Source: Dehalococcoidia bacterium (GTDB lineage: Bacteria > Chloroflexota > Dehalococcoidia > SM23-28-2 > HRBIN24). From it: a stretch of 64,000 nt of DNA. How positions within the stretch are numbered: the first letter of the stretch is position 1; the number at the start of each line of letters is the position of its first letter. This document shows, piece after piece, positions 1 to 64,000 of this stretch. A model generated the notes under the pieces. The model ran no database searches. It saw nothing but the letters and a program-made list of their open reading frames with translations, and was not told where the DNA came from. Location of the stretch: NCBI GenBank assembly GCA_034435615.1, contig DAOTWZ010000034.1, positions 4,381 to 68,380 of the forward strand. The letters are read 5' to 3'. The translations under genes and the position numbers were made by a program.

Positions 1-147
1 TATTTCCTGAGCGTGGACGCGGTGGGGAACGATTTCCGCCTCTTCGCCATACCCAACTGCGGCAAGGGCCAGCCCATGCAGACCAAGCGGATGAGCAACG
101 GCGGCCCCACCATGCGGGCCCGGGCGCGCCTGAGTGGCGCCCGCTGA
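1..147 (+). CDS. 3' end of upstream gene; TldD/PmbA-family C-terminus (partial)
   Basis: Frame 1 is open from base 1 to TGA at 145-147. The translated tail ...LSVDAVGNDFRLFAIPNCGKGQPMQ... resembles the conserved AVGND...CGKGQ C-terminus of TldD/PmbA proteins. Confidence 0.45.
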   Translation, partial: YFLSVDAVGNDFRLFAIPNCGKGQPMQTKRMSNGGPTMRARARLSGAR

Positions 148-203
148 TACCATTGGAGTCGAGGGCGCAGCCCCAATACAAAGAGGACAGGAGGTAGGAG
201 CGA

Positions 204-734
204 ATGACACAGGTACAGGAGAGGCCGGGCGTGGTGACCTTCCGGGGCAACCCGCTGACCCTGCTGGGGCCCGACCTGAAGGTGGGCGACAGGGCCCCGG
301 ACTTCCAGCTGGTGAATATGGAGCTGAAGCCGGTGACCCTGAAGGACTTCGCCGGGAAGACGCTGGTCCTCAGTGTGGCCCTCTCCGTGGACACGCCGGT
401 GTGCGATGTCCAGGAGAAGCGGTTCAACGAGATAGCAGCCTCCCTCTCGGAGGACGTGGTGGTGGCAGCCGTCACGGTGGACCTTCCCTTCGCTCTCAGG
501 CGCTGGTGCGGCGCCAACGGCGTGGACCGCATCCAGGCCCTGAGCGACTATCAGGACCACCAGTTCGGCCTCAGCTACGGGGTGCTCATCAAGGAGATGA
601 AGCTCCTGGCCCGCTCCGTGTGGATCGTGGACAGGGACGGAGTCATCCGCTACAAGGAGATCGTCCCCGAGGTGACGCAGGAGCCCAACTACCAGGCGGC
701 GCTGGAGGCGCTCAAGCAGGTGGCCGGCGCCTAA
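204..734 (+). CDS. tpx: thiol peroxidase (atypical 2-Cys peroxiredoxin, Tpx)
   Basis: 176-aa ORF; ATG at 204 with an AGGAGG-like RBS upstream. Tpx/AhpC-TSA family similarity along the whole length. Confidence 0.88.
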   Translation: MTQVQERPGVVTFRGNPLTLLGPDLKVGDRAPDFQLVNMELKPVTLKDFAGKTLVLSVALSVDTPVCDVQEKRFNEIAASLSEDVVVAAVTVDLPFALRRWCGANGVDRIQALSDYQDHQFGLSYGVLIKEMKLLARSVWIVDRDGVIRYKEIVPEVTQEPNYQAALEALKQVAGA

Positions 735-784
735 GCGGCGCGGCCTGGCCATCCCCCAGCCATCAGTCGGAGGAGGTCCTGGTC

Positions 785-2338
785 TTGAGGGCTTTAGAGG
801 AGCTGACGAGGGCGGCGGAGCAGGCGCTGGCCTTCCTCCGTTCCCAGGAGGACGTGGAGGAGGCGGAGGTCTTCGTCTCCTGCAACGGCATCCTGCACAC
901 CCGCCTCAACTACACCTCGCACATCCCCTGCAACGGCGTCGAGGAGCCCAAGTCCATAGAGAACTTCGGCATCGGCGTGCAGGTGGTGCTGCGGACGGCC
1001 GGGGAGGAGGTGCGCCGGGTGGGCTTCGGCGCTGAGCCCTCCGACCTGACCCTGGAGGGGGCCCGCTCCGCCCTGGAGAAGGCCCGACGCGCCGCCGTGG
1101 CCGATCCCGAGTTCACCTCCCTCCCCCGCCCCGCCGGGGAGGGACGCCGCCTGGCCAGCTACCACGACCCGCGGGTCATGGACCTGAGCGACGCCGACCT
1201 GGTGGAGGCCGGCTGGCGGGTGGTGAGGGGCGGCCTGCGGGCCTTCCGCACCTCCGAGACGCTGCAGGCCCTGGGCCGCAGCCCGGAGGAGCTGGCCCTC
1301 ATCCTGGGCGGGGACGTCACCATCCTCCAGGAGCGGGTGGCCATCTGCTCCACCGCCATGCCCCAGGTGCAGACGGACGAGTCCACCCTCATCCTCTCCT
1401 TCATCACCGCCATGGTGGAGTCCGAGGGGAGCAAGGGGAGCGGCTACGGCGCCGCCACCCACTTGGAGCAGTTCCAGGGGGAGGCGGGGGAGGAAGCGGC
1501 CAGGAACGCCGTGCGTGGCCTGGGAGGCGTCCGGGTGCCCGGCGGCCAGTACCGCGTCGTCCTGGGGCGGCAGGCGGTGATGGATATCCTGGACAACCTG
1601 GTGCTCCCCGGCCTCTCCCTGGGCACCTTCTACGCCGCCGCCTCGCCTTTCCAGGGGAAGCTGGGGAAGCAGGTGGCCTCTTCCCTCTTCACCCTGGTGG
1701 ACGATGGCGCCGCCCCTGGCCTGGTGGGCTCCAAGGGCATCACCTGCGAGGGGCTCCCCACCGGCCGCACAGAGCTGGTCCGTGAGGGGGTGCTGGTAGG
1801 GCTCCTCGCCAACTGGTACGAATCACAGCGCATCCTGAGAGACCCCAGGGCGCGGGAGAAGCTGGGGGTGGATCCCCAGGAGTGGCGTCACGCCTTCGCC
1901 CCCCGCAACGGCTTCCGCTTCGCCCGGGGCGGCGGCCGCCACTTCGACCAGCAGCCGGGCATCGCCCCCACCAACGTCATCATTCCCGGCAATGTGGAGA
2001 CCCAGGAGGAGCTGCTGCGGTTGGTGGGGGACGGCCTCTACATCGGCCGCATCTGGTACACCTACCCGGTGAACGGCCTGCGGGCGGGCGACTTCACCTC
2101 CACCGTCGTCGGCGACTCCTTCGTCATACGGGACGGACGTCTGGCGGAGCCCATCCGGCCCAACACTCTGCGCATCAACGACAACGTCCACAACGTGCTG
2201 AACGCCATCCTGGGCATAGGCAAGGACGCCCGCCCCACCCTGGTCTGGGCGGCGGACGAGATCGTCTACGCTCCGGAGATAGCGGTGGAGCGGCTCCAGG
2301 TGGAGTCCATCGCCGAGTATATGGAGAGCGCCTACTAG
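785..2338 (+). CDS. TldD/PmbA family metalloprotease
   Basis: This is the second part of the 734-aa track ORF. The first part overlaps tpx in another frame and is not coding. The TldD/PmbA-like protein begins after the GGAGGAGG RBS at 769-776 with TTG at 785; start uncertain within ±10 nt. Confidence 0.75.
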   Translation: MRALEELTRAAEQALAFLRSQEDVEEAEVFVSCNGILHTRLNYTSHIPCNGVEEPKSIENFGIGVQVVLRTAGEEVRRVGFGAEPSDLTLEGARSALEKARRAAVADPEFTSLPRPAGEGRRLASYHDPRVMDLSDADLVEAGWRVVRGGLRAFRTSETLQALGRSPEELALILGGDVTILQERVAICSTAMPQVQTDESTLILSFITAMVESEGSKGSGYGAATHLEQFQGEAGEEAARNAVRGLGGVRVPGGQYRVVLGRQAVMDILDNLVLPGLSLGTFYAAASPFQGKLGKQVASSLFTLVDDGAAPGLVGSKGITCEGLPTGRTELVREGVLVGLLANWYESQRILRDPRAREKLGVDPQEWRHAFAPRNGFRFARGGGRHFDQQPGIAPTNVIIPGNVETQEELLRLVGDGLYIGRIWYTYPVNGLRAGDFTSTVVGDSFVIRDGRLAEPIRPNTLRINDNVHNVLNAILGIGKDARPTLVWAADEIVYAPEIAVERLQVESIAEYMESAY

Positions 2339-2354
2339 GCCCGCCGGCCAGGCC

Positions 2355-2636
2355 CTAGCGGGAGGAGAGGAGCTGCAGCGCCTCCGTCAGCGCCTGCACC
2401 GGCACGATGCGCGGCGTCCCGATCTTTATCAGGGGGCGGAGATAGCGCACCACCTGGGAATAGTCGTCCGCCTCCAGGACGAAGTACATGGTGTGCTCCG
2501 GCGGGGCGATGTAGCTGCCGATGGGCCTGACGCCGCTTTCCCGTATGTGCTGCTCGCTGGCCATCTGGTGTAGAGGGGCCGGGTTGTCCGCCGGGCAGAG
2601 CTCCGGCGTGTGGCTGTGAATGACGACGAACAGCAT
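2355..2636 (-). CDS. hypothetical small protein (93 aa)
   Basis: Clean ORF with non-repetitive composition, unlike the Gly/Ala/Arg-rich antisense ORFs. No family recognised. Confidence 0.45.
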   Translation of the reverse strand: MLFVVIHSHTPELCPADNPAPLHQMASEQHIRESGVRPIGSYIAPPEHTMYFVLEADDYSQVVRYLRPLIKIGTPRIVPVQALTEALQLLSSR

Positions 2637-2803
2637 CGTCCTCCTCCTCTGATGGTGTTCTCCAGATGCCCCGCGCCGCCCCCGCCCTCCCGGCGTCGAT
2701 GGTCAGCCTGCCGGCCGCCGCCCGGGCCGGCGTCGACAAGGTTAGAGGGGCGCGGCGGTACGGTCAACGTCCCGGGGGCCGCCAGAGGAGGGGAGGGTGG
2801 GCG

Positions 2804-3673
2804 TCAGGCCGCCGGCCCGCCGGACCGGGCAAAGGCCCTCGTCCGCAGGCGGGCCCGCGTCCGGCTGAGGAGGAGGGCGAGGGCGAAGAGGGCGGTGGCC
2901 GTCAGGACGATGGCGGCGCTGGGGGAGACATCGGCGTAGTAGGCGGCGTAGAGGCCCCCCACGGCGGAGAGGAGGCCCACCGCCACCGCCCAGGCCATCA
3001 TCCCGGGCAGGCTGCGGGCCAGTAGCTGGCCGGTGGCGGCCGGGGTCACCAGCAGGGCGGCCACCAACACGATCCCCACCGCCTTGAGGGCGATGACGGA
3101 GGTCAGGGCCACCAGCGCCAGCAGCCCCTGCTGCACCAGGTTCACCGGCACCCCCAGGGCGGCGGCCATGTTCGGGTCATAGGTGACGATGAGAAGCTCC
3201 TTCCAGAAGAGGGCCACCAACGCCAGGACGATGCCCCCCAGGAGGGCCATCAGCCAGATGTCCTGCCAGCCCACGGCCAGCACGTTGCCGAAGACGAAGG
3301 AGAAGAGGTCTACCGTGTAGCTGCTGCGACGGCTGGCCAGGAGGACGCCCAGGGCGAAGGCGGCCACGAAGACGATCCCGACCGCCGTATCGTGCTTCAG
3401 GGCGCCCCGGCGGGCCAGCAGGCCGATAACGAAGGCGGTGACCAGAGCGCCGACGGCGCCGCCCACGTAGAGGTTCGCCCCGGCCAGGAAGGCAGCGGCC
3501 ACGCCGCTGAAGGCGGCGTGGGGCAGGGCATCCCCGATGAAGGCCATACCCCGCAGGACGATGTAGCAGCCCACCACGGAGGCCACCACGCTGGCCAGGC
3601 AGGCCGCCAGCACCCCTCGCTGCATGAAGGCCAGCGTCCAGGGCTCCCGCAGGGCGTCAAGGATGTTCGGCAT
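2804..3673 (-). CDS. znuB: metal (Zn/Mn) ABC transporter permease, ABC-3 family
   Basis: 289-aa polytopic membrane protein with the ZnuB/MntB/TroC-like pattern. It overlaps the znuC stop. Confidence 0.88.
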   Translation of the reverse strand: MPNILDALREPWTLAFMQRGVLAACLASVVASVVGCYIVLRGMAFIGDALPHAAFSGVAAAFLAGANLYVGGAVGALVTAFVIGLLARRGALKHDTAVGIVFVAAFALGVLLASRRSSYTVDLFSFVFGNVLAVGWQDIWLMALLGGIVLALVALFWKELLIVTYDPNMAAALGVPVNLVQQGLLALVALTSVIALKAVGIVLVAALLVTPAATGQLLARSLPGMMAWAVAVGLLSAVGGLYAAYYADVSPSAAIVLTATALFALALLLSRTRARLRTRAFARSGGPAA

Positions 3674-4415
3674 AGATCTGTCCTCCGTGGCTGAAGAGGA
3701 GAAGGTGGCGTTGGAAGGTCTCCCGCAGGACGTCCTCCCGCAGCACCTCTTCCAGGCGGCCGAAGGCGATGACCCGCCGGTTCAGGAAGACGGCGTGATC
3801 GAAGTGGGTGGCGACGCAACTGAGGTCATGGGTGGCCACCAGGAGGGTCTTCCCCTCCGCCGCCAGGTCCTGGAAGAGGTGGAGGAGGTCGTGCTGGACG
3901 GGGGCGTCCAGACCGGCGAAGGGCTCGTCCAGGAGGAGCAGCTCCGCCTCCTGGGCCAGCGCCCGGGCGATGAGGGTGCGACGCTGCTCCCCGCCCGATA
4001 GCTCCTGGATGCGGCGGCGGGCCTTGTCCGCCATGCCCACCCGCTCCAGGGCCTGCCAGGCCACCTGACGGTCCCGCTTGCCCGGGCGGCGGAGGAGGCC
4101 CAGGTGACCGTAACGGCCCATGAGGGCCACCTCGAAAACGGTGATGGGGAAGGCCCAGTCTATGCTCTCCGTCTGGGGAGTGTAGCCGAGGCGACGTCGC
4201 TCCGGGCGGCCGCCGAAGACCCAGACCTGGCCCCGCCAGGGGCGCTGCAGCCCCAGGATGGTGCGCAGGAGGGTGGACTTGCCGGAGCCGTTGGGGCCTA
4301 CCAGGCCGGCCAGGCACCCCCGCTCGATGCTGAAGGTGACATCCTCCAGGGCCGGACGGCCGTCGTAGCCGGTCCAGAGCCCCTCCACTCGCAGGGCCGG
4401 GGTCTCAGCGGCCAT
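3657..4415 (-). CDS. znuC: metal ABC transporter ATP-binding protein
   Basis: Walker A GPNGSGKST, signature LSGGEQ and Walker B LLLDEP. Overlaps both neighbours. Confidence 0.9.
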   Translation of the reverse strand: MAAETPALRVEGLWTGYDGRPALEDVTFSIERGCLAGLVGPNGSGKSTLLRTILGLQRPWRGQVWVFGGRPERRRLGYTPQTESIDWAFPITVFEVALMGRYGHLGLLRRPGKRDRQVAWQALERVGMADKARRRIQELSGGEQRRTLIARALAQEAELLLLDEPFAGLDAPVQHDLLHLFQDLAAEGKTLLVATHDLSCVATHFDHAVFLNRRVIAFGRLEEVLREDVLRETFQRHLLLFSHGGQIYAEHP

Positions 4416-5379
4416 CGCTCCTCTCCCCCAGGCAGCGGGCCAGCTCCTGGGCGTTGAAGCGCATCATCTCCACATAGGAGGAGATGCGCTCGTCCAGGGC
4501 ATCGCTATAGAGGGTGCAGACCTGTAGGCCCAGGTCCTGGGCCAGGCGGGCCAGGGCGCGGTCGGGCCCCTCCAGCTGGGGCTCGGTGAAGACGGCGGGC
4601 ACCCCTTCGTCCCGGATGCGACGCAGGAGGTCGGCCACGGCGGTGGCGCTGGGCTCGGCGTCGGGGTTGCTGGAGAGGTAGCCTACCTCCTGGAGGCCGT
4701 AGCGATGGGCCAGATAGGAGAAGGCGGCGTGGGTGGCCACCAGCTTGCGTCGCTCGGGCGGGACGGACTCCACCTGCTGGCGGACGTAGGCGTCCAGCTC
4801 CTCTAGCTGGGCCCGGTAGCGCTCCGCCCGGGAGCGGTACTCCTGCTCTCCCGCCGGGTCCAGCTCCGCCAACCTCCGGGCGATGATTTCCACGTAGCGG
4901 ACGGCGTTGGTGGGGTCCAGCCAGAGGTGAGGGTCCTGGCCGTGGCCGTGCTCGTGGGCCTCCTCCGGTGCGGGCTCTTCCTCCCCCTCGTGGCCGCCTG
5001 CCACCTCCTCCCCCAGCAGGACGAGGGGGGTCCCGGGCGCCTTGTTGGCCTCCAGGGCGCGCAGCCCGCCTCCCTCCAGGCCCAGGCCGTTGGCGAAGAT
5101 GGCCCGCGCCTGGCCGATGCGTCTCACCTGGGCGGGCGAAGGGTCGAAGGTGTGGGGGTCGGCGGTGGCGGGTATGAGGACGTCCACCTGCCAGCGCTCC
5201 CCGGCGACGGCCCGCACCAGGTCAGCGATGATAGCAGTGCTGGCCATGAGGCGAGGCTGTCCCTCCCCCGTCCCGCCGCCGCAGGCCCCGGCGAGGGCCA
5301 CCAGGGCCAGGCCCAGGGCGGCCGGCCGGAGGAGGTTTTTGATACTCCGTATCACTTTCGGGCGGGCGTAGCGATCCAT
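4405..5379 (-). CDS. znuA: metal ABC transporter substrate-binding lipoprotein with His-rich loop (zinc-type)
   Basis: Lipoprotein signal LALVALAGAC; ZnuA/TroA fold similarity. His/Glu-rich loop HEGEEEPAPEEAHEHGHGQDPH is typical of ZnuA. Confidence 0.88.
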   Translation of the reverse strand: MDRYARPKVIRSIKNLLRPAALGLALVALAGACGGGTGEGQPRLMASTAIIADLVRAVAGERWQVDVLIPATADPHTFDPSPAQVRRIGQARAIFANGLGLEGGGLRALEANKAPGTPLVLLGEEVAGGHEGEEEPAPEEAHEHGHGQDPHLWLDPTNAVRYVEIIARRLAELDPAGEQEYRSRAERYRAQLEELDAYVRQQVESVPPERRKLVATHAAFSYLAHRYGLQEVGYLSSNPDAEPSATAVADLLRRIRDEGVPAVFTEPQLEGPDRALARLAQDLGLQVCTLYSDALDERISSYVEMMRFNAQELARCLGERSDGR

Positions 5380-5405
5380 TCCTCGCTTTCCTCCTTTAGA
5401 GCGGT

Positions 5406-5849
5406 CTATTCAGCGGGGGGCGCTGCCTGGCGGCAGGACTGGCAGAGGCCGTAGAACTCCAGCCAGTGCCCCTGGACGTCGAACCCGGTGCTCTGGGCTA
5501 TGTCCCGCACCAGATTGCCCACCACGCACTCGTCCAGGTCACGGACGCGGCCGCAGGTGACGCAGACCAGGTGGTGATGGTGGTGTCGGGGGCCAGCCAG
5601 TCGGTAGTGGAGACGGCCATCTTCCAGGAGGACGCGGCAGAGGACGCCCAGCTCGCACAGGAGGCGGATGGTGCGGAAGACGGTGGCCCGGCCGGCCCCC
5701 GTAGCCTGGCGCAGGATCTCCTCCACGGTGAAGTGGTCCGCCTGGCTGAGGACGGCCTCCAGGACGGAGCGCCGCGAGGAGGTGACCCGGTAGCCCCGGG
5801 ACTCCAGGGCGCTGACGATGGGCTCCAGCTCGGCCGTCTCTGATACCAT
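5406..5849 (-). CDS. zur: Fur-family transcriptional regulator (Zur-like)
   Basis: 147 aa with a His-rich HHHHH motif, CxxC...CxxC zinc ligands and Fur-like DNA-binding N-terminus. It leads the znuACB genes. Confidence 0.82.
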   Translation of the reverse strand: MVSETAELEPIVSALESRGYRVTSSRRSVLEAVLSQADHFTVEEILRQATGAGRATVFRTIRLLCELGVLCRVLLEDGRLHYRLAGPRHHHHHLVCVTCGRVRDLDECVVGNLVRDIAQSTGFDVQGHWLEFYGLCQSCRQAAPPAE

Positions 5850-5921
5850 GTCTCACTCCCTGCCTGAGATTACGATGATAGCGCCTTTCAGGGACCGGGT
5901 CAATAGGCCGGAGGTGTTTTT

Positions 5922-5951
5922 CCGGGGGGCGAGGGCCGTCTCGCCCCCCGG
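5922..5951. other. GC-rich perfect hairpin between anti-sigma gene end and zur promoter (possible terminator lacking a U-tract)
   Basis: ccGGGGGGCGAG-ggccgt-CTCGCCCCCCgg forms a 10-12 bp stem. On the plus strand it is flanked 5' by tgttttt. Confidence 0.3.
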
Positions 5952-6020
5952 ATGGGGATGGAGTGGGCCTGGCCGAGGCCAGCAGCCCATCATTAGAACG
6001 CCCGGGTAGGCCCCGTTGTT

Positions 6021-6788
6021 TCAGCGGGGCAGGGGGGAGGAGGAGAGGACGGGGGGGGTAGTGGGCTGAGGGCTGCCCCCCTCTGGCTCCAGGGTGACGG
6101 TGACCTCCGTGGGCCGCCAGCCGCTGGGGAGGCGGGAGAGGTCGAAGGCGTGGTAGGCGGTGCCGTTGCGGGGGAGGAATGTATCCCCGCTGTGGGCCTC
6201 GCCGTTGCGGAGGTACCAGAGCTGATAGACGCGGCCTGGCGGCGGGTCTGGCAGGTTAACGGCGGCCACGAACCCCCAGCGTTTGCTCTCGCTCCAGTAG
6301 TAGGTGGCCCGGGCGTCGCCGTACTGTGGGCTGGGGAACATGGGCACCAGCCGCAGGTCGGGCAGGGAGACGAGGGAGACCATCTCCGTGTGCTCCCTGG
6401 CCAGCTCGCGGGTGGAGAAGATCTCGGCCCGCAGACGTTCCTGCTCCACCCTCATATCCTGCACCTGGGTGTAGAGGAGCAGGGCCAGGGCGGCCAGGGC
6501 CACCGAGGCGGCGGCGGAGGCGGCGGCCAGGCCGGGCCAGAGCCAGCGCAGGCGGGGGAGCGCCGGCCGGCGCGCCTGCGCCAGGACGCGACGGCGCAGG
6601 GCCGGCCGCGGCCGGACTATGGGGACGGCGAGGCCCAGCAGGGCAGCCACGCGGCGGGCCTCCTCCAGTTCCCCCCGACAGAGCGAACACCCTTCCAGGT
6701 GCTCTTCCAGGGCGTGTATCTCCCGCTCCGCGAGGGCGCCCAGGGCGTAGCTGTCCAGAAGCTCCCTGGCCTCCTGGCAGTCCATCAC
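6021..6788 (-). CDS. anti-sigma factor, RskA-like (zf-HC2 N-terminus, TM segment, extracytoplasmic domain)
   Basis: N-terminal HxxxCxxC motif (HLEGCSLCRGE), a central hydrophobic helix and an RskA-type C-terminal domain. It overlaps the sigma gene stop by ATGA. Confidence 0.8.
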   Translation of the reverse strand: MMDCQEARELLDSYALGALAEREIHALEEHLEGCSLCRGELEEARRVAALLGLAVPIVRPRPALRRRVLAQARRPALPRLRWLWPGLAAASAAASVALAALALLLYTQVQDMRVEQERLRAEIFSTRELAREHTEMVSLVSLPDLRLVPMFPSPQYGDARATYYWSESKRWGFVAAVNLPDPPPGRVYQLWYLRNGEAHSGDTFLPRNGTAYHAFDLSRLPSGWRPTEVTVTLEPEGGSPQPTTPPVLSSSPLPR

Positions 6789-6789
6789 C

Positions 6790-7398
6790 TCACTCCTGTT
6801 CCTGGGAGAGGAGCAGGGCCCGTAGCTTGCGCATGCCCAGCCGGATCCTCGTCTTGATTGTACCCAGGGGCAGCCCCGTCAACTGGGCGATCTCCTGCTG
6901 GGTGAAGCCGCCAAAGTAGGCCAGCTCGATGGCCTGCCGCTGCTCCGGCGGCAGGGCCGCCAGGGCCGCCTTCACCCGCTCCCGCTCTTGGGCCCAGTGG
7001 GCCTCCTGGAGTAGGTCGTCGCCGCCGCCGACGTTGGCCTCGCCCGTGGGGGCCTGGCGCTTGAGACGGCGCATCTGGGAGCGGAGCTCATCGGTGGCCC
7101 GGTTGCGGGTCACGGTGAGGAGCCACCCCAGAAAGGGCCCCTTGCGGGGGAGATACATCTCTGCCCGGTGCCAGAGCCGCAGGAAGACGTCCTGCGTCAC
7201 ATCTTCGGCCTGGTGGCTGTCTCCCAGCACCTTCCGGGCCAGGGAGTAGACGAGGCTGCTGTAGCGGTCGTACAAGGTCTCGAAGGCACGTATGTCCCCC
7301 CGCATGAGCCTGGCCACCAGCTCCTCGTCCGGCAACGAGCTATAGCTCTGTCCCCCCTCTTGCGGGTGCTGGCCTCGAGCGCCGGACTGCTCCTCCAT
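6790..7398 (-). CDS. ECF (sigma-70 family) RNA polymerase sigma factor
   Basis: Region 2 (DVTQDVFLRLW) and region 4 (QQEIAQLTGLPLGTIKTRI) signatures are present. Confidence 0.9.
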   Translation of the reverse strand: MEEQSGARGQHPQEGGQSYSSLPDEELVARLMRGDIRAFETLYDRYSSLVYSLARKVLGDSHQAEDVTQDVFLRLWHRAEMYLPRKGPFLGWLLTVTRNRATDELRSQMRRLKRQAPTGEANVGGGDDLLQEAHWAQERERVKAALAALPPEQRQAIELAYFGGFTQQEIAQLTGLPLGTIKTRIRLGMRKLRALLLSQEQE

Positions 7399-7471
7399 AA
7401 CCTAATACGGACGCCCACCGTCGCCAGATCCCTTGTCGGCAGCGAGGGCCCAGCCCTGGCCAGTCGTGGCC

Positions 7472-8233
<762 letters not shown>

Positions 8234-8347
8234 CGCCGGGGCATCCCTGCGCTACGGGGCTTGCCTCTATCATACTGGCGACGAGGGAGGCCGTCGAGGC
8301 GGCGTTGTGGGGCAGCGTGGCTAGTGCTATCCTCCCCAGGAGGAGAG

Positions 8348-9055
8348 ATGAGGGAAGGTCAGATAGGCCTCTTCCAGGCCCTCTACACGACGCGGGCGCT
8401 ACGTCGGCTCCGCCCAGACCCCGTCCCGGAGGAGGTTATCTTCCAGCTCCTGGACGCCGCCATCCGTGCCCCCACTGGCCGGAATGCCCAGGACTGGCGC
8501 TTCGTCATCGTCACGGAGCGGGCGGCCAAGGAGCGGCTCCAGGAGTGGGCGGCGGAGGCGTGGGCCCGCTACCAGCCCCGCTACGCCGCCGATCCTTCCC
8601 TCATGGAGCGCCTTCCCCGTAGCCAGCGGCTGGCCCTCAAGTCCGTCCATCACCTGGTCCGCCACCTGGCCGAGGCGCCGCTGGTGATCGTGGCCTGCGG
8701 AGAGAAGGGGCGGCACTCCACGCCCGGCGGCAGTATCTTTCCGGCGGTGCAGAACCTGCTGCTGGCCGCCCGTGGCCTGGGGCTGGGCGGCACTATCTTC
8801 AACCTGCCCCTCCTGCGGGCGGAGGAGCTGGGCCGCATGCTGGGGATACCGGAGAGCTATCAGATCTACTGTCTGCTGGTGCTGGGGTACCCGCTGGACA
8901 GGCACGGGCCGGTGCGCCGGCGGCCGGTGAGGGAGGTGACCTTCTGGGGGCGCTGGGGAGAGCCGTGGCCCTTCGCCCAGAAGCAGCCGGATGAGGGCTG
9001 GCAGGCCCGGTGGCTGGCGGAGGAGCGCCCCGGAGGGCCGGCGGGGGAATCTTAG
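8348..9055 (+). CDS. nitroreductase family protein
   Basis: The 540-aa track ORF is composite. The nitroreductase-like part starts at ATG 8348 after the AGGAGGAGAG RBS; the upstream part is antisense to the SDR gene. Confidence 0.82.
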   Translation: MREGQIGLFQALYTTRALRRLRPDPVPEEVIFQLLDAAIRAPTGRNAQDWRFVIVTERAAKERLQEWAAEAWARYQPRYAADPSLMERLPRSQRLALKSVHHLVRHLAEAPLVIVACGEKGRHSTPGGSIFPAVQNLLLAARGLGLGGTIFNLPLLRAEELGRMLGIPESYQIYCLLVLGYPLDRHGPVRRRPVREVTFWGRWGEPWPFAQKQPDEGWQARWLAEERPGGPAGES

Positions 9056-9062
9056 GATAGAG

Positions 9063-9902
9063 ATGCTCAGGAACACCTTTCTCCACCTGCCAGGCGTGGG
9101 GCCGGGGACGGAACGGCGGCTCTGGCTGGAGGGCGTCCTCACCTGGGAGGACGCCCTGGTCCATCCCTTGCCCTGGCTGGGCGAGTGGCAGCGCCGCTGG
9201 CTCTGCGCTGGCCTGGTCGAATCGCTGGAGAAGCTGCGGGTGGAGGACGCCGCCTACTTCCACCGGCGCCTCCCCGCCGGGGAGCGCTGGCGAGCCCTGG
9301 CCGAGTTCGCCCACCGGGCCGTCTGCCTGGATATCGAGACCACGGGCCTCGCCTTCGGGCCCGGCCACATCACCGTCATCGGCCTCTACGACGGCCGGGA
9401 GTACATGGCCTTCGTGCGGGGCTACAACCTGCACCGCTTCCCGGAGGTGGTCCAGCGCTACCGCCTGCTCATCACCTACAACGGTCTCCGCTTCGATGTC
9501 CCCTTCATCGAGGCGGAGATGGGGCCGGTGCTGGAGGGGCTGGCCCATCTGGACATAATGTATCCGCTGCGGCGCCTGGGCTACCGTGGTGGTCTCAAGG
9601 GGGTGGAGGTGCTGACGGGGCTGGCGCGCCCTTCCGCTCTGCAGGGGCTCGGCGGTTACGATGCCGTCCGCCTCTGGCGCCTGCACCAGAGAGGGCACCG
9701 GGGCGCCCTGCCCACCCTGGTCCGCTACAATGCCGAGGACGTGGTCTCCCTGCTGCCCCTGGCCGTCCTGGTCTACAACGAGATGGTCTGCCAGTTACCG
9801 CTACCAGTGTGTCCGCTGGAGCCTCCGCCCCGTCCCTTCCTCGACCTCCCCTACGACGCCGAGCTGGTGGATTGGCTCAGGGAGACCAGCCCGGCCCAGT
9901 AG
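9063..9902 (+). CDS. DEDDy-type 3'-5' exonuclease-like protein (RNase H-like fold, YprB family)
   Basis: Exo motifs CLDIETTG (Exo I), YNGLRFDVPF (Exo II) and YNAEDV (Exo III). Start taken at ATG 9063 because the track start overlaps the nitroreductase gene. Confidence 0.7.
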   Translation: MLRNTFLHLPGVGPGTERRLWLEGVLTWEDALVHPLPWLGEWQRRWLCAGLVESLEKLRVEDAAYFHRRLPAGERWRALAEFAHRAVCLDIETTGLAFGPGHITVIGLYDGREYMAFVRGYNLHRFPEVVQRYRLLITYNGLRFDVPFIEAEMGPVLEGLAHLDIMYPLRRLGYRGGLKGVEVLTGLARPSALQGLGGYDAVRLWRLHQRGHRGALPTLVRYNAEDVVSLLPLAVLVYNEMVCQLPLPVCPLEPPPRPFLDLPYDAELVDWLRETSPAQ

Positions 9903-9912
9903 GCCGGCCATG

Positions 9913-9928
9913 ATTAAGGCTCCTTAAT
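9913..9928. promoter_or_regulatory. AT-rich inverted repeat ATTAAGG-ct-CCTTAAT upstream of the htrA-like gene; candidate operator
   Basis: Perfect 7-bp arms with a 2-nt spacer, in an otherwise GC-rich intergenic region 36-45 nt upstream of the CDS. Confidence 0.3.
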
Positions 9929-9963
9929 GCGCCCCCGCTCGCCACGCCTTATGATGGGTGTGT

Positions 9964-11067
9964 ATGGGACGTGCCTTCGGGCTGGTCTGGCCAGCGGTGG
10001 CGGCGCTGCTGCTCCTGGCAGCCTGTGGGGGCGGCGGCGCGCCTTCCACTCCCCCGGCAGGGGCGCCCGCGCAGTCGGGCGGCGCTGCGCCGGCCCCCGC
10101 CCAGCAGGGGGCGCTCTCCACGCCCGATCTGGTGGACAGGCTGCGTCCCAGCGTGGTCCATATCCTCACGGAGTCTGCCAGTATAGACGTCTTCGGCCAG
10201 GTGGTGCCCAGCCAGGGGGTGGGCACCGGCGTCATCATCGACGAAGAGGGTCATATCGTCACCAACAACCATGTGGTAGTCCGCCCCAATACCTGCGATG
10301 AGCCCGCCCAGCGTATCACCGTCACCCTGAGCGACGGCCGCCGCTTCACTGCCCGCATAGTGGGGCGTGACGTCCCCACCGACCTGGCGGTGCTGAAGAT
10401 AGACGCCTCCGACCTGCATCCCGCCTCCTGGGGGGACTCCGCCACTCTCCAGGTGGGCGAGGAGGTGGTGGCCATGGGCAATGCCCTCAACCTGCCGGGC
10501 GGCCCCACCGTGACCAAAGGCGTGGTGAGCGCCAAGGAGCGGCTCATTCAGGAGACGGAGTGCGGCGTCAGCATCCCCGGTGCCGTCCAGACGGATGCCG
10601 CCATCAATCCGGGGAACTCGGGGGGGCCGCTGGTGAACATGCGGGGCGAGGTCATCGGCATCACCACCGCCGTCATCCGCGGCGTGGCCGAGGGGGTGGG
10701 GTTCGCCATCTCCTCTGAGACGGCCCGCCCCATCGTCCAGGAGCTCATCGAGCGGGGGCGAGTGGAGCGGGGCTTTCTGGGCATCGTCATCGCCGCCGAG
10801 GTGACGCCCAGCCTGGCGGCCGAGTTCGGCCTCCCCGTGGACTACGGGGTGGCCATAGACCAGGTGATGCCGGGCTCGCCGGCGGCCCGGGCCGGCCTCC
10901 AGCCCAACGATATCATCGTCCGCGTGGGGGAGGTGGAGGTGCGCAACAGCGGCCATCTCTTCCAGGCCCTGGCCCGCTACCGGGCAGGGGACCGGGTGAC
11001 GGTGGAGTTCTACCGTGGGGAGCGGCGCCTCCAGGCCACGGTGCAACTAGGAGAACGGCCCCAGTAG
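9964..11067 (+). CDS. HtrA/DegP-family trypsin-like serine protease with PDZ domain (lipoprotein)
   Basis: Lipoprotein signal (LLLLAAC); catalytic H (TNNHVV), D and GNSGGPL serine motif; C-terminal PDZ (GSPAARAGL). An alternative GTG start lies at 9958. Confidence 0.88.
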   Translation: MGRAFGLVWPAVAALLLLAACGGGGAPSTPPAGAPAQSGGAAPAPAQQGALSTPDLVDRLRPSVVHILTESASIDVFGQVVPSQGVGTGVIIDEEGHIVTNNHVVVRPNTCDEPAQRITVTLSDGRRFTARIVGRDVPTDLAVLKIDASDLHPASWGDSATLQVGEEVVAMGNALNLPGGPTVTKGVVSAKERLIQETECGVSIPGAVQTDAAINPGNSGGPLVNMRGEVIGITTAVIRGVAEGVGFAISSETARPIVQELIERGRVERGFLGIVIAAEVTPSLAAEFGLPVDYGVAIDQVMPGSPAARAGLQPNDIIVRVGEVEVRNSGHLFQALARYRAGDRVTVEFYRGERRLQATVQLGERPQ

Positions 11068-11108
11068 CCCTGCCAGCGGTCTATACTGGTAACGATAGGG
11101 GAGCGTCC

Positions 11109-11915
11109 ATGCGAAGGCAGGATGCCCTCGGCCGCAGCATAGAGGTGGAAGCGCCGCCGGCGCGCATCGTCTCTCTGGTGCCCAGCCTGACGGAGGCCCT
11201 CTTCGCCTTCGGCGTCGGCGAGCGGGTGGTGGGCGTCACCTACTTCTGTGTGGAGCCCCGCGAGGAGGTGCGCCACAAGGCCAGGGTGGGGGGCACCAAG
11301 ACGCTGGACGTCCCGCGCGTCCTGGCCCTGCGCCCGGACCTGGTCATCGCCAGCGCCGAGGAGAACCGCCGGGAGGACGTGGAGGCGTTGCTGGCCGCCG
11401 GCCTGCGGGTCTTCGTCACCCTGCCCACCACGGTGAGGGAGGCGGTGGAGATGCTGCGGGACGTGGCGGCGTTGGTGGGGGCGGAGCGGGAGGCGGAGCC
11501 CATCATCGCACGGGCGGAGGAGGCGCTGGCGGAGACCGTCGACATCGTCTCCCGGCGAGGGAGGGTGCGGGTCTTCTGCCCCATCTGGCGGGGGCCGTGG
11601 ATGAGCGTCGGCCCCGGCACCTACATGAATGACCTCCTCAGCGTGTGCGGGGGCGACAACATCTTCGCCGACAGCGCCGCCCGCTACCCCGAGGTGACCC
11701 TGGAGGAGGTGGTGGAGCGAGACCCCCAGGTGGTCCTCCTCCCCAGCGAGCCCTACCGCTTCCGCCACCGCCACCTGCCGGAGATAGAGGCCCTGCCCGT
11801 GAGCGCCGTGCGGGACGGGCGGGTGCACCTGGTGGACGGGCGGCTCCTCTGCTGGTATGGCCCCCGCATCCCCGAGGGCCTGACTCAGGTGAGGCGGCTG
11901 CTGGTGGGAGAATGA
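11109..11915 (+). CDS. ABC-type periplasmic binding protein (BtuF/FhuD-like, class III SBP)
   Basis: 268 aa with class III SBP fold similarity. No cognate permease or ATPase is adjacent. Confidence 0.75.
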   Translation: MRRQDALGRSIEVEAPPARIVSLVPSLTEALFAFGVGERVVGVTYFCVEPREEVRHKARVGGTKTLDVPRVLALRPDLVIASAEENRREDVEALLAAGLRVFVTLPTTVREAVEMLRDVAALVGAEREAEPIIARAEEALAETVDIVSRRGRVRVFCPIWRGPWMSVGPGTYMNDLLSVCGGDNIFADSAARYPEVTLEEVVERDPQVVLLPSEPYRFRHRHLPEIEALPVSAVRDGRVHLVDGRLLCWYGPRIPEGLTQVRRLLVGE

Positions 11916-11927
11916 GGGGGGAGAGGC

Positions 11928-12869
11928 ATGAAGGGGACGCGGCTGGCCGGGCTGGTGCCGTTGGCCCTGGCGCCGGGTGCCCTGTGGGCCTACGCCAAGT
12001 GGCTGCAGCACCGCTACGAGCGACAGGAGCTCGAGTCGCTCCGTGACCCGCAACATGTGGCCCGGGTGGACGGCGTCGGCCTCTACCACGTGACGGCGGG
12101 GGAGGGCCCGGCCATCGTCCTCATCCACGGCATGGGCAGCTCCCTGCAGACCTTCCGCCGCACCATCTCCCTGCTGGCCAGGGACTACCGCGTGGTGGCC
12201 TTCGACCTGGCGGGTTTCGGCCTCTCCGACCGCGCTCTGGAGGCCGACCTCTCACCCCAGGGGCAGGCCCGCCTCACCTGGGAGCTGATGCGGCACCTGG
12301 GCATCGAGAGGGCGTCCGTCATCGGCCACTCCCTGGGAGGGGCGATAGCCCTCCACCTGGCAGCCCGACACCCGGAGGCGGTGGAGCGGCTGGTGCTGGT
12401 CTCCAGCGCCGTCCCCGGCCACGTCCTGCCCTCCTGGGTGCGCCCCTTCTGGCGTCCCCCCGTGCTGGAGGTGATAGTAGCCCTGGCCCTGCACGATCCC
12501 CTCTTCCGGGAATGGCTCTGGCGGGGGGGCGTCTGGGACTCCAGCATCCTGACGCCGGAGCTGCGGGCCATCATGCGGCAGCCCGCCCTGGTCAGGGGGA
12601 CGACCAGGGCCATCGTCCGGGCGGGGCTGGCCCTCCTGGAGGAGGAGCCCTTGGACCTCTCGCGCATCGCTCAGCCGGTGCTCCTCCTGTGGGGCGAGGA
12701 CGACCGCTGGCTGGACCTGCGCAGCGCCCGCCGTCTGCTGCAGGCGCTGCCAGACGCCCGTCTCCGGCTGGTGCCGCGGGCGCGCCACATGGTGCTGGAG
12801 GAGAGGCCGGAGGAGGCCCACACCATCATCCTGGCCTTCCTGAGGGGAGAGGAGGAGGGCAGTTGGTAG
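11928..12869 (+). CDS. alpha/beta hydrolase
   Basis: GHSLGG nucleophile elbow and an HGMGSS oxyanion region. Confidence 0.85.
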   Translation: MKGTRLAGLVPLALAPGALWAYAKWLQHRYERQELESLRDPQHVARVDGVGLYHVTAGEGPAIVLIHGMGSSLQTFRRTISLLARDYRVVAFDLAGFGLSDRALEADLSPQGQARLTWELMRHLGIERASVIGHSLGGAIALHLAARHPEAVERLVLVSSAVPGHVLPSWVRPFWRPPVLEVIVALALHDPLFREWLWRGGVWDSSILTPELRAIMRQPALVRGTTRAIVRAGLALLEEEPLDLSRIAQPVLLLWGEDDRWLDLRSARRLLQALPDARLRLVPRARHMVLEERPEEAHTIILAFLRGEEEGSW

Positions 12870-12943
12870 GAGCGCTGTAGCTGGAGTATGCTAGAGATGG
12901 ACGCTGGTCTGGACAGACCAGGTTCGGGGGTGAAGAAGGAGCC

Positions 12944-13834
12944 ATGATGAACAACCTGAAGACCGTGGCGTTGCTGGCTCTCCTGAGCGGCATACTGATG
13001 GGCATCGGCGTGCTCATCGGGGGGTTCAACGGCCTCATCGTGGGGCTGGTGCTGGCCCTGGTGATGAACGGCATCGCCTACTGGTTCTCGGACCGCATAG
13101 CCCTGATGGCGACGGGGGCGCACGAGGTGTCGCCCGCGGAGGCGCCGGAGCTGCACCGCATCGTGGAGGACGTGGCCCGCATGGCGGGGCTGCCCAAGCC
13201 GCGGGTGGCCATCATCAACTCTGACCAGCCCAACGCCTTCGCCACGGGCCGCGATCCCAAGAACGGCGTCATAGCCGTCACCACCGGCATCATGCGCATC
13301 CTGGACGAACGGGAGCTGCGGGCTGTCATCGGCCATGAGCTGGGCCATATCCGCAACCGGGACATCCTTATAAGCACCATCGCCGCCGTCATCGCCAGCG
13401 CCATCAGCTTCGTGGCCTGGATGCTGCAGTGGACCCTCTTCTGGGGCGGTTTCGGCAGCCGCGACCGCAACGGCTACACGGGCTGGCTCTACCTGCTGGC
13501 CCTGCTGGCCACCATCATCCTGGCGCCCATCGCGGCCACCATCATCCGGCTGGCCATCTCGCGGGCGCGTGAGTTCGAGGCGGACGCCACGGGGGCGGAG
13601 ATCACCCATTCGCCCCTGGCGCTGGCCAGCGCCCTGGAGAAGCTGGAGGCCTACTCTCGCGGTCGCGCCCTGAACGTGCAGCCGGCCTTCTCCAGCCTGT
13701 TCATCGTGAACCCGCTGCGGGGCCAGCGGCAGGAGCAGGACTGGTTCGTGGGGCTGTTCCAGACGCACCCGCCCATTCCCAAGCGCATCGAGCGGCTGTA
13801 CGAGATCGCCCGCAAGATGGGCGTCTACGCCTAG
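12944..13834 (+). CDS. htpX: zinc metalloprotease HtpX (M48 family)
   Basis: HELGH zinc motif, N-terminal TM helices and a GAAGGAG RBS. Confidence 0.9.
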   Translation: MMNNLKTVALLALLSGILMGIGVLIGGFNGLIVGLVLALVMNGIAYWFSDRIALMATGAHEVSPAEAPELHRIVEDVARMAGLPKPRVAIINSDQPNAFATGRDPKNGVIAVTTGIMRILDERELRAVIGHELGHIRNRDILISTIAAVIASAISFVAWMLQWTLFWGGFGSRDRNGYTGWLYLLALLATIILAPIAATIIRLAISRAREFEADATGAEITHSPLALASALEKLEAYSRGRALNVQPAFSSLFIVNPLRGQRQEQDWFVGLFQTHPPIPKRIERLYEIARKMGVYA

Positions 13835-13861
13835 AGAGTGAGGCCCGGCGACGCCTCGCGG

Positions 13862-13893
13862 GGGCCGCCCGATGCCGGGCGGCCCTTTCGTTC
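13862..13893 (+). terminator. intrinsic terminator downstream of htpX
   Basis: GGGCCGCCCG-atgc-CGGGCGGCCC forms a 10-bp stem, followed by TTTCGTTC. Confidence 0.6.
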
Positions 13894-13974
13894 ATCGGGA
13901 CTTCCCAGCGCTTTGCGCCTCGTCTCGCCCGTGGGCCCTCGGGGTGTCGGGGAGCAGGGGCGTCGGGTGCCGGG

Positions 13975-14553
13975 CTAGCTGGCCCCGGCGATGCCTAGCT
14001 CTCGGGCCACTGGCTTCAGCGCCTCGATGACGAAGGCGATGTGCTCGTCCAGGTCCACACCCAGCACCTCGGCCCCCTTGACGATGTCCTCGCGGTTGAC
14101 GGCGCGGGCGAAGCCCTTCTCCTTCATCTTCTTGCGGACGGCGGCCACGTCTACCTCGTGGATGCTCTTGTTGGGCCGCACCAGGGCCACGGCGATGATG
14201 AAGCTGGCCAGCTCGTCCACGGCGTAGATGGCCCGGTCCATGGGGGTGCGGCGCTCGGCGCCGGTGTAGTCGGCGTGGCAGAGGACGGCGTGGACTATCT
14301 CCTCAGGCCAGCCCCGCTCCCGCAGGATGCGGGCACCCTCCATGGGGTGTTTGTCCGGGGTGGGGTACATCTCGTAGTCAAAGTCGTGCAGGAGGCCGAC
14401 GATAGCCCACTTCTCCTCGTCCTCGCCGAACTTACGAGCGTAGGCCCGCATGGCCGCCTCCACGGCCAGGGCGTGTTTGCGCAGGGAATCGCTCTGGGTG
14501 AACTCGCACAGGAGCTGCCAGGCGTCGTCGCGGGTGAAGCTTCTGTCGCTCAT
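13975..14553 (-). CDS. HD domain phosphohydrolase
   Basis: H...HD...H...D motif (LLHDFDY...HADY). Confidence 0.82.
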   Translation of the reverse strand: MSDRSFTRDDAWQLLCEFTQSDSLRKHALAVEAAMRAYARKFGEDEEKWAIVGLLHDFDYEMYPTPDKHPMEGARILRERGWPEEIVHAVLCHADYTGAERRTPMDRAIYAVDELASFIIAVALVRPNKSIHEVDVAAVRKKMKEKGFARAVNREDIVKGAEVLGVDLDEHIAFVIEALKPVARELGIAGAS

Positions 14554-15017
14554 GGGCCTACCTTCTCCACCAGGGGGGCGTAGACGAAGCCGCCCCCCTC
14601 CAGGGCATACCAGAGGTCGCCCCTGCCGGCCTCCACCTCCTGTCCGCGGGCCTCGCCTATGACGCGTCGTCGCTCCCCGGGGTAGATGCCGCCCAGGAGG
14701 GGGGCGCTGGTGTTGGGGGCGGCGCGGACGTTGACGGCGTCTCTCACCGTGATCTCGAAGGGGGAGACCGGGGTGACGGGGACGTTGCCTGCCGGGGCGG
14801 GAGAGGGGGTGGGCGTGGGGGTAGGGGTGGCGGCCCCCGTCGGCGCGGGGGAGGGCGAGGGGAAGGGCGTGGCGATGGGGCTAGCGCGGCCCGGGGGCGT
14901 GGGCGTGCGGGTCTCGCTCAGGAGGGGCGGGCCGCCGTCGCCGCAGGCCATGGAGGCCAGGAGCAGCAGGCCGGCCGCCGCCCCCCGCCATGGCCAGCGG
15001 GCCCTTGCCAACCGCAT
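14550..15017 (-). CDS. lipoprotein with Pro/Thr-rich linker and bacterial SH3-like domain
   Basis: Signal plus lipobox (LASMAC), then a TPTP linker and an SH3b-like VNVRAAPNTSAPLLGGIYPGERRRV...WY segment. Confidence 0.65.
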   Translation of the reverse strand: MRLARARWPWRGAAAGLLLLASMACGDGGPPLLSETRTPTPPGRASPIATPFPSPSPAPTGAATPTPTPTPSPAPAGNVPVTPVSPFEITVRDAVNVRAAPNTSAPLLGGIYPGERRRVIGEARGQEVEAGRGDLWYALEGGGFVYAPLVEKVGP

Positions 15018-15038
15018 GCATACCTCCCCCTTTCTCGC

Positions 15039-15875
15039 TCAGCTCGGTAGGGCGGTGGCGAAGAGGAGCCCCTTGGCAAGCACCTCTCCTGCCAATACTA
15101 ACGCCATGGCGATGTAAAGGAGTCCGGTGGCCGACTGCATAGCCCGGATGCCGCTGGAGTCGTAGGCCATGTAGGTGAGGGCCAGGGGGAGGGCCAGCCC
15201 GCCGGCCACCCGCAGCCAGAAGAAGGGGCTCTGCAGGAGGGGAACGTCCAGGCCGCCCGGTATCGTCTCCCGGGGCAGGGCCAGGTTGGGCACCAGCAGC
15301 AGCCCTTGCAGCAGGAGGGCCAGCAGGACGAAGGCCGTCAGCTCCCGCAGCGGCTTCTCCGGCAGGCGCGGCGTCACCAGGTACCAGTGGCCCAGGATCA
15401 TGCCGATGGAGACGCCGCCCACGGCCAGGGCCCCCGCCACCAGGGCCAGGAGGACGCCAGCGTAGCCCCAGGTGGGCGGGGCGAAGACGCGGGCCAGGAG
15501 GGCCAGCGCCCCCAGCCCCACCAGGCAGGCTATACCGCCCACGGCGAGGCTGCTCCGGCGGTCCTCCCGCAGGGTGAGCAGGGCGTAGGGGAAGGAGAGG
15601 GCGAAGAAGGCAGCCAGGAGCACGCGGGCCGGGCCCATCTGGGCGGCGTCCAGAGGATAGCCGGCGATCTCCTGGGGCGTGGTCACCTTGGCGGCGGCGA
15701 CGAAGGTGAGGGTGGCCATCACCACCAGGAGGCCGGCGCAGAACTTGACAAAGCTCCAGGCCACCTCGCCCCGCACCTGGGTGCCCCAGAGCACCCACAG
15801 TCCGCCGATGGTGAACTCGGCCAGCACCAGCAGGACGGTGTAGGGCAGGGCATCCACGCTCATGACTGGCACCAC
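15039..15875 (-). CDS. integral membrane protein, unknown function (about 8 TM helices)
   Basis: Hydrophobic periodicity throughout; no motif recognised. Confidence 0.65.
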   Translation of the reverse strand: MVPVMSVDALPYTVLLVLAEFTIGGLWVLWGTQVRGEVAWSFVKFCAGLLVVMATLTFVAAAKVTTPQEIAGYPLDAAQMGPARVLLAAFFALSFPYALLTLREDRRSSLAVGGIACLVGLGALALLARVFAPPTWGYAGVLLALVAGALAVGGVSIGMILGHWYLVTPRLPEKPLRELTAFVLLALLLQGLLLVPNLALPRETIPGGLDVPLLQSPFFWLRVAGGLALPLALTYMAYDSSGIRAMQSATGLLYIAMALVLAGEVLAKGLLFATALPS

Positions 15876-15902
15876 CCATTATGGGAGGCCGAGGGTCAAG
15901 GG

Positions 15903-16526
15903 TCAACAATGTGTGAGAAATTTCACGAGATCTCCCAATCGACGGAAGTCGGCGAGCTGCCGCTCCCAGGGACGGTGGTTCTCCGCCCGCGGCGATGGGT
16001 GGTAAAGGGGCACTAACCAGCGGCCGTCCCAGGGCAGGAGCTGGCCCACGTGCTGACGCAGCCGGTAGGGATGGGGAGAGACCAGGCGCAGCGCCTCCAG
16101 GGCCACCTCGCCCAGGGAGACCACCAGCCGGGGCTGCACCACCTCCACCTGCGCCCTCAGCCAGCGGGCGCAGGCCCGTAGCTCCTGAGGGCGGGGCCGA
16201 CGGTTCCGCCGGCCGTCGCCAGGGTGGCAGAGGAGGGCGTTGGTCAGGAAGAGCTCTTCCCGTCGCAGCCCGGCCGCCGTCAGGAGGCGGCCGAAGCGCC
16301 GGCCCGTAGCGTCGGCGGTGAAAGGGACGCCGGTGCGAGCGGCGCCCAGCCGGCCCGGCGCCTCCCCCACCACCATGACGAGGGCGTCCGGACGGCCGTT
16401 CCCCGGCCCCAGGACGTGGACGTGAGCCACGTCCTGGCAGGCCCGGCAGCGGGCCGCCTCGCGGCAGAGGGAGCGGAAGCGCTCCCGGCGGTCGCCCTCG
16501 GCCATCGCACCGCCATTCTGCCCCAA
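15903..16526 (-). CDS. uracil-DNA glycosylase superfamily protein (family 4/5 type, Cys-rich N-terminus)
   Basis: CRACQ Fe-S-type N-terminus, GEAPG active-site motif and a HPSP motif near the C-terminus. Confidence 0.85.
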   Translation of the reverse strand: MGQNGGAMAEGDRRERFRSLCREAARCRACQDVAHVHVLGPGNGRPDALVMVVGEAPGRLGAARTGVPFTADATGRRFGRLLTAAGLRREELFLTNALLCHPGDGRRNRRPRPQELRACARWLRAQVEVVQPRLVVSLGEVALEALRLVSPHPYRLRQHVGQLLPWDGRWLVPLYHPSPRAENHRPWERQLADFRRLGDLVKFLTHC

Positions 16527-16543
16527 GGGTGCCAGCTAGTCTA

Positions 16544-16572
16544 TTGGCGCGGCGGGCGGCCGTCGTTAGAAT
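16544..16572 (+). promoter_or_regulatory. sigma70-like promoter for the radical SAM gene (TTGGCG-17-TAGAAT)
   Basis: Read directly from the sequence, in the AT-rich core of the 77-bp divergent intergenic region. Confidence 0.4.
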
Positions 16573-16603
16573 ATTTGTGCTAATCTCTCGTCGGGGGTGG
16601 GCC

Positions 16604-17842
16604 ATGGAGACGGAGGAGAAGCTACGGCTCCTGGGCGGCACCGAGGACGTGGACGAGGTGGGCGTCCCCTATGCCCGCGCCCACTCGCCCCAGATGCGTC
16701 AGGCGCCGGGGGCGGCGGGGGTCTACTGGGCGGCCGCCGGCGGCAAGCGGGTGCCCCTCCTGCGGGCCCTGCGCACCAACGTCTGCGAGCTCAACTGCCG
16801 GTACTGCGCCATAAATGCCTACCGGGATACTCGCCGCGCCTCCTTCCGGCCGGTGGAGCTGGCCCGCACCTTTATGGAGATGCACCGGCGGGGCATGGTG
16901 GCCGGCCTCTTCCTGAGCTCCGGGGTGGCGGGCGGGCCCGCCCGCACCGCCGAGAAGCTGCTGGAGACGGTGGAGCTGCTGCGCTTCCGGGAGGGCTTCC
17001 AGGGCTACATCCACCTGAAGATCATGCCCGGGCAGCCGCCGGACTACATAGAGCGGGCGGTGCAACTGGCGGACCGGGTCAGCATAAATCTGGAAGCGGC
17101 CACGCCGGAGCACCTGGCCCGTATCGCCCCGCGCAAGGACTACTGGCGCGACCTGGTGGCCTGCATGCAGGAGGTGCGGCGCCTCCAGGCCCGCTACCCG
17201 GACAAGCTGCGGGCGGGGCAGATCACCCAGATGGTGGTGGGGGCGGCCGGGGACTCGGACCGGGAGGTGCTGCGGACCAGCCAGTGGCTCTACGATGACC
17301 TCCAGATGCGGCGCGTCTACTACAGCGCCTATCACCCCGTCTGCGGCGAGGTGCTGGCGCCTCCCGTCCCCAAGCTGCGGGAGCACCGCCTCTACCAGGC
17401 CGACTGGCTCCTCCGCTTCTATGGCTTCCGCCACGAGGAGCTGCCCTTCCAGGAGGACGGCTCCCTGCCTCAGGAGGTGGACCCCAAGATGGCCTGGGCG
17501 ATGCGGCACCCGGAGCTCTTCCCCGTGGAGGTGAACCGGGCGGACGTCGCTGCCCTCCTGCGGGTGCCCGGCATCGGGCCGCGGAGCGCCCGGCGCATCG
17601 TGGCCCTGCGACGGCAGCAGCCCTTCCGGGACCTGGCCCACCTGCGGGCCGTGGGCGTCGTCGTCTCCCGCGCCCTGCCCTTCCTGCTGCTAGACGGCCG
17701 CTACCTGGCCGACCGCTCCCTGGCCCGCGCCTTCTGGGCCCAGCGGCACCGGGAGGCGCCCCGGCAGCTCGTCCTCCCCCTGGAGACGGACCCCCTGCGG
17801 GCGATGGAGCTCCTGCGGAAGGGGCGGGCGGCCGTGGCCTAG
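16604..17842 (+). CDS. radical SAM protein of the UDG-linked putative DNA modification/repair type, with C-terminal helix-hairpin-helix
   Basis: CxxxCxxC (CELNCRYC) radical SAM motif and an HhH motif (LLRVPGIGPRSARRIV). Start at ATG 16604; the track ORF starts upstream in the intergenic region. Confidence 0.85.
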   Translation: METEEKLRLLGGTEDVDEVGVPYARAHSPQMRQAPGAAGVYWAAAGGKRVPLLRALRTNVCELNCRYCAINAYRDTRRASFRPVELARTFMEMHRRGMVAGLFLSSGVAGGPARTAEKLLETVELLRFREGFQGYIHLKIMPGQPPDYIERAVQLADRVSINLEAATPEHLARIAPRKDYWRDLVACMQEVRRLQARYPDKLRAGQITQMVVGAAGDSDREVLRTSQWLYDDLQMRRVYYSAYHPVCGEVLAPPVPKLREHRLYQADWLLRFYGFRHEELPFQEDGSLPQEVDPKMAWAMRHPELFPVEVNRADVAALLRVPGIGPRSARRIVALRRQQPFRDLAHLRAVGVVVSRALPFLLLDGRYLADRSLARAFWAQRHREAPRQLVLPLETDPLRAMELLRKGRAAVA

Positions 17843-18384
17843 CCGGCGTAAGTCCAGCCGGTGACCTCGGAGGTGAGGGCGCGGCCGGGCCGCCGCACCT
17901 CTCCCCCCACCACGCGGCCTATGACCAGGGTATGGTCGCCCGCCGGGAACTCCGTCTCCACCTCGCACTCCAGCCAGGCCATGGCGGCCTCCAGGATGGG
18001 GCAGCCGGTGCGGGGGCCGGGACGGTAGGGGACATCGGCCAGCTTGTGGTAGACCTTGGCCGCCTCCTCCTCGGGGCGGCCGCTGACCTTGGCGGCGTAG
18101 TAGGGCTGGGCGAAGCGCTTGGCCAGCTCGAAGGACTCCTCCCCTAAGATGTTGACACTGAAGACGCCGGTGGCCCTGACGTTCTCCAGGGTGCGGGCGT
18201 CGTTCTCCAGGGCCAGGAGGAGGAGCCGGGGGCGGAAGGAGACCTGCATCACCCAGTCGGCCATCATGCCGTTGACATCGCCGTCCTTGCGGGAGCCGAT
18301 GATATAGAGGCCGTAGACCATCAGCTCCAGCGCTTCGGCTATGGGGTCGCGCTCCTTCTTGGCGGGGAAGTCGTGCTCCTGCAT
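17839..18384 (-). CDS. flavin reductase family protein (FMN-binding split barrel)
   Basis: Similarity to the flavin reductase-like domain (GSRKDGDVNGMMADWVMQVSF...). Confidence 0.82.
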   Translation of the reverse strand: MQEHDFPAKKERDPIAEALELMVYGLYIIGSRKDGDVNGMMADWVMQVSFRPRLLLLALENDARTLENVRATGVFSVNILGEESFELAKRFAQPYYAAKVSGRPEEEAAKVYHKLADVPYRPGPRTGCPILEAAMAWLECEVETEFPAGDHTLVIGRVVGGEVRRPGRALTSEVTGWTYAG

Positions 18385-18391
18385 GGCGGCC

Positions 18392-18889
18392 CTAGGATAG
18401 GAAGGTGAGGACGAGGGTGACGCCGCCGGCGGCCATGGTGGCCAGCAGAGCCAGATAGGCGAGGGCGCGGCCGGCTGGCAGCGGCTCCTCCGGCGCCGGG
18501 TCGTCCACCACCTCGGCGCCGTCCAGGGCCTCCCGGAACCACTCCGTCAGCTCCACGTTGGTGTAGCGGTCCAGACCATCGCAGACGCGGCCCATGCGGG
18601 CTACCGCCTGGCAGGTGATAGGGCCCCGCACCTGCTCCATCTCGTAGGCGATGATGGCCCTGAGCATCGCCTCTCGCTCCATCTCCTCTATGCCGGGGAC
18701 GCGGCCGCGGTAGAGCTGCCTCAGCTCGGCATCCCGCAGGCGAAAGATGCCGCCGCAGCAATGGCCGGCGCCGAAATCGGCGTAGAGCTCCCAGGTGGAG
18801 AAGCACTCGTAGCGCTCCAGGAGCTGCCGCTGGTACTCCTCGATGCGTCGCTCCGCCTCGCTACGGGTGATGACCCGCCGCTGGGCCAT
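18392..18889 (-). CDS. hypothetical Cys-containing protein with C-terminal TM anchor
   Basis: Clean ORF tightly packed between flanking genes; a C-terminal hydrophobic helix. Confidence 0.55.
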   Translation of the reverse strand: MAQRRVITRSEAERRIEEYQRQLLERYECFSTWELYADFGAGHCCGGIFRLRDAELRQLYRGRVPGIEEMEREAMLRAIIAYEMEQVRGPITCQAVARMGRVCDGLDRYTNVELTEWFREALDGAEVVDDPAPEEPLPAGRALAYLALLATMAAGGVTLVLTFLS

Positions 18890-18893
18890 CTCC

Positions 18894-19817
18894 TCACCTC
18901 CTCGCCTCTGCCACCAGCTCCGCCACCAGGTTGTAGTTGCCGTGGGTGGGCACCAGGTAGACGCCGGCCGTGCGGCCCGCGCAGAAGGAGATGATGTCCC
19001 GGGCTATGGCTCGCCCCTCCTGGGGGGCGTCCGGGCCGGCGCGGCGGAGACGCTCTCGCATCTCCTCAGGGATGAGCATGCCCGGCACCTCGTGGTGCAG
19101 GCGCTCAGCGTGCTCGTAGCTGTGGAGGGGTATGACCCCCACCACGATGGGCTTGCCGAAGCGGGAGGCCCGCTCCAGGAAGCGCTCCAGTCGAGAGATG
19201 TCGAAGACGTTCTGGGTGAGGAAGAAGTCGGCGCCGGCCTCCACCTTGCGCCGCATGAGCCGTATCTCGGGCTCCAGGGGGTCGGCATTGGGGTTGCAGG
19301 AGGCGCCGATGTAGAAGGAGGCGGGCCGCCCTATGGAGCGCCCCGTCCAGTCCAGGCCTTCGTTGAGGAGGCGCAGGGTGCGGATGAGGCCCACAGCGCT
19401 GACGTCCCAGACGCCGATGACGTCCCGGTAGCCGCCCAGGGAGGGGGGGTCTCCCCGGAGGCAGAGGACGTTGCGGATGCCCAGGGCGTGGCAGCCCACC
19501 ATGTCCGAGTGGATGGCCATGGCGTTGCGGTCCCGCGTCGTGTAGTGCATGACGGTCTCCATCCCCAGCTCGCGCTGGATGAGGAGACAGAGGGCCCAGG
19601 GGCTCATGCGCACGTGGGCGGTGGGGCTGTCCCCCACGTTGATGACGTCGGCCCCCGCTTCTTTCATCAGGGCGGCCGCCTGCAGGGCGCGGCGGGGGCT
19701 CAGGCCGTGGGGCGGGTCTATCTCCACGCTGACGATGAAGCGGCCGGAGGCCAGCTTCTCCCGCAGCGTGGAGGGCTGGGCGGCCACTGGCGGGTCGGGT
19801 ATGCGGGTGCTGTCCAT
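18894..19817 (-). CDS. metF: methylenetetrahydrofolate reductase
   Basis: MetF-family similarity over the full length. Confidence 0.88.
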   Translation of the reverse strand: MDSTRIPDPPVAAQPSTLREKLASGRFIVSVEIDPPHGLSPRRALQAAALMKEAGADVINVGDSPTAHVRMSPWALCLLIQRELGMETVMHYTTRDRNAMAIHSDMVGCHALGIRNVLCLRGDPPSLGGYRDVIGVWDVSAVGLIRTLRLLNEGLDWTGRSIGRPASFYIGASCNPNADPLEPEIRLMRRKVEAGADFFLTQNVFDISRLERFLERASRFGKPIVVGVIPLHSYEHAERLHHEVPGMLIPEEMRERLRRAGPDAPQEGRAIARDIISFCAGRTAGVYLVPTHGNYNLVAELVAEARR

Positions 19818-19908
19818 AGTGAGATTTTATGTTAGCGGTATCGTTGGCCTGGGGCAACCGCCGGCCTCGCTTTCTCGTGGCCCTCGGCGGTGCTAGCATG
19901 GGCTTGGT

Positions 19909-20889
19909 ATGAGGGAGATGCCTTCCCCTGTCCGGGCCGCCGGCAGGGAGAGCCCCCACCCCTGGGCGGTGGAGGCGGAGGGGCTGGTCCTGGCCTACGG
20001 CGATCACCGCGCTCTGGACGGCCTCACTCTCAACGTCCCCGGCGGACAGCTCTTCGGCCTGCTGGGGCCCAACGGCTCTGGCAAGAGCACCCTGGTGCTG
20101 GCGCTGGCGGGGCTGCTGCAGCCCCAGGCCGGTGCCCTGCGAGTGCTGGGGCGTCCTCCATCGCCCGCTGTGCGGGCCTATATGGGCTTCCTCTTCCAGG
20201 GCAGCAGCCTGGACCCTTTCATGACGGTGGAGGAGACGCTCTGGCTGGCCGGGCGCCTCTACGGCCTGGGGGGACGGACGCTCAGGCGGCGCCTGGAGGA
20301 GCTCCTGGAGGGCTTCGGCCTGGGTGAGCGCTCCCGCGATGCCGTCCGCACCCTCTCCGGCGGCCTGCGCCGGCGGCTGGAGCTGGCCCGCGCCCTCCTC
20401 CACCGGCCGCGCCTGCTGGTCCTGGACGAGCCCACCACCGGCCTGGACCCGGAGGCGCGGGCCGCCCTCTGGCAGCAGCTACTGGCGGCCAACGCCGCCG
20501 GGGTCACCGTCCTCCTGGTGACCCACGAGGTGCTGGACGCCGAGCGTTACTGTCAGCGGGTGGCCTTCCTCTCCCAGGGCCGGGTGGTGGCGGAGGGTAG
20601 CCCCCAGGAACTCAAGGCCGGCCTGCGGCGGGACGCCGTGGTGGTGGAGTGGCCCGCCTGCCCGCCCGATGTGCTGGCCGAACTCTCTCGCTGGCCGGAG
20701 GTGGGCGAGGCCACCTGGGCGCCGCCCCTCCTGCACCTGAGCGTGGACCGCGCCGCCGATGTCGTCCCCCGCCTCTTCCAGATGGCCGGCGACGGCATCT
20801 CCAGCGTGCACGTCCATCCTGCCACGCTGGAGGACGCCTACTTCGCCATCGTCGGCAGGCCCTTCAGGGTGGAGGTGGGGACGCCGTGA
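19909..20889 (+). CDS. ABC transporter ATP-binding protein (ABC-2 exporter type)
   Basis: Walker A GPNGSGKST, signature LSGGLRRRL and Walker B LVLDEP. Confidence 0.9.
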   Translation: MREMPSPVRAAGRESPHPWAVEAEGLVLAYGDHRALDGLTLNVPGGQLFGLLGPNGSGKSTLVLALAGLLQPQAGALRVLGRPPSPAVRAYMGFLFQGSSLDPFMTVEETLWLAGRLYGLGGRTLRRRLEELLEGFGLGERSRDAVRTLSGGLRRRLELARALLHRPRLLVLDEPTTGLDPEARAALWQQLLAANAAGVTVLLVTHEVLDAERYCQRVAFLSQGRVVAEGSPQELKAGLRRDAVVVEWPACPPDVLAELSRWPEVGEATWAPPLLHLSVDRAADVVPRLFQMAGDGISSVHVHPATLEDAYFAIVGRPFRVEVGTP

Positions 20890-21680
20890 CGGGCGCCCTG
20901 GCCGTCTGGCAGGCCCTCCTCTGGCGAGACCTGCGGGCCGTCCTGCGCTCCCGCTCCCAGCTCTACTCCTCTGTCCTCTTCCCCCTCATGGTGGTGGCCT
21001 TCCTGGGGGCTGGCGTCTCCGGGGGGCTGGAGCCGGCCTCGGAGGCCATCCGTGACGGCGACTACGCCAGCTTCCTGGTGCCCGGCGCCATCGTCATGAC
21101 GGTGCTCTTCTCGTCCACCTTCTCCAGCGCCTCTTATTACTACGACAGGGACTGGGGGGTGTTGAAGGTCCTGCTGGTCTCCCCTCACCGGCCGATGGTG
21201 ATATTCGTGGGGAAGGCGCTGGGGGCGGTGGTCATCGGGTCGTTGCAGGCGCTGCTGGTCCTGCTCATCGCCTCGCTGGTGCCGCCCCTGGACCTGGCAT
21301 GGCAGTATGGCGTCCTCGCCGGCGTGCTGCTGACGCTGCTGACGGTGCTCCTTCTCTCCTCCTTCCTGGCCGGCCTGGCCCAGGTCCTGGCGAGCCGCAT
21401 CCGCACCATGCAGGGCTTCCACCTGCTGATGAACCTGGTCCTCTTCCCCTTCCTCTTCTTCTCCGGTGCCTTCTTCCCCCTGGAGGACCTGCCCCGCTGG
21501 TTGCAGGTGCTGGCCGTCCTCAATCCCCTCTCTTACGCCGTGGACCTGCTGCGGCTGGCCGTCTACGCCGAGGGTGGGACCTTCCTGGGGCTGGCGGTGG
21601 ACCTGCCCGTTCTCCTCGTCCTCGGCCTCCTGGTTCCCCTGCTGGGCGCCAGCGTGCGGGCCCAGCGGGCCCTCGTCTAG
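20886..21680 (+). CDS. ABC-2 family transporter permease
   Basis: A GTG start overlaps the upstream stop (GTGA); six TM helices. The track ORF extends upstream in antisense. Confidence 0.78.
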   Translation: MTGALAVWQALLWRDLRAVLRSRSQLYSSVLFPLMVVAFLGAGVSGGLEPASEAIRDGDYASFLVPGAIVMTVLFSSTFSSASYYYDRDWGVLKVLLVSPHRPMVIFVGKALGAVVIGSLQALLVLLIASLVPPLDLAWQYGVLAGVLLTLLTVLLLSSFLAGLAQVLASRIRTMQGFHLLMNLVLFPFLFFSGAFFPLEDLPRWLQVLAVLNPLSYAVDLLRLAVYAEGGTFLGLAVDLPVLLVLGLLVPLLGASVRAQRALV

Positions 21681-21723
21681 GGCTGTCACAGGTGATACAA
21701 TTCACATTCAGAGGTGCTGATCG

Positions 21724-22704
21724 GTGCGGTCTTTTCCGCGCCTGCCGCGGTGGGCGCTCCTCGTAGGGCCGTTGCTCGTGGCGACCCTCCTCGCCTGTGG
21801 CGGTGGTGGTAGCCCTTCCCCTGCTGGTGGAGACCCCACCAGCCCCGACTTCTGGCGGGTGGCCAGGCTAGGGGGAGAGATAAGCCCCCTCCTGGTGAAC
21901 AGCAGCCTGGCCGTGGGCAGCAACCGGGTGCAGTTCGGCCTCTTGGACCGGGAGCAGACGCCCATCCTAGGGGCCAGGGTGAACGTCCAGTTCTTCTACC
22001 TGGGCGGCGGCCAGCCCCAGCCCAAGGGGGAGAGGGAGACCCGCTTCGTCTCCATGCAGCTCTCCTTCGTGGACGAGAGCACCGGCCGCCTGGTGGAGCT
22101 CTCCCCCAATGGCGTCTATGTGACCGAGTTCAGCTTCGATACCGCCGGCCCCTGGGGGGCGGCCATCTCCGGCACCCTGTCCAACGGCGACCGCTTCGGC
22201 CCCCTGCCCTACCGGTTCGACGTGAGGGAGCGGACGCTGGAGCCCATGGTGGGCGACCCGGCCCCTCCCAGCGACAATCTCACTCTGCAGGACGTGAGCG
22301 ACATCAGGGAGCTCACCACCGACCTGCAGCCGATACCTGACCTCTACCGCTACACGGTGGCAGAGGCCCTCCAGACCGGCCGGCCCCTCGTCATCGTCTT
22401 CGCCACCCCCGCCTTCTGCGAGAGCCGCGTCTGCGGACCCGTCATGGAGGCCATCGTCCATCCTCTCTACCAGCGCTACCGCGAGCAGGCCATCTTCATC
22501 CACATTGAGCCCTACCAGCTCAAGGAGCTGCGGGAAGGGGTGGCCAGGATACCCGTCCAGGCGGTGAAGGACTGGAACCTCCCCTCTGAACCCTGGATCT
22601 TCGTGGTAGACCGCAACGGGCGGGTGGCTGCCAAGTTCGAGGGGATCGTATCGCTGGAGGAGGTGGAGGCGGCGCTGAAGGCGGTGCTGGGAGGCCAGCG
22701 ATAG
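21724..22704 (+). CDS. lipoprotein with C-terminal thioredoxin-fold domain (CxxxxC motif)
   Basis: Signal plus lipobox LLAC; C-terminal VIVFATPAFCESRVCGP thioredoxin-like segment. The track M is a GTG start. Confidence 0.72.
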   Translation: MRSFPRLPRWALLVGPLLVATLLACGGGGSPSPAGGDPTSPDFWRVARLGGEISPLLVNSSLAVGSNRVQFGLLDREQTPILGARVNVQFFYLGGGQPQPKGERETRFVSMQLSFVDESTGRLVELSPNGVYVTEFSFDTAGPWGAAISGTLSNGDRFGPLPYRFDVRERTLEPMVGDPAPPSDNLTLQDVSDIRELTTDLQPIPDLYRYTVAEALQTGRPLVIVFATPAFCESRVCGPVMEAIVHPLYQRYREQAIFIHIEPYQLKELREGVARIPVQAVKDWNLPSEPWIFVVDRNGRVAAKFEGIVSLEEVEAALKAVLGGQR

Positions 22705-22796
22705 CGTTGACCTTACACCGGACTTGTGATAAGAGATGCAAAGGGAGAGCCCCAACGCACTAGCGGGGCCGTGACTGGCCCCCCAGGTGGTGAGGC

Positions 22797-23777
22797 ATGG
22801 AGTATGTTCAGCTAGTCCTGGCCCAGATCCCCGGCGATAAGCTGGACGAGGCGCTGCGCCCCGGCGGGCTCCTCGCCAAGCTGGACGACCACCGCAACTA
22901 CCTGGTCCACCAGCCGGGCTTCCACGACCTGCGGGTGGTGCGCTCCATCAACCGTGAGGGGAACGTCCAGCTAGTGGTGGAGACCCGCTGGGAGGACGAC
23001 CAGAGCCTCATCGACTACGAGACGGGCGAGCCCACCGTCGTCTCCATCCTCAACGAGCACCGTGACCTGCTGGTGCCCGGCAGCCTGCAGGTGCTGGACA
23101 TGGAGGCCCTGCGCAGCGAGGGCTGGTGGCAGCAGTTCGAGGCGGAGCAGGCGGTGCGCCAGCGCCTGGCCTTCCCCATCTTCCTGCCGGTGGGTATCTT
23201 CCTCTTCTCGGTGCTGGTCATATACGGCCTCTCTCGCATCTACCTGGAGCTGGCCGAGTGGCACTGGGGCGATGTCAACGGCGCCACCGTCCTGGCCCTG
23301 GTGGTGGCCACCATCATCCTGGGCACGGGCACTTTCGTGGCCCTGAACCGCAACATCAAGGCCTGGCAGATAGGTGGCCTCGCCGCCTTCTTCCTTCTGG
23401 CCATCCTGGCGGGGAGTATCTGGGCGGCCGTGCACGAGGGAGGGGGCGCCGCCGAGGCCGGCCCGCCAGTTGAGGGCGGCGCCCCGGCCGGTGGTGCCCT
23501 CACCATACGGGCCGTCCCCTCCCTCCGGTTCGACAAGGACCGCCTCACCGTCCCCGCCAATCAGCAGGTCACCATCACCTTCGTCAACGAGGACACCGGC
23601 ATCCCCCACAACTTCGCCGTATACCGGACGCAGGCCGCCACCGAGGTCATCGCCCAGGGAGCTACCTGCATTGCCCCCTGCCAGAACACGGTGACGGTGC
23701 CGCCCCTCTCCGCTGGTCGCTACTTCTTCCGCTGCGATGTCCACCCGCAGATGACGGGTACTCTGGTGGTCCAGTAG
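22797..23777 (+). CDS. fusion protein: N-terminal ABM (dimeric alpha/beta-barrel) domain, 3 TM helices, C-terminal type-1 copper cupredoxin (auracyanin/plastocyanin-like)
   Basis: Type-1 Cu ligand set HNFAV ... CDVHPQM (His, Cys, His, Met); three hydrophobic helices mid-protein; an ABM-like N-terminus. Confidence 0.78.
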   Translation: MEYVQLVLAQIPGDKLDEALRPGGLLAKLDDHRNYLVHQPGFHDLRVVRSINREGNVQLVVETRWEDDQSLIDYETGEPTVVSILNEHRDLLVPGSLQVLDMEALRSEGWWQQFEAEQAVRQRLAFPIFLPVGIFLFSVLVIYGLSRIYLELAEWHWGDVNGATVLALVVATIILGTGTFVALNRNIKAWQIGGLAAFFLLAILAGSIWAAVHEGGGAAEAGPPVEGGAPAGGALTIRAVPSLRFDKDRLTVPANQQVTITFVNEDTGIPHNFAVYRTQAATEVIAQGATCIAPCQNTVTVPPLSAGRYFFRCDVHPQMTGTLVVQ

Positions 23778-23816
23778 CTCAGGGCCCTTCCTCGCTAGGA
23801 AAAGAGGCTAGAGGAA

Positions 23817-23845
23817 TGGGGGGCCGCCCGCACCGGGCGGCCCCC
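23817..23845. terminator. bidirectional GC-rich hairpin between convergent cupredoxin gene and ctaG
   Basis: GGGGGGCCGCCC-gcacc-GGGCGGCCCCCC forms a perfect 12-bp stem with no clear U-tract on either side. Confidence 0.5.
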
Positions 23846-23885
23846 CATCGCACTCGTGGTATCTTACGGGGTCCTGCGCGGACGG

Positions 23886-24797
23886 CTATCTGGAGGGGCT
23901 GGGCCCTTTGTCGCTGCGCCGGGTGAGGCCCAGCCGCTGCAACTCCGCCTCCACCCCCTCCCAGCGGGGGCCCCTCTCCTGGGCCTCGTGCTGGGCGTAC
24001 CAGCGGAAGAAGGCGACGGCGATGAAGACCCACATGATGATGGCCGGCACCAGCTTCATCACCAGGCCTCCCACCTGCTGGTCGGTTATGGGGTCCAGCC
24101 GCTCCCAGATGCGGGGGCTCTGTCCGTAGATGGGGTAGATGAGGCGGTCGGAGAAGGTGAGGAAGGAGGCCAGGACAGAGGGTATGAGGGACTGGGCAAA
24201 CAGGTAGGCCATTTGCATGGGGTAGGAGATGGGCGGCAGTTCGGGCATGTTGCTGAGCACCGGCCACCAGAGGACGAGCCCTGCCAGGAGGAGGAGGGCG
24301 TGCACCAGGATGTGGTACCAGCCCTGCTGCACCTGGAGCTCTATGGAGGGCGGCAGGTGGGTGAAGAGGAGCACGCCGTTGAAGACGAAGAGGGCCACTA
24401 TGGGGTGCACCAGCCAGCGGGCGAGACCCCTGACGGGTCCCTGGGGCAGCAGCCATTGCCAGAGCCAGGAGGGGACGCCCGCCAGGAGGAGGGGGGCGGC
24501 GATGGTGGTGAAGGCCACGTGCTGCATCATGTGGGCGCTGGCCAGCCAGCCCTCGGAGAGGCGCTCCAGGGGAGAACTGTCGGCCAGGTAGAGGGCGAAG
24601 AGCCCCAGCAGGAAGAGCCCTACCTGGGCCCGCTTCACCCGTCCGGCGTCAGAGATGCGGGGGCGCAGGTAGCGCAGGGCGTAGATGTAGGCCCCCAACA
24701 GGGCCAGGATGATGATGAGGACGTCGGGATGGATCCAGGCTGACCAGTCGAACGGCCCGGCACCGCCGGGTATGCCTACGATGTGCAGGAATGGCAT
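23886..24797 (-). CDS. ctaG: cytochrome c oxidase assembly factor CtaG (Caa3-type CtaG family)
   Basis: Polytopic membrane protein resembling Bacillus CtaG, at the distal end of the cox operon. Confidence 0.8.
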   Translation of the reverse strand: MPFLHIVGIPGGAGPFDWSAWIHPDVLIIILALLGAYIYALRYLRPRISDAGRVKRAQVGLFLLGLFALYLADSSPLERLSEGWLASAHMMQHVAFTTIAAPLLLAGVPSWLWQWLLPQGPVRGLARWLVHPIVALFVFNGVLLFTHLPPSIELQVQQGWYHILVHALLLLAGLVLWWPVLSNMPELPPISYPMQMAYLFAQSLIPSVLASFLTFSDRLIYPIYGQSPRIWERLDPITDQQVGGLVMKLVPAIIMWVFIAVAFFRWYAQHEAQERGPRWEGVEAELQRLGLTRRSDKGPSPSR

Positions 24798-24821
24798 CGC
24801 CCTAGCATCGCCCGCCCTTCC

Positions 24822-25166
24822 TCACAGGAGACCAGCCCCCAGAGTAGCCAAGGTAGCCACGAACAGGGCTATGGTCATCGCCAGACCCATAGCGAAGAGG
24901 GCCGAGAAGAGCTTGCTGTCGAAGCGCAGGTGCATGTACCAGAGGACCACCAGCACGAACTTGATGGAGGAGAGGGCCAGCAGCAGCTCCACCAGTATGC
25001 CGTGCAGAGACGGTATGTAGTAGATGGCCACCTCGATGGCGGTGACGATGAAGAGGATCACAGCCACCCGCACGTAGTCCGCCACCGTAGGGTGGAAGCC
25101 GTGCCTCTCTACCGTCTGGGCCTCTTCCTGGGCCTTGCGGACGCCACGCAGTTCGGACAGGGTCAT
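24822..25166 (-). CDS. ctaF: cytochrome c oxidase subunit IV (bacterial CoxD/CtaF type)
   Basis: 114-aa protein with 3 TM helices, immediately downstream of subunit III. Confidence 0.78.
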   Translation of the reverse strand: MTLSELRGVRKAQEEAQTVERHGFHPTVADYVRVAVILFIVTAIEVAIYYIPSLHGILVELLLALSSIKFVLVVLWYMHLRFDSKLFSALFAMGLAMTIALFVATLATLGAGLL

Positions 25167-25177
25167 CGGTCACCCTC

Positions 25178-25777
25178 CTAGGGCTGGATCAGATAGACCA
25201 GGGTGAAGATGAGGATCCAGACGATGTCCACGAAGTGCCAGTAGAGGCCGCTGAGCTCCACGTTGATGGCGTTGTGGCGTCCTATCTGCCCCCGCATGGC
25301 CATCACCCACAGGGAGAGGAGGATGAGGACGCCTACGGAGACGTGAGCGCCGTGGAAGCCGGTCAGGATGTAGAAGGTGCTGCCGAAGAGGTTGGAGGAG
25401 AGGGTCAAACCACGGTGGTAGAAATCGGTGAACTCGAAGGCCTGGCCGGCCAGGAAGGACATGCCTAGCAGGGCGGTGGTCAGCAACCACGTCCGCAGGG
25501 CGCGGACATCGCCCCGGTTGGCCGCCGCAACCGAGAGGGCCATGGTGGTGCTGCTCATGAGGAGGACGAAGGAGCTGACGGAGGTGAAGGGGATGTCGAA
25601 GACGTCGGACGGTTGGGGGCCGGTCTGGCTCTGGCCCCGGTACAGCAGGTAGGTGGCGATGAGGGAGCCGAAGAAGAAGGCCTCCGAGGCCAGGAACAGC
25701 CACATCGCCAGTTTGCGGTTGTCCAGCCCCGTGGAGGTCTCCAGGGTGGACTCGGCCAGGCGTGCCGTCTGGTGCAT
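25178..25777 (-). CDS. ctaE: cytochrome c oxidase subunit III
   Basis: Subunit III family similarity over the full length. Confidence 0.9.
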   Translation of the reverse strand: MHQTARLAESTLETSTGLDNRKLAMWLFLASEAFFFGSLIATYLLYRGQSQTGPQPSDVFDIPFTSVSSFVLLMSSTTMALSVAAANRGDVRALRTWLLTTALLGMSFLAGQAFEFTDFYHRGLTLSSNLFGSTFYILTGFHGAHVSVGVLILLSLWVMAMRGQIGRHNAINVELSGLYWHFVDIVWILIFTLVYLIQP

Positions 25778-25813
25778 CTGGTCTCCTCCTGCTCTCCCCT
25801 TCGTCCCTCTTCT

Positions 25814-27712
25814 TCACTCGCTGGCCGGCTCCAGGGCCCAGCCGTAAATGCCCAGCAGGAGCACCACCACCCCCGCCGCTACCAGGGCGTAGTCGGCGTA
25901 GATGAAGCCATAGCCGATGATGGGGAAGCCCAAGGCGGCGATGAGGGGGAAGTAAGAGGGAGAAGGCATGTGGATGCCATGGCCGCCGTGCCCCTCCGCC
26001 TCGTGGTGCTCCTCACCGTTGGCGCCGCCGGCCACCACGGGGACGGGGCGGCCCTCCTGGTCCTCCACGTACTTCTCGTGCCAGTAGGGGTCACGGGCCC
26101 GCACGTGGGGGATCTCGGCGAAGTTGTAGGGCGGAGGCGGCGAAGGAATGCTCCATTCCAGGGTGCGGCCGTCCCAGGGGTCGGCGCCCGCTACCTCGCC
26201 CCGCCGCATCACCAGGCTGTAGATGGCGTTGATGATGAACACCAGTATGGAGAGGGCGATGACGAAGGTGCCGATGGTGGCCAGCAAGTTCCAGATCTCC
26301 AGCCCGAAGCCAGAGGGGTAGGTGTAGACCCGTCGCGGCATCCCCATCAGCCCTGCCACCATCATGGGCTGGAAGGTCAGGTTGAAGCCCAGGAGCATCA
26401 GCCAGAAGTGGAGCTGCCCCAGCTTCTCGTTGAAGAGGCGGCCGGTGAACTTGGGCAGCCAGTAGTAGATGCCGGCGAAGAGGGCGAAGATAGCGCCGCC
26501 GAAGAGCACCTGGTGGAAGTGGGCCACCACGAAGTAGGTGTCCTGCTGCTGGTAGTCCGAGGGGACCATGGAGTGCATGACCCCCGTGAGCCCGCCGATG
26601 ACGAACATGCTGATGAAGCCCACAGCAAAGAGGAGGGGCGTGCGCAGACTGATGTTACCGCCCCACAGAGTCCCTATCCAGTTGAAGATCTTCACCCCCG
26701 TGGGGACGGCGATGAGGATGGTGGTGATGCCGAAGGCGGAGTTGGCCACCGGGCCCAGCCCCGTGGTGTACATGTGGTGCACCCACACGCCGAAGCTCAT
26801 GAAGGCGATGGCTATCCCCGAGAAGACCACGAAGGGATAGCCGAAGAGGGGCTTGCGGGCGAAGGTGGGCAGCACCTCCGATACGATGCCCATGGCTGGC
26901 AGGATGAGGATGTAGACCTCCGGGTGGCCGAAGAGCCAGAACAGGTGCTGCCAGAGCAGGGGCGTCCCGCCGGCCGCCGGGTTGAAGAAGTGGGCACCGA
27001 AGAGGCGGGAGAAAGACAGCTGGAACAGGGCCACCGCCAGCACCGGCATGGCGAAGATGATGAGGAACGAGGTCACCATCGTCATCCAGACGAAGACGGG
27101 CAGGCGGAAGAGGGACATGCCGGGCGCCCGCATGTTGAGGATGGTCACCAAGAAGTTGAAGCCGGAGGCCAGGGAGGAGATGCCCAGTATCTGGAGACCC
27201 AGGGCCCAGAAGTCTATGCCGTGCCCGGGCTGGCGGACGGTGAGAGGAGCGTAGCCGAACCAGCCCCCGTCCGGCGGACCGCCCAGGATATGGCTGGAGT
27301 AGAGGAAGAGGCCTCCCAGGAGGAAGACCCAGTAGCTGAAGGCGTTCAGGCGGGGGAAGGCCACGTCCCGGGCACCGATCATCAGCGGCACCACCAGGTT
27401 GAAGAAGGCGGAGGAGAGAGGCATCACCACCAGGAAGATCATGGTGGTGCCGTGCATGGTGAAGAACTCGTTGAAGGTCTGGGGGTCGACGATGTCGGCC
27501 TCGGGGCGGGCCAACTGAAGGCGGATGAGGAGAGCGTAGATGCCGCCCGCCAGGAAGAAGAGGAGGGAGGTCACCAGGTACATCATGCCGATGCGCTTGT
27601 GGTCCACCGTGGCGATCCAGCTCCAGATGCCCTGGTAGGTGGCAGCGTCCCGGCGGACCTGACGCAGCGTCTCCAGCAGCCCCAGGGGCTTCGGTACCGT
27701 CGCTTGCGCCAT
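25814..27712 (-). CDS. ctaD: cytochrome c oxidase subunit I (heme-copper oxidase, A-type)
   Basis: 632 aa with canonical subunit I His ligands, plus a C-terminal extension. Confidence 0.95.
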   Translation of the reverse strand: MAQATVPKPLGLLETLRQVRRDAATYQGIWSWIATVDHKRIGMMYLVTSLLFFLAGGIYALLIRLQLARPEADIVDPQTFNEFFTMHGTTMIFLVVMPLSSAFFNLVVPLMIGARDVAFPRLNAFSYWVFLLGGLFLYSSHILGGPPDGGWFGYAPLTVRQPGHGIDFWALGLQILGISSLASGFNFLVTILNMRAPGMSLFRLPVFVWMTMVTSFLIIFAMPVLAVALFQLSFSRLFGAHFFNPAAGGTPLLWQHLFWLFGHPEVYILILPAMGIVSEVLPTFARKPLFGYPFVVFSGIAIAFMSFGVWVHHMYTTGLGPVANSAFGITTILIAVPTGVKIFNWIGTLWGGNISLRTPLLFAVGFISMFVIGGLTGVMHSMVPSDYQQQDTYFVVAHFHQVLFGGAIFALFAGIYYWLPKFTGRLFNEKLGQLHFWLMLLGFNLTFQPMMVAGLMGMPRRVYTYPSGFGLEIWNLLATIGTFVIALSILVFIINAIYSLVMRRGEVAGADPWDGRTLEWSIPSPPPPYNFAEIPHVRARDPYWHEKYVEDQEGRPVPVVAGGANGEEHHEAEGHGGHGIHMPSPSYFPLIAALGFPIIGYGFIYADYALVAAGVVVLLLGIYGWALEPASE

Positions 27713-27725
27713 AGCTATTACCTCC

Positions 27726-28541
27726 CTAGCGGGCCGTCCCTTGCTGTTGGCCCTGGCCGCTCTGGGCCTGGGCAGCTAGTTGCTGCTGCGCCCAGGCGCG
27801 GAAGCTCTCCTCGCTCTCGTGGACCACCACTACCATGCGCATGTCGGCGTGCAGGAGACCACAGTACTCGGCACACTGGCCGGGGTAGGTGCCCGGCTCC
27901 TCCGCCACCAGCAGCAGGTGGTTGGTGTGGCCGGGGATGGCGTCCCTCTTGCCGGCCAGCCGTGGCACCCAGAAGCTGTGGATGACATCGGAGGCTGTGA
28001 GCTCCAGCGCCACCTCCTGGCCGACAGGAATATGGAGCTCAGCGGGGCGCTCCGGGGTGCCCAGGATGGTCAGGGGCTTCCCCTGGCTGTCGGTGATGGT
28101 GGGATACTCGAACTGCCACGCCCACTGGATGCCCGTCACCTTGACGGGGAGGGCGTTGGCGGAAGGCGGGCGGTCATGGTCTATGATCATGGAGACCATG
28201 GGCACCGCCAGCCCCAGGAGGACGAAGAGGGGCGCCAGCGTCCAGATCACCTCTATGGGCGGGTTGCCGTGCACCTGCTTGGGCAGGCTACGGCCGCGCC
28301 GGTGGCGGAAGACGATGAGGGCGACGATGAGCGCCCCTTCCACCAGTATCATGATGGCCAGGGCCGGCCACATGGCGTAGAGGAACAGGTTCTTCTGCTC
28401 CCGTGCGAACTCCCCCCGCGGGGCGAAGGTGTTCTGGGGGGCGTCCACATCGCCGATGCCAGTGCAGGCGGTCAGGAGGACTACGAGGAGCAACGGGAGC
28501 AGGGGGACCAGGTATCGGGCCAGAGTGCGCAGCGTCTTCAA
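27726..28541 (-). CDS. ctaC: cytochrome c oxidase subunit II (CuA; no fused cytochrome c domain)
   Basis: CuA ligands HSFWVP ... CAEYCGLLHADM. 271 aa, so there is no C-terminal cytochrome c domain. Confidence 0.93.
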   Translation of the reverse strand: MKTLRTLARYLVPLLPLLLVVLLTACTGIGDVDAPQNTFAPRGEFAREQKNLFLYAMWPALAIMILVEGALIVALIVFRHRRGRSLPKQVHGNPPIEVIWTLAPLFVLLGLAVPMVSMIIDHDRPPSANALPVKVTGIQWAWQFEYPTITDSQGKPLTILGTPERPAELHIPVGQEVALELTASDVIHSFWVPRLAGKRDAIPGHTNHLLLVAEEPGTYPGQCAEYCGLLHADMRMVVVVHESEESFRAWAQQQLAAQAQSGQGQQQGTAR

Positions 28542-28623
28542 GGGTTCCGCTCCTTACGTCCTGGTGCCATTAGTAATCTCGCGCACCGGCGGTGTCCCGT
28601 CAACGGCTTCGTTCCTCGCATCA

Positions 28624-29523
28624 CTAAGTCGCCAGGGCGTCCACGGCTATGGCCAGGAAGAGGAGGGCCAGGTATAGGTTGGACCAGTGGAAGAGGAGGA
28701 TAGCCCGCCGGACGGTGGGCCGGAGCCAGAGCCAGCCCGCCTGGCCCAGGAGGACCAGCCCCAGCAGGGCCGCCGCTGCCAGGTAGAGGGGCCCCGCCTG
28801 GCTCACCGTGGGCAGGATGAGGCTCAGGGCCACCGTCCCCACGCCGTGAAAGAATATCTGCCGCCGCGTCTCGTCTTCTCCCATGACCACCGGCAGCATG
28901 GGCACCCCCGCCCGCTCGTAGTCGCGGCGGTAGTTCAGGGAGAGGGCCCAGAAGTGGACGGGCGTCCAGAGGAAGACGATGCCGAAAAGGAGGAGGGCCG
29001 CCGGCTCCAGCCGGCCCGTCACCGCCACCCAGCCGATGAGGGGGGGCATGGCCCCCGCCGCCCCGCCGATGACGATGTTCAGGGGCGTCGTCCGCTTGAG
29101 GGTGAGGGTGTAGACCAGGACGTAGAAGGCATAGGCGCCCAGGGTGAGGACGGCCGCCAGGAGGCCCACGAAGGCCTCCATCACCAGGAAGCCCGCCGCC
29201 CCCAGCGCCAGGCCGAAGACCAGGGCCCGGTCCGGCTCCACCTGGCCCGCCGGGATGGGCCGTCCCCGCGTCCGCAGCATCACCGTGTCGATATCGCGGT
29301 CGAAGAAGCAGTTGAGGGCGTTGGCGCCGCCGGCGGCCAGGGCGCCGCCGCCCAGGGTGGCCAGGACGAGCCAGGGGGACGGCCAGCCGCCCTCAGCCAG
29401 GAGCATGGCGGGCACGGTGGTGACCAGCAGCAGCACCACGATGCGGGGCTTGGTCAGGTGGAAGTAAGACCTGACCGTCCCCAGGAAGCCCCGCGTTTGG
29501 CCTCGGATAGCTGTTCCCAGCAA
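28624..29523 (-). CDS. ctaB: protoheme IX farnesyltransferase (heme O synthase)
   Basis: UbiA-superfamily CtaB/CyoE similarity. Confidence 0.9.
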   Translation of the reverse strand: MLGTAIRGQTRGFLGTVRSYFHLTKPRIVVLLLVTTVPAMLLAEGGWPSPWLVLATLGGGALAAGGANALNCFFDRDIDTVMLRTRGRPIPAGQVEPDRALVFGLALGAAGFLVMEAFVGLLAAVLTLGAYAFYVLVYTLTLKRTTPLNIVIGGAAGAMPPLIGWVAVTGRLEPAALLLFGIVFLWTPVHFWALSLNYRRDYERAGVPMLPVVMGEDETRRQIFFHGVGTVALSLILPTVSQAGPLYLAAAALLGLVLLGQAGWLWLRPTVRRAILLFHWSNLYLALLFLAIAVDALAT

Positions 29524-29524
29524 C

Positions 29525-30502
29525 TCAGTCCCCCTGACTCGCCCGGCGCTGCAGATAGAGCCAGCTCGCCGCTGTGACGAGGGCGGCCCAGATGGCGGAC
29601 GCCAGCGCCACGTGGGCCACGCGGGCCGCCGTCGGCAATTGTAGCCATATGTTGCTGGCCCCTACCAGCGTCTGGGCGATGTAAAACGTCACTGTCACCG
29701 CTGCCAGGGCCTGCAGGGGGCGTCGCCCCGTCCACCAGGCGCGGGCCGCCCACCAGAGGACGAGGAGGCCTATGAAGGCCGCCAGCACGCGGTGGGCGTA
29801 GTGGAGGTGGGCCAGCCGGCCCGGCCCCGGCAACACGCCGCCGTTGAAGAGGGGCCAGTCTGGGTAGACCAGGGCGGCCCCCAGGTTGGAGACGAAGGAG
29901 CCCAGCAAGTTCAGAGAGAGGACGGCCAGAGCGGCCACCAGCGTCACCGCCAGAAGGGGCCCCGGCCGAGCGTTCGCCCGCGCCCCCGGCCCGGCGGGGG
30001 CCAGCCCCCCCAGCACCGCCACCGTGGCGAAGAGAAGGGAAGCCAGCACGGCCAGCGCCATCCCCAGATGGGCGGCCCGCAGGGCCGGCGGCAGCTCCTG
30101 CTCCACGGTAGCGCCGCCCAGCAGCGCCTGGGCCACTATCAGGGGGATGGCCAGCGTCACCCCCAGCAGCAGGGGGCCGTTGTCGCGGTGCCGCAGCCAG
30201 ACCACCAGGGTGCTCAGGGCCACCAGCAGCCCCGTCACCGAGGCCAGCAGCCGGTGCGAGTACTCGATGAGGATCTGTCGCTCCAGGGGTGGCACCAGTT
30301 GCCCGTGGCAGAGGGGCCAGTCCGGGCAGGCCAGGCTGGAGCCGGTGGCCCGCACCGTCCCCCCGAGGACGATGAGGGCGTAGACCGACAGGGCGGAGAG
30401 AGGAACGAGGTAACGGGCACTCAGCCCCCACCAGGAACGTCTGACGGTGCCTTGGGGAACGGTGCCGAAGGTGAGGGAGCGGCGTCGCGACACCTGCCTC
30501 AA
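29525..30502 (-). CDS. ctaA: heme A synthase
   Basis: COX15/CtaA family with paired Cys (CPDWPLCHG) and His ligands. The TTG start at 30502 is uncertain; GTG at 30493 is an alternative. Confidence 0.82.
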   Translation of the reverse strand: MRQVSRRRSLTFGTVPQGTVRRSWWGLSARYLVPLSALSVYALIVLGGTVRATGSSLACPDWPLCHGQLVPPLERQILIEYSHRLLASVTGLLVALSTLVVWLRHRDNGPLLLGVTLAIPLIVAQALLGGATVEQELPPALRAAHLGMALAVLASLLFATVAVLGGLAPAGPGARANARPGPLLAVTLVAALAVLSLNLLGSFVSNLGAALVYPDWPLFNGGVLPGPGRLAHLHYAHRVLAAFIGLLVLWWAARAWWTGRRPLQALAAVTVTFYIAQTLVGASNIWLQLPTAARVAHVALASAIWAALVTAASWLYLQRRASQGD

Positions 30503-30525
30503 CAGAGCACCCCGCTCGATTGTTC

Positions 30526-30554
30526 CTTATATCACCAAATTAGCGCTGGGTCAA
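30526..30554 (-). promoter_or_regulatory. sigma70-like promoter for the ctaA-ctaG operon (minus strand TTGACC-17-TATAAG)
   Basis: Read on the minus strand: plus-strand ggtcaa at 30549-30554 and cttata at 30526-30531 with a 17-nt spacer. Confidence 0.45.
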
Positions 30555-30571
30555 GGCGACGGGCGCTGGAG

Positions 30572-30600
30572 TTGCAAAGTCCCTTAGCAAAAGCTATAAT
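30572..30600 (+). promoter_or_regulatory. sigma70 consensus-like promoter for citrate synthase (TTGCAA-17-TATAAT)
   Basis: TTGCAA at 30572-30577, a 17-nt spacer and TATAAT at 30595-30600. It lies about 115 nt upstream of the ATG at 30716. Confidence 0.5.
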
Positions 30601-30715
30601 TGGGCCGCTCATCGGGTATAGCTATAGGCCCATACAGGGGATGGAGGGCCCGTGGAGGAGCGGCCTCTGCGGGTCTTCGCTTGCCCGGGGAAATCCTGAC
30701 GTAAGGAGAGGAGTC

Positions 30716-31861
30716 ATGAGCCAGCCGACCAGCGCCCCCGAGGTGGCCCGTGGCCTTAAGGGCGTCGTCCTGGACACCACCGAGACGAGCCTCATAGACG
30801 GTGAGCAGGGGAAGCTCCTCTACCACGGGTATAACATCCATGACCTGGCGGAGCGCTCCACCTTCGAGGAGGTCATCTACCTCCTCTGGCACGGACGGCT
30901 GCCCCGTCGGGCGGAGCTGGAGGAGCTGGATCGTCAGCTCAAGGAGAGCCGGGCCCTGCCCCCGGCCGTCATCGAGGTCATCCGGCTGGTGCAGAAGGCC
31001 CACCCCATGGACGTCCTGCGCACCGCTGTCTCCGCCCTGGCCGCCTTCGATCCCGACGTGGACGACCACTCTCGAGAGGCGGTCATCCGTAAATCGGTGC
31101 GGCTGACGGCACAGGTCCCCACCATCGTGGCCGCCCATGACCGTATCCGCCGCGGCCTGGAGCCGGTGGCCCCCCGGCCCGACCTGAGCCACGCCGCCAA
31201 CTTCCTCTATATGCTCCACGGCAGGGAGGCGGACGAGGAGGCGGTGCGGGCCATCGACGTGGACCTGATCCTACACGCCGAGCACGGCTCCAACGCCTCC
31301 GCCTTCGCCGCCCGCGTCACCGTCTCCACCGGCTCGGACCTGCACTCGGCCATCGTCAGCGCCATCGGCACCCTCAAGGGGCCCCTGCACGGGGGAGCGG
31401 CCGAGGCGGTGATGCGGATGGTGGAGGAGATAGGGGAGCCGGAGCGGGTGGACGAGTACATAGAGCGCACCCTGGCCGAGGGCCGGCGGGTGATGGGGAT
31501 GGGCCACCGCGTCTACAAGGTGGAGGACCCCCGCGCCCGTCACATGCGGGAGCGGGCACGCGTCCTGGGGGAGAAGCTGGGCCAGCCCAAGTGGTACCAG
31601 ATACTGGAGCGCATCGCCGAGGTGACGGCACCCATGCGGGCCCGCGGCATCTCCCTGAACGTGGACTTCTACGCCGGCGCCGTCTACTACCTGCTGGGAA
31701 TCCCGGAGGACCTCTTCATCTCCATGTTCGCCATGGGGCGGATGCCCGGCTGGTGCGCCCACGTCCTGGAGCAGATGCAGAACAACGTGCTCATCCGGCC
31801 CCTCCTCCACTACGCCGGGCCGATGGACCTGGAGTACGTGCCCCTGGAGCAGCGGGGCTAG
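30716..31861 (+). CDS. citrate synthase (type II / 2-methylcitrate synthase-like, about 380 aa)
   Basis: Citrate synthase signature GHRVYK and catalytic His/Asp context. The real start is ATG 30716 after a GGAGAGGAG RBS; the track ORF upstream is antisense to ctaA. Confidence 0.9.
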   Translation: MSQPTSAPEVARGLKGVVLDTTETSLIDGEQGKLLYHGYNIHDLAERSTFEEVIYLLWHGRLPRRAELEELDRQLKESRALPPAVIEVIRLVQKAHPMDVLRTAVSALAAFDPDVDDHSREAVIRKSVRLTAQVPTIVAAHDRIRRGLEPVAPRPDLSHAANFLYMLHGREADEEAVRAIDVDLILHAEHGSNASAFAARVTVSTGSDLHSAIVSAIGTLKGPLHGGAAEAVMRMVEEIGEPERVDEYIERTLAEGRRVMGMGHRVYKVEDPRARHMRERARVLGEKLGQPKWYQILERIAEVTAPMRARGISLNVDFYAGAVYYLLGIPEDLFISMFAMGRMPGWCAHVLEQMQNNVLIRPLLHYAGPMDLEYVPLEQRG

Positions 31862-31919
31862 GAACGGGGAGACGGAGAAGGACGAGGCCCTGATGGCGGG
31901 CCCCCCGGCGGGGCCCGCC

Positions 31920-32711
31920 TCACTCTATCTTCTCGATCCGGAAGCGGACGCGGCCCGCCGGCACCTGCACCTCCACCTCGTCACCAGGCCGGCGGTCCAG
32001 GAGGGCCCGCCCGACGGGCGAGGCGCTGGAGATGCGGCCGCCGCTGCCGCTGGCCTCGCCCGGGCCCACCACCGTGTACTTGAGGAGGCGGCCGTCCGCC
32101 AGGTTGCGCAGGTGGACGGTGCTCCCCAGCTGGACGCGCTGGCCGGACTCGTCCTGGGAGGGGCCGTCCACGATGACCGCCCGCCGGAGGATGGACTCTA
32201 TCTCCCGGATGCGCGTCTCCAGGTGGGATTGCTTCTCCCGGGCGGCCTGCAAGGGGGCGTTCTCGCGAAAGTCCTTGTCCAGGGCGGCGCGACGTATCTC
32301 CTCGGCGATGAGGGGACGCTGGGCCTTCAGGGACTCCAGCTCCGCCTGGAGTGCGGCGTAACCCTCCGCCGTCATCTCCACGGGGGCGGCAGCGGGGGCC
32401 GCCCGCCTGGGGGCCTGGGCGCGTCGCACCCGCACGTGCTGGGCCAGGGCATGGGGCACCAGCTTCCTCTCGCGGAGGTAGGACAGGAACTCCTTCAGGG
32501 CCTGGGCCCGTTGCTGGGCCGTCTCCCCGCTCCCCAGGTTCCCCGATTCCACATAGCGGGCGATGTCAGGGCCCTGGAGCTGGTTCAGGGCGGCATCGCG
32601 GCCGTACCAGTTCACGAAGTCCAGGACGACGCGGCGGGCCTCCGCCTGCCGGCCGGCCTCCAGCGATGAGAGGTAGTTTTCTGCCGCCTGGGCGAGTGTG
32701 ATGGACTCCAT
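31920..32711 (-). CDS. GreA/GreB-family transcription elongation factor homologue with about 100-aa N-terminal extension resembling integrase SAM-like/core-binding domain
   Basis: Start at ATG (plus-strand cat 32709-32711). The C-terminal 160 aa align to GreA (coiled coil plus FKBP-like domain, VVGPGEASGSGGRISSASPVGRALL); the N-terminal 100 aa are separate. Confidence 0.72.
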   Translation of the reverse strand: MESITLAQAAENYLSSLEAGRQAEARRVVLDFVNWYGRDAALNQLQGPDIARYVESGNLGSGETAQQRAQALKEFLSYLRERKLVPHALAQHVRVRRAQAPRRAAPAAAPVEMTAEGYAALQAELESLKAQRPLIAEEIRRAALDKDFRENAPLQAAREKQSHLETRIREIESILRRAVIVDGPSQDESGQRVQLGSTVHLRNLADGRLLKYTVVGPGEASGSGGRISSASPVGRALLDRRPGDEVEVQVPAGRVRFRIEKIE

Positions 32712-32753
32712 GGCAAAATTCCATTCTAGGGAAAGCGAGGAGGGACGGTCAAC

Positions 32754-33509
32754 GTGGAGGAGAGCTCGCAGGGGCAGCAACTGGAGGTGCTGCAGGCCGG
32801 GGCCGCCCGGCTGGGCGTCCCTCTGGAGGCCGGGACTTTGGAGCGCTTCGCCCTCTATTACCGCGAGCTGGCGAAGGCGGCGCCCCTGCTGGACCTCACC
32901 AGCGTCGTAGGGCCAGAGGAGGTGCAGCGACGCCATTTCCTGGAGTCCCTGGCGGTGGGCCGGGCCTTGGAGGAGCTGGGGGTGCTGGACCGGGAGCGGC
33001 CGCTGCGGGCCATCGATATAGGCGCCGGGGCGGGCTTCCCCGGCCTGCCCATACGGCTGGCCTGGCCCCGCCTCCGCCTCACCCTCCTGGAGGCGAGCCG
33101 GCGCAAGGCGGAGTTCCTGCGTCGCCTGGTGGATGCCCTGGGGCTGGGGGACGTGGAGGTGGTGTGGGCGCGGGCCGAGGAGCTGGCCCGCCAGCCAGCC
33201 CACCGTGAGTCCTACGACCTGGCCCTGGCCCGCGCTGTCGCCTCCCTGCCCGTCCTGGTGGAGCTATCGCTCCCCCTGCTGAGGGTCGGTGGCTACCTGG
33301 CGGCGCCCAAGGGGAGCCGGGCCCTCCAGGAGATGGCGGAGGCGCGGGGGGCGCTGGCCGCCTGCGGGGGCGACCAGCCCGTCGTCCATCCCCTACCACC
33401 TCTGGGCGGTGGCACCCTGCCCCTACTAGTTTTGGTGAGAAAAGCGCAGCCAACGCCAGAGCGCTACCCCCGACGGCCCGGTATACCCGAAAAGCGGCCG
33501 TTGCGGTAA
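32754..33509 (+). CDS. rsmG: 16S rRNA (guanine527-N7)-methyltransferase RsmG
   Basis: GTG start at 32754; SAM-binding IDIGAGAGFPG motif and GidB family similarity. Confidence 0.85.
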   Translation: MEESSQGQQLEVLQAGAARLGVPLEAGTLERFALYYRELAKAAPLLDLTSVVGPEEVQRRHFLESLAVGRALEELGVLDRERPLRAIDIGAGAGFPGLPIRLAWPRLRLTLLEASRRKAEFLRRLVDALGLGDVEVVWARAEELARQPAHRESYDLALARAVASLPVLVELSLPLLRVGGYLAAPKGSRALQEMAEARGALAACGGDQPVVHPLPPLGGGTLPLLVLVRKAQPTPERYPRRPGIPEKRPLR

Positions 33510-33554
33510 GCTAGACGGGGCTGACAGGCCCCAGACCCCCTGAGGAGGTGGGCT

Positions 33555-34160
33555 ATGCGTCAGCGGGGAAGCGAGGTCTACTCCGGCGGCTGGTTGAGGC
33601 GGCTCCTGCGGGGCGATATGGCGCTCTTCGAGGACGCCCAGGCCGACCCCGGCGCTACTGTGCCTGCCCTGGCGGTGGTGATAGGGGCCAGCCTCCTCTC
33701 CGGCCTGGGCTCCTGGCTCTGGTGGGTCTTCCAGACGGACGTGGGCCGGCTGGAGGTCTTCCTCAAGTCCTTCCTCATCGGCGGCCTGTTGCAGGTGCTG
33801 GTGTGGCTGGTGTGGGTGTATGTGGCCTACCAGGTGCTGACCATAGGCTTCGGCACCATGGTCAGCTTCTACGGGATGGTGCGGGCTATGGGCTTCGCCT
33901 TCGTCCCCATGGGGCTGATGGTGCTGATGGCGGTGCCCCAGTTCACCGTCCCGCTGGCGGTCATCGCCATCGTCGCCACCGTCCTCCTCAGCCAACTGGC
34001 CCTGCAGGCCGTCACGGACTACGATGCCCCCCGGGCGGCCGTGGCGAACCTCATCGGCTTCGCTGTCTTCGCTCTGGTGATGGGGGTGCTGGCCAACATA
34101 GCCGAGGTCCGCAACATCGGCGGGGTGGCGCCGGGCCTCTTCTTCTTCGACCTCAATTAG
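33555..34160 (+). CDS. Yip1-family membrane protein
   Basis: Five TM helices with a Yip1-domain-like pattern. Confidence 0.65.
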   Translation: MRQRGSEVYSGGWLRRLLRGDMALFEDAQADPGATVPALAVVIGASLLSGLGSWLWWVFQTDVGRLEVFLKSFLIGGLLQVLVWLVWVYVAYQVLTIGFGTMVSFYGMVRAMGFAFVPMGLMVLMAVPQFTVPLAVIAIVATVLLSQLALQAVTDYDAPRAAVANLIGFAVFALVMGVLANIAEVRNIGGVAPGLFFFDLN

Positions 34161-34175
34161 ACTGGCGAGGCCGAC

Positions 34176-35402
34176 ATGGGCGGCGACGGCCCGTCACGAG
34201 GACTCCAGGCTAACGTCTGGAAGCTATACCTTTACCATTTCCTCCTGAACCTGGGACTCTGGTGGCCCATCTGGGTGGTCTATCTGCAGGAAGAAAAGGG
34301 GCTCTCACTGGGTCAGGTGGGTCTGCTGGAGGTGCCCTTCTGGGCCACCATCGCTCTCTTCCAGGTGCCGGCGGCCGCCCTGGCCGACCGCTGGGGGCGC
34401 AAGCTGGCCCTCGTCCTGGGTGCCCTGGCGCTGACGGGGGCGGTGACCCTCTTCGGCCTGGCGGTGGGCTTCTGGATGCTCGTCCTCTCCTACGTGCTTT
34501 GGGCCTTCTCCTTCACCTTTACCTGGGGCCCGGACTCGGCCTTTCTCTACGATACGCTGCGCGCCCTGGGCCGGGAGGAGGACTACCAGCGGCTGTACGG
34601 ACGGGCCTGGGGGATCAATATGCTGGCCACGGTGGCCGGCACCCTGGCCGGGGCGCCCATAGCCGCTGCCACCGACCTCCAGATGCCCATTCTGCTGACC
34701 ATCGGCCTGGCCTTCGGGGCGGTGCTGGTGGCCCTGACCTTCAGGGAGCCGCTGACGGCCTTCCGTCAGGAGATGGCGGCCTCCTTCTGGGCGGTGGTGC
34801 GGGAAGGAGTGGCCATCGCTGTGGGGAGGCCAGTCTTACGCTATGCTCTCCTCTTCTCCGGGGTGGCCACGCTGGCCAGCGTGGGGCCGCTCCTCTTCGT
34901 GCAACCCTTCCTGGTGGGCCACGGGGTGACGCTGGGGCAGCTGGGCTTCTGGCAGGCGCCGGTGCGGCTGGCCGGGGCGGTAGGCTCCCTGTGGGCCTAC
35001 AAGCTGGGGACGCTGGTGGGAGAGAAAGGGGGACTGGTGGCCCTGGTGACGCTGGCGGCCGCCGCCTACGGCCTGTTGGCCCTGTGGGACTCCCTCTATG
35101 CCGTGGTTGCCTTCTTCGCCATGAACCTGGCCTTCGTGGGGGCGCGTCCCCTGGTGACGGACTATCTGAACCGGCGTCTCCTGAGCGGCCAGCGGGCGAT
35201 GGTGGTCTCCCTCACCACCTTCATATACGCCCTGGTCCGGATACCGGCCTCGCCCCTGTCCGGATATGTGGCCTCCACGGCCTCCCTGACGGTGGCCGGG
35301 GGCGTCCTGGCCTGCCTGATGTTCGGGCTGGGGCTGCTGGTGCTCTCGCTGTGGCAGCGGGCCGAGGCGAGAGAGGCGAGGCTACCTGCCCTGGCCCCCT
35401 AG
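34176..35402 (+). CDS. MFS transporter
   Basis: About 12 TM helices and an MFS signature (ALADRWGRK). Confidence 0.85.
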   Translation: MGGDGPSRGLQANVWKLYLYHFLLNLGLWWPIWVVYLQEEKGLSLGQVGLLEVPFWATIALFQVPAAALADRWGRKLALVLGALALTGAVTLFGLAVGFWMLVLSYVLWAFSFTFTWGPDSAFLYDTLRALGREEDYQRLYGRAWGINMLATVAGTLAGAPIAAATDLQMPILLTIGLAFGAVLVALTFREPLTAFRQEMAASFWAVVREGVAIAVGRPVLRYALLFSGVATLASVGPLLFVQPFLVGHGVTLGQLGFWQAPVRLAGAVGSLWAYKLGTLVGEKGGLVALVTLAAAAYGLLALWDSLYAVVAFFAMNLAFVGARPLVTDYLNRRLLSGQRAMVVSLTTFIYALVRIPASPLSGYVASTASLTVAGGVLACLMFGLGLLVLSLWQRAEAREARLPALAP

Positions 35403-36448
35403 GGGACGACCTCCACGCTCTCCCCTTCCACCACCTCGCCGATGGTCCACACGGGGAGACCGCTTTCGCCGAAGAGGACAGGGGCCTCGGCCGCTCTTTC
35501 GGCGGGGACAGCCATGAGGAGGCCGCCGGAGGTCTGGGGGTCGAAGAGGGCCAGGGCCAGCTCCTCGGGCAGGCCCTCGGGGAGGCGGACGCGGGGGCCG
35601 TAGTAGCGGCGGTTGCGCTGGCCGCCCCCCGGGAAGATGCCGCGGGCGGCGTATTCCAGCGCTCCCGGCAGGAGGGGGACGGCGGAGGCCCGGATGCGAA
35701 GGCAGGCCCCGCTCAGGGTGGCCATCTCCCAGGCATGGCCCAGGAGGCCGTAGCCGGTGATATCGGTGACAGCGCGGGCGCCCAGCCGACGGGCCAGGTG
35801 GGAGGCGTGGCGGTTGAGGGATTTCATGCTGGCCACAGCCGCTCCCAGGTGCTGAGGGTCGGCGCGGCCGGCCTTGGCAGCGGTGGTGAGGATGCCCGTA
35901 CCCAGGGGCTTGGTGAGGAGGACGACATCGCCCGGGCGGGCGCCTCCCTTGGTGAGAACCTGGTGGGGGTGGACGGTGCCCAGGACACAGAGGCCGTACT
36001 TGGGCTCGCGGTCGATGACGGTGTGGCCCCCGGCGATGACGCCGCCGGCCTCGGCCACCTTGTCGGCGCCGCCCTGAAGGATGCGGGCGACGACGTCAGG
36101 GGGGAGGTCGTCCGGGAAGGCGGCCACGTTGAGGGCCAGGGCCACCTCGCCCCCCATGGCGTAGACGTCGCTCATGGCGTTGGCGGCGGCTATGGCGCCG
36201 TAATCGTAGGGGTCGTCCACCACGGGCGCGAAGAAGTCCACCGTCAGCACTACCGCCAGCTCATCGCTCAGGCGGTAGACGGCGGCGTCGTCCGGGGAGG
36301 CCAGCCCTACCAGGAGGTCAGGGTGGCTGGCCCCCGGCCCGTGCTCCTGCAGATGGCGCAGCACCTGCGCCAGGGCTTCTGCCCCTATTTTGCCGGCTCA
36401 ACCGGCGCAGGAGGCCATCTGGGTGAGCCGCAGCTCCTCCGCTGTCAC
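35399..36448 (-). CDS. selD: selenide, water dikinase (selenophosphate synthetase) SelD; selenoprotein with in-frame UGA (Sec) at codon 17
   Basis: The same frame as track ORF 35399..36364 continues upstream through a single TGA (plus-strand tca 36398-36400) to GTG at 36448, with GAGGAGG 10 nt upstream. The N-terminus reads VTAEELRLTQMASCAG-U-AGKIGAEAL, matching the SelD RLTQ...GAG(C/U)G.KI active-site segment. Stop codons of selD and the MFS gene overlap in CTAG. Confidence 0.8.
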
Positions 36449-36524
36449 TGGCCGTTTCCTCCTCTCGTCGATAGTGTAACAGGTGCCGGGGGGCGGGAGG
36501 AGAGTAAAATGGCCCTAGCGGAGG

Positions 36525-37259
36525 ATGAGCGGCGAAGCTGCGGAGACGACGGCCCCCGCCCCCGGGGAGGCGACAGGGGCGGCGCAGCCGACCCTCGATG
36601 CGGACGGACTGGTGGCCCGCCTGGCCCCCCTCTACGGGATGCCGGCCTGGCGACCCCACGGCGACCCTCTCACGGAGCTGGTGTTGACTGTCCTCTCCCA
36701 GAACACCAGCGATGCCAACTCCGGGCGGGCCTTTATGCGACTGCGCGCCCGCTTCCCTCGCTGGGAGGAGCTCCTGACGGCCGACCTGGCCGACGTCGAG
36801 GAGGCGATAAAGATAGGAGGTCTGGGCCGCATCAAGGCGGCCCGCCTGCGCTCCCTCCTGCAGGAGGTGGTGCGAAGGTGCGGCTCCCTGGACGTCTCCT
36901 TCCTCAGGGAGCTGCCCGTGGAGGAGGCGAGGGCCTGGCTGGAGGGGCTGCCCGGCGTGGGGCCCAAGACCGCCGCCTGTGTCCTCCTCTTCGCCCTGGG
37001 GAAGCCGGCCCTGCCCGTGGACACCCACGTGCACCGCGTGGCCCAGCGGCTGGGGCTGGTGCCCAGGGGGATGGACGCCGTCCGCGCCCAGCAGCGCCTG
37101 GAGTCGATGGTGCCGCCGGAGCTGATGTACCCCGTCCACGTCCTCCTCATCCGCCACGGGCGACGGCTCTGCCGGGCGCAGCGCCCCCTCTGCCAGGACT
37201 GTCCCCTCCTGGACGCATGCCCCCACGGGAAGGGGCAACTGGGGCTGGCGGGAGCTTGA
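36525..37259 (+). CDS. nth: endonuclease III family DNA glycosylase (HhH-GPD with 4Fe-4S cluster loop)
   Basis: HhH motif LPGVGPKTAACVLLF, catalytic Asp context and a C-terminal CxxxxxxCxxCxxxxxC motif. Confidence 0.8.
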   Translation: MSGEAAETTAPAPGEATGAAQPTLDADGLVARLAPLYGMPAWRPHGDPLTELVLTVLSQNTSDANSGRAFMRLRARFPRWEELLTADLADVEEAIKIGGLGRIKAARLRSLLQEVVRRCGSLDVSFLRELPVEEARAWLEGLPGVGPKTAACVLLFALGKPALPVDTHVHRVAQRLGLVPRGMDAVRAQQRLESMVPPELMYPVHVLLIRHGRRLCRAQRPLCQDCPLLDACPHGKGQLGLAGA

Positions 37260-37451
37260 CACAAAGGGAGCGGGACGCTATCTTACTGGCGTAATGCAAG
37301 CTGGAGCCCCTTCCGTGCTGCGACGACGGGCCCGAGCCGGGCGCAGTGGGGGGCTTTAGCGCGCCTTACGCCAGAACCAGGGTATAGCGGAAGTGACTAA
37401 AGCCCCACCAGCGCAGGCCGGTGGGGCTGAATCATTTAGGGGTCTGGAGCG

Positions 37452-38489
37452 ATGATCAGAGCGGGCATCCTCAACGTCACCGGCTACGCCGGGGCTGAGC
37501 TGGCGCGGCTCCTGCGCCTCCATCCCCAGGTGCGGCTGACCTCCGTCACGGGGCGCTCGTCGGTAGGCAAGCCACTGGCGGAGGTCTTCCCTCACCTGGC
37601 CTGCTACGACCTGCCCATTCGGGAGGAGCTGGACGGCGTGGACGTGGTCTTCTCCGCCCTCCCCCACGCCGCCAGCGCCGAGGCCCTCCTCCCTCTGGCC
37701 CGGGCCGGCCTTCCCGTCATCGACCTCTCGGCCGACTTCCGCCTGCGCGACCCCCAGGAGTACGCCGAGTGGTACGGTGTCTCCCACCCTGCCCCGGAGC
37801 TGCTGGAGGAGGCGGTCTACGGCCTCACGGAGCTCAACCGGGAGTCGGTGCGGGGGGCGCGGCTGGTGGCCAACCCTGGCTGCTACCCCACCGGGGCGCT
37901 GCTGGCCCTGGCCCCCGCCCTGCGGGAGGGGCTCGTGGAGGCCGACATCGTGGTGGACGCCAAGTCCGGCGTCTCGGGCGCCGGCCGCACCGTTGGCCTC
38001 ACCTACCACTATTCGGAAGCCAACGAGAGCGTGGCCGCCTACGGACTGAAGGGGCACCGCCACCTGCCGGAGATGGCCCAGGAGCTGGCCCGCCTGACGA
38101 AAGACGGCGCCCGGCCCCGCCTCACCTTCGTTCCCCACCTGATACCCATGACCCGCGGCATCCTCACCACCTGCTACGCTCCCCTGCGCCCGGGTGCCCT
38201 ACCCGCAGGGGAGGCGGCCCGTCAGGCGCTGCTGGAGCTCTACCGGGAGGCCTACCGGGGCGAGCCCTTCGTGCGGGTGGTGGGTGAGCCGCCCACCACC
38301 AAGCAGACCTGGGGCAGCAATCTCTGCCTGGTCTACCCCACGGTGGACCTGCGGGCGGAGCGGCTGGTGGTGGTCAGCGCCATCGACAATCTGGTGAAGG
38401 GGGCGGCCGGCCAGGCCATCCAGAACATGAACGTGATGCTGGGTCTGCCGGAGGAAACGGGGCTGGAGGCCCCGCCGGTCTACCCGTGA
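37452..38489 (+). CDS. argC: N-acetyl-gamma-glutamyl-phosphate reductase
   Basis: ArgC family; catalytic Cys in the PGCYPT motif. Confidence 0.93.
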   Translation: MIRAGILNVTGYAGAELARLLRLHPQVRLTSVTGRSSVGKPLAEVFPHLACYDLPIREELDGVDVVFSALPHAASAEALLPLARAGLPVIDLSADFRLRDPQEYAEWYGVSHPAPELLEEAVYGLTELNRESVRGARLVANPGCYPTGALLALAPALREGLVEADIVVDAKSGVSGAGRTVGLTYHYSEANESVAAYGLKGHRHLPEMAQELARLTKDGARPRLTFVPHLIPMTRGILTTCYAPLRPGALPAGEAARQALLELYREAYRGEPFVRVVGEPPTTKQTWGSNLCLVYPTVDLRAERLVVVSAIDNLVKGAAGQAIQNMNVMLGLPEETGLEAPPVYP

Positions 38490-38503
38490 GGAGGCAAGAC
38501 CAG

Positions 38504-39721
38504 ATGGAGAGCTCCATCGAGCCCATAGAGGGCGGCACCGTCACCAGCCCGGCCGGCTTTCAGGCCGCCGCCGCCCACGCTGGCATCCGCTACAACCCCA
38601 ACAAGTTCGACCTGGGCCTCCTCTACTCGGAGGCGCCCTGCGCCGCCGCCGCCGTCTATACCGCCAACCGGGTGCGGGCCGCCCCCCTCTTGGTCACCGA
38701 GGAGCACCTGGCCAACGGCCGCGCCCAGGCCGTCATCGCCAATAGCGGCTGCGCCAACGCCGCCACCGGCCGCCGCGGACTGGAGGACGCCCGCGCCATG
38801 GCCCGCCTGGCCGCCCGCAAGCTGGGCCTGGACGCCAGCGACGTGGCCGTAGCCTCCACCGGCGTCATCGGCACCTTCCTGCCCATGGCCAAGATCGAGG
38901 CGGCCCTGGAGACGATGACGCTGGGGCGTGAGCGGGGGCTGGACTTCTCCCTGGCCATCATGACCACCGATACCCGCCCCAAGCACCTGGCGCTGCGCTT
39001 CGGCCCTTATACCCTGGGCGCCGCGGCCAAGGGGGCGGGGATGATCCACCCCAACATGGCCACCATGCTCTGCTTCCTCACCACCGATGCCCCCGTCGCC
39101 CAGCCCTTCCTGCAGCGGGCCCTACGGGAGGCGGTGGACGATTCCTTCAACCTCATCGACGTCGACTCCGACACCAGCACCAACGACATGGTGCTGGTCT
39201 TGGCCAACGGCCTGGCGGGAGGGAAGCCCATAGACGAGGGCCACCCCCTGGCGGGGACGTTCCGGGAGGCGCTCCTCCTGGCCTGTCGGGAGATGGGGCG
39301 GGCCATCGTGGCCGACGCCGAGGGCGCCACCCGCGTCATCCAGGTGACGGTGGTGGGGGCGGCCTCGCGTCAGGACGCTCGCCGGGCCGCCCGGGAGGTG
39401 GTCCGCTCCCTGGGGGTGAAGACGGCCGTCAAGGGGGCCGACCCCAACTGGGGCCGCATCGTGGCGGCGGTGGGCAACAGCGGCTGCGAACTGGACCTGG
39501 ATCGTCTCTGCCTCTGGCTGCTGGACCCGGACGGCAACGACCTCTGCCTCTTCTGCCTGGGCCAGCCGGAGCCCTTTGATGCCGTCCGGGCCAAGGAGTT
39601 GCTGCGTCAGCCCGATGTCCGCTTCCGCATAGACCTGGGGCTGGGAGAGGGGGCGGCTACTGCCTGGGGCTCCGACCTCACGGAGGACTACGTCCGCCTC
39701 AACAGCCTGTACACCACCTGA
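38504..39721 (+). CDS. argJ: bifunctional glutamate N-acetyltransferase / amino-acid acetyltransferase ArgJ
   Basis: ArgJ family with the autoproteolytic ATML motif (PNMATMLCF). Start at ATG 38504 after a GAGGAGG RBS. Confidence 0.9.
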   Translation: MESSIEPIEGGTVTSPAGFQAAAAHAGIRYNPNKFDLGLLYSEAPCAAAAVYTANRVRAAPLLVTEEHLANGRAQAVIANSGCANAATGRRGLEDARAMARLAARKLGLDASDVAVASTGVIGTFLPMAKIEAALETMTLGRERGLDFSLAIMTTDTRPKHLALRFGPYTLGAAAKGAGMIHPNMATMLCFLTTDAPVAQPFLQRALREAVDDSFNLIDVDSDTSTNDMVLVLANGLAGGKPIDEGHPLAGTFREALLLACREMGRAIVADAEGATRVIQVTVVGAASRQDARRAAREVVRSLGVKTAVKGADPNWGRIVAAVGNSGCELDLDRLCLWLLDPDGNDLCLFCLGQPEPFDAVRAKELLRQPDVRFRIDLGLGEGAATAWGSDLTEDYVRLNSLYTT

Positions 39722-39732
39722 GGAACGCTGAG

Positions 39733-40506
39733 ATGGACGCCGTGGTGGTCAAGATCGGTGGCTCCACCCTGGGGGAGCACGATACCAGCCTGGACGATCT
39801 GGCGGCCCTGTGGCGAAGGGGCCTGCGGCCGGTGCTGGTCCACGGTGGCGGCGCTCTGGTCTCCCGCTGGCTGGAGCGGCAGGGGGCGCCGGTGCGCTTC
39901 CACCGCGGCCAGCGCGTCACCGACCCGGAGACGCTGCAGGTGGTGGCGGCGGTGCTGGCGGGCCTGGTGAACAAAGAGCTGGTGGCCGAGCTCCAGGGCC
40001 GGGGCCTGCCTGCTCTCGGCCTCTCCGGGGCGGACGGCGCCCTCCTGCGGGCCCGCCTGGCGTCGCCCGAGCTGGGCCTGGTAGGAGAGGTGACGGGGGT
40101 GGCGACCGACCTCCTCCATCGCCTCCTGGAGGGGGGGCTCCTCCCCGTGGTGGCGCCCCTGGCCCTGGAGTGGCAGGAGGGGAGGGCCACGGGGCGCCTC
40201 CTGAACGTCAACGCCGATGTGGCCGCCGGCGCCATCGCCGGCGCTCTGGGGGCGCGTCTCCTCGTCCTCCTGACCGATGTCCCAGGCGTGCGGGACGGCC
40301 AGGAGCGGGTGCTGGCCCGCCTCTCGGCCGGGGAGGCGGAGTGCCTCATCGCTCAGGGGGCCATCGCCGGGGGGATGGTGCCCAAGGTGGAGGCCTGCCT
40401 CAGGGCCAGCGCCTCCGGCGTGCGGGCCGTCATCGCCGATGGCCGCCAGCAGGGCTCCCTTCTGGCGGCTGTAGACGGCGGCGCTATCGGCACTATAATT
40501 GAGTAA
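39733..40506 (+). CDS. argB: acetylglutamate kinase
   Basis: Amino-acid kinase family with the VVKIGGS motif. Confidence 0.93.
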   Translation: MDAVVVKIGGSTLGEHDTSLDDLAALWRRGLRPVLVHGGGALVSRWLERQGAPVRFHRGQRVTDPETLQVVAAVLAGLVNKELVAELQGRGLPALGLSGADGALLRARLASPELGLVGEVTGVATDLLHRLLEGGLLPVVAPLALEWQEGRATGRLLNVNADVAAGAIAGALGARLLVLLTDVPGVRDGQERVLARLSAGEAECLIAQGAIAGGMVPKVEACLRASASGVRAVIADGRQQGSLLAAVDGGAIGTIIE

Positions 40507-40548
40507 ACTTCACGGAGCCCTGGCTTGGGCGCGCAGGAGGCGATGGAG

Positions 40549-41466
40549 ATGTTCGAGAAGCTTCTCGTTCCCCTGGACGGCTCTCCACGCTCGGAGGCGA
40601 TACTGCGCCCGGTATCCTTCCTGGCCAGCAGGGCGGGCAGCCGGGTGACCCTGCTCTACGTGCTGGAGGCGCCGGTAGAGGACCATGAGCACGAGGCCGA
40701 CATCCAGCGCAGCCTCCAGAGCCGCTGGGAGCAGGCGGCCCCGCTGGCCCGCCAGTACCTGGCCGAGACCGCCCGCGGCCTGGAGCTGCCCGAGGAGACG
40801 GTGGACTTTGAGGTGGTGGCGGGCCGCCCGGCTGAGGCCATAGTGGACTACGCCGAGAGCCATGGCTACTCCCTCATCGCCATGGCGACGCGGGGCCGCG
40901 GTCTGCTGCCCGGCAGCTTCATCGGTAGCGTGGTGCACCGCGTCTTCCACATGACCCGCCTGCCCATGCTGGTGGTCCGTCCCCAGCGACGGCGCGGCTT
41001 CTGGGTGGCCCCCTCCCGCTTCACCCGCATCGTGGTGCCGCTGGACGGCTCCGAGCTGGCGGAGACGGCCCTCCCCTACGCCGAGGAGCTGGCCCGCCGT
41101 CTCTCCCTGCCGGTGGCCCTGGTGCAGGCGGTGCCCGGGCCGGTAGAGGTCCCAGTGGGGGCTAGCCGCATCGTCCTCTGGGACCTCCGGGGGACGCAGG
41201 AGAGCCGGCTGGACGTGGTGGCCACCGGCTACCTGGCCCGCGTGGGTAGCCGGTTGTCCGAGAAGGGCATACGGGTAGACTGGGACGTGAGCGGCGGCGC
41301 GGCGGCGGACGTCATCCTGAGCTGGGCCAAGCGCAACGGGCCGGCCCTCATCGTCATGGCAACCCGGGGCCGCTCAGGCCTGGCCCACTGGCTGGGCAGT
41401 GTTACCGAGGCGGTGGTCCGGCAGGCCACCTCCCCGGTGCTGATGGTGCCGCCGGCCACTCGCTAG
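40549..41466 (+). CDS. universal stress protein (tandem UspA domains)
   Basis: Two UspA-like halves (LLVPLDGS... and IVVPLDGS...). ATG 40549 is chosen for RBS spacing; TTG 40525 and ATG 40543 are alternatives. Confidence 0.78.
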   Translation: MFEKLLVPLDGSPRSEAILRPVSFLASRAGSRVTLLYVLEAPVEDHEHEADIQRSLQSRWEQAAPLARQYLAETARGLELPEETVDFEVVAGRPAEAIVDYAESHGYSLIAMATRGRGLLPGSFIGSVVHRVFHMTRLPMLVVRPQRRRGFWVAPSRFTRIVVPLDGSELAETALPYAEELARRLSLPVALVQAVPGPVEVPVGASRIVLWDLRGTQESRLDVVATGYLARVGSRLSEKGIRVDWDVSGGAAADVILSWAKRNGPALIVMATRGRSGLAHWLGSVTEAVVRQATSPVLMVPPATR

Positions 41467-41468
41467 CC

Positions 41469-42659
41469 ATGAGCGACTGGGCCGAACTGGAACGCCGCCA
41501 CTACATGAACGTGGCCAAGCGCCTGCCGGTGGTGCTGGTCCGCGGCGAGGGCCCCTACGTCTACGATGAGGAGGGGCGTCGCTATCTGGACATGGTGGCC
41601 GGCATCGCCGTGGTCAGCCTGGGCCACTGCCACCCGGCGGTGGTTCAGGCCCTCGCCGAGCAGGCGGGCCGGCTCATGCACGTCTCCAACCTCTTCTACA
41701 CTGTCCCCCAGCTCCAGCTGGCGGAGCTCCTCTGCCAGCTCTCCGGCCTGGACCGCGTCTTCTTCTGCAACAGCGGCGCCGAGGCGGTGGAGGGATGCAT
41801 AAAGCTGGCCCGCAAGTGGGGGAAGGAGCGGCGGGACGGCGCCTACGAGATCATCGTGGCCGAGAACGCCTTCCACGGGCGCACCCTGGCCACGGTAACG
41901 GCCAGCGGCGCCGAGCGCTACCGCGCCCCCTTTGAGCCCCTTCCCCCGGGCTTCGTGCGCGTCCCCTTCGGCGATATTGAGGCCATACGGCAGGCCACCA
42001 GCCAGCGGACGGCGGCGGTTCTGCTGGAGCCCATCCAGGGCGAGGGCGGCGTCTACGTCCCTCCGGAGGACTACCTGCGACAGGTTCGGGCCTGGTGCGA
42101 CGAGGCGGGCATCCTCTTCATGCTGGACGAGGTGCAGACGGGGCTGGGGCGCTGCGGGGCGATGTTCGCCTTCCAGCTCTACGACGCGCCGCCGGACGTG
42201 ATGGCCCTGGCCAAGGGGCTGGGCGGCGGCTTCCCCATCGGCGCCTTTTTGGCGCGGGAGGAGTGCTCCGTCTTCGTGCCCGGCGACCACGGCAGCACCT
42301 TCGGCGGCAACCCCCTGGCCTGCGCTGTGGCCCACCGCGTGCTGCGCTTCATGGTGGAGGAGGACATACCGGGCCAAGTGGAAGCCAAAGGGCGCTACCT
42401 GGAGGAGAGGCTGCGGGGACTGGCTGACCGTCACCCCATCGTGCGGGAGGTTCGGGGGAGGGGTCTCCTGTGGGCGCTGGAGCTCTCCCGCGACGCCGCT
42501 GAGGAGGCGGTTCACCTGGCGTTGCGGGCGGGCCTGTTGGTGAACAACGTGCGGCCCAACGCCATTCGCCTCATGCCACCCCTCACCATAGAGCGGGAGC
42601 AACTGGAGGAGGCGGTGGCCCTGCTGGACGAGGTGCTCTCTCATCTGGACGGGGCCTAG
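41469..42659 (+). CDS. argD: acetylornithine aminotransferase
   Basis: Class III PLP aminotransferase with a conserved Lys context. Confidence 0.93.
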   Translation: MSDWAELERRHYMNVAKRLPVVLVRGEGPYVYDEEGRRYLDMVAGIAVVSLGHCHPAVVQALAEQAGRLMHVSNLFYTVPQLQLAELLCQLSGLDRVFFCNSGAEAVEGCIKLARKWGKERRDGAYEIIVAENAFHGRTLATVTASGAERYRAPFEPLPPGFVRVPFGDIEAIRQATSQRTAAVLLEPIQGEGGVYVPPEDYLRQVRAWCDEAGILFMLDEVQTGLGRCGAMFAFQLYDAPPDVMALAKGLGGGFPIGAFLAREECSVFVPGDHGSTFGGNPLACAVAHRVLRFMVEEDIPGQVEAKGRYLEERLRGLADRHPIVREVRGRGLLWALELSRDAAEEAVHLALRAGLLVNNVRPNAIRLMPPLTIEREQLEEAVALLDEVLSHLDGA

Positions 42660-42702
42660 GGGGCAGCCTGGCCCCGCAGTCCATCCTGGAGGTCTGGCCG
42701 TA

Positions 42703-43926
42703 ATGGGCGAGAAAGTGGTGCTGGCATATTCCGGCGGTCTGGATACCTCGGTGGCCATCCGCTGGCTGAAGGAAGAACGCGGCTACGATGTGGTGGCCCT
42801 GACGGTGGACGTGGGCTTGGACCGCGACCGCGAGACGCTGCAGTCCCGGGCGCTGGCGGCCGGGGCCAGCCGTTTCCTGTGGCGGGATGCCCGGCGCACT
42901 TTCCTGCAGGACTACGCCTTCCGCGCCCTCCAGGCGGGGGCGGTCTATCAGGGGCACTATCCCCTGGCCACCGCCCTCTCCCGGCCGCTCATCGCCAAGC
43001 TGCTGGTGGAGGTGGCCCGGGAGGAAGGGGCCACGGCGGTGGCTCACGGCTGCACCGGCAAGGGGAACGACCAGGTGCGCTTCGACGTCTCGGTGCAGGC
43101 GCTGGCGCCCGACCTGCGCATCGTCGCCCCCCTGCGGGAGTGGGACATGGACCGCCAGCGGGAGATCGAGTACGCCGCCCGCCACAACATCCCCGTGCCG
43201 GTGACCAGGGAGAGCCCCTACTCCGTGGATGCCAATCTGTGGGGCCGCAGCGTGGAGTCCGGGCCCCTGGAGGACCCCTGGCAGGAGCCGCCGGAGGAGG
43301 CCTTCGAATGGACGCGCCCCCTGGAGCGGACGCCGGACCGCCCCGCCTACGTGGAGATCACCTTCCAGGAGGGCGTCCCCGTGGCCCTGGACGGACGCGA
43401 GCTGGGGCCCGTTGAGCTGGTGCAGTCTCTCAACAGCCTGGCCGGGGAGCACGGCGTGGGCCGCATCGATATGCTGGAGGACCGCCTGGTGGGGATCAAG
43501 TCCCGGGAGGTGTATGAGGCGCCGGCGGCCGTCACCCTCCTGGCCGCCCACGAGGCGCTGGAGCAGATGACCCTCTCCCGGGAGCAGCGGCGCTTCAAGG
43601 CCCGCGTCTCCCAGGAGTATGCGGAGCTGGTCTACTACGGGCTCTGGTTCAGCCAGCACCGTCTGGACCTGGATGCCTACGTCCGCTCCACTCAGCGCCA
43701 CGTCAGCGGCACGGTGCGGGTGAAGCTCCTCAAGGGGCAGGCCACGGTGGTGGGCCGGCGCGCTCCCAGGAGCCTCTACGACTTCTCCCTGGCCACCTAC
43801 GAGGCCGGCGACCGCTTCGACCACCGGGCGGCGCCCGGCTTCATCCACATCTGGGGGCTGCCAGTCAGGGTGCAGGCCCAGGCCCAGCCCCTGGAGCCGG
43901 CGGAGGGAGAGGCCCCGGCTCCCTGA
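42703..43926 (+). CDS. argG: argininosuccinate synthase
   Basis: AYSGGLDTS PP-loop motif and full-length family similarity. Confidence 0.95.
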   Translation: MGEKVVLAYSGGLDTSVAIRWLKEERGYDVVALTVDVGLDRDRETLQSRALAAGASRFLWRDARRTFLQDYAFRALQAGAVYQGHYPLATALSRPLIAKLLVEVAREEGATAVAHGCTGKGNDQVRFDVSVQALAPDLRIVAPLREWDMDRQREIEYAARHNIPVPVTRESPYSVDANLWGRSVESGPLEDPWQEPPEEAFEWTRPLERTPDRPAYVEITFQEGVPVALDGRELGPVELVQSLNSLAGEHGVGRIDMLEDRLVGIKSREVYEAPAAVTLLAAHEALEQMTLSREQRRFKARVSQEYAELVYYGLWFSQHRLDLDAYVRSTQRHVSGTVRVKLLKGQATVVGRRAPRSLYDFSLATYEAGDRFDHRAAPGFIHIWGLPVRVQAQAQPLEPAEGEAPAP

Positions 43927-44109
43927 GCCTCTTCCCCATTGTCAGGGGCCGCTCCCTCTGGCATACTCAGGGCGAGGCCCGCCGAGCGACCCCCTCCCCG
44001 AAGGACATCCGAAGGCACGGCTGCCGGAGACCCCTAGGTCCAGGCGACGTGGACAGGCCGGTCGCCCCCAAGGCCTCCCGTCCCTTCTGACAAGCCGGGG
44101 AGGAGCGCC

Positions 44110-45153
44110 ATGCGCCGGCTGCTTTTGGGCCTCGTCTTCCTCGTCTCCGCCATCGCCTGTAGCGGGGGAGCGGTCCCGCTGCCGACCCCGGGAACGCCCG
44201 CTGGAGGCGGGACGAGCGTCCCTCCCACTGCCACGCCTCCCCCCGCCACCGTCGCCCCGCCGACCTCCGTCCCCTCGCCGCCCCCCGGCCCGCAGCCGGC
44301 GCCTTCGCCCAGTCCACAGCCGCCCCCACCCTCGCCCACGCCGCCGGCCGTCGGCACCACGTACACCGTCCAGGCGGGCGATACCCTCTATTCCATAGCC
44401 CGTCGCTTCGGGGTGACGGTGGAGGCCATCGCAGCCGCCAACGGCCTGACCGACCCCAGCCAGATATACGTGGGCCAGGTGCTGGCGATCCCTGGCGCTC
44501 AGGCCCCGCCGCCCTCCACGCCCGGCGCGGCCAGAGTCGTCAGCAAGGGCGACCCCTCCCGCCGCTTGGTGGCCCTCACCTTCGACGCCGGCGCCGACGC
44601 CGGCTTCACCGCTGTCATCCTGGACACCCTGCGGGCCAACGGCATCCGGGCCAGCTTCGGTATCACCGGGCGCTGGGCGGAGCAGAACCCTGAGCTGTTG
44701 CGGCGCATCGTGAGGGAGGGGCACCACCTCATCAACCACTCCTATGACCACTCCTCTTTCACTGGCCGCTCCACCGGCCGGCCGCCCCTGACACAGGCGG
44801 AGCGCTGGCAGCAACTGGACCGGACCGAGGCGATAGTGCAGTCCCTGACGGGGGCCAGCACCAGGCCCTACTTCCGTCCCCCCTTCGGTGACTACGATGC
44901 CTCCGTCAACGCCGATGTCTACGCCCGCGGTTACCTCTACAACGTCATGTGGACGGTGGACTCCCTGGGCTGGCGAGGACTCCCTGCCCCCGAGATCGTG
45001 CAGCGCTGCCTGGAGCTGGCGGAGCCCGGGGCTATCTACATCTTCCACGTGGGTGGCGCCTCCCAGGACGCCATCGCTCTGCAGCCCGTCATCGATGGCC
45101 TGCGCCGGGCAGGCTACGGCTTCGGCACTGTGCCGGAGGTCATCGCCCCCTAG
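44110..45153 (+). CDS. lipoprotein with Pro-rich linker, LysM domain and polysaccharide deacetylase (NodB) domain
   Basis: Lipobox SAIAC; LysM (YTVQAGDTLYSIARRFGVTVEAIAAANGL); NodB motifs TFDAG and HSYDH. Confidence 0.83.
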   Translation: MRRLLLGLVFLVSAIACSGGAVPLPTPGTPAGGGTSVPPTATPPPATVAPPTSVPSPPPGPQPAPSPSPQPPPPSPTPPAVGTTYTVQAGDTLYSIARRFGVTVEAIAAANGLTDPSQIYVGQVLAIPGAQAPPPSTPGAARVVSKGDPSRRLVALTFDAGADAGFTAVILDTLRANGIRASFGITGRWAEQNPELLRRIVREGHHLINHSYDHSSFTGRSTGRPPLTQAERWQQLDRTEAIVQSLTGASTRPYFRPPFGDYDASVNADVYARGYLYNVMWTVDSLGWRGLPAPEIVQRCLELAEPGAIYIFHVGGASQDAIALQPVIDGLRRAGYGFGTVPEVIAP

Positions 45154-45218
45154 GCCGCTGCTCTTCCCCCTCCTGCCCACGGGCGCTATAGTGCAATAGA
45201 AGCGGAGGGAGGCAGGGC

Positions 45219-45998
45219 ATGAGCATCAAGGCTGTCTTGTTCGACCTGGGCGACACGCTGTGGCACTACCCGGAGATGCGTCCCAGGGACGAAGTGAGGG
45301 AGGAGACCACCCGTCGTCTCCTGGCCCTCATCAAGCGCTGGGGCTACGAGATCAACCTGGACCGGCGCATCATCGGCCGGGACATCCGTCTGGCCATCAC
45401 CGAGGCCACCGAGGACGCCTTCGAGGGCGACCTCAGGAGCCCGGACTACCCGGAGATCTGCCGCCAGGTGGCCCGTCGCCTGGGGATGCGCATCACCAGG
45501 GAGCAGGCGGAGGAGCTGTGGGACACCTGGAACCTGGAGGGCCAGTTCCTGGGCCGCCGCCTCTATCCCGATGTCCTGGACACCCTGCGCTGGCTCAAGG
45601 AGCGGGGTTACCGCCTGGGCTCCATCACCAACCGGGGCTGGTCCGGTCCCCGCTTCTGGAAGGAGATGGACGAGCTGGGCCTCACCCCCTTCTTCGAGGT
45701 GGTGTCCATCTCCTGCGAGGTGGGCTACCTGAAGCCCCACCCCGCCATCTTCTGGCACGCCCTGGAGCGCATGGGCCTCCGCCCGGAGGAGGCGGCCATG
45801 GTGGGAGACCACCTGCGGGCCGACGTGGCCGGCGCCAAGGCCCTGGGGATGGTGGCCATATGGCGTCGCCCGCCCCAGGGGGAGCCCGTGGCCCCCACCG
45901 AGGACGCCCCCGACGACGGTGCCGAGGTGCCCCCCGATTACATCATCGACACCATCGGCCAGATACGGGAGCTACCCATCTTCTCCCGGCCTGACTGA
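45219..45998 (+). CDS. HAD-family hydrolase
   Basis: DxG motif I (VLFDLGDT) and motif IV (VGDH). Confidence 0.83.
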   Translation: MSIKAVLFDLGDTLWHYPEMRPRDEVREETTRRLLALIKRWGYEINLDRRIIGRDIRLAITEATEDAFEGDLRSPDYPEICRQVARRLGMRITREQAEELWDTWNLEGQFLGRRLYPDVLDTLRWLKERGYRLGSITNRGWSGPRFWKEMDELGLTPFFEVVSISCEVGYLKPHPAIFWHALERMGLRPEEAAMVGDHLRADVAGAKALGMVAIWRRPPQGEPVAPTEDAPDDGAEVPPDYIIDTIGQIRELPIFSRPD

Positions 45999-46044
45999 GG
46001 CCGGCGCGGCCGCCCGCAGGGGCCGCTGCTATAATCGCCAGAGA

Positions 46045-47430
46045 ATGGACGACCAGGAAGGACAGCCGGAGAGCCCTACCGCCCAGGGGCTCGATCCCCG
46101 GGCGCTGGCCTACACCGTCTCCCTTCCCTTCGACCACCGCCTCTATCGCTACGACATCGCCTGCTCCATGGCCCATGTGAAGATGCTGGCCCGTCAGGGG
46201 ATCGTCCCTCAGGAGGACGCCGAGGCCATCCTGCTGGCACTGGAGGAGATACGCCGGGAGCTGGAGGAGGGCCGCTTCCCTCTGCGGGAGGAGCTGGAGG
46301 ACATCCATCTGAACATCGAGGCCCGCCTCTACGAGAAGGTGGGAGAGAGGGCGGGCCACCTGCACACCGCTCGCTCCCGCAACGACCTCATCGCCACCGA
46401 CCTGCGCCTCTACGTGCGGGACGCCTGTCAGCAGGCCGTAGGAGGCATTCGGGCGCTCCAGCGTGCCCTCCTGGAGCAGGCGGAGGCCCACCTGGACACG
46501 GTCATGCCCGGCTACACCCACCTGCAGCGGGCGCAGCCAGTGCTCCTGGCCCATCATCTCCTCGCCTACTTCCATATGCTGGAGCGGGACATCGGCCGCT
46601 TCCGGGACTGCCAGCGGCGAGCGGACTGCCTGCCCCTGGGCTCCGGCGCCCTGGCCGGCGTCCCCTACCCCATAGACCGGGAGTACCTGGCCAGGCAGCT
46701 CGGCTTCTCCCGCCTCTCCCCCAATTCCATCGACGCCGTGGCCGACCGCGACTTCATCGTGGAGTTCATCGCCGCCGCTGCCCTCTGTCTCTCTCACCTC
46801 TCCCGGCTGGCGGAGGAGATAGTGCTGTGGGCCAGCCAGGAGTTCGGCTTCCTGGAGCTGCCGGCGGAGTTCGCCACCGGCTCCTCCATCATGCCCCAGA
46901 AGCGGAACCCGGACGTGGCGGAGCTGGCCCGCGCCAGGGCTGCCCGCGTCGCCGGCCACCTCACGGCGATGCTGGCCCTCCTGAAGGCCCTCCCGCTCTC
47001 CTACAACCGCGACCTCCAGGACGACAAGCCCCCTCTCTTCGACAGCGTCGACTGCCTCCTGGCCACCCTGGACGTGATGGCGGCCATGCTCCCCCGCCTT
47101 CGCTTCCGCAAGGAGCGGCTGGAGGAGGCCGCCGCCGACCCCTCTCTCCTGGCCACCGACCTGGCCGATTATCTGGTCCGCAAGGGGATGCCCTTCCGCA
47201 GCGCCTACCGGGCGGTGCGGGAGCTGGTGGCCTACGCCCGCGCCCAGGGACGCAGCCTGCGCGAGCTCTCCTTGGAGGAGTACCGCCGCTTCAGCGAGCT
47301 GTTCGACGAGGATGCCCTGACGCTGGACGCCCGCGCTGCCGTGGCGGCCCGGGACATCCCCGGAGGGACAGCCCCCACCCGGGTCCAGGAGGCGCTGCGG
47401 GAGGCCCGCCGCCGTCTGGAGGAGACGTAG
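46045..47430 (+). CDS. argH: argininosuccinate lyase
   Basis: Fumarate-lyase signature GSSIMPQKRNP. Start at ATG 46045; the track ORF upstream overlaps the HAD gene. Confidence 0.9.
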   Translation: MDDQEGQPESPTAQGLDPRALAYTVSLPFDHRLYRYDIACSMAHVKMLARQGIVPQEDAEAILLALEEIRRELEEGRFPLREELEDIHLNIEARLYEKVGERAGHLHTARSRNDLIATDLRLYVRDACQQAVGGIRALQRALLEQAEAHLDTVMPGYTHLQRAQPVLLAHHLLAYFHMLERDIGRFRDCQRRADCLPLGSGALAGVPYPIDREYLARQLGFSRLSPNSIDAVADRDFIVEFIAAAALCLSHLSRLAEEIVLWASQEFGFLELPAEFATGSSIMPQKRNPDVAELARARAARVAGHLTAMLALLKALPLSYNRDLQDDKPPLFDSVDCLLATLDVMAAMLPRLRFRKERLEEAAADPSLLATDLADYLVRKGMPFRSAYRAVRELVAYARAQGRSLRELSLEEYRRFSELFDEDALTLDARAAVAARDIPGGTAPTRVQEALREARRRLEET

Positions 47431-48110
47431 TGAGGCCGGTGAAGATCGCTCCCTCTATCCTCTCCGCCGACTTTGCCCGCCTGGGTGAGCAGGTGCGGGA
47501 GGCGGAGGCGGCGGGGGCGGACCGCATCCACATAGACGTGATGGACGGTCACTTCGTTCCTGTCATCTCCATGGGGCTGCCCATAGTGGAGGCGGTGCGT
47601 CGCGTTACCCGTCTGCCCCTGGACATCCACCTGATGGTGGCCCAGCCGGAGCGTCAGATCGATGCTTTCATGGAAGCTGGGGGCGACATCATCAACGTGC
47701 ACGTGGAGGCGGCCACTCACCTGCACCGCATCCTCCAGGCGGTGAGGGGGCGGGGCCGCCTGGCTGGCGTCTGTCTGAACCCGGCCACGCCCCTGAGCGC
47801 CATCGAGGAGGTGCTGGGGGAGGTGGACCAGGTGATGCTGATGAGCGTCAACCCGGGCTACGCTGGCCAGCCCTTCATCGAGGCGGTGCTAGGGAAGGTG
47901 CGCCGGCTGCGGGAGACGCTGGACCGGCTGGGGCTGTCATCGGTGGAGATAGAGGTGGACGGCGGCGTGACGCCTGAGAACGCGCCTCGCTGTGTGGCCG
48001 CCGGGGCGACGGCCCTGGTGGCCGCCTCCGCCATCTATAACGACCGCGCCAGTGTGGCCGAGAACCTGTCCCGCCTCCGTTTTTCCTGCGCTCCCGAGGG
48101 TGCTGGGTGA
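47430..48110 (+). CDS. rpe: ribulose-phosphate 3-epimerase
   Basis: GTG start overlaps the argH stop (TAGTG). Rpe family with a DVMDGHFVP motif. The last about 13 codons lie in a tandem repeat. Confidence 0.88.
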   Translation: MRPVKIAPSILSADFARLGEQVREAEAAGADRIHIDVMDGHFVPVISMGLPIVEAVRRVTRLPLDIHLMVAQPERQIDAFMEAGGDIINVHVEAATHLHRILQAVRGRGRLAGVCLNPATPLSAIEEVLGEVDQVMLMSVNPGYAGQPFIEAVLGKVRRLRETLDRLGLSSVEIEVDGGVTPENAPRCVAAGATALVAASAIYNDRASVAENLSRLRFSCAPEGAG

Positions 48111-48257
48111 GCGGGTCGTGAGGCGGGAGGCGTGGCGAGACGCCCGCCTCCGTTTCTCTTGCGCTCCCGAGGGTGCTGGGTCAGCGGGTCGTGAGGCGGC
48201 GAGATAGCGAGTCTCCCGCTTCCGTTCTCCTGCACGCTCGAGGGTGCTATGTGCCCG
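48070..48257. repeat. tandem direct repeat, period 72-73 bp, about 2.6 copies
   Basis: Copy 1 is 48070-48142 and copy 2 is 48143-48214; the first 56 bp differ at about 3-4 positions. A degenerate partial copy 3 starts at 48215. Each unit ends in ...GTGAGGCGG[G/C]AG and is flanked by short divergent segments. Confidence 0.8.
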
Positions 48258-48355
48258 GCCTGCCAGGCCCGGCGGCTGGGCGAGGGGTGTCCTGGCCCTT
48301 TTCGTGCTACCGAACCTCCAGGGGCCCGTGGCGAGGGCCTCGTCCGTTCGGTGTC

Positions 48356-48760
48356 TCAGAGGGCGGCCCGCTCCAGGCGGGGGCAGAAGTAGCCCTCCGC
48401 TGGCGCGCCGGGCAGGTCGTCCCAGGTGGCGAGGAGCCGCTCTAGCCTCGCCCGCTGCTCCTCCAGTGCCCTTATCTGTGCCTCCAGCGTCCGCCGACGG
48501 GCCTCCATGAGGTCGCGAAGCTCGTCGCAGGGGCAGCTGTGGGCCAGGATGCTCCGTATCTCCCTGATGGAGAGGCCCAGGGCACGCGCGGTCCGCACGA
48601 AGCGGAGGAGACGCAGGTCGCCCTCGCTGTAGAGGCGGTAGCCGCCCTCGCTGCGAGGCGGCGACGGCAGGAGCCCCACCGCCTCGTAGAAGCGGAGAGT
48701 CTTGGCGCTGATGCCGGCCTGGCGGGCCGCCTCGCCGATGCGCATGGGACGGGTCGTCAT
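48356..48760 (-). CDS. MerR-family transcriptional regulator (Cys-containing effector region)
   Basis: MerR HTH (IGEAARQAGISAKTLRFYE), a coiled-coil dimerisation helix and Cys residues at HSCPC and FCP. Confidence 0.85.
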   Translation of the reverse strand: MTTRPMRIGEAARQAGISAKTLRFYEAVGLLPSPPRSEGGYRLYSEGDLRLLRFVRTARALGLSIREIRSILAHSCPCDELRDLMEARRRTLEAQIRALEEQRARLERLLATWDDLPGAPAEGYFCPRLERAAL

Positions 48761-49533
48761 CTCTTGTAGCCCTCCACGTAGACGCTGACGGCGTAGCTGT
48801 CCGGTCCGGCCTGGCCCAGGGAGGAGGCTGCTCCCGTGCCACCGCAGGAGTAGGCCCCCACGATGCTGGTCCTCACCTCCTGGAAGCCGGCCTCCTCAAC
48901 CATCTTGCGGTAGTCGTCCACCAGGACGGCGCCGGCCAGGCAGCCCGCGTAGGCCTCCGTGCTCTCTCGCACCTCTGGCGGCAGCTCTTGCAGCAGGGCG
49001 ATATCGGAGATGGCCAGGCGGCCGCCCGGCCTCAGGACACGGTAGGCCTCGCGGAAGACCCGCGGCTTGTCCGTGGACAGGTTGATGACGCAATTGCTGA
49101 TGATGACGTCCACGGAGGCATCTCCCAGGGGCAGCTCTTCGATCTCGGCCAGGAGGAACTCCACGCTGGAGAGCCCTCCCTGGAGGGCGAGGCGGCGGGC
49201 CCGCTCCACCATCTCTGGCGTCATGTCCACGCCGATGGCCCGTCCCCTGGGCCCCACCTGGCGGGCCGCCAGGAAGCAGTCGATGCCGGCACCGGAGCCC
49301 AGGTCCAGGACTACCTCCCCCTCCCGCAGGCCGGCTATGGCCACGGGGTTGCCACAGCCCAGCCCCAGGTCCGCGCCGAGCGGGAGGAGTGCGATCTCGT
49401 CCGGGGAGTACGCCAGGCGCCGGACGCTCTGCTGGGCTGACGGGGCGCAGTCGCCGCAGCTACCCTCACTGCGGGCCACCCGTGCATAGGCCTCGCGCAC
49501 TGTCTGCCGTCTGTCCTTCTCGTCCATGCTCAT
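48757..49533 (-). CDS. arsM: arsenite S-adenosylmethionine methyltransferase (ArsM/AS3MT-like)
   Basis: Motifs [37 protein letters not shown] and AGCLAGA, with conserved Cys positions typical of ArsM. Confidence 0.82.
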
Positions 49534-49581
49534 CTCCTCCGGCCTCCCGGCCGACGGTCGGGCCAGCCCCCGCCGCTGGTC

Positions 49582-49755
49582 CTAGAGCTCTCCCAGCTCC
49601 CCGGAACGGATGGCCGCCACCAGGCGGTTCCATTCCTCCCTGGTCAGTCTGGTCTGGTTGCCTGGCTCCCCCAGCAGGACGTGGTCACTGTAGACCACCA
49701 CCTCCGGGCAGGCATCGCAGGCGGGGCAGAGACTGTAACGCTGGCCTTCCTCCAT
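49582..49755 (-). CDS. small DUF397-like protein (57 aa), not in the ORF track
   Basis: ATG at 49755 preceded by GGAGGAGGTGA. It reads MEEGQRYSLCPACDACPEVVVYSDHVLLGEPGNQTRLTREEWNRLVAAIRSGELGEL, which matches the DUF397 pattern (...C.EVa...LtreEW.alva.ir.GE). Confidence 0.55.
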   Translation of the reverse strand: MEEGQRYSLCPACDACPEVVVYSDHVLLGEPGNQTRLTREEWNRLVAAIRSGELGEL

Positions 49756-49854
49756 GGCCTCACCTCCTCCTTCGGTCGTTCGTCGGGGGCTGGCCCCGGA
49801 GGGAAGGCTAGCCCTTCCAGCGACTGGAAGGTCAATAGGGGGGCGCGTCCCGCT

Positions 49855-50070
49855 CTATACGGTGGTGGTCTTCTTGAGGAGGGCGCTCAGGCAGGCGGTG
49901 CAGATGTTGACCCGCTGGCGCTTGCCATCGATGACGAGAGAGCGCTTCTGGACGTTGGCCTTGAAGGTGCGCGGTGTCCTGGGGGCGCGTCGCTCCCAGC
50001 GGCCGGAGTGCTGGTGCCGTATATTCCGCCCGTAGATGGTCCCCTTGCCACAGAACTGACACTTGGCCAT
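49855..50070 (-). CDS. rpmB: 50S ribosomal protein L28
   Basis: MAKCQFCGKG... L28 family. Start at ATG 50070 with an AAAGGTGGGGG RBS; the track ORF is extended upstream. Confidence 0.85.
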   Translation of the reverse strand: MAKCQFCGKGTIYGRNIRHQHSGRWERRAPRTPRTFKANVQKRSLVIDGKRQRVNICTACLSALLKKTTTV

Positions 50071-50083
50071 ATCTGCCCCCACC

Positions 50084-50152
50084 TTTACCGCAAACAGGCG
50101 CCCTGCTAGAATGCGCAATCGGCATCTTAGCATTTGCGTTGCCAACGGGCAA
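50084..50152. promoter_or_regulatory. divergent overlapping promoters: plus-strand TTTACC-17-TAGAAT for the DAK2/YloV gene; minus-strand TTGCCC-17-TAAGAT for rpmB
   Basis: Plus strand: -35 at 50084-50089 and -10 at 50107-50112. Minus strand: -10 is the complement of 50124-50129 and -35 the complement of 50147-50152. Confidence 0.35.
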
Positions 50153-50223
50153 GGTGACGGAAGACGAGAGAGGAGCCTGCCACCGACGTCGGCTCTTCCC
50201 CCGGCACCCGGGGCCGGGGCGCC

Positions 50224-51849
50224 ATGGCTGCCCTGACGGCCGCTGACCTGTTCCAGGCCCTCCAGGCGGCCCTGTCCGTCCTGGAGGCGCAGGAAGAGGC
50301 GCTGAATGCCATCAACGTCTTCCCCGTCCCCGACGGCGATACCGGCACCAACATGCTCCTTACCCTCCGCTCCACCCTGACGGAGGCCGAACGCCAGGTG
50401 CCGCAGCGAGAGAACGCCTCCGTGGCGCAGCTACTGGAGGCACTGGGCCGGGGCGCTCTCATGGGGGCGCGCGGCAACTCCGGCGTCATCCTCTCCCAAA
50501 TAGTGCGGGGGCTGGCCAGGGGAGTCGGCCCTGCCCGGGAGCTGGACGCCAGGGCCCTGGTCCAGGGGCTGGAGGAGGCCACCCGTCTAGCCTATCAGGT
50601 CATCACCCAGCCCAGGGAGGGCACCATTCTCACGGTGGTTAGGGAGGCGGCGGAGGCCGCCCGCGCCGCCCTGGAGCGGGGCGAGACGGACGTGGTGGCC
50701 GTCCTGGGTGAGGCGGCCCGCGCTGCCAGAGAGTCGGTGGAACGGACGCCCCAGCTCCTCCCTGTGTTGGCGGAGGCCGGCGTGGTGGACGCCGGGGGCC
50801 AGGGGCTCTGGCTTGTCCTGGAGGCGATGAGGCGCCACCTCACGGGGGAGCCGCTAGAGACCCTCGCCCCTCCGGGACGGGCCTCCCTGCAACGGGAGTG
50901 GGTGACCACCACCCAGGAGTTGCACCAGACCGGCCAGTCCCGCTACGGCTACTGCACCGAGTTCCTGGTGGAGGGACAGGGGCTGGACAGCACCGCCATA
51001 CGGGCCCGCATGGAGGAGCTGGGCGACTCCGTCCTGGTGGTGGGCGACGAGCGACTGCTGCGCGTCCACCTTCACACTGACGACCCCGGGGCCGCCATCA
51101 GCCACGGCACCCGCGTGGGCGAGCTCTTGGAGGTGAAGGTAGACAATATCCAGCGCCAGGCCGACCGCTTCCTGGACCAGCACGAGGCGGCGGCGGAGGT
51201 GGAGGCGCCGGTGGTAGCGGTGGCCCAGGGTCGGGGGCTGGCAGCGGTTCTGCGCAGCATGGGCGCCCTGGTGGTGCCGGGCGGCCCCACCATGAACCCC
51301 AGCGCCGGCGATCTCCTGGACGCCATACAACGTTGCCCGGGTGACGAGGTCATCGTCCTCCCCAATGACAAGAATATCGTGGCCGCCGCCCACCAGGCGG
51401 CGGAATTGACGGGGAAGCGGGTGGCCGTGGTGCCCACTCGCTCCGTCCCCCAAGGGATCGCCGCCCTCCTGGCCTACAGCCCGGAGCGTAGCCTGGAGGA
51501 GAACGTCAGGCTCATGGAGGAGGCGGCCGCCGCTGTCCGCACCATAGAGGTGACCCGGGCGGTGCGGGACACCAGGGCCAGCGGTCTGACGGTCCGGGAA
51601 GGGGACGCCATCGCCATCGTGGACGGTGAGCTGAAGGTGGTGGCTGCCGGCCCGGAGGAGGCCCTCCAGAAGGCGGTGGAGGGGTTGGGTGTCCAGGAGG
51701 GGTTGCTGACCGTCTACTACGGCGCCGAGGCGACGGCGGAGCGGGCGGAAGCCCTGGCCGAGTCCCTGCGCCGGCGGTTCCCCCAGTTAGAGGTGGAGGT
51801 GGTGGCCGGCGGGCAGCCTCACTACCCCTACATAGCCTCCCTGGAGTAG
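50224..51849 (+). CDS. DAK2 domain fusion protein YloV
   Basis: Dak phosphatase-like N-terminal domain (DGDTGTNM) with a DegV-like C-terminal half. It neighbours rpmB as in Firmicutes. Confidence 0.88.
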   Translation: MAALTAADLFQALQAALSVLEAQEEALNAINVFPVPDGDTGTNMLLTLRSTLTEAERQVPQRENASVAQLLEALGRGALMGARGNSGVILSQIVRGLARGVGPARELDARALVQGLEEATRLAYQVITQPREGTILTVVREAAEAARAALERGETDVVAVLGEAARAARESVERTPQLLPVLAEAGVVDAGGQGLWLVLEAMRRHLTGEPLETLAPPGRASLQREWVTTTQELHQTGQSRYGYCTEFLVEGQGLDSTAIRARMEELGDSVLVVGDERLLRVHLHTDDPGAAISHGTRVGELLEVKVDNIQRQADRFLDQHEAAAEVEAPVVAVAQGRGLAAVLRSMGALVVPGGPTMNPSAGDLLDAIQRCPGDEVIVLPNDKNIVAAAHQAAELTGKRVAVVPTRSVPQGIAALLAYSPERSLEENVRLMEEAAAAVRTIEVTRAVRDTRASGLTVREGDAIAIVDGELKVVAAGPEEALQKAVEGLGVQEGLLTVYYGAEATAERAEALAESLRRRFPQLEVEVVAGGQPHYPYIASLE

Positions 51850-51887
51850 GCCGGGGCCAGCGGCTGTCCGGCGGGCGCTGGCTCCCC

Positions 51888-51916
51888 TTTACAGGCCCCG
51901 GCCCGGTGGATAAAAT
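51888..51916 (+). promoter_or_regulatory. sigma70-like promoter in the greA leader (TTTACA-17-TAAAAT)
   Basis: TTTACA at 51888-51893, a 17-nt spacer and TAAAAT at 51911-51916. Confidence 0.45.
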
Positions 51917-51929
51917 ATAAAGGCCTTGG

Positions 51930-51963
51930 AAACTGAGGGCCAGGGCTCTCAGTTTTCTTTTTG
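51930..51963 (+). terminator. intrinsic terminator-like hairpin plus U-tract between promoter and greA start (leader attenuator, or terminator of the YloV gene)
   Basis: AAACTGAG-ggccagggct-CTCAGTTT forms an 8-bp stem, followed by TCTTTTTGT. Confidence 0.5.
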
Positions 51964-52005
51964 TCTATTTGCCCGCTCTCGGGCATGACGAGGGGTGATG
52001 TCTGC

Positions 52006-52479
52006 ATGGCCATGGCCGATAAGCCGATACCTGTTACCCGTGAGGGCCTGGCCCGCTTCAAGGAGCGGCTGGAGTACCTCATCAACGTGCGTCGGCCACA
52101 GGTGGCCAAGCGCATACAGGAGGCGCGAGAGCTGGCCGGCTCCGAGACCTCTGGCGAGTACGAGGACGCCAAGAACGAGCAGGCCATGGTGGAGGGGGAG
52201 ATCCGCCAGCTCGAGACCATCATCCAGAACGCCGTCGTCATCGAGGGGCGGCCCGACTCTCAGGTGGTGGATCTGGGCTCCACCGTCACTCTGGTGGACG
52301 ACGAGGGGAAGGTCTACCGTTACACCATCGTGGGCAGCGCCGAGGCCGACCCCAAGCAGGGCCGCATCAGCAACGAGTCCCCCCTGGGCCGGGCCCTTCT
52401 GGGCCGCCGCGCCGGCGAGGTGGTGGAGGTGCAGGCCCCCGCTGGCGTCAAGCGCTGGACCATCGTCTCCCTTGGCTAG
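52006..52479 (+). CDS. greA: transcription elongation factor GreA
   Basis: 158 aa from ATG 52006; GreA coiled-coil and FKBP-like domains. The track TTG at 51961 lies inside the U-tract. Confidence 0.9.
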   Translation: MAMADKPIPVTREGLARFKERLEYLINVRRPQVAKRIQEARELAGSETSGEYEDAKNEQAMVEGEIRQLETIIQNAVVIEGRPDSQVVDLGSTVTLVDDEGKVYRYTIVGSAEADPKQGRISNESPLGRALLGRRAGEVVEVQAPAGVKRWTIVSLG

Positions 52480-52595
52480 AAGCAGGGACTGACGGAGGGT
52501 AAAATGGCGGGGCGGGGAGCCGTATCCCCGCCTCATCCCTTCTCCCGAGCGCCCAAGTCACCTCATCTCGACAGAGCAGCGGCCGAGGCGACAGG

Positions 52596-54062
52596 ATGGA
52601 CGAGGTCACCGCTCGCAGGCACCGGGTGGAGCGACTGCGCGCCCGCGGCGTGGACCCCTACCCCGCCCGCTTCCACCGCACCCACAGCGCCCGGGAGTCC
52701 ATCGCCCTCCTGGAGCGGCTGGAACGGGAGGGGGGCGACTCCCCCCAGGTGGTGGTGGCGGGGCGCATCACCGCCATCCGCGATATGGGCCGCGCCACCT
52801 TCATAGACCTGCGGGACGGCTCCGGCCGCATCCAGACCTACCACCGGGTGGACCTCCTGGGCCAGGAGGCCTATCGCGGCCTGGAAGACCTGGACCTGGG
52901 CGACTTCCTGGGCGTGACGGGGGAGCTCTTCCGCACCCGCACCGGGGAGCCCACCGTCCAGGCCCGCTCCTACACCCTCCTCTGCAAGGCGCTGCGCTCC
53001 CCACCCGAGAAGTGGCACGGCCTCCAGGACGTGGAGACCCGCTACCGCCAGCGCTACCTGGACCTCATGGCCAACGAGGAGGTGCGGGAGCTCTTCCGCA
53101 CCCGCAGCCTCATCGTCCGGGCCATCCGCCGCTTCCTGGACGAGCGTGGCTTCCTGGAGGTGGAGACGCCGGTCCTCCAGGCCACCGCCGGCGGCGCCGC
53201 CGCCCGCCCCTTCGTCACCTACCACAACGCCCTGGACCGCCAGCTCTATCTGCGCATAGCCCTGGAGCTACACCTGAAGCGCCTCATCGTCGGTGGCTAC
53301 GACAGGGTCTACGAGCTGGGGCGCGTCTTCAGGAACGAAGGGGTCTCCGCTAAGTACAACCCCGAGTTCACCATGCTGGAGGCCTACCAGGCCTACGCCG
53401 ACTATCTGGACATAATGCAACTGACGGAGGAGATGGTGGTCTATGCCGCCCGGGAGGCCCTGGGCACTCTCCAGGTGCCCTATGGCGACACCGTCATAGA
53501 CTTCACTCCCCCGTGGCGGCGCCTCACCCTGCGGGAGGCCATCCTGGAGCACACGGGGATCGACTTCCGGGCCTTTCCGGACGCCGCCTCCCTGCGGGAG
53601 GCCTGCCGGGGCATCGGGCTGGTGCTGGAGGAGGGGTGGGACCGCGCCAAGCTCATTGATGAGCTCCTCTCCCAGCGGGTGGAGCCGCGGCTCCTGCAGC
53701 CCACCTTCCTGATGGACTACCCGGTGGAGCTCTCGCCCCTGGCCAAGCGCAAGAGGGACGACCCGGGCCTGGTGGAGCGGTTCGAGCTCTTCATCGCCGG
53801 CCGGGAGGTGGCCAACGCCTACAGCGAGCTCAACGACCCCATAGACCAGCGGGAGCGCTTCCTGGAACAGGCGCGGCGGCGGGCGGCCGGCCAGGAGGAG
53901 GTGGAGCTGGCGGACGAGGACTTCCTCGTCGCCCTGGAACACGGTATGCCGCCCACCGGCGGCCTGGGCGTCGGCATCGACCGTCTGGTGATGGCCCTCA
54001 CCGGTCAGTCCTCCATACGGGAGGTGATCCTCTTCCCCGCCCTGCGGGAGAAGGCCGACTGA
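52596..54062 (+). CDS. lysS: lysine--tRNA ligase (class II)
   Basis: Class II motifs plus an anticodon-binding OB fold. Confidence 0.95.
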   Translation: MDEVTARRHRVERLRARGVDPYPARFHRTHSARESIALLERLEREGGDSPQVVVAGRITAIRDMGRATFIDLRDGSGRIQTYHRVDLLGQEAYRGLEDLDLGDFLGVTGELFRTRTGEPTVQARSYTLLCKALRSPPEKWHGLQDVETRYRQRYLDLMANEEVRELFRTRSLIVRAIRRFLDERGFLEVETPVLQATAGGAAARPFVTYHNALDRQLYLRIALELHLKRLIVGGYDRVYELGRVFRNEGVSAKYNPEFTMLEAYQAYADYLDIMQLTEEMVVYAAREALGTLQVPYGDTVIDFTPPWRRLTLREAILEHTGIDFRAFPDAASLREACRGIGLVLEEGWDRAKLIDELLSQRVEPRLLQPTFLMDYPVELSPLAKRKRDDPGLVERFELFIAGREVANAYSELNDPIDQRERFLEQARRRAAGQEEVELADEDFLVALEHGMPPTGGLGVGIDRLVMALTGQSSIREVILFPALREKAD

Positions 54063-54550
54063 TGCACCGCCACTTCACCGCCACCGGCTTCGTCATGGAC
54101 GGGGAGCGTACTCTTCTCCTCTGGCACCCCCGCCTCCAGATGTGGGTGCCGCCGGGCGGCCATCTCCTCCCGGACGAGGACCCCGTCACCGCCGTCCTGC
54201 GCGAGATAGAGGAGGAGACGGGGCTGCAGGCGGCGGTGCTCCCCCTAGCCCCCGTCTTCCCCTTCGACTACCCGGGGCAGGTGCAGCCGCCCTACACCAT
54301 TCTCATCGAACGGAGCGCCGAGCCCGGGGAGCCCCACCAGCACATAGACCTCATCTACTTCTGCCGCCCCCTTCCCGGCTCGCGGCTGGCGCCGCCCGCC
54401 GGCACCGTCCTCTGCTGGGCCACTGAGGAGGATCTGCGGCAGGGCCGGCCCCTGGAGATGGACGGCGCCTGTGGGCTGGCCGTCCCCGTCCCGGCCGACG
54501 TGCGGGCGCTGGCCCTGGAGGGGTTCCGTCTTGCCCGCGACCGGGGATGA
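54062..54550 (+). CDS. NUDIX hydrolase
   Basis: Nudix box GGHLLPDEDPVTAVLREIEEETGL. The start overlaps the lysS stop (TGATG). Confidence 0.8.
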   Translation: MHRHFTATGFVMDGERTLLLWHPRLQMWVPPGGHLLPDEDPVTAVLREIEEETGLQAAVLPLAPVFPFDYPGQVQPPYTILIERSAEPGEPHQHIDLIYFCRPLPGSRLAPPAGTVLCWATEEDLRQGRPLEMDGACGLAVPVPADVRALALEGFRLARDRG

Positions 54551-54614
54551 GGCGCCCCCTCTCGCTCTTGATTTACGCCCGGGCTGGCCTTAGTCTAGAT
54601 TAGGGGCCCCGGTC

Positions 54615-55994
54615 ATGCTGTCTCTTCAGTTCATACGCGAGAACCCGGAGGCGGTGCGGGAGGCGCTGGCCAAGCGCCGCACGGAGGCCCCGCTGGACGA
54701 GCTTCTGGCCCTGGACCAGGAGCGACGTCGCCTCCTGCACGAGGCGGAGACGCTGCGGGCGGAGCGCAACTCCCTCTCCAAGGAGATCGGTCAGCTCACC
54801 CGCCTGCTCCAGGACGAGAACGCCCCCGGGCGGGAGCGTCGGCACGCCGAGCACCGGCGGGCCGATCTACTGGCCCGCTCCAGCTTCCTGTCGGAGCGAC
54901 TGGAGGGCCTGGAGGCCGAGCTGAGGGGACTGGAGGGGCGGCTGGAGCGGCTCCTCCTGGAGGTCCCCAACCTGCCCGACCCGCGCGTGCCGGAGGGAGA
55001 GGGGGAGGAGGACAACGTCATCGTCCGCCAGTGGGGGGAGCCCCGCTCCTTCGACTTCCCCCCGCGGCCCCACTGGGAGCTGGGGGAAGCGCTGGGCATC
55101 ATAGACTTCCAGGGGGGCGTCAAGCTGGCGGGCTCCCGCTTCTATGTCCTGCGGGGGCTGGGGGCGCGCCTGCAGCGCGCCCTCATCATGTGGATGCTGG
55201 ACTTCCACAACGCTCGCGGCTACCAGGAGGTCTACCCGCCCGCCCTCGTCCGCGAGGAGGGGATGTGGAAGGGAGGCTGGCTGCCCAAGTTCGCCGAGAA
55301 CATGTACCACGACGCGGAGGAGGACCTCTGGCTCATCCCCACAGCGGAGGTGGCCCTGACCAACCTCCACCGGGACGAGATCCTCCCCCCCGGCAGCCTG
55401 CCCATCTACTACGCCGCCTACACCCCCTGCTTCCGGCGGGAGAAGTTCAGCGCCGGGCGCGATGTCCGCGGCATCAAGCGGGTGCACCAGTTCGACAAGG
55501 TGGAGCTCTACAAATTCGTGGAGCCGGAGCGGTCGGCGGAGGAGCTGGAGCGGCTGGTGGAGGACGCCAGCGCCCTCCTGCGGGAGCTGGGGCTGCCGCA
55601 CCGCGTCGTCCTCCTCTGCAGCGCCGAACTGGGCTTCAACGCTGCCATGACCTACGATATCGAGGCGTGGGCGCCCGGCTCCGGCGAGTGGCTGGAGGTC
55701 TCCTCCTGCTCCAACTGCACCGATTTCCAGGCCCGCCGCGCCAACATCCGCTTCCGACGCGAGAAGGGGGCGCGGCCCGAGTATGTCCACACCCTCAACG
55801 GCTCCGGCCTGGCCCTCCCCCGCACGATGATCGCGCTCCTGGAGAACTATCAGCAGCCCGACGGCACTGTGCTGGTGCCGGAGGTGCTCCAGCCCTACAT
55901 GGGCGGCGTCAAGGTCATCGGCCAGCGGCCCCGGGGCGGCAGGCCCCGGGGCCGCTGGCCGCGACGGCCGCCGGAGGTGATGCCTTGGAGCTGA
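54615..55994 (+). CDS. serS: serine--tRNA ligase
   Basis: N-terminal coiled coil, class II core and an Arg/Pro-rich C-terminal tail of about 30 aa. Confidence 0.93.
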
Positions 55995-56257
55995 AACTCC
56001 TCCTCTCCACCTTCGCCCTCATCTTCCTGGCCGAGCTGGGCGACAAGACGCAGCTAGCCGTCATAGCCCTCTCCGCCAGGGAGCGGGCGCCTGCGGCCAT
56101 CCTCCTGGGAGCGGTGATGGGCTTCCTTCTGGCGGCCGCCATCGCCGTGGTCGTGGGGATGCTGGGCGCCCGCTACATCTCCACGGAGATAGTGGAGAAG
56201 GTGGCCGGGGTGGCCTTTATCGTCATCGGCGTCCTGGTGCTGCTGGACAGGCTCTAG
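55985..56257 (+). CDS. single-repeat UPF0016/GDT1-family small membrane protein (about 90 aa)
   Basis: E-x-G-D-K-T motif ([11 protein letters not shown]) and two or three TM helices. The putative TTG start at 55985 overlaps the serS end; start uncertain. Confidence 0.5.
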
Positions 56258-56334
56258 GGGGCCGGGAGGGCTCGTCCGGTGTATCATATTAGGCCAGCGC
56301 CGGGCATTCTGAAGCGTTCGCAGGGAGGTGTGGG

Positions 56335-57240
56335 ATGCGTCGTGATATCGAGTTCGACGCCGAAGGCGTGACCCTGAGGGGCTGGTTCTACTACCCGGAC
56401 GGCGCCAGCGGGCCGGTGCCCACTGTGGTGATGGCCCACGGCTTCTCCGCCGTCAAGGAGATGTACCTGGACCGCTACGCCGAGGTCTTCAGCGAGGCTG
56501 GCCTGGGCGCACTGGTCTTCGACAACCGCAACTTCGGTGCCAGCGACGGTGAGCCCCGCCAGGAGATAGACCCCTGGGCGCAGGCCCGCGACTACCGCCA
56601 CGCCATCACCTACGTCCGCAGCCTGCCCGAGGTGGACCGGGAGCGCATCGGCATCTGGGGCTCCAGCTATAGCGGCGGCCACGTCCTGGTGGTGGCCGCC
56701 ATAGACAAGCGGGTAAGATGCGTCGTCTCCCAGGTGCCCCTGGTGAGCGGCTACCGCAACGTCTTGCGGCTGGTGCGCAACGACGTGGTGGTCCAGCTAC
56801 GGGCGCAACTGGACGCCGACCGCGAGGCCCGCTTCGCCGGGCAGCCGCCGGGGATGATCGCGGTGGTCTCCGAAGACCCCACCACCACTCCCTGCGCCCT
56901 GCCCACGCCGGACTCCTGGCAGTGGTTCACGGAGACGGGCCGGACGCGGGCGCCGGCCTGGCGCAACGAGGTCACCCTCCGCTCCATCGAGATGCTCATG
57001 GAGTATGAGCCCCTGGCCTACATAGAGCGCATCGCTCCCACGCCCCTGCTCATGGTGGTGGCGGCCAACGATGTCCTCACCCCCACTGATCTGGCCCTGG
57101 AGGCCTACAACCGCGCTCTGGAGCCCAAGAAGCTGGTCATCCTCCCCGGCGGCCACTTCGACGCCTACACCAAGGACTTCGAGCTGGCGGCGGGGGTGGC
57201 GCGGGACTGGTTCCTGGAGCACCTGACGGGCCGACGCTAG
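56335..57240 (+). CDS. alpha/beta hydrolase (dienelactone hydrolase-like)
   Basis: GSSYSGG nucleophile elbow and AHGFSAVKE. Confidence 0.83.
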   Translation: MRRDIEFDAEGVTLRGWFYYPDGASGPVPTVVMAHGFSAVKEMYLDRYAEVFSEAGLGALVFDNRNFGASDGEPRQEIDPWAQARDYRHAITYVRSLPEVDRERIGIWGSSYSGGHVLVVAAIDKRVRCVVSQVPLVSGYRNVLRLVRNDVVVQLRAQLDADREARFAGQPPGMIAVVSEDPTTTPCALPTPDSWQWFTETGRTRAPAWRNEVTLRSIEMLMEYEPLAYIERIAPTPLLMVVAANDVLTPTDLALEAYNRALEPKKLVILPGGHFDAYTKDFELAAGVARDWFLEHLTGRR

Positions 57241-57265
57241 GCTCCAACGCCGAGGTGGTGCAACC

Positions 57266-58390
57266 ATGCGCGTCCTGGCCATCGATATGGGGACGGGCAC
57301 CCAGGACATCCTGCTGTTCGACAGCGAGCAGCCGCTGGAGAACTGCGTCCAGATGATCATGCCCTCCGCTACGGAGATCGCCGCCCGGCGAATAGCCCGG
57401 GCGACGCGAGAGGGGCGGCCCCTGGTGCTGACGGGCACCGTCATGGGCGGCGGCCCCTGCCACTGGGCCCTGGAGCGTCACCTGGAGGCCGGCCTCCCCG
57501 CCTACGCCACGCCGGAGGCGGCCCAGACCTTCGACGACGACCTGTCCCGGGTGGCGGCCATGGGCGTCACCATCGTCTCCGAGGACGAGGCCCGCCGCAT
57601 AGACGGCGAAGCTCTCCGCGTCCGCCTCCAGGACCTGGACCTGGAGGCGGTGCGGGCTGCCCTCTCCCGCTTCGAGGTGGAGACCCGCTTCGATGGCCTG
57701 GCCCTGGCCTGCCTGGACCACGGGGCCGCTCCCCCTGGCTACTCCGACCGCCTGTTCCGCTTCGAGCATCTGCGGCGGGTGGTGGAGCGCCGCAACGACC
57801 TGCGGGCCTTCGCCTTCCTGCCCGAGGAGGTGCCGGACTACCTGACGCGGGCGCGAGCCATGCTCCGCTATGCCGCCCCGGAGGGGGTGCCAACCGTCTT
57901 CCTGGACACCGGACCGGCGGCCGCCCTGGGCGCCCTCCAGGACCCTCTGGTGGCCCAGCAGGAGGAGCAGTTCGTCATCAACCTGGGGAACATGCACGCC
58001 CTGGCCTTTCACCTGCGGGGCACCCACATCTACTCCCTCTTCGAGCACCACACCGGCGAGGTGACGGCCCGGCAACTGGAGGAGTTCAGCGAGCGTCTCA
58101 TGGACGGCACCCTGCGCCACGAGGATGTCTTCGATACCAAGGGGCACGGCGTCTTCTACGCCGACGCGCCCCGGATCCGTCGCCCCCTGGTGGCGGTGAC
58201 GGGACCGCAGCGGGGGAAGCTCAGGGGGAGCCGCCTGGAGCCCTATTTCGCCGTCCCCCACGGGGACATGATGGTCTCCGGCTGCTTCGGTCTGCTGTGG
58301 GCCTTCGCCGAGCGCCACCCCCAGCACCGGGAGGAGCTCATCTCCCGGCTGGGTGTGGAGAGGCTGGCCGACGGGGCCTGGGGGTCCTAG
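57266..58390 (+). CDS. DUF1786-like protein with ASKHA (actin/Hsp70/sugar-kinase) type N-terminal phosphate-1 motif
   Basis: AIDMGTGTQDILLFD resembles the DxGxT phosphate-binding loop. Confidence 0.65.
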   Translation: MRVLAIDMGTGTQDILLFDSEQPLENCVQMIMPSATEIAARRIARATREGRPLVLTGTVMGGGPCHWALERHLEAGLPAYATPEAAQTFDDDLSRVAAMGVTIVSEDEARRIDGEALRVRLQDLDLEAVRAALSRFEVETRFDGLALACLDHGAAPPGYSDRLFRFEHLRRVVERRNDLRAFAFLPEEVPDYLTRARAMLRYAAPEGVPTVFLDTGPAAALGALQDPLVAQQEEQFVINLGNMHALAFHLRGTHIYSLFEHHTGEVTARQLEEFSERLMDGTLRHEDVFDTKGHGVFYADAPRIRRPLVAVTGPQRGKLRGSRLEPYFAVPHGDMMVSGCFGLLWAFAERHPQHREELISRLGVERLADGAWGS

Positions 58391-58881
58391 AGCAGCTTCT
58401 TGAGGATGCTGCTCAGGGGCCCGGGGGCCAGGTCCTCGGGCCCCGTCCACTGGGTAAAGAAATCGTTTATCTCGATCTCGTCCATGCCGGTGATGTAGCG
58501 CCAGGTGCGGATGCCCACCACCGGGATGTGGAGCTTCTTGCAGAGGCGTTGCGCCTCCTCCGCCAGGCCCACGGGCACGTAGAGGTAGAGGGGGGCCAGC
58601 TCGGCGAAGAGCTTCCACTCGTGGGCCTCGTCCTCGTTCACCGTCTCGGTGGTCTCCACCTCGCCCAGCATCTGGACGATGTTCTCCGGGTCCTGCACCA
58701 CCACGATATCGGGATAGACAACGCGGCCCCGCTCCGTGCGGACGCCCATGGTCCGTTCCGGGTGGTTGACGTAAGTCTTGTAGTAGGGGTAGCGCTCGTT
58801 GGGGAAGGCGAAGCGAGCCTTGGCGATGTCCTGCACCGCCCTCTCGTGCAGCGCTTCACGGGTGATGGTGCGCGTCGGCAT
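58387..58881 (-). CDS. hypothetical protein (164 aa)
   Basis: Clean ORF overlapping its neighbour by 4 nt; no family recognised. Confidence 0.55.
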   Translation of the reverse strand: MPTRTITREALHERAVQDIAKARFAFPNERYPYYKTYVNHPERTMGVRTERGRVVYPDIVVVQDPENIVQMLGEVETTETVNEDEAHEWKLFAELAPLYLYVPVGLAEEAQRLCKKLHIPVVGIRTWRYITGMDEIEINDFFTQWTGPEDLAPGPLSSILKKLL

Positions 58882-58982
58882 CTCCTGCCCCCTCTGGCCT
58901 CGGCGGTATAGAGGCTGCGGCTATGGCGAGCCGCCTCCCATCATAAAGGGGGCGGGGCCAAGCGTCCAGCCAGGCCTCTTCC

Positions 58983-59011
58983 TTGTGTCGCCTCTCGCCT
59001 TCGGCTAAAAT
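58983..59011 (+). promoter_or_regulatory. sigma70-like promoter for the enoyl-CoA hydratase/GYD/hydratase genes (TTGTGT-17-TAAAAT)
   Basis: TTGTGT at 58983-58988 and TAAAAT at 59006-59011, 22 nt upstream of the ATG. Confidence 0.45.
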
Positions 59012-59032
59012 GCGCCGGTCAGAGGACGGGAG

Positions 59033-59797
59033 ATGCCAGCGCTGAAGCTGCACAAGGACGGCCCCATCGCCTACATCGTCCTGGCGCGGCCGGAGGAGGG
59101 CAACCCGGTGGACGACCTCCTCCTGGCCGAGCTGGCGGACGCCTGCGAGGCCATAGAGCCGGACCCGGAGGTGCGCGTCGTCCTCCTGTGGGGCGGCGAG
59201 GGGGAGGTCTTCTCCCGGGGCTGGCGCTGGGAGCGGCTGCTGGAGGGGGAGGAGTGGCCCGGGTGGCCCCCCACCGGCGCCTTCGACTGCCTGGCGGAGT
59301 TGCCCCGGCCCGTAGTCTGCGCTATCAATGGCGACGCCTTCAGCGCCGGGCTGGAGCTGGCCCTGGCCTGCGATGTCCGTATCGCCGCCCTGGAGGCCCG
59401 CTTCGCCTTCCCGGAGACGGCCCTGGGGCTGATACCGCTGGCCGGCGGCACACAGCGGCTGGCCCGCGCCGTGGGCCGTAGCTGGGCCTCTTACCTGGTC
59501 CTGACGGGCGAGGCTATAGACGCCCAGCAGGCCCTGGCCATGGGCCTGGTGAGCGCTGTAGTGGAGCGGGAGCGGCTGCTCGGGGAGGCGGAATCCATAG
59601 CCCGCCGCATCGCCGAGAAGGGACCGCTGGCCGTCCGCTACGCCAAGGAGGCCCTCCAGCGCGGCCCCGAGATGCCCCTGGAGGAGGCCCTCCGCTACGA
59701 GACCGACCTGACCATCATCCTCCAGACGACGGCGGACCGACAGGAGGGGGTGAGGGCCTTCCTGGAGAAGCGGCGACCACGGTTCTCCGGCACCTGA
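59033..59797 (+). CDS. enoyl-CoA hydratase/isomerase family protein
   Basis: Crotonase fold with an oxyanion-hole region (AINGDAFSAGLELALACD). Confidence 0.85.
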   Translation: MPALKLHKDGPIAYIVLARPEEGNPVDDLLLAELADACEAIEPDPEVRVVLLWGGEGEVFSRGWRWERLLEGEEWPGWPPTGAFDCLAELPRPVVCAINGDAFSAGLELALACDVRIAALEARFAFPETALGLIPLAGGTQRLARAVGRSWASYLVLTGEAIDAQQALAMGLVSAVVERERLLGEAESIARRIAEKGPLAVRYAKEALQRGPEMPLEEALRYETDLTIILQTTADRQEGVRAFLEKRRPRFSGT

Positions 59798-59857
59798 GGC
59801 GTCGTCCCTCCCTGGCCTCGCGGGGAGGGACAGGGGTTGTGGGAGAGGGTGACTGCC

Positions 59858-60151
59858 ATGCCGACCTACATAACGTTGCTGAACTGGACGGACCAGGGAG
59901 TAAGGGCGGTAAAAGAGTCGCCGCAGAGGCTGGACGCCGCCAAGGAGGCCATCGCCCAGGTCGGCGGTCGCTTCGTGGGCTTCTACATGGTCTTCGGCGA
60001 CTATGATCTGGTCTCCATAGTGGAGGCGCCGGACGACGAGACTTACGCCCGTTTCCTCCTGGCCCTGGCTGCCCAGGGTAACGTGCGCACCAAGACCCTC
60101 AAGGCCTTCACCGAGGACGAATACCGGCGCATACTGGCGTCCCTACCGTGA
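59858..60151 (+). CDS. GYD domain protein
   Basis: GYD family motifs (GDYD, LLNWTDQG). Start at ATG 59858 after a GGGAGAGGGTGA RBS. Confidence 0.7.
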   Translation: MPTYITLLNWTDQGVRAVKESPQRLDAAKEAIAQVGGRFVGFYMVFGDYDLVSIVEAPDDETYARFLLALAAQGNVRTKTLKAFTEDEYRRILASLP

Positions 60152-60933
60152 GCGGCTTCCGGACCATCGTCTACGAGAAGAGGGAGGGGCTGGCCTGGGT
60201 CACCCTGAACCGGCCAGAGGTCCTCAACGCCATCAACCTCCAGATGCGGGACGAGCTGTGGGAGGCGGTCCACGCCGCCCGGCAGGACCCGGAGGTAGCG
60301 GTGCTTCTCTTCCGGGGCGCCGGGGAGCGGGCCTTCTCCGCCGGCGCCGATATCTCCGAGTTCGGCACGGCCCCCTCCTATGTGGAGGCCCGCCGCGCCC
60401 GTCAGCAGCGAGACCTCTGGGGATTCCTGGAGACCTTCCCCAAGCCCCTCGTGGCGGCCATCCATGGCTACGCCCTGGGGGCGGGGCTGGAGCTGCCCCT
60501 CTTCTGCGACATCCGCATCGCCGCCGAGGACGCCCGCCTAGGCCTGCCTGAGGTGAACCTGGGCTACATCCCCTCCGCCGGGGGCACCCAGACCCTCCCC
60601 CGCACCGTCCCCCGGGCCATCGCTGCCCAGATGGTCCTCACCGGTGAGCCCATCGCCGCCCGGGAGGCGCTGCGCTGGGGGCTGGTGCACCGCGTGATTC
60701 CCCGCGAGCGCCTGTACGAGGAGGCGGAGCGAGTGGCCCGCGCCCTGGCTGAGCGGCCGGCGGAGGCGCTGAGTTGCGCCAAACGGGCGGTGCGCCGGGG
60801 CCTGGACCTGTCCATAGAAGAGGGGCTGCGGCTGGAGGCCCGCCTGGCGGGACGGCTGCTCCGCGGGCGGGAGGCGCGGGAGAGGCTGGCCGCCTGGCTA
60901 GAAGGGCGGGCGCCTCGCTTTCCCGCCCCCTGA
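60148..60933 (+). CDS. enoyl-CoA hydratase/isomerase family protein
   Basis: GTG start overlaps the GYD stop (GTGA); crotonase motifs (AIHGYALGAGLELPLFCD). Confidence 0.88.
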   Translation: MSGFRTIVYEKREGLAWVTLNRPEVLNAINLQMRDELWEAVHAARQDPEVAVLLFRGAGERAFSAGADISEFGTAPSYVEARRARQQRDLWGFLETFPKPLVAAIHGYALGAGLELPLFCDIRIAAEDARLGLPEVNLGYIPSAGGTQTLPRTVPRAIAAQMVLTGEPIAAREALRWGLVHRVIPRERLYEEAERVARALAERPAEALSCAKRAVRRGLDLSIEEGLRLEARLAGRLLRGREARERLAAWLEGRAPRFPAP

Positions 60934-61015
60934 ACGCTCTGTGTAAAATGGTGTAGATTGTAAGGGACACCGGCGCGCCGCGCGCCAGAAAAGCCAAGAC
61001 CGAGGGGGTGGACCC

Positions 61016-62617
61016 GTGAACACTGCCGAGTTCCTGACCATAGCGGCCTCCGTGGTCCCCGACCGCGTCGGCCTCATCTGCGAAGGGCGCGAGGAGACCT
61101 TCGCTCAGCTCCAGGAGAGGGTCAACCGCCTGGCCAACGCCCTCCAGTCCCTGGGCCTCCAGAAGGGCGACAAGGTGGCCGTGATGGCCCTCAACAGCAT
61201 CCCTTATGTGGAGACCTACTACGCCGCCGCCAAGCTGGGCCTCGTCTTTGTCCCCCTCAACTACCGGGCCAAGCGGGAAGAGCTGGTCTACATGCTCAAC
61301 AACTCGGAGACGGCGGCCCTCTTCGTCGGCGAGCGCTACCTGGCGCTGGTGGACGTCATCCGGCCGGAAATCAACACCGTACGCCACTTCATATGCTACG
61401 ATGCCCGGCCCGAGGGGATGCTCAACTACGAGGAGCTCCTGGCCCAGCACGAGCCGGAGGAGCTCTTCGTGGAGGTGGACGATTCCGACCCCACCATCCT
61501 CATGTACACCAGCGGCACCACTGCCCTGCCCAAGGGGGTGGTCCTCACCCACCTGGCCATGTCCGTCTACGTCACCAACACCATCTCCCCTGCCGACCCG
61601 ACGGCCGAGGAATGGGACGTCCAGTTGGTGGCGGTGCCCTTCTACCACATCGCCGGCGCCACCACCATGCTGGCCTCCGTATGGGGCGGCCGCACCCTGG
61701 TGGTCCTCCCCCAGTTCGACCCCACCGCCTGGCTGGAGGCGGTGCAGCGGTACCGCGTCACCCACAGCTTCCTGGTGCCCACCATGGTGAAGCGGGTCAT
61801 TGAGCACCCGGACTTCGACAAGTACGACCTCAGCTCGCTGCGCCTGCTGGCCTACGGCGCCGCCCCCATGCCCTACGAGGTGCTCGTCGCCGCCATCGAG
61901 AAGTTCAAGAAGTGGCCCAACGTGGGGCTGATGAACGCCTACGGTCAGACGGAGAGCACCTCCACCCTCACCTACCTGGGGCCCGAAGACCACCGCATAC
62001 CTGAGGAGCCCGGCCCGGAGCGGGAGAAGGCGCTGCGCCGCCTCCGCTCCGTGGGCCGGCCCATGCCGGACGTGGTGGTGGCCATCATGGACCCGCAGGG
62101 GAACATCCTGCCCCCCGGCCATGAGGGGGAGATAGTGGTCCAGGGGCCGCGGGTCATGGCCGGCTACTGGCGCCGGGACGAGGAGACGGCCGAGGCCTTC
62201 AAGGACGGCTGGCTCCACACCGGGGACGTGGGCTTCATAGACGAGGACGGCTACGTCTACATCACCGGCCGCACCAAGGACCTGATCATCCGCGGCGGGG
62301 AGAACATCGCCCCCGGCGAGATCGAGGCGGTGCTGGACCAGCACCCCAAGGTATCGGAGGTGGCGGTCATCGGCGTGCCGGACGTGGAGTGGGGCGAGGA
62401 GATCAAGGCCATCGTCGTCCCCAAGGACCCGGCCGACCCGCCCACGCCGGAGGAGCTGACGGCCTTCGTCAAGGAGCGGCTGGCCAGCTACAAGGCGCCC
62501 AAGTACTACGCCTTCGTGGAGGAGTTGCCCAAGAACTACCTGGGCAAGGTGCTGAAGACGGAGCTGCGCAAGCTCTACGGCGAGCCCAAGCCGGAGGCCC
62601 ACGTCCAGCGGGGCTGA
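61016..62617 (+). CDS. AMP-dependent synthetase/ligase (fatty-acyl-CoA synthetase-like)
   Basis: AMP-binding signature YTSGTTALPKGV. GTG start with a GAGGGGGTGGA RBS. Confidence 0.9.
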   Translation: MNTAEFLTIAASVVPDRVGLICEGREETFAQLQERVNRLANALQSLGLQKGDKVAVMALNSIPYVETYYAAAKLGLVFVPLNYRAKREELVYMLNNSETAALFVGERYLALVDVIRPEINTVRHFICYDARPEGMLNYEELLAQHEPEELFVEVDDSDPTILMYTSGTTALPKGVVLTHLAMSVYVTNTISPADPTAEEWDVQLVAVPFYHIAGATTMLASVWGGRTLVVLPQFDPTAWLEAVQRYRVTHSFLVPTMVKRVIEHPDFDKYDLSSLRLLAYGAAPMPYEVLVAAIEKFKKWPNVGLMNAYGQTESTSTLTYLGPEDHRIPEEPGPEREKALRRLRSVGRPMPDVVVAIMDPQGNILPPGHEGEIVVQGPRVMAGYWRRDEETAEAFKDGWLHTGDVGFIDEDGYVYITGRTKDLIIRGGENIAPGEIEAVLDQHPKVSEVAVIGVPDVEWGEEIKAIVVPKDPADPPTPEELTAFVKERLASYKAPKYYAFVEELPKNYLGKVLKTELRKLYGEPKPEAHVQRG

Positions 62618-62636
62618 TGCACCGGGGCGCGGGCCG

Positions 62637-62667
62637 GGGCCTCCCCACGCGGGGAGGCCCTTTTCGT
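62637..62667 (+). terminator. intrinsic terminator downstream of the acyl-CoA synthetase gene
   Basis: GGGCCTCCCC-acgc-GGGGAGGCCC forms a 10-bp stem, followed by TTTTCGTCC. Confidence 0.7.
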
Positions 62668-62778
62668 CCTCTGGGACGGTGGCCCGGCCCTGCCGTGCAG
62701 CGGGGCGAGGCCGTCTCGCAGGTAGCCTGGCGCCCCCGCGTGGTGGCGATACCCACCCGGCGGGCGGCCAGGGCCGGC

Positions 62779-63996
62779 CTAGAAGTATTCCGGCGCTCCC
62801 GGGGGGCGGCTGGCGCTGAGGGCGGCCTCGGCGGCGTCCAGGGCGGCCGGATTGTGCACCCGCAGCAGGCCCAGGCGGGCCGCTTCCTTCACCGTGACGA
62901 GGCCGCTGTAGATGGCGGCCAGGTGGCCGGCGTCGCACGAGAGGTCGGGCTCGCCCTGGGCGGGACGGACGTGGAGGCGTCCCTCCGCCTCGATGCGCCA
63001 GAGGCCCTGATTCCAGGGAGCGGCCTCGTCCTGCACCGCCAGGGTGAAGGCGACGCCTTCCTGTGCTCTGGTGGGCCGCCCGGAGAGGGCGCGAGGGACG
63101 TCCACCAGGCGGAGCATCATCCCGGGGGCGAGGGAGACCTGCACCCGCTGGGCCTCGTCCACTACCGTGAGGAGGGGGTCTGCCGGGTCGGCCGGCACCT
63201 GGATGTCGCGGGCCAGATCGAAGGAGAGGATGTAGCGCAGGAGGCCGGCATAGGCGTCGCCGTCCAGGGCTACCAGCTCACGGACGGTGAAGAGGTTCTC
63301 GGTGCCCCGCTCGGTGCGGCGCATGCGGGCCTCGTAGAGAAGATAGCCGGTGGGCTCGCCCGTGGGGCCGGTCCAGACGGCTATCTCCTGGGGGCGACGG
63401 CCGGGGTCGTAGGGGGTGCGGAGCACCATGTTGCGCCACCAGGGCTCCGGGCGCACCAGGGAACCGTTCCGCTCCAGGGCGCGGCGACGGTAGAGGGTGT
63501 CCAGGAGGGGCCAGTCCTCCTCGGTGAGACGGCGGGCCTTGCCCTGGGGACGCTCCAGCCAGCGGGGGCTGATCTCCTTGGGCCGGAACAGGTAGTGGAC
63601 GTTGCGGTGGGCCACCGCCCACCCGTAACGGCGGTAGAGGGAGGGGTGGGTGGTGTGGAGGCCGGACAGGGCGAAGCCCTCCTGACGCAGCCGGTCCAGG
63701 GTGTAGGAGAGGAGGCGGCCCACCAGCCCCCGTCGCCGCTCCTCCGGCAGACAGGAGACGGTGGAGACGCCGGCCAGGCGGACCTCCGCGCCCTCGTAGA
63801 GGGCGGCCAGCGGGTAGATGGTGAGGCAGGCCACTACCCGGCCCTCCTCGAACATGGCGATGGGCTGCCCGTAGTCGAAGAGGCGGACGCGGTGAAGGAG
63901 GGGCTCCGGGCTCTTCTCGCCATCGAAGGCGATGGATATGGTGAGGGCCACCTCCGGCAGCTCCTCGGGCCGGGGGTCGCGGATCTCCAGCGTCAT
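62779..63996 (-). CDS. GNAT-family N-acetyltransferase, Eis-like (GNAT plus SCP2-like C-terminal domain)
   Basis: About 400 aa; acetyl-CoA motif RRRGLVGRLL in the N-terminal GNAT domain. Confidence 0.78.
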   Translation of the reverse strand: MTLEIRDPRPEELPEVALTISIAFDGEKSPEPLLHRVRLFDYGQPIAMFEEGRVVACLTIYPLAALYEGAEVRLAGVSTVSCLPEERRRGLVGRLLSYTLDRLRQEGFALSGLHTTHPSLYRRYGWAVAHRNVHYLFRPKEISPRWLERPQGKARRLTEEDWPLLDTLYRRRALERNGSLVRPEPWWRNMVLRTPYDPGRRPQEIAVWTGPTGEPTGYLLYEARMRRTERGTENLFTVRELVALDGDAYAGLLRYILSFDLARDIQVPADPADPLLTVVDEAQRVQVSLAPGMMLRLVDVPRALSGRPTRAQEGVAFTLAVQDEAAPWNQGLWRIEAEGRLHVRPAQGEPDLSCDAGHLAAIYSGLVTVKEAARLGLLRVHNPAALDAAEAALSASRPPGAPEYF

Positions 63997-64000
63997 GGCA

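Follow-up and report, generated by a model that had tools for sequence, protein, structure and literature searches.

Two genes of DNA repair type stand back to back in the DNA analyzed here, a 64-kb stretch from a Dehalococcoidia bacterium that we call the window. One encodes a UDG-superfamily protein and the other a radical SAM protein (rSAM). The original prediction placed them in the family of UDG-linked radical SAM proteins and proposed that both are co-regulated from a shared operator. Do the two genes form a system, or are they neighbors with separate histories? We lean, with somewhat better than even confidence, toward two separately inherited repair units that have come to lie back to back in a narrow Dehalococcoidia-like lineage of Chloroflexota, with the rSAM under a weak LexA operator. 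The locus would then probably hold an SOS-controlled orphan rSAM beside an unrelated UDG operon. The features on which the argument turns are collected in Table 1.

Table 1. Features of the UDG-rSAM locus, in window coordinates
Feature	Position	Strand	Basis and remarks
Multi-pass membrane protein gene, 274 aa, Pfam-less	15039..15863	minus	39 bp downstream of UDG, co-directional
Promoter-like site TTGACC-17-CATAAT	15878..15906	minus	Promoter scan, 10/12 matches; overlaps UDG stop, reads into membrane protein gene
UDG gene	15903..16505 (ATG, 200 aa) or 15903..16526 (in-frame TTG, 207 aa)	minus	ORF and HMM
Sigma-70-type rSAM promoter TTGGCG (16544-16549)-17-TAGAAT (16567-16572)	16544..16572	plus	Promoter scan, 9/12 matches
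Candidate LexA (Cheo-type) operator TAGAAT-ATTT-GTGCTA	16567..16582		Strandless; core GAAT-N4-GTGC at 16569-16580
Shine-Dalgarno-like G-rich stretch GGGGGTGGG	16593..16601	plus	Read from sequence; 2 nt 5' of rSAM ATG
rSAM gene (radical SAM and HhH, 412 aa)	16604..17842	plus	ORF and HMM
CxxxCxxC cluster motif CELNCRYC (C61, C65, C68)	16784..16807	plus	Read from sequence
Helix-hairpin-helix (HhH) DNA-binding module, residues ~308-350, VPGIGP	17525..17653	plus	PF12836 (HHH_3)

The distance between the divergent genes depends on where the UDG starts. The 77-bp gap first described holds for the TTG start but not for the ATG, which leaves 98 bp; the ATG is the start chosen by gene callers in five public contigs that carry this rSAM protein in this gene order, and the shorter form of the protein agrees with the N-termini of its homologues. 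On the rSAM side, GGGGGTGGG may act as a Shine-Dalgarno-like element. An upstream GTG at 16529, which would give a 437-aa rSAM, was rejected because homologues begin with MDxxxKL and the longer ORF would engulf the entire intergenic region.

The rSAM has the cluster motif and C-terminal HhH that were first read from it, and domain searches bear out both (PF04055, 2.6e-14; PF12836, 2.5e-9). Its sole strong family match is TIGR03916 (335.8 bits, E 4.2e-100), 7.7 bits under the cutoff of 343.5, and it shares the domain layout of that family, a CxxxCxxC radical SAM core followed by a C-terminal HhH. On this basis, the protein appears to belong with the “putative DNA modification/repair radical SAM” family, as a TIGR03916-like member. 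The three cluster cysteines are invariant across 21 homologues, and no further Cys is. VPGIGP is invariant as well, and the HhH module matches the ComEA-related HhH 2duy (2.3e-4). Fold searches returned generic radical SAM cores, with LipA, HydG, HydE, PFL-AE, and NifB leading and SPL no closer. Neither these searches nor the 21 homologues, which have no conserved auxiliary-cluster Cys, gave a lead to mechanism. We likewise found no biochemical characterization in the literature on UdgX together with radical SAM proteins or on TIGR03916. By one account, roughly one in five sequenced bacterial genomes encodes a member of that family (PMC4951493). DNA repair or modification is its presumed role, and a 2026 preprint still gave it no assigned function (bioRxiv 10.64898/2026.08.19.745780). 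A comparison may be made with the SplB/spore photoproduct lyase-type enzymes (COG1533), which are likewise radical SAM proteins with presumed direct action on DNA and LexA control, and which are SOS regulated in several phyla (PMC4951493).

[quoted passage not shown] The rSAM of the window departs from this family in its score just under the cutoff, in having no DUF4130 partner, and in its position on the tree. An iterative DUF4130 profile found no DUF4130/TIGR03915 in the six frames of the window or in the close-relative loci L087-L095, and the gene downstream of the rSAM in relatives encodes a DinB_2 protein in place of DUF4130. Among the matches listed, the same profile placed DUF4130 directly downstream of the rSAM in 36 of 80 more distant loci, never in those from Chloroflexi. 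In a neighbor-joining tree, the DUF4130-paired rSAMs form one cluster, and the clade of the window rSAM lies outside it. We therefore regard this rSAM as a likely member of an “orphan” branch of TIGR03916/COG4277 in Chloroflexota that has no adjacent DUF4130 partner, and the partner therefore does not appear to be required. Orphan rSAMs with no adjacent DUF4130 also occur among the sampled Methanobacteria loci.

The second gene was described as encoding a UDG-superfamily protein with a Cys-rich N-terminus and a GEAPG motif, and this holds (PF03167, 6e-32; VGEAPG; N-terminal C-x6-C-x2-C). The best-scoring family is TIGR00758 (family 4), at 102 bits against a cutoff of 125.3. TIGR03914 comes third at 84 to 85 bits, far under its cutoff of 189.95, and all 23 members of the UDG clade score alike against it. 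The family 4 enzymes (Thermus thermophilus UDGA, Thermotoga maritima TM0511, and Sulfolobus tokodaii UDG) are the top HMM and PDB matches, led by UDGA (1ui0, 1.4e-24), with UdgX at 3e-15. Aligned with 1ui0 and TM0511, the protein shows four [4Fe-4S] Cys, GEAPG, GVPF, TNA..C, and HPS, corresponding to the family 4 set of four [4Fe-4S] Cys, GE(A/G)PG, GxPF, an Asn before the third Cys, and HP(S/A). Within the clade, C93 and C112 never vary, and C20 and C23 almost never do. Unlike family 4 UDGs, the clade has an HPSPR-type motif B, GEAPGRLGAARTGVPF, and three inserted residues in the C(H/N)P...GRNRRP loop. In the window protein, the loop is CHPGDGRRNRRP, with the consensus C(N/H)P...GRNRRP, as read by eye rather than from a residue-by-residue alignment with UdgX.

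UdgX/TIGR03914 proteins, such as Mycobacterium smegmatis UdgX (6ail), share the superfamily and the Fe-S cluster type with the window UDG, but the match is much weaker, and the window protein is a single 200-aa domain with no DUF4130 fusion. The clade-specific insertion occupies what we take to be the same loop position as the extra loop of UdgX. The marks of UdgX are presumably GEQPG and a KRRIH-type loop with the covalent-linking His; these are absent from the window UDG, which has GEAPG. Together, these features suggest a stand-alone family-4-like Fe-S glycosylase and not a TIGR03914/UdgX domain, most likely an ordinary base-excision enzyme that takes uracil out of DNA. The proposed membership in the UDG-linked family thus survives for the rSAM, which fits TIGR03916, but not for the UDG, nor is there a TIGR03915/DUF4130 gene to complete the set.

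It would be tempting to read a functional link into gene order alone. The divergent arrangement is kept with rSAM relatives at 79% and 76% identity (L087-L089) and with the UDG relative P0124 (L094/L095), and it is found in at least four related genomes. However, either gene also occurs without the other inside the same syntenic block. The rSAM relatives at 73, 66, and 57% identity (L090-L093) have the HD and/or MTHFR neighbors but no UDG, and the UDG relatives at 60, 54, 53, and 52% (L096-L100) have no rSAM. Farther afield, a UDG was found within 6 kb of the rSAM in none of the 80 more distant loci among the matches listed. These relatives come from a genome scan with the rSAM, in which the matches listed were at most 51% identical, and from closer relatives gathered singly; a search of metagenomes with this one protein as query yielded the identical locus L086 alone. 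The adjacency of UDG and rSAM is limited to the closest relatives, and there is no conserved linkage. Two observations had been named in advance as counting against a pair: a UDG alone in relatives, which we find, and a HemN-like rSAM, which we do not, the fold being a generic radical SAM barrel.

The most conserved neighbor of the UDG is the membrane protein gene on its other side. A Pfam-less gene of 274 to 277 aa directly follows the UDG in all UDG loci but L100, including UDG loci of 52 to 60% identity that have no rSAM, where it is kept for three of the four proteins. The window protein has no Pfam match at an E value of 1 or below. The promoter-like site that reads into its gene sits where the region is richest in AT. 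The intergenic patch between UDG and rSAM had been called the only AT-rich one, but the segment from the UDG stop toward the next gene (15890-15949) is more AT-rich (GC of 0.48 versus 0.62 in 60-bp windows).

What, then, controls the rSAM? The TTGGCG-17-TAGAAT promoter is present as first described, one of just two promoter-like sites in 15000-19000, where shuffled sequences give an expectation of 0.1. The arrangement TTGnnn-17-TAGAAT recurs in L087, L088, and L094. A terminator scan of 15000-19000 found no terminators, and 16300-16800 has no Rfam match at an E value of 1 or below. A dyad that we consider a candidate LexA operator overlaps the −10 hexamer and the point where transcription is predicted to begin. 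The original prediction saw no GAAC-N4-GTTC box here, which is correct for an exact match but misleading, since the patch itself contains a two-mismatch form: GAAT-ATTT-GTGC differs from GAAC-N4-GTTC at two of eight core positions. By chance, a core with two mismatches is expected in about half of 220-bp windows, so the weight of the site rests on the extended dyad and on its conservation in five genomes, which are fairly close and not independent. It is the only site in the window with two or fewer mismatches to TAGAAC-N4-GTTCTA (0.23 expected), and it has the top score there (12.2 bits; runner-up, 2.9) with a matrix built from the boxes upstream of rSAM relatives (consensus AATAGAACATATGTTCTATT). 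An inverted-repeat finder was silent; it requires a 6-nt seed, more than this short, imperfect dyad can supply.

The dyad is conserved where little else is. The window, L087, L088/89, L094, and L090 have in common TTAGAAT-NNNT-GTGC(T/G)AA; in these five orthologous promoters, the half-sites are invariant, variation falls on the first three bases of the spacer and on the flanks farthest out, and the remainder of the intergenic region is not alignable. The −10 hexamer itself accounts for part of this block. L090 has the dyad and no UDG. In L092/L093, also with no UDG, a perfect CGAACGCATGTTCT lies between TTGACG and TATGAT in the rSAM promoter region. L091, whose rSAM is 66% identical, has one good half-site left, so the site may be decaying in that lineage.

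The wider family shows the same tendency. We scored the −200 to +20 regions of 78 rSAM genes, from relatives sampled in Chloroflexi and Firmicutes. A perfect GAAC-N4-GTTC was found in 32 (41%) and a box with at most one mismatch in 54 (69%). Dinucleotide-shuffled sequences gave 0.2% and 8.2%, and the upstream regions of other ORFs from these loci gave 1.8% and 9.3%. Variants of the form TAGAAT-N4-GTTCTA that double as a −10 occur in Anaerolineae (L018, L021, and L031) and in Oscillospiraceae (L038), and in L011 lexA lies directly upstream of rSAM-DUF4130. This was the sole lexA across all loci, and the window has neither lexA nor recA, in searches with Escherichia coli LexA and RecA as queries. 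Neither recA nor other SOS genes nor a second operator site was present in the window or in the loci of close relatives, where nothing convincing resembles AGAAC-N4-GTTCT outside the rSAM promoters.

Firmicutes and Actinobacteria use the GAAC-N4-GTTC motif, and variants of it occur in Chloroflexi (PMC4951493). Like the LexA (Cheo) boxes of Firmicutes, Actinobacteria, and Dehalococcoides, the window site is a dyad with 4-nt spacing placed over a promoter; unlike them, it has T for C in the left half and G for T in the right half, both fixed across the clade. The matrix from the relatives' rSAM boxes fits the site all the same, and a GAAT left half is seen in other rSAM promoters too. The TIGR03916-TIGR03915 operon is reported to be under LexA control in Verrucomicrobia (PMC4951493) and also in Bacteroidetes and Alphaproteobacteria (PMC8565304), with a LexA-type box upstream, like the candidate upstream of the window rSAM.

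Could the conserved block be simply a core promoter, made up of the −10, the discriminator, and the initially transcribed sequence? The rSAM would then be constitutive here and the likeness to a LexA box a relic or a coincidence. In four genomes, TAGAAT makes a good −10, spaced 17 nt from a TTGnnn −35; the box has its two core mismatches, L091 is missing a half-site, and the five genomes with the block are closely related. However, conservation runs 10 nt beyond the −10 and does so in the pattern of a dyad (AGAAT and TGTGC invariant, spacer positions 1 to 3 free), and canonical boxes stand at orthologous or nearby positions in L092 and, with up to one mismatch, in 69% of the wider family. We find this explanation rather unlikely. 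Much less probable still is that the dyad, as TTAG-N10-CTAA or AGAAT-N4-GTGCT, is the operator of a regulator other than LexA. All five genomes depart from the Cheo consensus in the same two ways, which could reflect altered specificity, and the outer TTAG/CTAA arms are conserved; against this, no regulator gene is conserved beside the locus, and continuity with the canonical boxes of relatives is the simpler assumption.

Does the operator also serve the UDG? Co-regulation from one operator, as originally proposed, fares poorly, since the dyad stays with the rSAM where the UDG is absent (L090 and L092). In loci with a UDG and no rSAM (L096 and L098-L100), the region upstream of the UDG showed no comparable box. 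The candidate operator thus seems to travel with the rSAM, not the UDG. In the three loci with clear starts, it lies 10 to 27 bp 5' of the rSAM start, while the two genes are anywhere from 72 to 125 bp apart. By eye, we found no acceptable −35/−10 pair for the UDG on the minus strand between them, nor did the automatic scan find one; with no UDG promoter identified there, the UDG may still be co-repressed.

These observations bear on whether the two proteins form a true functional pair, that is, a TIGR03916/TIGR03915-TIGR03914 system split into divergent genes with one operator and a bidirectional promoter region. Both proteins are of DNA repair type, TIGR03914 is the third-best match of the UDG, canonical systems do fuse a UDG domain to the partner of the rSAM (PMC4951493), and across a gap this short a repressor bound to the dyad could hinder a UDG promoter too. 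However, the UDG is nearer to family 4 than to TIGR03914, DUF4130 is missing, each gene stands alone in syntenic relatives, and the dyad keeps its place near the rSAM whatever the width of the gap. We judge such a pair to be unlikely. A narrower form, in which the orphan rSAM works with the head-to-head UDG in place of DUF4130 and LexA represses both through the one dyad and a bidirectional promoter, we hold to be quite improbable. If true, the locus would hold a minimal, split form of the rSAM-UDG repair system, and its two proteins would offer a simple model in which to look for the substrate of the family.

Returning to two separately inherited units, we can suggest how the locus might work. 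The first would consist of the family-4-like [4Fe-4S] UDG and its steady companion, the downstream membrane protein; if the operator affects the UDG at all, it would do so only because it lies close by. The second would be the orphan rSAM, transcribed from TTGGCG-17-TAGAAT, where LexA on the TAGAAT-N4-GTGCTA dyad, over the −10 and start, would block RNA polymerase. DNA damage would lead to RecA-stimulated self-cleavage of LexA and so to derepression of the rSAM. The enzyme would then bind DNA through its HhH module, and its SAM-derived 5'-deoxyadenosyl radical may act on a damaged or modified nucleotide. The idea of damage-responsive control, already part of the original prediction, seems sound.

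For the window itself, the outcome is mostly a correction: these are ordinary repair genes, one of them with a probable weak SOS operator. A UDG next to an rSAM can come from local synteny and should not be taken as the canonical linkage. LexA control of the TIGR03916 family is already reported in other phyla, and the frequency of boxes in the Chloroflexi and Firmicutes relatives widens the SOS link to phyla that use GAAC-N4-GTTC. An SOS link in more phyla strengthens the case for an rSAM enzyme that acts on damaged DNA.

Both genes are genuine and stand back to back, as the original prediction had it: a minus-strand gene for a uracil-DNA glycosylase (UDG) superfamily protein with the VGEAPG motif, and a plus-strand gene for a radical SAM protein (rSAM) with CELNCRYC and a helix-hairpin-helix (HhH) module. 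The 77 bp said to separate them are exact (16527-16603) from the UDG TTG start but become 98 bp from the ATG, which is the start (200 aa) in gene calls on five public contigs with the same rSAM protein and gene order; this shorter form matches the N-termini of UDG homologues. A longer rSAM ORF from GTG 16529 is not credible because homologues open with MDxxxKLxxLGG. The identical rSAM protein and gene order also occur in GCA_006214125.1, the window itself being from a high-GC Chloroflexota MAG, with 'Dehalococcoidia bacterium' genomes as its closest named relatives. The promoter proposed for rSAM is present and is one of the two sigma-70-like sites that 15000-19000 contains, where 0.1 would be expected. 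Its surroundings are not the only AT-rich patch, since 15890-15949, immediately beyond the UDG stop, exceeds them in AT content and contains the second promoter-like site.

Features of the divergent gene pair and of its surroundings
Feature	Position	Strand	Basis or remark
UDG ORF	15903..16526 (TTG start; in-frame ATG 16505)	-	ORF reading; PF03167 6e-32 (Pfam)
rSAM ORF	ATG 16604 to 17842	+	Radical_SAM 2.6e-14 and HHH_3 2.5e-9 (Pfam)
Sigma-70-like site TTGGCG-17-TAGAAT	16544-16572	+	Promoter scan
Best LexA matrix match	16565-16584		12.2 bits
274-aa multi-pass membrane protein	15039-15863	-	39 bp past UDG; zero Pfam matches at E<=1
Promoter-like site	15906..15878	-	Accompanies membrane-protein gene
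Flavin_Reduct gene	17839-18384	-	Convergent; overlaps rSAM stop by 4 nt
DinB_2 (PF12867) in relatives	L087:6288-6773, L088:3318-3806, L091:2888-3403, L092:6260-6808, L094:3132-3617		Co-directional, 3' of rSAM

The rSAM upstream regions of close relatives are unalignable apart from one block, which overlies the -10 and start region of the rSAM promoter as a conserved, LexA-box-related dyad. The half-sites AGAAT and TGTGC are invariant, and variation is confined to spacer positions 1-3 and the outermost flanks, so that the block carries the signature of a spaced-dyad operator, which a mere -10 element would not show. Because the genomes with this block, five in all, are kin, their agreement does not represent five independent events. 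The rSAM promoter of L092/L093 has a perfect CGAACGCATGTTCT between TTGACG and TATGAT; L091 has one good half-site left. The public rSAM call in L094/L095 (422 aa; L094:4905-4928) begins upstream of the TAGAAT-N4-GTGCTA block, so the annotated start probably lies too far upstream.

Relatives whose neighbourhoods were retrieved singly (identity is to the window protein)
Query	Identity	Loci	Other gene of the pair	Conserved block
Window			Divergent	TTAGAATATTTGTGCTAA
rSAM P0004	79%	L087	Divergent UDG, same synteny	TTAGAATACATGTGCTAA
rSAM P0006	76%	L088, L089	Divergent UDG	TTAGAATATCTGTGCTAA
UDG P0124	67%	L094, L095	Divergent rSAM	GTAGAATGTTTGTGCTAA (L094)
rSAM P0008	73%	L090	No UDG	TTAGAATATATGTGCGAA
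rSAM P0030	66%	L091	No UDG	
rSAM P0044	57%	L092, L093	No UDG	
UDG P0166	60%	L096, L097	No rSAM	
UDG P0217	54%	L099	No rSAM	
UDG P0178	53%	L100	No rSAM	
UDG P0208	52%	L098	No rSAM	

Firmicutes and Actinobacteria have GAAC-N4-GTTC as their LexA box, and Chloroflexi have variants of it (PMC4951493, where the Dehalococcoides box is credited to Fernandez de Henestrosa et al. 2002). Canonical boxes are very frequent in the rSAM gene family: among upstream regions (-200..+20) of 78 rSAM relatives, 32 (41%) have a perfect box and 54 (69%) one with at most one mismatch, compared with 0.2% and 8.2% of dinucleotide-preserving shuffles and 1.8% and 9.3% of regions preceding 442 other ORFs from these loci. 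When the window and its close relatives are left out, the matrix derived from the rSAM sites (consensus AATAGAACATATGTTCTATT) finds its best match over the entire window, both strands, in the patch itself; the runner-up scores 2.9. Likewise, TAGAAC-N4-GTTCTA with at most two mismatches occurs once in the window (0.23 expected). The earlier view that no LexA box is visible holds only for an exact match, the core departing by two mismatches. TAGAAT-N4-GTTCTA is found in three promoters from Anaerolineae and one from Oscillospiraceae, so a left half GAAT that also serves as the -10 hexamer recurs as a design. In a Margulisiibacteriota MAG, a lexA homologue (L011:5391-5993, +; 1e-27 to E. coli LexA) lies co-directionally and directly upstream of rSAM-DUF4130, with rSAM beginning at about 6001, which suggests a lexA-rSAM-DUF4130 operon.

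What kind of radical SAM protein is this? A HemN-like (coproporphyrinogen oxidase-like) assignment was ruled out. Among solved structures only the HhH module has a relative, the fold gives no hint as to the chemistry, and the only invariant Cys in homologues are the three cluster cysteines. TIGR03916, the putative DNA modification/repair family, is described as always operonic with TIGR03915 (DUF4130), a protein that often carries a fused UDG domain (PMC4951493). By iterative profile search, DUF4130 lies directly downstream of rSAM in 36 of the best 80 loci (Clostridia, Geobacter and relatives, Margulisiibacteriota and Thermodesulfovibrio) and is absent from every Chloroflexi locus, the close relatives and the whole 64-kb window. 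The DUF4130-paired proteins group in a single cluster of a neighbour-joining tree, and the window clade is a separate, orphan lineage. The window rSAM is therefore a TIGR03916 relative that lacks the defining pairing and scores 7.7 bits below the family cutoff. Boxes with at most one mismatch are enriched in both groups (30/35 paired genes, 24/43 orphans). A deoxyribodipyrimidine photolyase (TIGR00591, 1.5e-160) lies directly 3' of one rSAM relative (L057:7610-9019 or another aligned locus), a further neighbour with a DNA-repair role.

The proposed conserved linkage to UDG does not hold. Each gene occurs alone in syntenic relatives, rSAM-only loci retaining the flanking HD-domain and/or MTHFR genes, and a UDG-like ORF lies within 6 kb of rSAM in 0/80 more distant loci (38-51% identity), these being the best matches listed from a species-representative genome collection, a sample without UDG-fused systems. 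A UDG standing alone in relatives, raised originally as part of the alternative to a pair, is what L096-L100 contain. The UDG belongs to the superfamily as predicted, but as a linked UDG it fares poorly: it scores higher as family 4 (TIGR00758, 102 bits, cutoff 125.3) than as TIGR03914/UdgX, the marker of canonical linkage (85 bits, cutoff 190), a pattern shared by all 23 clade members sampled. Its closest solved relatives are family-4 enzymes (Thermus 1ui0, 1.4e-24; Thermotoga; Sulfolobus), then family 5, with UdgX matching at only 3e-15. Like family 4, it has four Fe-S Cys, GEAPG, GVPF, an Asn before the third Cys and an aligned HPS; unlike family 4, its clade has GEAPGRLGAARTGVPF, HPSPR and an insertion of 3 residues within the C(H/N)P..GRNRRP loop. 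In the window (15903-16505, -), the insertion falls at residues about 93-104 and HPSPR (motif B) at 169-173. By comparison of motifs, the loop is the one expanded in UdgX, and motif B is nearer the family 1/3/5 form than family 4 HPA..LR. Altogether, scores, structure matches and signatures argue for a divergent, stand-alone, family-4-like Fe-S UDG, which most likely would excise uracil as an ordinary enzyme. Since the entire clade falls under the family 4 cutoff, it could deserve its own subfamily.

The most conserved neighbour of UDG is the 274-aa membrane protein. A 274-277-aa, Pfam-less gene lies directly downstream in all UDG loci examined but L100, down to 52% UDG identity and also in loci without rSAM, which makes it the steady partner. 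In the window clade, rSAM's steady partner is a downstream DinB_2 gene, gone from the window at 17842, where the convergent Flavin_Reduct gene overlaps the rSAM stop. B. subtilis dinB, namesake of the DinB_2 fold, is itself LexA-regulated, and so rSAM-DinB_2 may form a single SOS operon. A DinB_2-type gene directly faces UDG in L096/L097, L100 and possibly L098. The 47-bp intergenic region of L096 (4954-5000; CGAAAAACGCAGTTCG) has a CGAA...TTCG palindrome whose spacer exceeds that of the canonical box by 2 nt; it may be an operator that has decayed or changed, or a chance occurrence. In L087, EVE-domain and Pyr_excise (T4 endonuclease V-like pyrimidine-dimer glycosylase) genes (8975-9924) adjoin the MTHFR gene and add to the neighbourhood's DNA-repair character; the EVE gene is also in L094, L095 and L098.

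Co-regulation from a shared operator finds no support, as the dyad is kept in L090, which has no UDG, and no comparable box is seen upstream of UDG in loci without rSAM. As the gap shows no recognisable UDG promoter, UDG may be co-repressed incidentally by a protein sitting 41-62 bp from its start. In L100 (4987-5000) just 14 bp separate the divergent UDG and DinB_2-like starts, and a TAGAAT precedes the DinB_2 ATG by 6 nt, a layout that implies leaderless transcription and promoters inside the adjacent coding sequence; sequence alone thus cannot place the window UDG promoter.

LexA on the dyad would occlude the rSAM promoter, and its cleavage on DNA damage would derepress the gene, whose product would bind DNA via the HhH module and apply radical chemistry to a lesion or modified base. 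The two fixed mismatches may weaken the operator and leave basal expression high, or may reflect shifted LexA specificity or a decaying site. For Verrucomicrobia, comparative genomics is reported to place the TIGR03916-TIGR03915 operon under LexA (PMC4951493), and LexA regulation of it is also reported for Bacteroidetes and Alphaproteobacteria (PMC8565304); the literature searched held no report for Chloroflexi or Firmicutes. A DUF4130-rSAM complex has been predicted with its substrate left unassigned (2026 preprint, bioRxiv 10.64898/2026.08.19.745780), and an earlier analysis speculated on thymine modification (PMC3765255). The window holds a variant of what has been described, an orphan, probably SOS-controlled rSAM gene adjoining a lineage-specific neighbour. 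More widely, the strong box enrichment across phyla that use this box and the existence of a partner-less rSAM branch modestly extend published work.

Follow-up and report, generated by a model that had tools for sequence, protein, structure and literature searches.

A membrane-anchored ABM-cupredoxin fusion protein of Chloroflexota as a candidate electron-entry subunit of an aa3-type oxidase

How do electrons enter an aa3-type heme-copper oxidase whose subunit II carries a CuA site and no cytochrome c domain? This question is raised by a locus in a 64-kb stretch of DNA (64,000 nucleotides; hereafter the window) from a Dehalococcoidia bacterium, in which the gene of a membrane protein with a cupredoxin domain adjoins such an oxidase cluster. 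What is known of respiration in non-phototrophic Chloroflexota comes almost exclusively from gene lists, and the family to which this protein belongs offers a testable answer for CuA-only aa3 oxidases, namely a copper protein that is tethered to or built into the oxidase. We think it rather likely that the protein is an accessory subunit bound to the adjacent heme-copper oxidase, which is of the aa3 type (A-family), and that its tethered blue-copper domain serves as the site of electron entry.

Gene and domain organisation

According to the list of open reading frames, the gene (positions 22797 to 23777, forward strand) encodes 326 aa plus stop and comprises an ABM domain, three transmembrane helices, a linker and a type-1 copper cupredoxin. 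It starts with ATG, which is preceded by GGTGGTGAGG, and its GC3 of 0.90 is typical for coding DNA in a window of 67-70% GC. A protein 100% identical to its product is encoded in assembly GCA_006214125.1. There are hundreds of full-length homologues, and all those with a source name or a fetched locus belong to the Chloroflexota; more than 100 of them, 320-345 aa in length, align over 100% of the window protein (the conservation figures given here are based on an alignment of 108 full-length homologues). This shared full-length architecture rules out a frameshift or two-gene artefact. The single three-part reading frame reported in the preliminary description was thus borne out at exactly these coordinates, and the fusion, for which separate genes had been considered, is real and conserved. 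In the searchable literature we found no published description of an ABM-cupredoxin fusion. A sigma-70 promoter scan near the gene gave no matches. Between the convergent stop codons of this gene and its downstream neighbour, a perfect 13-bp G+C hairpin (GGGGGGCCGCCCG-CAC-CGGGCGGCCCCCC; 23818 to 23846, assigned to neither strand) can be read directly from the sequence; it is probably a bidirectional terminator and was not scored by a T-run-based terminator scan.

The C-terminal part of the protein (aa 235-326; 23499 to 23774, forward strand) is identified as an extracytoplasmic type-1 copper cupredoxin domain by Pfam, Foldseek and phmmer searches and by the invariance of its ligands. The Pfam profile Cupredoxin_1 (PF13473) matches aa 244-325 significantly, as expected from the earlier assignment (E 2.5e-12; 47.2 bits, cut-off 27); Copper-bind (PF00127) scores 19.7 bits, just under its cut-off of 21.2, and the SoxE profile (PF06525) had no match in the window protein in the Pfam search. 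The two motifs pointed out previously, HNFAV and RCDVHPQM, provide the full type-1 set His271, Cys313, His316 and Met319 (CDVHPQM), which is invariant in 108/108 homologues, and with these residues the domain probably binds copper. It also contains a Cys291/Cys295 pair, and cysteine pairs in the copper domain suggest an oxidising, outer compartment. In the AlphaFold2 (AF2) model, aa 235-326 have a pLDDT of ~97, and Foldseek matched this Greek-key beta-sandwich with a probability of 1.00 to auracyanin, amicyanin, rusticyanin and plastocyanin. Auracyanins occupied ranks 1, 2 and 4, the best matches being auracyanin A (2aan, E 2.8e-8), Roseiflexus auracyanin and amicyanin, and both AcoP (7z3b) and rusticyanin were among the structural matches. 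With phmmer against the PDB, auracyanin A (E 4.3e-5), Roseiflexus auracyanin and auracyanin B took ranks 1-3. The auracyanins are therefore the nearest solved relatives in sequence and in fold, and the initial label 'auracyanin-like' is accurate. The ligand loop has the amicyanin-like spacing C-x2-H-x2-M, and matches to amicyanin HMMs are weak. No other part of the protein is as poorly conserved as the copper domain (35% identity). Some variants contain two tandem cupredoxins with a full ligand set in each, an arrangement more in keeping with an electron relay than with a chaperone.

The three hydrophobic helices described before are present at approximately aa 124-146, 162-183 and 191-213 (23166 to 23435, forward strand), as judged by hydropathy, charge distribution and the AF2 model, in which helices extend over aa 107-152, 162-183 and 189-214. 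The first transmembrane helix (TM1) ends with the invariant motif YGLSRIYLE and shows at least 95% conservation in 11 of its 28 columns. Loop 1 carries a net negative and loop 2 (NRNIKAW) a positive charge, and an N-in/C-out orientation fits both hydropathy and the positive-inside rule. No signal peptide was found in the window protein, which together with the three helices and the charge distribution fits a topology with an outer cupredoxin and a cytoplasmic ABM domain. The helices are followed by a flexible linker rich in Gly, Ala, Pro and Glu (aa 214-234; 23436 to 23498, forward strand), which has a pLDDT below 50 at residues 216-231 of the AF2 model, not a single conserved column in the alignment, and a length that differs among homologues.

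The N-terminal part (aa 1-106; 22797 to 23114, forward strand) is a cytoplasmic domain of the ABM/Dabb fold. Its earlier assignment to this group holds at the level of the fold and not at the level of sequence: the AlphaFold model shows a beta-alpha-beta-beta-alpha-beta order (pLDDT ~97) and a ferredoxin-like fold superposable on ABM structures, and the match to PF03992 stays below threshold (E 0.0032; 18.0 bits versus a cut-off of 23.1). A stand-alone homologue (P0144) exceeds this cut-off with 25.3 bits. The ABM profile matches only 67 cluster representatives among 1.84 billion; a 710-aa repeat protein from this search (P0184) was judged spurious. Known ABM or dimeric alpha-beta-barrel proteins (LsrG, Rv0793, TT1380, ActVA-Orf6, IsdG/MhuD, YgiN) show 7-19% identity to the window domain, which differs from them in being membrane-tethered, associated with an oxidase and in showing no known catalytic residue set. 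Literature searches revealed no ABM protein linked to terminal oxidases, and we know of none that is both membrane-tethered and oxidase-associated.

The adjacent oxidase genes and their conservation

The gene is convergent with ctaG, the nearest gene of a ctaA-ctaB-coxB-coxA-coxC-coxD-ctaG cluster at 23886-30502, in agreement with the preliminary description. All genes of the cluster are on the reverse strand. Those next to the fusion gene are ctaG for a Caa3_CtaG-type assembly factor (23886 to 24797; PF09678, E 3.6e-53), coxD for a prokaryotic subunit IV (24822 to 25166; Pfam COX4_pro, E 5.6e-10) and coxC for subunit III (25178 to 25777; Pfam COX3, E 4e-21). They are joined by coxA for a subunit I of 632 aa (25814 to 27712; TIGR02891, 713.7 bits, above cut-off), by coxB for subunit II (27726 to 28541; TIGR02866, 186 bits, above cut-off), and by ctaB and ctaA for heme O synthase and heme A synthase (28624 to 30502; Pfam UbiA, E 1.1e-67; COX15-CtaA, E 9.7e-42). 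CoxA carries a C-terminal CtaF-type two-helix extension, its last 67 aa matching PF12270 (Cyt_c_ox_IV, E 1.2e-5). CoxB has 271 aa, a lipoprotein-type signal and, as had been noted, CuA ligands only: the CuA motif CAEYCGLLHADM is followed by just 37 aa, with neither CxxCH nor a heme c domain. The cluster thus encodes an aa3-type oxidase with a Caa3_CtaG-family assembly factor and not a caa3 oxidase.

No cytochrome c gene, whose presence near coxB had been considered as an argument against a cupredoxin donor, was found in the window or in the related aa3 clusters examined. None of the high-GC3 reading frames of the 64-kb window has CxxCH, and the few CxxCH reading frames in the flanks of related clusters are large unrelated proteins or belong to a cbb3-like cluster. 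Genes for alternative complex III (ACIII) or a bc complex are likewise absent from the 64-kb window. In related loci, CxxCH is missing from 37/37 full-length CoxB reading frames examined; the CuA motif is present in 36 of these 37 and is followed by only 21-67 residues. Each of the associated oxidases therefore needs an external one-electron donor. As a point against the cupredoxin, this donor might also be encoded elsewhere in the genome, as a cytochrome c or as a supercomplex partner, for example a di-heme QcrC as in Actinobacteria.

Among loci with enough flanking sequence, the ABM-cupredoxin gene abuts ctaG of a ctaA-ctaB-coxBACD-ctaG cluster in 29 of 32. It is located directly upstream of coxB on the same strand in one locus (L036) and directly after ctaB in another (L018), and three loci (L007, L019, L027) show no cox genes within the available flank. 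The adjacency to ctaG and cox genes is kept where the protein is only 37% identical, and the upstream flank is otherwise variable among related loci. This conserved synteny, the same-strand operon placement and the gene fusions described below make a functional link to the oxidase much stronger than could be known from the window alone. They also bear on the idea that the proximity is incidental and that the protein serves some other enzyme, such as a nitrite reductase or an amine dehydrogenase, as a general electron carrier on the periplasmic side. The amicyanin-like loop spacing with the weak amicyanin HMM matches, as well as the convergent orientation in the window, would agree with such a function. 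However, a carrier of this kind does not explain why the adjacency persists in divergent proteins while the other flank varies, nor the operon placement and fusions in other lineages, and no conserved partner enzyme is found nearby; incidental adjacency is thus disfavoured by synteny and in our view extremely improbable.

Related architectures and upstream genes

In Tepidiformaceae, including the cultured Tepidiforma thermophila, the ABM, transmembrane and cupredoxin parts are fused behind a CtaF-like two-helix module, and the fusion gene comes after coxC, co-oriented with it, at the position of a subunit IV gene. In T. thermophila (L061) the operon reads ctaA-ctaB-coxB-coxA-coxC-[2TM-ABM-TM-cupredoxin]. 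The two-helix module aligns to the C-terminal extension of the window CoxA (BLASTP E 3e-5) and to Pfam Cyt_c_ox_IV; CoxA of the Tepidiformaceae operon (536-537 aa) is without this extension. The fusion represents a Rosetta-stone tie of ABM and cupredoxin to the oxidase and, taken together with the gene position, lends indirect support to an integral oxidase subunit. Homology of the three-helix anchor of the window protein to the two-helix module was not detectable and was rejected (hhalign probability 0.8%). Our literature searches on Tepidiforma respiration yielded nothing relevant; as a cultured carrier of this sister architecture, T. thermophila makes biochemical and structural tests feasible.

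Another group of relatives is ABM-less and carries a sulfocyanin-type domain (Pfam SoxE, 24-32 bits, cut-off 21) on the same transmembrane module (LVIYGLSRIYLELN). The respective genes lie between ctaA and ctaG in 8/8 loci (L041-L048), and no separate ABM gene was detected near them with the family HMM on six-frame reading frames. The exchange of the copper domain for a sulfocyanin-type domain on the same anchor supports a role in electron entry. In further relatives the cupredoxin is absent: 2TM-ABM proteins are encoded directly before coxB, with overlapping stop and start codons, or near ctaG, and stand-alone ABM genes occur in a conserved cassette, which in one locus (L056) follows ccoN-ccoO of a cbb3-like cluster. 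The ABM module thus accompanies heme-copper oxidases in five or more gene architectures, also in the absence of the cupredoxin, and its sequence is more strongly constrained than that of the copper domain. It is an independent oxidase-associated module and more than an odd appendage of a cupredoxin.

Conservation of the window protein peaks in the ABM domain, is high in TM1 as well and is lowest in the copper domain, and the selected core function may thus lie in ABM/TM1, which electron entry does not account for. One explanation would be that the cytoplasmic ABM domain, as an enzyme or as a ligand or heme binder serving heme-copper oxidases, performs the core function, and that the cupredoxin is a lineage-specific add-on. 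Besides its conservation and its occurrence without a cupredoxin in cox and cbb3-like clusters, the alignment of Trp65 with the conserved Trp66 of IsdI points in this direction, as does the JGI annotation of many family members as 'heme-degrading monooxygenase HmoA'. An IsdG-type Asn/Trp/His triad, however, is not supported: of the candidate residues Gln5/Trp65/Glu75 (versus Asn7/Trp67/His77) only the tryptophan aligns, and the others are not conserved across architectures. At the heme-ligand position of IsdG-type proteins there is no conserved histidine, Tyr74-Glu75 being conserved instead, and the residues common to all architectures are mostly structural-looking, apart from Tyr74 and an Asp-Met-Glu motif (Asp101-Met-Glu103). 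Permanent fusion to structural transmembrane modules speaks against a transient assembly factor, and ABM-less forms consisting of anchor and cupredoxin adjoin otherwise similar cox clusters. We consider it rather unlikely that the core function resides in the ABM domain; such a function is compatible with electron entry through the copper domain, and the two are not mutually exclusive.

Our best guess for the ABM domain is a docking or dimerisation module, or a module binding a small ligand, at the cytoplasmic surface of subunits I/III. Conceivably, although we regard this as doubtful, it is a cytoplasmic module that has so far escaped recognition in heme-copper oxidases of Chloroflexota (aa3 enzymes of the A family and cbb3-like enzymes of the C family) and that in the window protein is joined through the membrane to a blue-copper entry domain, so that one subunit would touch both faces of the oxidase. 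The ABM domain might then contribute to regulation or assembly of the enzyme, its binding target being either heme, a quinone or a metal, or the surface of subunits I/III through which protons are taken up. If true, this would represent a new kind of prokaryotic oxidase accessory subunit.

The gene directly upstream (21724 to 22704, forward strand) encodes a lipoprotein: it has a lipobox, its N-terminal domain is Ig-like, and the invariant motif FATPAFCxxxxCGP lies in a TlpA-like thioredoxin fold. Its Pfam matches are sub-threshold (YtkA, E 0.003; Thioredoxin_2, E 0.04), and a family profile searched against the PDB retrieved a Thermus thiol-disulfide isomerase (3ia1, E 0.003) and CycY. Orthologues adjoin cox clusters in 12 loci, and the lipoprotein is possibly a copper-site assembly factor; a role in copper delivery, as suggested in the preliminary description, is a tentative reading of the weak TlpA-like and YtkA-like similarities. 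A DrrAB-type ABC-2 transporter, consisting of ATPase and permease (19909 to 21680, forward strand; NCBIfam drrA, E 4.8e-68, and drrB, E 1.9e-47, both under the equivalog cut-offs), precedes it on the same strand and is found upstream in ~15 related loci, often with cox genes; its matches are generic DrrAB-type matches only.

Copper chaperones such as PCuAC and CopC use cupredoxin-like folds, and in this gene environment the fusion protein could be a biogenesis factor that, together with CtaG and the TlpA-like lipoprotein, delivers or holds copper or keeps cysteines reduced for CuA/CuB assembly. Its gene adjoins ctaG downstream of the lipoprotein and the transporter, and in the window it lies outside the operon of structural genes. 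Yet the ligands are an invariant, classical type-1 His/Cys/His/Met set with C-x2-H-x2-M spacing and not a Met/His-rich motif as in PCuAC/CopC or CxxxC as in Sco; the nearest solved relatives are electron carriers, tandem copper domains exist, and a sulfocyanin-type domain can replace the cupredoxin on the same anchor. In Tepidiformaceae, moreover, the protein is fused to a structural subunit-IV-like module inside the structural operon. A function in biogenesis is therefore decidedly improbable.

Proposed electron entry and comparison with known systems

For electron entry we envisage that the three-helix anchor docks the protein in or beside the oxidase, and that the flexible linker of ~20 residues holds the type-1 copper domain at the outer membrane face, where it would accept single electrons from a complex-III-type enzyme or a carrier and hand them to CuA of subunit II; the ABM-fold domain would sit on the cytoplasmic face. 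Domain identities, the logic of the topology, ligand invariance, synteny and gene fusions come directly out of the analysis; copper binding, the direction and partners of electron transfer, membership in the complex and a function of the ABM domain are what we infer from genes and models. In this sense the cupredoxin would be the dedicated electron donor proposed in the preliminary description. The invariant copper site and the relationship to electron carriers (auracyanin A/B, amicyanin) support electron entry. The convergent orientation counts against it, as the gene is not co-transcribed with the cox operon in the window, and so do the three loci without cox genes in the available flank.

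A further argument against electron entry is provided by AcoP, an oxidase-associated cupredoxin that acts mainly as a stabiliser. AcoP and rusticyanin are, like the window protein, cupredoxins encoded with coxBACD, in their case in the rus/cox operon of Acidithiobacillus ferrooxidans. AcoP is membrane-associated, interacts with the oxidase as well as with cytochrome c, and restores activity (PMC4059628). By analogy, the window cupredoxin might stabilise or tune the oxidase, with or without redox activity, and electrons might come from a cytochrome c, or from a cytochrome of complex III, whose gene lies elsewhere. The structural match to AcoP and the higher conservation of ABM and TM1 compared to the copper domain are in line with this, and relatives do own c-type cytochromes, e.g. 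in the cbb3-like cluster mentioned above. However, no cytochrome c gene is present in the window or in any aa3 cluster examined, the ligands are those of a canonical blue-copper site whereas the AcoP site is unusual and green, and the long flexible tether suits shuttling. AcoP differs also in its mainly stabilising role at acid pH, its single anchor, the lack of an ABM domain and its origin from a different phylum. An AcoP-like function thus seems improbable to us.

Auracyanins A and B of Chloroflexus aurantiacus and the auracyanin of Roseiflexus castenholzii are from the same phylum and, like the protein proposed here, are membrane-tethered type-1 copper proteins of the outer face. In Chloroflexus, auracyanin is thought to feed the terminal oxidase, and we know of no auracyanin encoded beside cox genes. 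The similarity of auracyanins to the window cupredoxin (phmmer E 4.3e-5 to 5e-3; fold E ~1e-8 at 24-28% identity) lies, at the sequence level, mostly in the N-terminal half of the domain. In addition, auracyanins are held by just one anchor, at the N-terminus, and lack a cytoplasmic domain, in contrast to the three transmembrane helices, linker, ABM domain and amicyanin-like C-x2-H-x2-M loop of the window protein. According to PMC10873879, auracyanin accepts the electrons of alternative complex III on the periplasmic side.

Blue copper proteins replacing cytochrome c have so far been documented for archaeal SoxM, haloarchaea, Acidithiobacillus and photosynthetic Chloroflexus; electron entry as proposed here would extend this solution to a large bacterial clade. 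The same role of a tethered or fused one-electron entry to CuA is fulfilled by the cytochrome c domain of caa3 subunit II and by membrane-anchored c552/cy, although the window protein differs from the caa3 domain in using copper instead of heme c, in being a separate polypeptide and in its unrelated fold. Another parallel is SoxE of the Sulfolobus SoxM supercomplex, a membrane-anchored blue copper protein that, according to PMC5461723, is encoded with and part of the terminal oxidase, in which it moves electrons from subunit to subunit; the same paper, citing Komorowski & Schäfer 2001, refers to sulfocyanin as the intra-complex electron carrier of SoxM. SoxE is archaeal and has no ABM domain, and the copper domain of the window protein is of the Cupredoxin_1 type, whereas that of the ABM-less sister family is of the SoxE type. 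Finally, the two-helix module HxPxPSxxP...GWAxE of actinobacterial CtaF (PF12270) is shared with the C-terminus of the window CoxA and the N-terminus of the Tepidiformaceae ABM-cupredoxin protein, and is absent from the ABM-cupredoxin protein of the window.

Domain organization, topology and conservation

The open reading frame at 22797-23777 (+) is genuine: it encodes 326 aa, begins with an ATG preceded by a Shine-Dalgarno-like sequence (GGTGGTGAGG), and has a GC3 of 0.90, as usual for coding DNA in this window (GC content 67-70%). One contig of the metagenome-assembled genome (MAG) GCA_006214125.1 is annotated with an identical protein. The preliminary description had recognized an antibiotic-biosynthesis-monooxygenase-like (ABM) region fused to a cupredoxin, and the latter matches Pfam Cupredoxin_1 significantly over aa 244-325 (E 2.5e-12). 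The ABM assignment stands on fold but not on Pfam score: the match is sub-threshold (E 0.0032; 18.0 versus 23.1 bits), yet an AlphaFold model built with 108 homologues (mean pLDDT 89) contains a beta-alpha-beta-beta-alpha-beta domain at aa 1-105 (pLDDT about 97). In this model helices follow at aa 107-152, 162-183 and 189-214, then a disordered Gly/Ala/Pro/Glu linker (aa 216-231) and a beta-sandwich copper domain (aa 235-326; pLDDT about 97). The solved structures nearest to the copper domain by fold and sequence are auracyanin A, Roseiflexus auracyanin, amicyanin and auracyanin B, and its metal loop, CDVHPQM, has a short C-x2-H-x2-M spacing.

From several sequence features, the ABM domain is predicted to be cytoplasmic and the copper domain to lie outside the membrane. 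No signal peptide was found in the protein sequence, there are three hydrophobic helices, and loop 1 has a net negative and loop 2 (NRNIKAW) a positive charge. In addition, the copper domain contains a cysteine pair (Cys291 and Cys295, window 23667-23681), probably a disulfide, which agrees with an extracytoplasmic position; in the homologue alignment (columns ~320-345) this pair reads TCIAPC in close relatives and Cx6-8C (e.g. FCTAGGEAPC) in remoter ones, and is missing from some.

A search of 5.8 billion proteins returned at least 380 relatives. Among the 120 matches listed, the great majority are 320-345 aa long with 100% query coverage, those with a source name are Chloroflexi or Dehalococcoidia MAG proteins, and many carry the JGI name 'plastocyanin/heme-degrading monooxygenase HmoA'. 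Full-length relatives being the rule among these 120, the three-part fusion represents a conserved family and not an accident. The copper ligands His271, Cys313, His316 and Met319 do not vary among 108 sequences. Conservation is lowest in the copper domain (35% mean identity to the window protein; at least 95% conservation in 8 of 92 columns) and highest in the ABM domain (64%; 34 of 106 columns) and the first helix with its YGLSRIYLE motif (61%; 11 of 28 columns).

The oxidase neighbourhood

As previously described, the opposite strand carries ctaG, coxD, coxC, coxA, coxB, ctaB and ctaA (23886-30502), and the 271-aa CoxB has the CuA motif (CAEYCGLLHADM) and lacks a CxxCH heme c motif. Scanning one genome per GTDB species yielded 47 loci, all from Chloroflexota MAGs, onto which the window's proteins were mapped by tblastn. 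The gene adjoins ctaG of a ctaA-ctaB-coxBACD-ctaG cluster in 29 of the 32 loci with enough flanking sequence; in locus L036 it directly precedes coxB, on the same strand, and in L018 it directly follows ctaB. In three loci with full-length genes of the window architecture (L007, L019, L027), cox genes were not found in the flank present, which for L007 and L027 extends 10 kb in both directions. The flank opposite the cox side differs between loci. That the adjacency to cox genes is incidental is disfavoured, as synteny holds across loci whose protein identity falls to 37%. In one long-contig MAG (2.78 Mb contig; L015/L050, 13140-14932) coxA is split into three called genes, which probably reflects assembly frameshift errors and not a pseudogene.

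Across all retrieved loci, CxxCH is missing from every one of 37 complete CoxB reading frames (L058 is cut at the contig end); 36 of these match the CuA motif, with 21-67 residues following it. The ORFs of the 64-kb window that are probably coding are likewise all without CxxCH. A cytochrome c donor encoded beside coxB, a case raised in the preliminary description, was looked for, and no gene for a cytochrome c turned up repeatedly around these aa3 clusters. Another reading, that the window protein is a stabiliser like AcoP (PMC4059628) and that a cytochrome c encoded at some other place in the genome is the donor, we regard as unlikely.

Sister architectures and the ABM module

Only 67 of 1.84 billion cluster representatives matched a profile of the ABM domain, which thus defines a small and specific subfamily. 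The window architecture (type i) also occurs with two tandem cupredoxins (type ii). Type (iii), typical of Tepidiformaceae including the cultured Tepidiforma thermophila, consists of an N-terminal two-helix module, the ABM domain, one transmembrane helix and one or two cupredoxins; its gene lies 3' of coxC on the same strand, the usual subunit IV slot (L051, L052, L060/L061). The two-helix module (HLPDPSxWP...GWAYE) aligns with residues 568-628 of the window CoxA (25814-27712, -; E 3e-5), whose C-terminal two-helix extension (HMPSPSYFPL...GWALE; last ~67 codons, about 25814-26017) matches Pfam Cyt_c_ox_IV (PF12270; CtaF, actinobacterial subunit IV; E 1.2e-5). Of the 34 type (i) and ABM-less loci with an identified CoxA, 31 have this tail; the CoxA proteins of type (iii) operons (536-537 aa) are without it. 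Judging from these alignments, a structural oxidase helix pair is carried by subunit I or, alternatively, by the ABM-cupredoxin protein, which by a Rosetta-stone argument would make the latter part of the complex.

Type (iv) comprises the two-helix module and ABM without a cupredoxin; its stop codon overlaps the coxB start in L058, and in L059 the gene is near a ctaG-like gene. The genes of stand-alone ABM proteins of 106-107 aa (type v) share a conserved cassette with genes for small membrane proteins. In L056 the cassette is located 3' of ccoN-ccoO of a cbb3-like cluster; the order 103-aa protein, 59-aa protein, ABM, 155-aa protein is kept in L054. The cbb3-like cluster (L056 4594-11260, GCA_021787985.1; also L057) encodes CcoN (497 aa), a fused FixO/di-heme c protein (364 aa), small membrane proteins of 96, 103 and 59 aa, the ABM protein (107 aa), a transmembrane plus beta-rich protein (155 aa), a lipoprotein cytochrome c (147 aa) and a second COX1-family protein (640 aa). 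Type (vi), about 245 aa, lacks ABM and combines the three-helix anchor of type (i) (LVIYGLSRIYLELN) with another copper domain, one that scores above threshold for Pfam SoxE (sulfocyanin); its gene lies between ctaA and ctaG in all eight loci (L041-L048), in which no ABM gene was found.

That the ABM domain has a specific role connected with oxidases is indicated by its extreme conservation, its predicted cytoplasmic position and its association with both A- and C-family enzymes. Residue comparison revealed no IsdG-type triad; the only residues conserved in most or all sequences across architectures are Gly41-Phe42, Gly55, Glu62-Thr63-x-Trp65, Leu71, Tyr74 and Asp101-Met-Glu103. Since it is permanently fused to structural membrane modules, the domain more likely belongs to a resident subunit, with a part in docking, dimerisation or ligand binding, than to a transient assembly factor.

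Proposed blue-copper electron entry and adjoining genes

The ABM and copper modules are thus each independently tied to heme-copper oxidases and are joined in the window protein. The copper domain has all hallmarks of an electron carrier, is replaced by a sulfocyanin-type domain on the same anchor in type (vi) and occurs in tandem in some lineages; it is invariably paired with a CuA-only subunit II. Sulfocyanin is an electron carrier within the SoxM oxidase supercomplex (PMC5461723), and auracyanin is the periplasmic partner of alternative complex III (PMC10873879). These observations make a tethered blue-copper electron-entry subunit feeding CuA the most economical mechanism, and a reasonably probable one. 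The type-1 domain would bind copper, receive electrons from a putative upstream donor and pass them to CuA of subunit II within the oxidase complex, a role functionally equivalent to that of the caa3 cytochrome c domain. Blue-copper donors to oxidases are already known; the oxidase-associated ABM module is potentially a new component, as a full-text literature search found no account of an ABM-cupredoxin fusion or of a terminal oxidase with an ABM protein. The sister architecture in a cultured organism makes the hypothesis directly testable.

The lipoprotein encoded upstream (21724-22704, +) comprises an Ig-like N-terminal domain with a weak YtkA-like match and a thioredoxin fold weakly similar to TlpA-like thiol-disulfide oxidoreductases (3ia1, E 0.003; CycY). 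Its family has a lipobox and invariant FIHIEP, EPW and FATPAFCxxxxCGP motifs, the last unusual and within the thioredoxin fold, and is found repeatedly next to cox clusters of the two anchor-bearing subfamilies (ABM-type and sulfocyanin-type). A part in copper-site biogenesis, as a TlpA/Sco-like assembly factor, is plausible, if weakly supported. The window gene adjoins both this TlpA-like gene and ctaG, as it might if its own product served copper-site assembly; however, the canonical type-1 site, the tandem copper domains and the fusions within structural operons speak against such a function, which we consider quite improbable. Directly 5' of the lipoprotein gene, on the same strand, lies a DrrAB-type ABC-2 transporter pair (ATPase and permease; 19909-21680), and about 15 related loci have the same pair ahead of their cox neighbourhood. 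Between the convergent stops of the window gene and ctaG, a GC hairpin (23818-23846; perfect 13-bp G+C stem, 3-nt loop) was missed by a consensus terminator scan because it has no T-run.

Beside the oxidase cluster, a block of citrate synthase, greA-like, gidB and yip1 genes (30716-34157) is syntenic in the distant relative L049 (protein 62% identical), and in L056 greA-gidB-yip1 borders the cbb3-like cluster instead. This arrangement suggests that one oxidase cluster was exchanged for another at a conserved site in the chromosome.

Follow-up and report, generated by a model that had tools for sequence, protein, structure and literature searches.

The question raised by this locus is whether a Gre factor can carry a second, N-terminal domain as a true part of the protein and, if so, what that domain does. 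tblastn of the 64-kb stretch of DNA analysed here (the window) returns two Gre genes only. Gre factors serve proofreading and the relief of arrest in all bacteria, and their C-domain is regarded as their only means of finding RNA polymerase. The longer of the two proteins is named here CB-Gre (CB, core-binding) and the other one short Gre:

31920-32711, minus strand: CB-Gre fusion gene, 263 aa plus a TGA stop, open reading frame read from the sequence
52006-52479, plus strand: short Gre paralogue, 157 aa, between a FakA-like (Dak2) gene and lysS

The CB-Gre frame runs from an ATG at 32711 to a TGA at 31922-31920. The open reading frame reported in the earlier note stands; its length does not, the 264 aa given there being the number of codons with the stop included. 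The exact protein is found on the public contig VAPR01000206.1, for which the NCBI gene call is the identical 263-aa product. Read mechanically, the frame continues upstream to a GTG at 33203 and overlaps rsmG (32754-33509, plus strand; PF02527), which lies divergently upstream of CB-Gre. This extension is carried by no CB-Gre relative.

A homology search with CB-Gre gives 446 significant homologues. Nearly all of the best 120 of these are 255-280 aa long with 100% query coverage, and more than 100 are full length. When one genome per GTDB species is scanned, relatives of CB-Gre are encoded in those of at least 451 species. The best 80 of these loci all match from about residue 1 to residue 263, a few of them from residue 22 or 32, and each has one continuous open reading frame; to the question whether relatives encode the same fusion or two adjacent genes, the answer is the fusion in every one of the 80. 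These loci are labelled as Chloroflexota, Dehalococcoidia or «Chloroflexia» MAGs, with one exception. The exception, a contig of 2.6 kb, was assigned to an archaeon, probably by a binning error.

A profile of the N-terminal domain was also searched against 1.84 billion representative proteins. It matches 524 clusters (50% identity) at E <= 1e-3, 318 of them at E <= 1e-10. Of the best 150 of the 524, the full-length ones are nearly all fusions with Gre, 255-285 aa long, and the shorter ones are gene calls that are truncated or chimeric; the domain thus occurs almost only as a Gre fusion. With a Dehalococcoidales-type member as query, thousands more relatives are obtained, all of 264-285 aa. Short or odd matches to the N-terminal profile come mostly from defective gene calls of this kind, e.g., P0302, which has an MTHFR tail, and P0333. 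Among the matches listed, P0377 (CB domain plus a zinc-ribbon, DUF6300-like tail) is the only possible genuine alternative architecture. As judged from these sequences, the CB-Gre fusion is real, under selection and conserved across hundreds of Chloroflexota (Dehalococcoidia-type) species.

It could be argued that the first 110 codons lie outside the functional protein, either through a start near V111/M113 or through an assembly or frameshift artefact that fuses two genes. An in-frame GTG (V111) and an in-frame ATG (M113) are available where the Gre body begins. However, in an alignment of 40 sequences neither is kept, the motif at this place being mostly V/I-E-L-T or A-Q-L-T, and no Shine-Dalgarno sequence is read ahead of them in the window. 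The codon periodicity follows one pattern throughout the protein (GC3/GC2 of 0.89/0.44 in the N-terminal part vs. 0.93/0.46 in the Gre part); since, moreover, the N-terminal part is conserved at the protein level, it is coding in the CB-Gre frame. Its predicted structure is also of high confidence (see below), the 80 loci contain the continuous frame, and a conserved promoter abuts the ATG at 32711:

32723-32752, minus strand: predicted sigma-70-type promoter TTGACC-N18-TAGAAT (promoter scan, one site against 0.1 expected)

Translation from the internal GTG, which the earlier note had held against its own reading, is contradicted by the promoter and by the unconserved V111/M113. An internal start and an assembly or frameshift artefact were ruled out on the basis of the homologues, the codon periodicity, the promoter and these two residues, and a protein devoid of its N-terminal part is barely credible. 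As far as the sequence tells, CB-Gre starts at the ATG at 32711 and its N-terminal part is translated.

The -10 hexamer of this promoter ends 11 nt 5' of the ATG, and no Shine-Dalgarno sequence is found between promoter and ATG. Six relatives, the most distant with 43% protein identity, have TTGAC-N17/18-TAGAAT at the same distance from the ATG (-17 to -19). The closeness of the -10 and the lack of a Shine-Dalgarno sequence imply a leaderless CB-Gre mRNA, or a nearly leaderless one with a leader of roughly 5 nt, its predicted start being at about 32711-32716.

The protein is divided as follows, all coordinates being on the minus strand:

32418-32711, minus strand: residues 1-98, four-helix N-terminal domain with the predicted core-binding (SAM-like) fold of tyrosine recombinases
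32382-32417, minus strand: residues 99-110, flexible linker rich in Ala, Pro and Arg (13% pairwise identity, low pLDDT)
32181-32381, minus strand: residues 111-177, Gre N-terminal coiled coil (Pfam PF03449)
32250-32279, minus strand: residues 145-154, tip motif DKDFRENAPL, of which D147/E150 correspond to D41/E44 of E. coli GreA
31923-32180, minus strand: residues 178-263, Gre C-terminal FKBP-like domain (Pfam PF01272)

When residues 1-104 of the window protein are scanned as a single sequence, nothing significant is obtained with Pfam, and the only hint on the N-terminus with NCBIfam is XerC at E 0.047. A family profile and structure prediction were therefore required. The AF2 model of residues 1-98, calculated from the 40-sequence alignment, has a pLDDT of 92.2 and a pTM of 0.84. 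It contains four helices (6-16, 19-36, 47-55 and 62-81) followed by a conserved tail, N88-L89-x-x-H92-x-R94. The best PDB sequence match of the family profile is 3nrw_A (E 0.0017, 87 of 97 profile positions). With hhalign, the N-terminal domain aligns to that of XerD at E 0.006, with NLAxHLR placed on XerD DPSAHLA. The Pfam families most often matched by the members are Phage_int_SAM_1 (6 of 40, best E 0.006) and Phage_int_SAM_4 (5 of 40, best E 0.0014).

The domain has the four-helix arrangement that defines the core-binding fold, and its strong structural neighbours are all DNA-binding CB domains. According to the structural model, residues 1-98 are a tyrosine-recombinase core-binding (SAM-like) domain. 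The earlier note had proposed precisely this and had made its reading depend on a similarity to integrase N-terminal domains; the similarity exists, at the profile level, and separate searches of the two parts return 3nrw_A for the N-terminal family profile and the Gre domains for the C-terminal part. No member among the 40 attains the Pfam gathering score for the Phage_int_SAM models. For this reason CB-Gre is labelled only as «GreA» in databases: both genes of the window bear this name in the current annotation, and the extra domain is missed. The catalytic domain of tyrosine recombinases (R-K-H-R-H/W-Y) is absent, the remainder of the protein being the Gre body, thus CB-Gre is not a recombinase.

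The Gre body matches PF03449 (GreA_GreB_N) at residues 112-180 (E 1e-18, 67.8 bits vs. a cut-off of 24.5) and PF01272 (GreA_GreB) at residues 190-263 (E 1e-22, 80.2 bits vs. 26.9). Its scores with the NCBIfam GreA models are all under the cut-off: 136.0 vs. 139 (TIGR01462), 135.5 vs. 145 (NF001263) and 136.9 vs. 167 (NF001261). It shares 37% identity with E. coli GreA and 40% with the short Gre of the window. The two helices of the coiled coil are modelled at residues 115-144 and 152-176. Judged by its sequence features, the body has the defining structure of the GreA/GreB family and narrowly misses the NCBIfam equivalog cut-offs.

The Gre C-domain binds the beta' rim helices of RNA polymerase. 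In E. coli GreA, D41 and E44 are essential for the activation of cleavage (PMC7527559). D147 and E150 of CB-Gre align without gaps to these two residues, the E. coli sequence being H39-GDLKENAEY at this place. The tip DKDFRENAPL is invariant in the 40-sequence alignment, and the pattern D..EN[AS] is found in 313 of 320 full-length members of the family. In the 7 exceptions, the tip shows a conservative change (D..DN) or a Val in place of the Ala/Ser after Asn, D..EN being unaffected, or the gene call is visibly frame-shifted.

The mean pairwise identity among 40 diverse relatives is 45% for the CB domain, 13% for the linker, 64% for the coiled coil, which is the most conserved module of CB-Gre, and 54% for the Gre C-domain. 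The linker, 12 aa long in the window protein, varies from 11 to 17 aa across the family. The full-length AF2 model has a pLDDT of 91.9, with well-folded modules and low confidence at residues 99-110; its pTM of 0.49 indicates that the CB domain is not predicted to pack on the Gre body in a fixed way.

Short Gre gives the opposite picture with respect to cut-offs and tip. It passes the NCBIfam GreA cut-offs (155.3 vs. 145 and 146.7 vs. 139) as well as those of Pfam, and is classified as GreA. The gene order in the window is FakA-like, short Gre, lysS, NUDIX, serS. The order FakA-like/short Gre/lysS is kept in close relatives, and short Gre/lysS/NUDIX/serS in one more distant relative. Its tip reads AGSETSGEY in place of the catalytic GDLxENAEY; in the ungapped comparison with E. 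coli GreA, D41 is replaced by G and E44 by T. The acidic pair is likewise absent from the 120 closest relatives of short Gre (G41 in 117, N44 in 115), in which the prevailing tip is V/A-G-A-Q-N-T-P-E-Y.

The description of 52006-52479 as a canonical 158-aa greA is thus right about the gene and wrong about both its length (157 aa) and its canonical character, the acidic pair of the tip being gone. The view of CB-Gre as an accessory second copy is not supported: the residues are G41/T44 in short Gre, and D..EN is the rule in the CB-Gre family. The roles of the two proteins are probably reversed relative to that reading. Since the acidic pair is kept in CB-Gre and lost in the clade of short Gre, cleavage is more readily assigned to CB-Gre than to short Gre. 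CB-Gre is probably the working factor, being the only one of the two Gre genes in the window that keeps the catalytic residues. Short Gre, with the acidic pair lost across its whole clade, resembles the non-cleaving paralogues that occupy the secondary channel. The co-occurrence of CB-Gre and short Gre is seen in this 64-kb window; a second genome with both was looked for by comparing the sample records of P0004 and P0124, which have no record in common. The assembly GCA_006214125.1 contains contigs of more than one organism.

The surroundings of CB-Gre give no hint of a specialized function. No gene neighbourhood is conserved across the 80 loci: about 20 of them have a divergent rsmG upstream and about 15 have citrate synthase on the downstream side, all of these being nearer relatives, and the distant relatives have other neighbours. 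For lack of a conserved neighbourhood, no functional partner can be inferred for CB-Gre. No mobile-element context is seen at the CB-Gre loci. CB-Gre has no match in PADLOC and its N-terminal domain none in PHROG; the sole PHROG match (E 6e-4, weak and of unassigned function) falls on the Gre part. A defence or phage origin was rejected on these grounds. Taken by its sequence context, CB-Gre looks like a stand-alone housekeeping gene. The Rfam scan of the whole window gave no matches. One further element is located in the gap where the CB-Gre and citrate synthase genes converge:

31895-31919, minus strand: perfect 10-bp G+C palindrome GGCGGGCCCC-N5-GGGGCCCGCC

Its fold has an energy of -30.9 kcal/mol (z -2.5) and is devoid of a U-tract; the terminator scan missed it because there is no T-run. 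This palindrome may be a bidirectional terminator hairpin.

What the CB domain binds can be approached through its conserved residues. In the 40-sequence alignment, the invariant or nearly invariant positions are F32, W35, G37, Y53, R68, F75, N88, L89, H92 and R94. The domain is basic, with family means of 9.5 for pI and +3.4 for net charge. Arg or Lys is conserved in columns 22, 31, 34, 40, 46, 67, 68, 73, 80, 81, 94, 96 and 97, i.e., on helix 2 (31, 34), helix 4 (67, 68, 73, 80, 81) and the tail (94, 96, 97), among others. In recombinase-DNA structures, DNA is contacted by the helices corresponding to CB helices 2 and 4. The binding of nucleic acid by the CB domain is plausible on this basis. 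Of the 13 basic positions conserved in the family, 7 are lost in the window protein and its subclade (Q22, D31, N34, A40, Q46, Q67, E81) and the net charge is +2 vs. the family mean given above; the argument for DNA binding is therefore weaker for this protein than for the family.

The same losses add some weight to a different reading, in which the CB domain is a protein-protein module and holds RNA polymerase near the secondary channel, or another transcription factor, instead of DNA. The beta' rim, the jaw or a lineage-specific insertion would be possible surfaces, the recombinase fold being re-used as an adaptor. The subclade of the window is short of basic residues, yet keeps the invariant F32, W35, Y53, R68, F75, L89, H92 and R94, and the conservation of the CB domain is near that of the Gre C-domain (45% vs. 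54%), which would fit a conserved protein partner. Against this stand the strongly basic character of the family, with Arg/Lys kept in helices 2 and 4 and in the tail, and the strong structural neighbours, which are all DNA-binding. AF2 gives no confident docking of the domain on the Gre body (pTM 0.49), RNA polymerase being outside that model. A pure protein module is unlikely, although, as the foremost alternative, it deserves to be kept in mind.

Recombinase CB domains contribute to the recognition of core sites, and the derivatives described in the ALOG-domain study are reportedly sequence-specific transcription factors. It can accordingly be imagined that the CB domain reads a motif and delivers the Gre module to chosen promoters or genes, CB-Gre being a promoter-targeted regulator. 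However, there are no conserved neighbours and no hint of a regulon, the CB domain is isolated from the C-clamp partner that it has in recombinases, and a general factor is suggested by the single copy per locus, which in the window is the only Gre whose tip is catalytic. Such a sequence-specific regulator is distinctly improbable.

The reading retained here is that a CB domain is tethered, by about 12 residues, to a complete GreA-type cleavage factor and provides it with an additional contact to nucleic acid, short Gre being a competitor; its probability is estimated at about 0.6. The mechanism would be the following: (i) CB-Gre would dock at the beta' rim helices through its C-domain, with its coiled coil inserted in the secondary channel; (ii) as in E. 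coli GreA, Mg2+ and water would be positioned by D147 and E150 for the cleavage of backtracked RNA; (iii) the CB domain, basic and without a recombinase catalytic partner, would sit outside the channel on its tether; (iv) there it would add a nucleic-acid contact, probably sequence-independent, the most plausible target being duplex DNA near the polymerase; (v) this contact would raise the occupancy or the dwell time of CB-Gre on elongation or initiation complexes; (vi) short Gre, without the acidic pair, would compete for the channel as a non-cleaving regulator. In more general terms, the CB domain is probably a tethered grip on DNA or RNA polymerase.

The comparison with known systems shows what is shared and what is particular to CB-Gre. 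With canonical GreA (PF03449 plus PF01272) CB-Gre shares the two-domain body, the D-x-x-E-N tip in register and the acidic coiled coil. It differs in the additional 98-aa CB domain and tether at the N-terminus, in scores just under the NCBIfam GreA cut-offs and in its location, which is not beside lysS, unlike that of short Gre. With tyrosine recombinases (XerC/D, lambda Int, PDB 3nrw; Phage_int_SAM_1 and SAM_4) the CB fold of the N-terminal domain is shared; CB-Gre, however, has no catalytic domain, remains under the Pfam gathering score and is fused to a transcription factor. In the ALOG domain of plants and in Ndc10 of the yeast centromere, a CB-type domain of recombinases serves by itself to bind DNA. 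Both belong to eukaryotes, resemble the CB domain of CB-Gre only remotely and carry no RNA polymerase-binding factor.

The long Gre proteins of Chlamydiae and Spirochaetes (NF004969, 718 positions; NF011309, 906 positions) also end in a C-terminal Gre body. NF004969 is the «transcript cleavage factor/unknown domain fusion protein» of NCBIfam. The extensions of these proteins are of 550-750 aa and unrelated to the CB domain. CB-Gre matches only the Gre part of the two models (569-704 and 761-901, respectively), with scores of 38.5 vs. 697 for NF004969 and 77.9 vs. 714 for NF011309, i.e., it is not a full-length member of either.

For short Gre, the models are Gfh1 of Thermus, Rv3788 of M. tuberculosis and TFS4 of archaea, which occupy the channel, do not stimulate cleavage and compete against the active factor. 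Gfh1 and Rv3788 are non-cleaving secondary-channel paralogues that have kept the acidic residues of the tip (PMC4598747), whereas short Gre is without both D41 and E44. TFS4 is an inhibitor and a secondary-channel paralogue of archaea (PMC5715097). A Gre domain in an unusual architecture is also known from the TPR-GreA/B-C-PIN conflict systems (PMC8195603). These are unrelated to CB-Gre, contain the Gre C-domain only, together with effector domains, and evolve fast; CB-Gre, on the contrary, has the whole Gre body, a housekeeping appearance and nothing that PADLOC recognizes.

No account of a Gre protein that carries a CB, SAM-like or integrase domain was found in the full-text literature. A proteome/acetylome study that names GreA and Dehalococcoidia does not discuss domain architecture. 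By sequence, CB-Gre is a widespread fusion that current domain models do not detect.

The host group is environmentally abundant and poorly studied. If the reading retained here is true, a lineage-wide Gre factor with a tethered DNA-binding domain of recombinase type would represent a new mode of recruitment or retention for a secondary-channel factor. It would also mean that a bacterial recombinase CB domain has been domesticated for transcription, a situation comparable to that of plant ALOG. CB-Gre, together with a short Gre devoid of the acidic pair, would constitute a natural system for competition at the secondary channel. A wider reading, possible though somewhat doubtful at this stage, is that Dehalococcoidia-type Chloroflexota have rewired their secondary-channel factors: the greA adjacent to lysS would have become a non-cleaving regulator, and the sole competent Gre, as the first secondary-channel factor with a DNA-binding module of its own, positioned by both DNA and RNA polymerase, would have become tethered to DNA through a domesticated CB domain.

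The genes surrounding CB-Gre (the 263-aa fusion of a core-binding, SAM-like domain with a Gre body) are housekeeping genes, i.e., ctaA/ctaB, cytochrome oxidase, citrate synthase, rsmG and the genes for an MFS transporter, a membrane protein of the Yip1 family and an AIRS-domain (AIR-synthase-like) protein. The G+C content of the window (1-64000) is 69.7%, and no Rfam match at gathering thresholds was found in it. The features considered are:

31895-31919, intergenic G+C palindrome (10 bp, perfect; 5-nt loop) where CB-Gre and citrate synthase converge
32418-32711, minus strand, CB domain of CB-Gre, substituted at residues 22, 31, 34, 40, 46, 67 and 81
32712-32753, 42-bp gap between the CB-Gre ATG (32711) and the divergent rsmG GTG (32754)
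52006-52479, plus strand, short Gre, the second Gre paralogue, adjoining lysS (52596-54062)

The exact CB-Gre protein of the window is also found in the public assembly GCA_006214125.1 (locus L001, contig VAPR01000206.1). A second contig of this assembly (locus L092, VAPR01004664.1) encodes a different CB-Gre, 68% identical, and the rsmG / CB-Gre / citrate synthase arrangement is the same on both contigs. The presence of two different CB-Gre contigs leads to the conclusion that GCA_006214125.1 is a metagenome-like mixture of at least two related organisms.

Of the 13 Arg/Lys positions conserved in the family, 7 are substituted in the CB domain of the window protein and of its closest relatives (Q22, D31, N34, A40, Q46, Q67 and E81 in the window), and the net charge of the window domain is +2 vs. 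a family mean of +3.4. In P0377, a cluster representative of the library from outside the window, the same CB-like N-domain is joined not to a Gre body but to a Cys-rich tail with a double zinc ribbon (weak DUF6300 match); P0377 may represent a second architecture of the N-domain or a chimeric gene call.

In short Gre, neither of the two catalytic residues of the tip is present: Gly and Thr, respectively, stand at the positions of E. coli D41 and E44. This pair is likewise absent in its 120 closest relatives, which have mostly G41/N44, with the tip VGAQNTPEYED. Short Gre nevertheless exceeds the NCBIfam GreA cut-offs and is annotated as GreA.

Downstream of CB-Gre, the palindrome, a possible bidirectional terminator, lacks a U-tract and has a folding energy of −30.9 kcal/mol (z −2.5). 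Upstream, the CB-Gre −35 box abuts the rsmG start codon, and the spacer of the CB-Gre promoter contains the rsmG Shine-Dalgarno (GGAGG). The rsmG promoter must thus be located inside the CB-Gre coding region.
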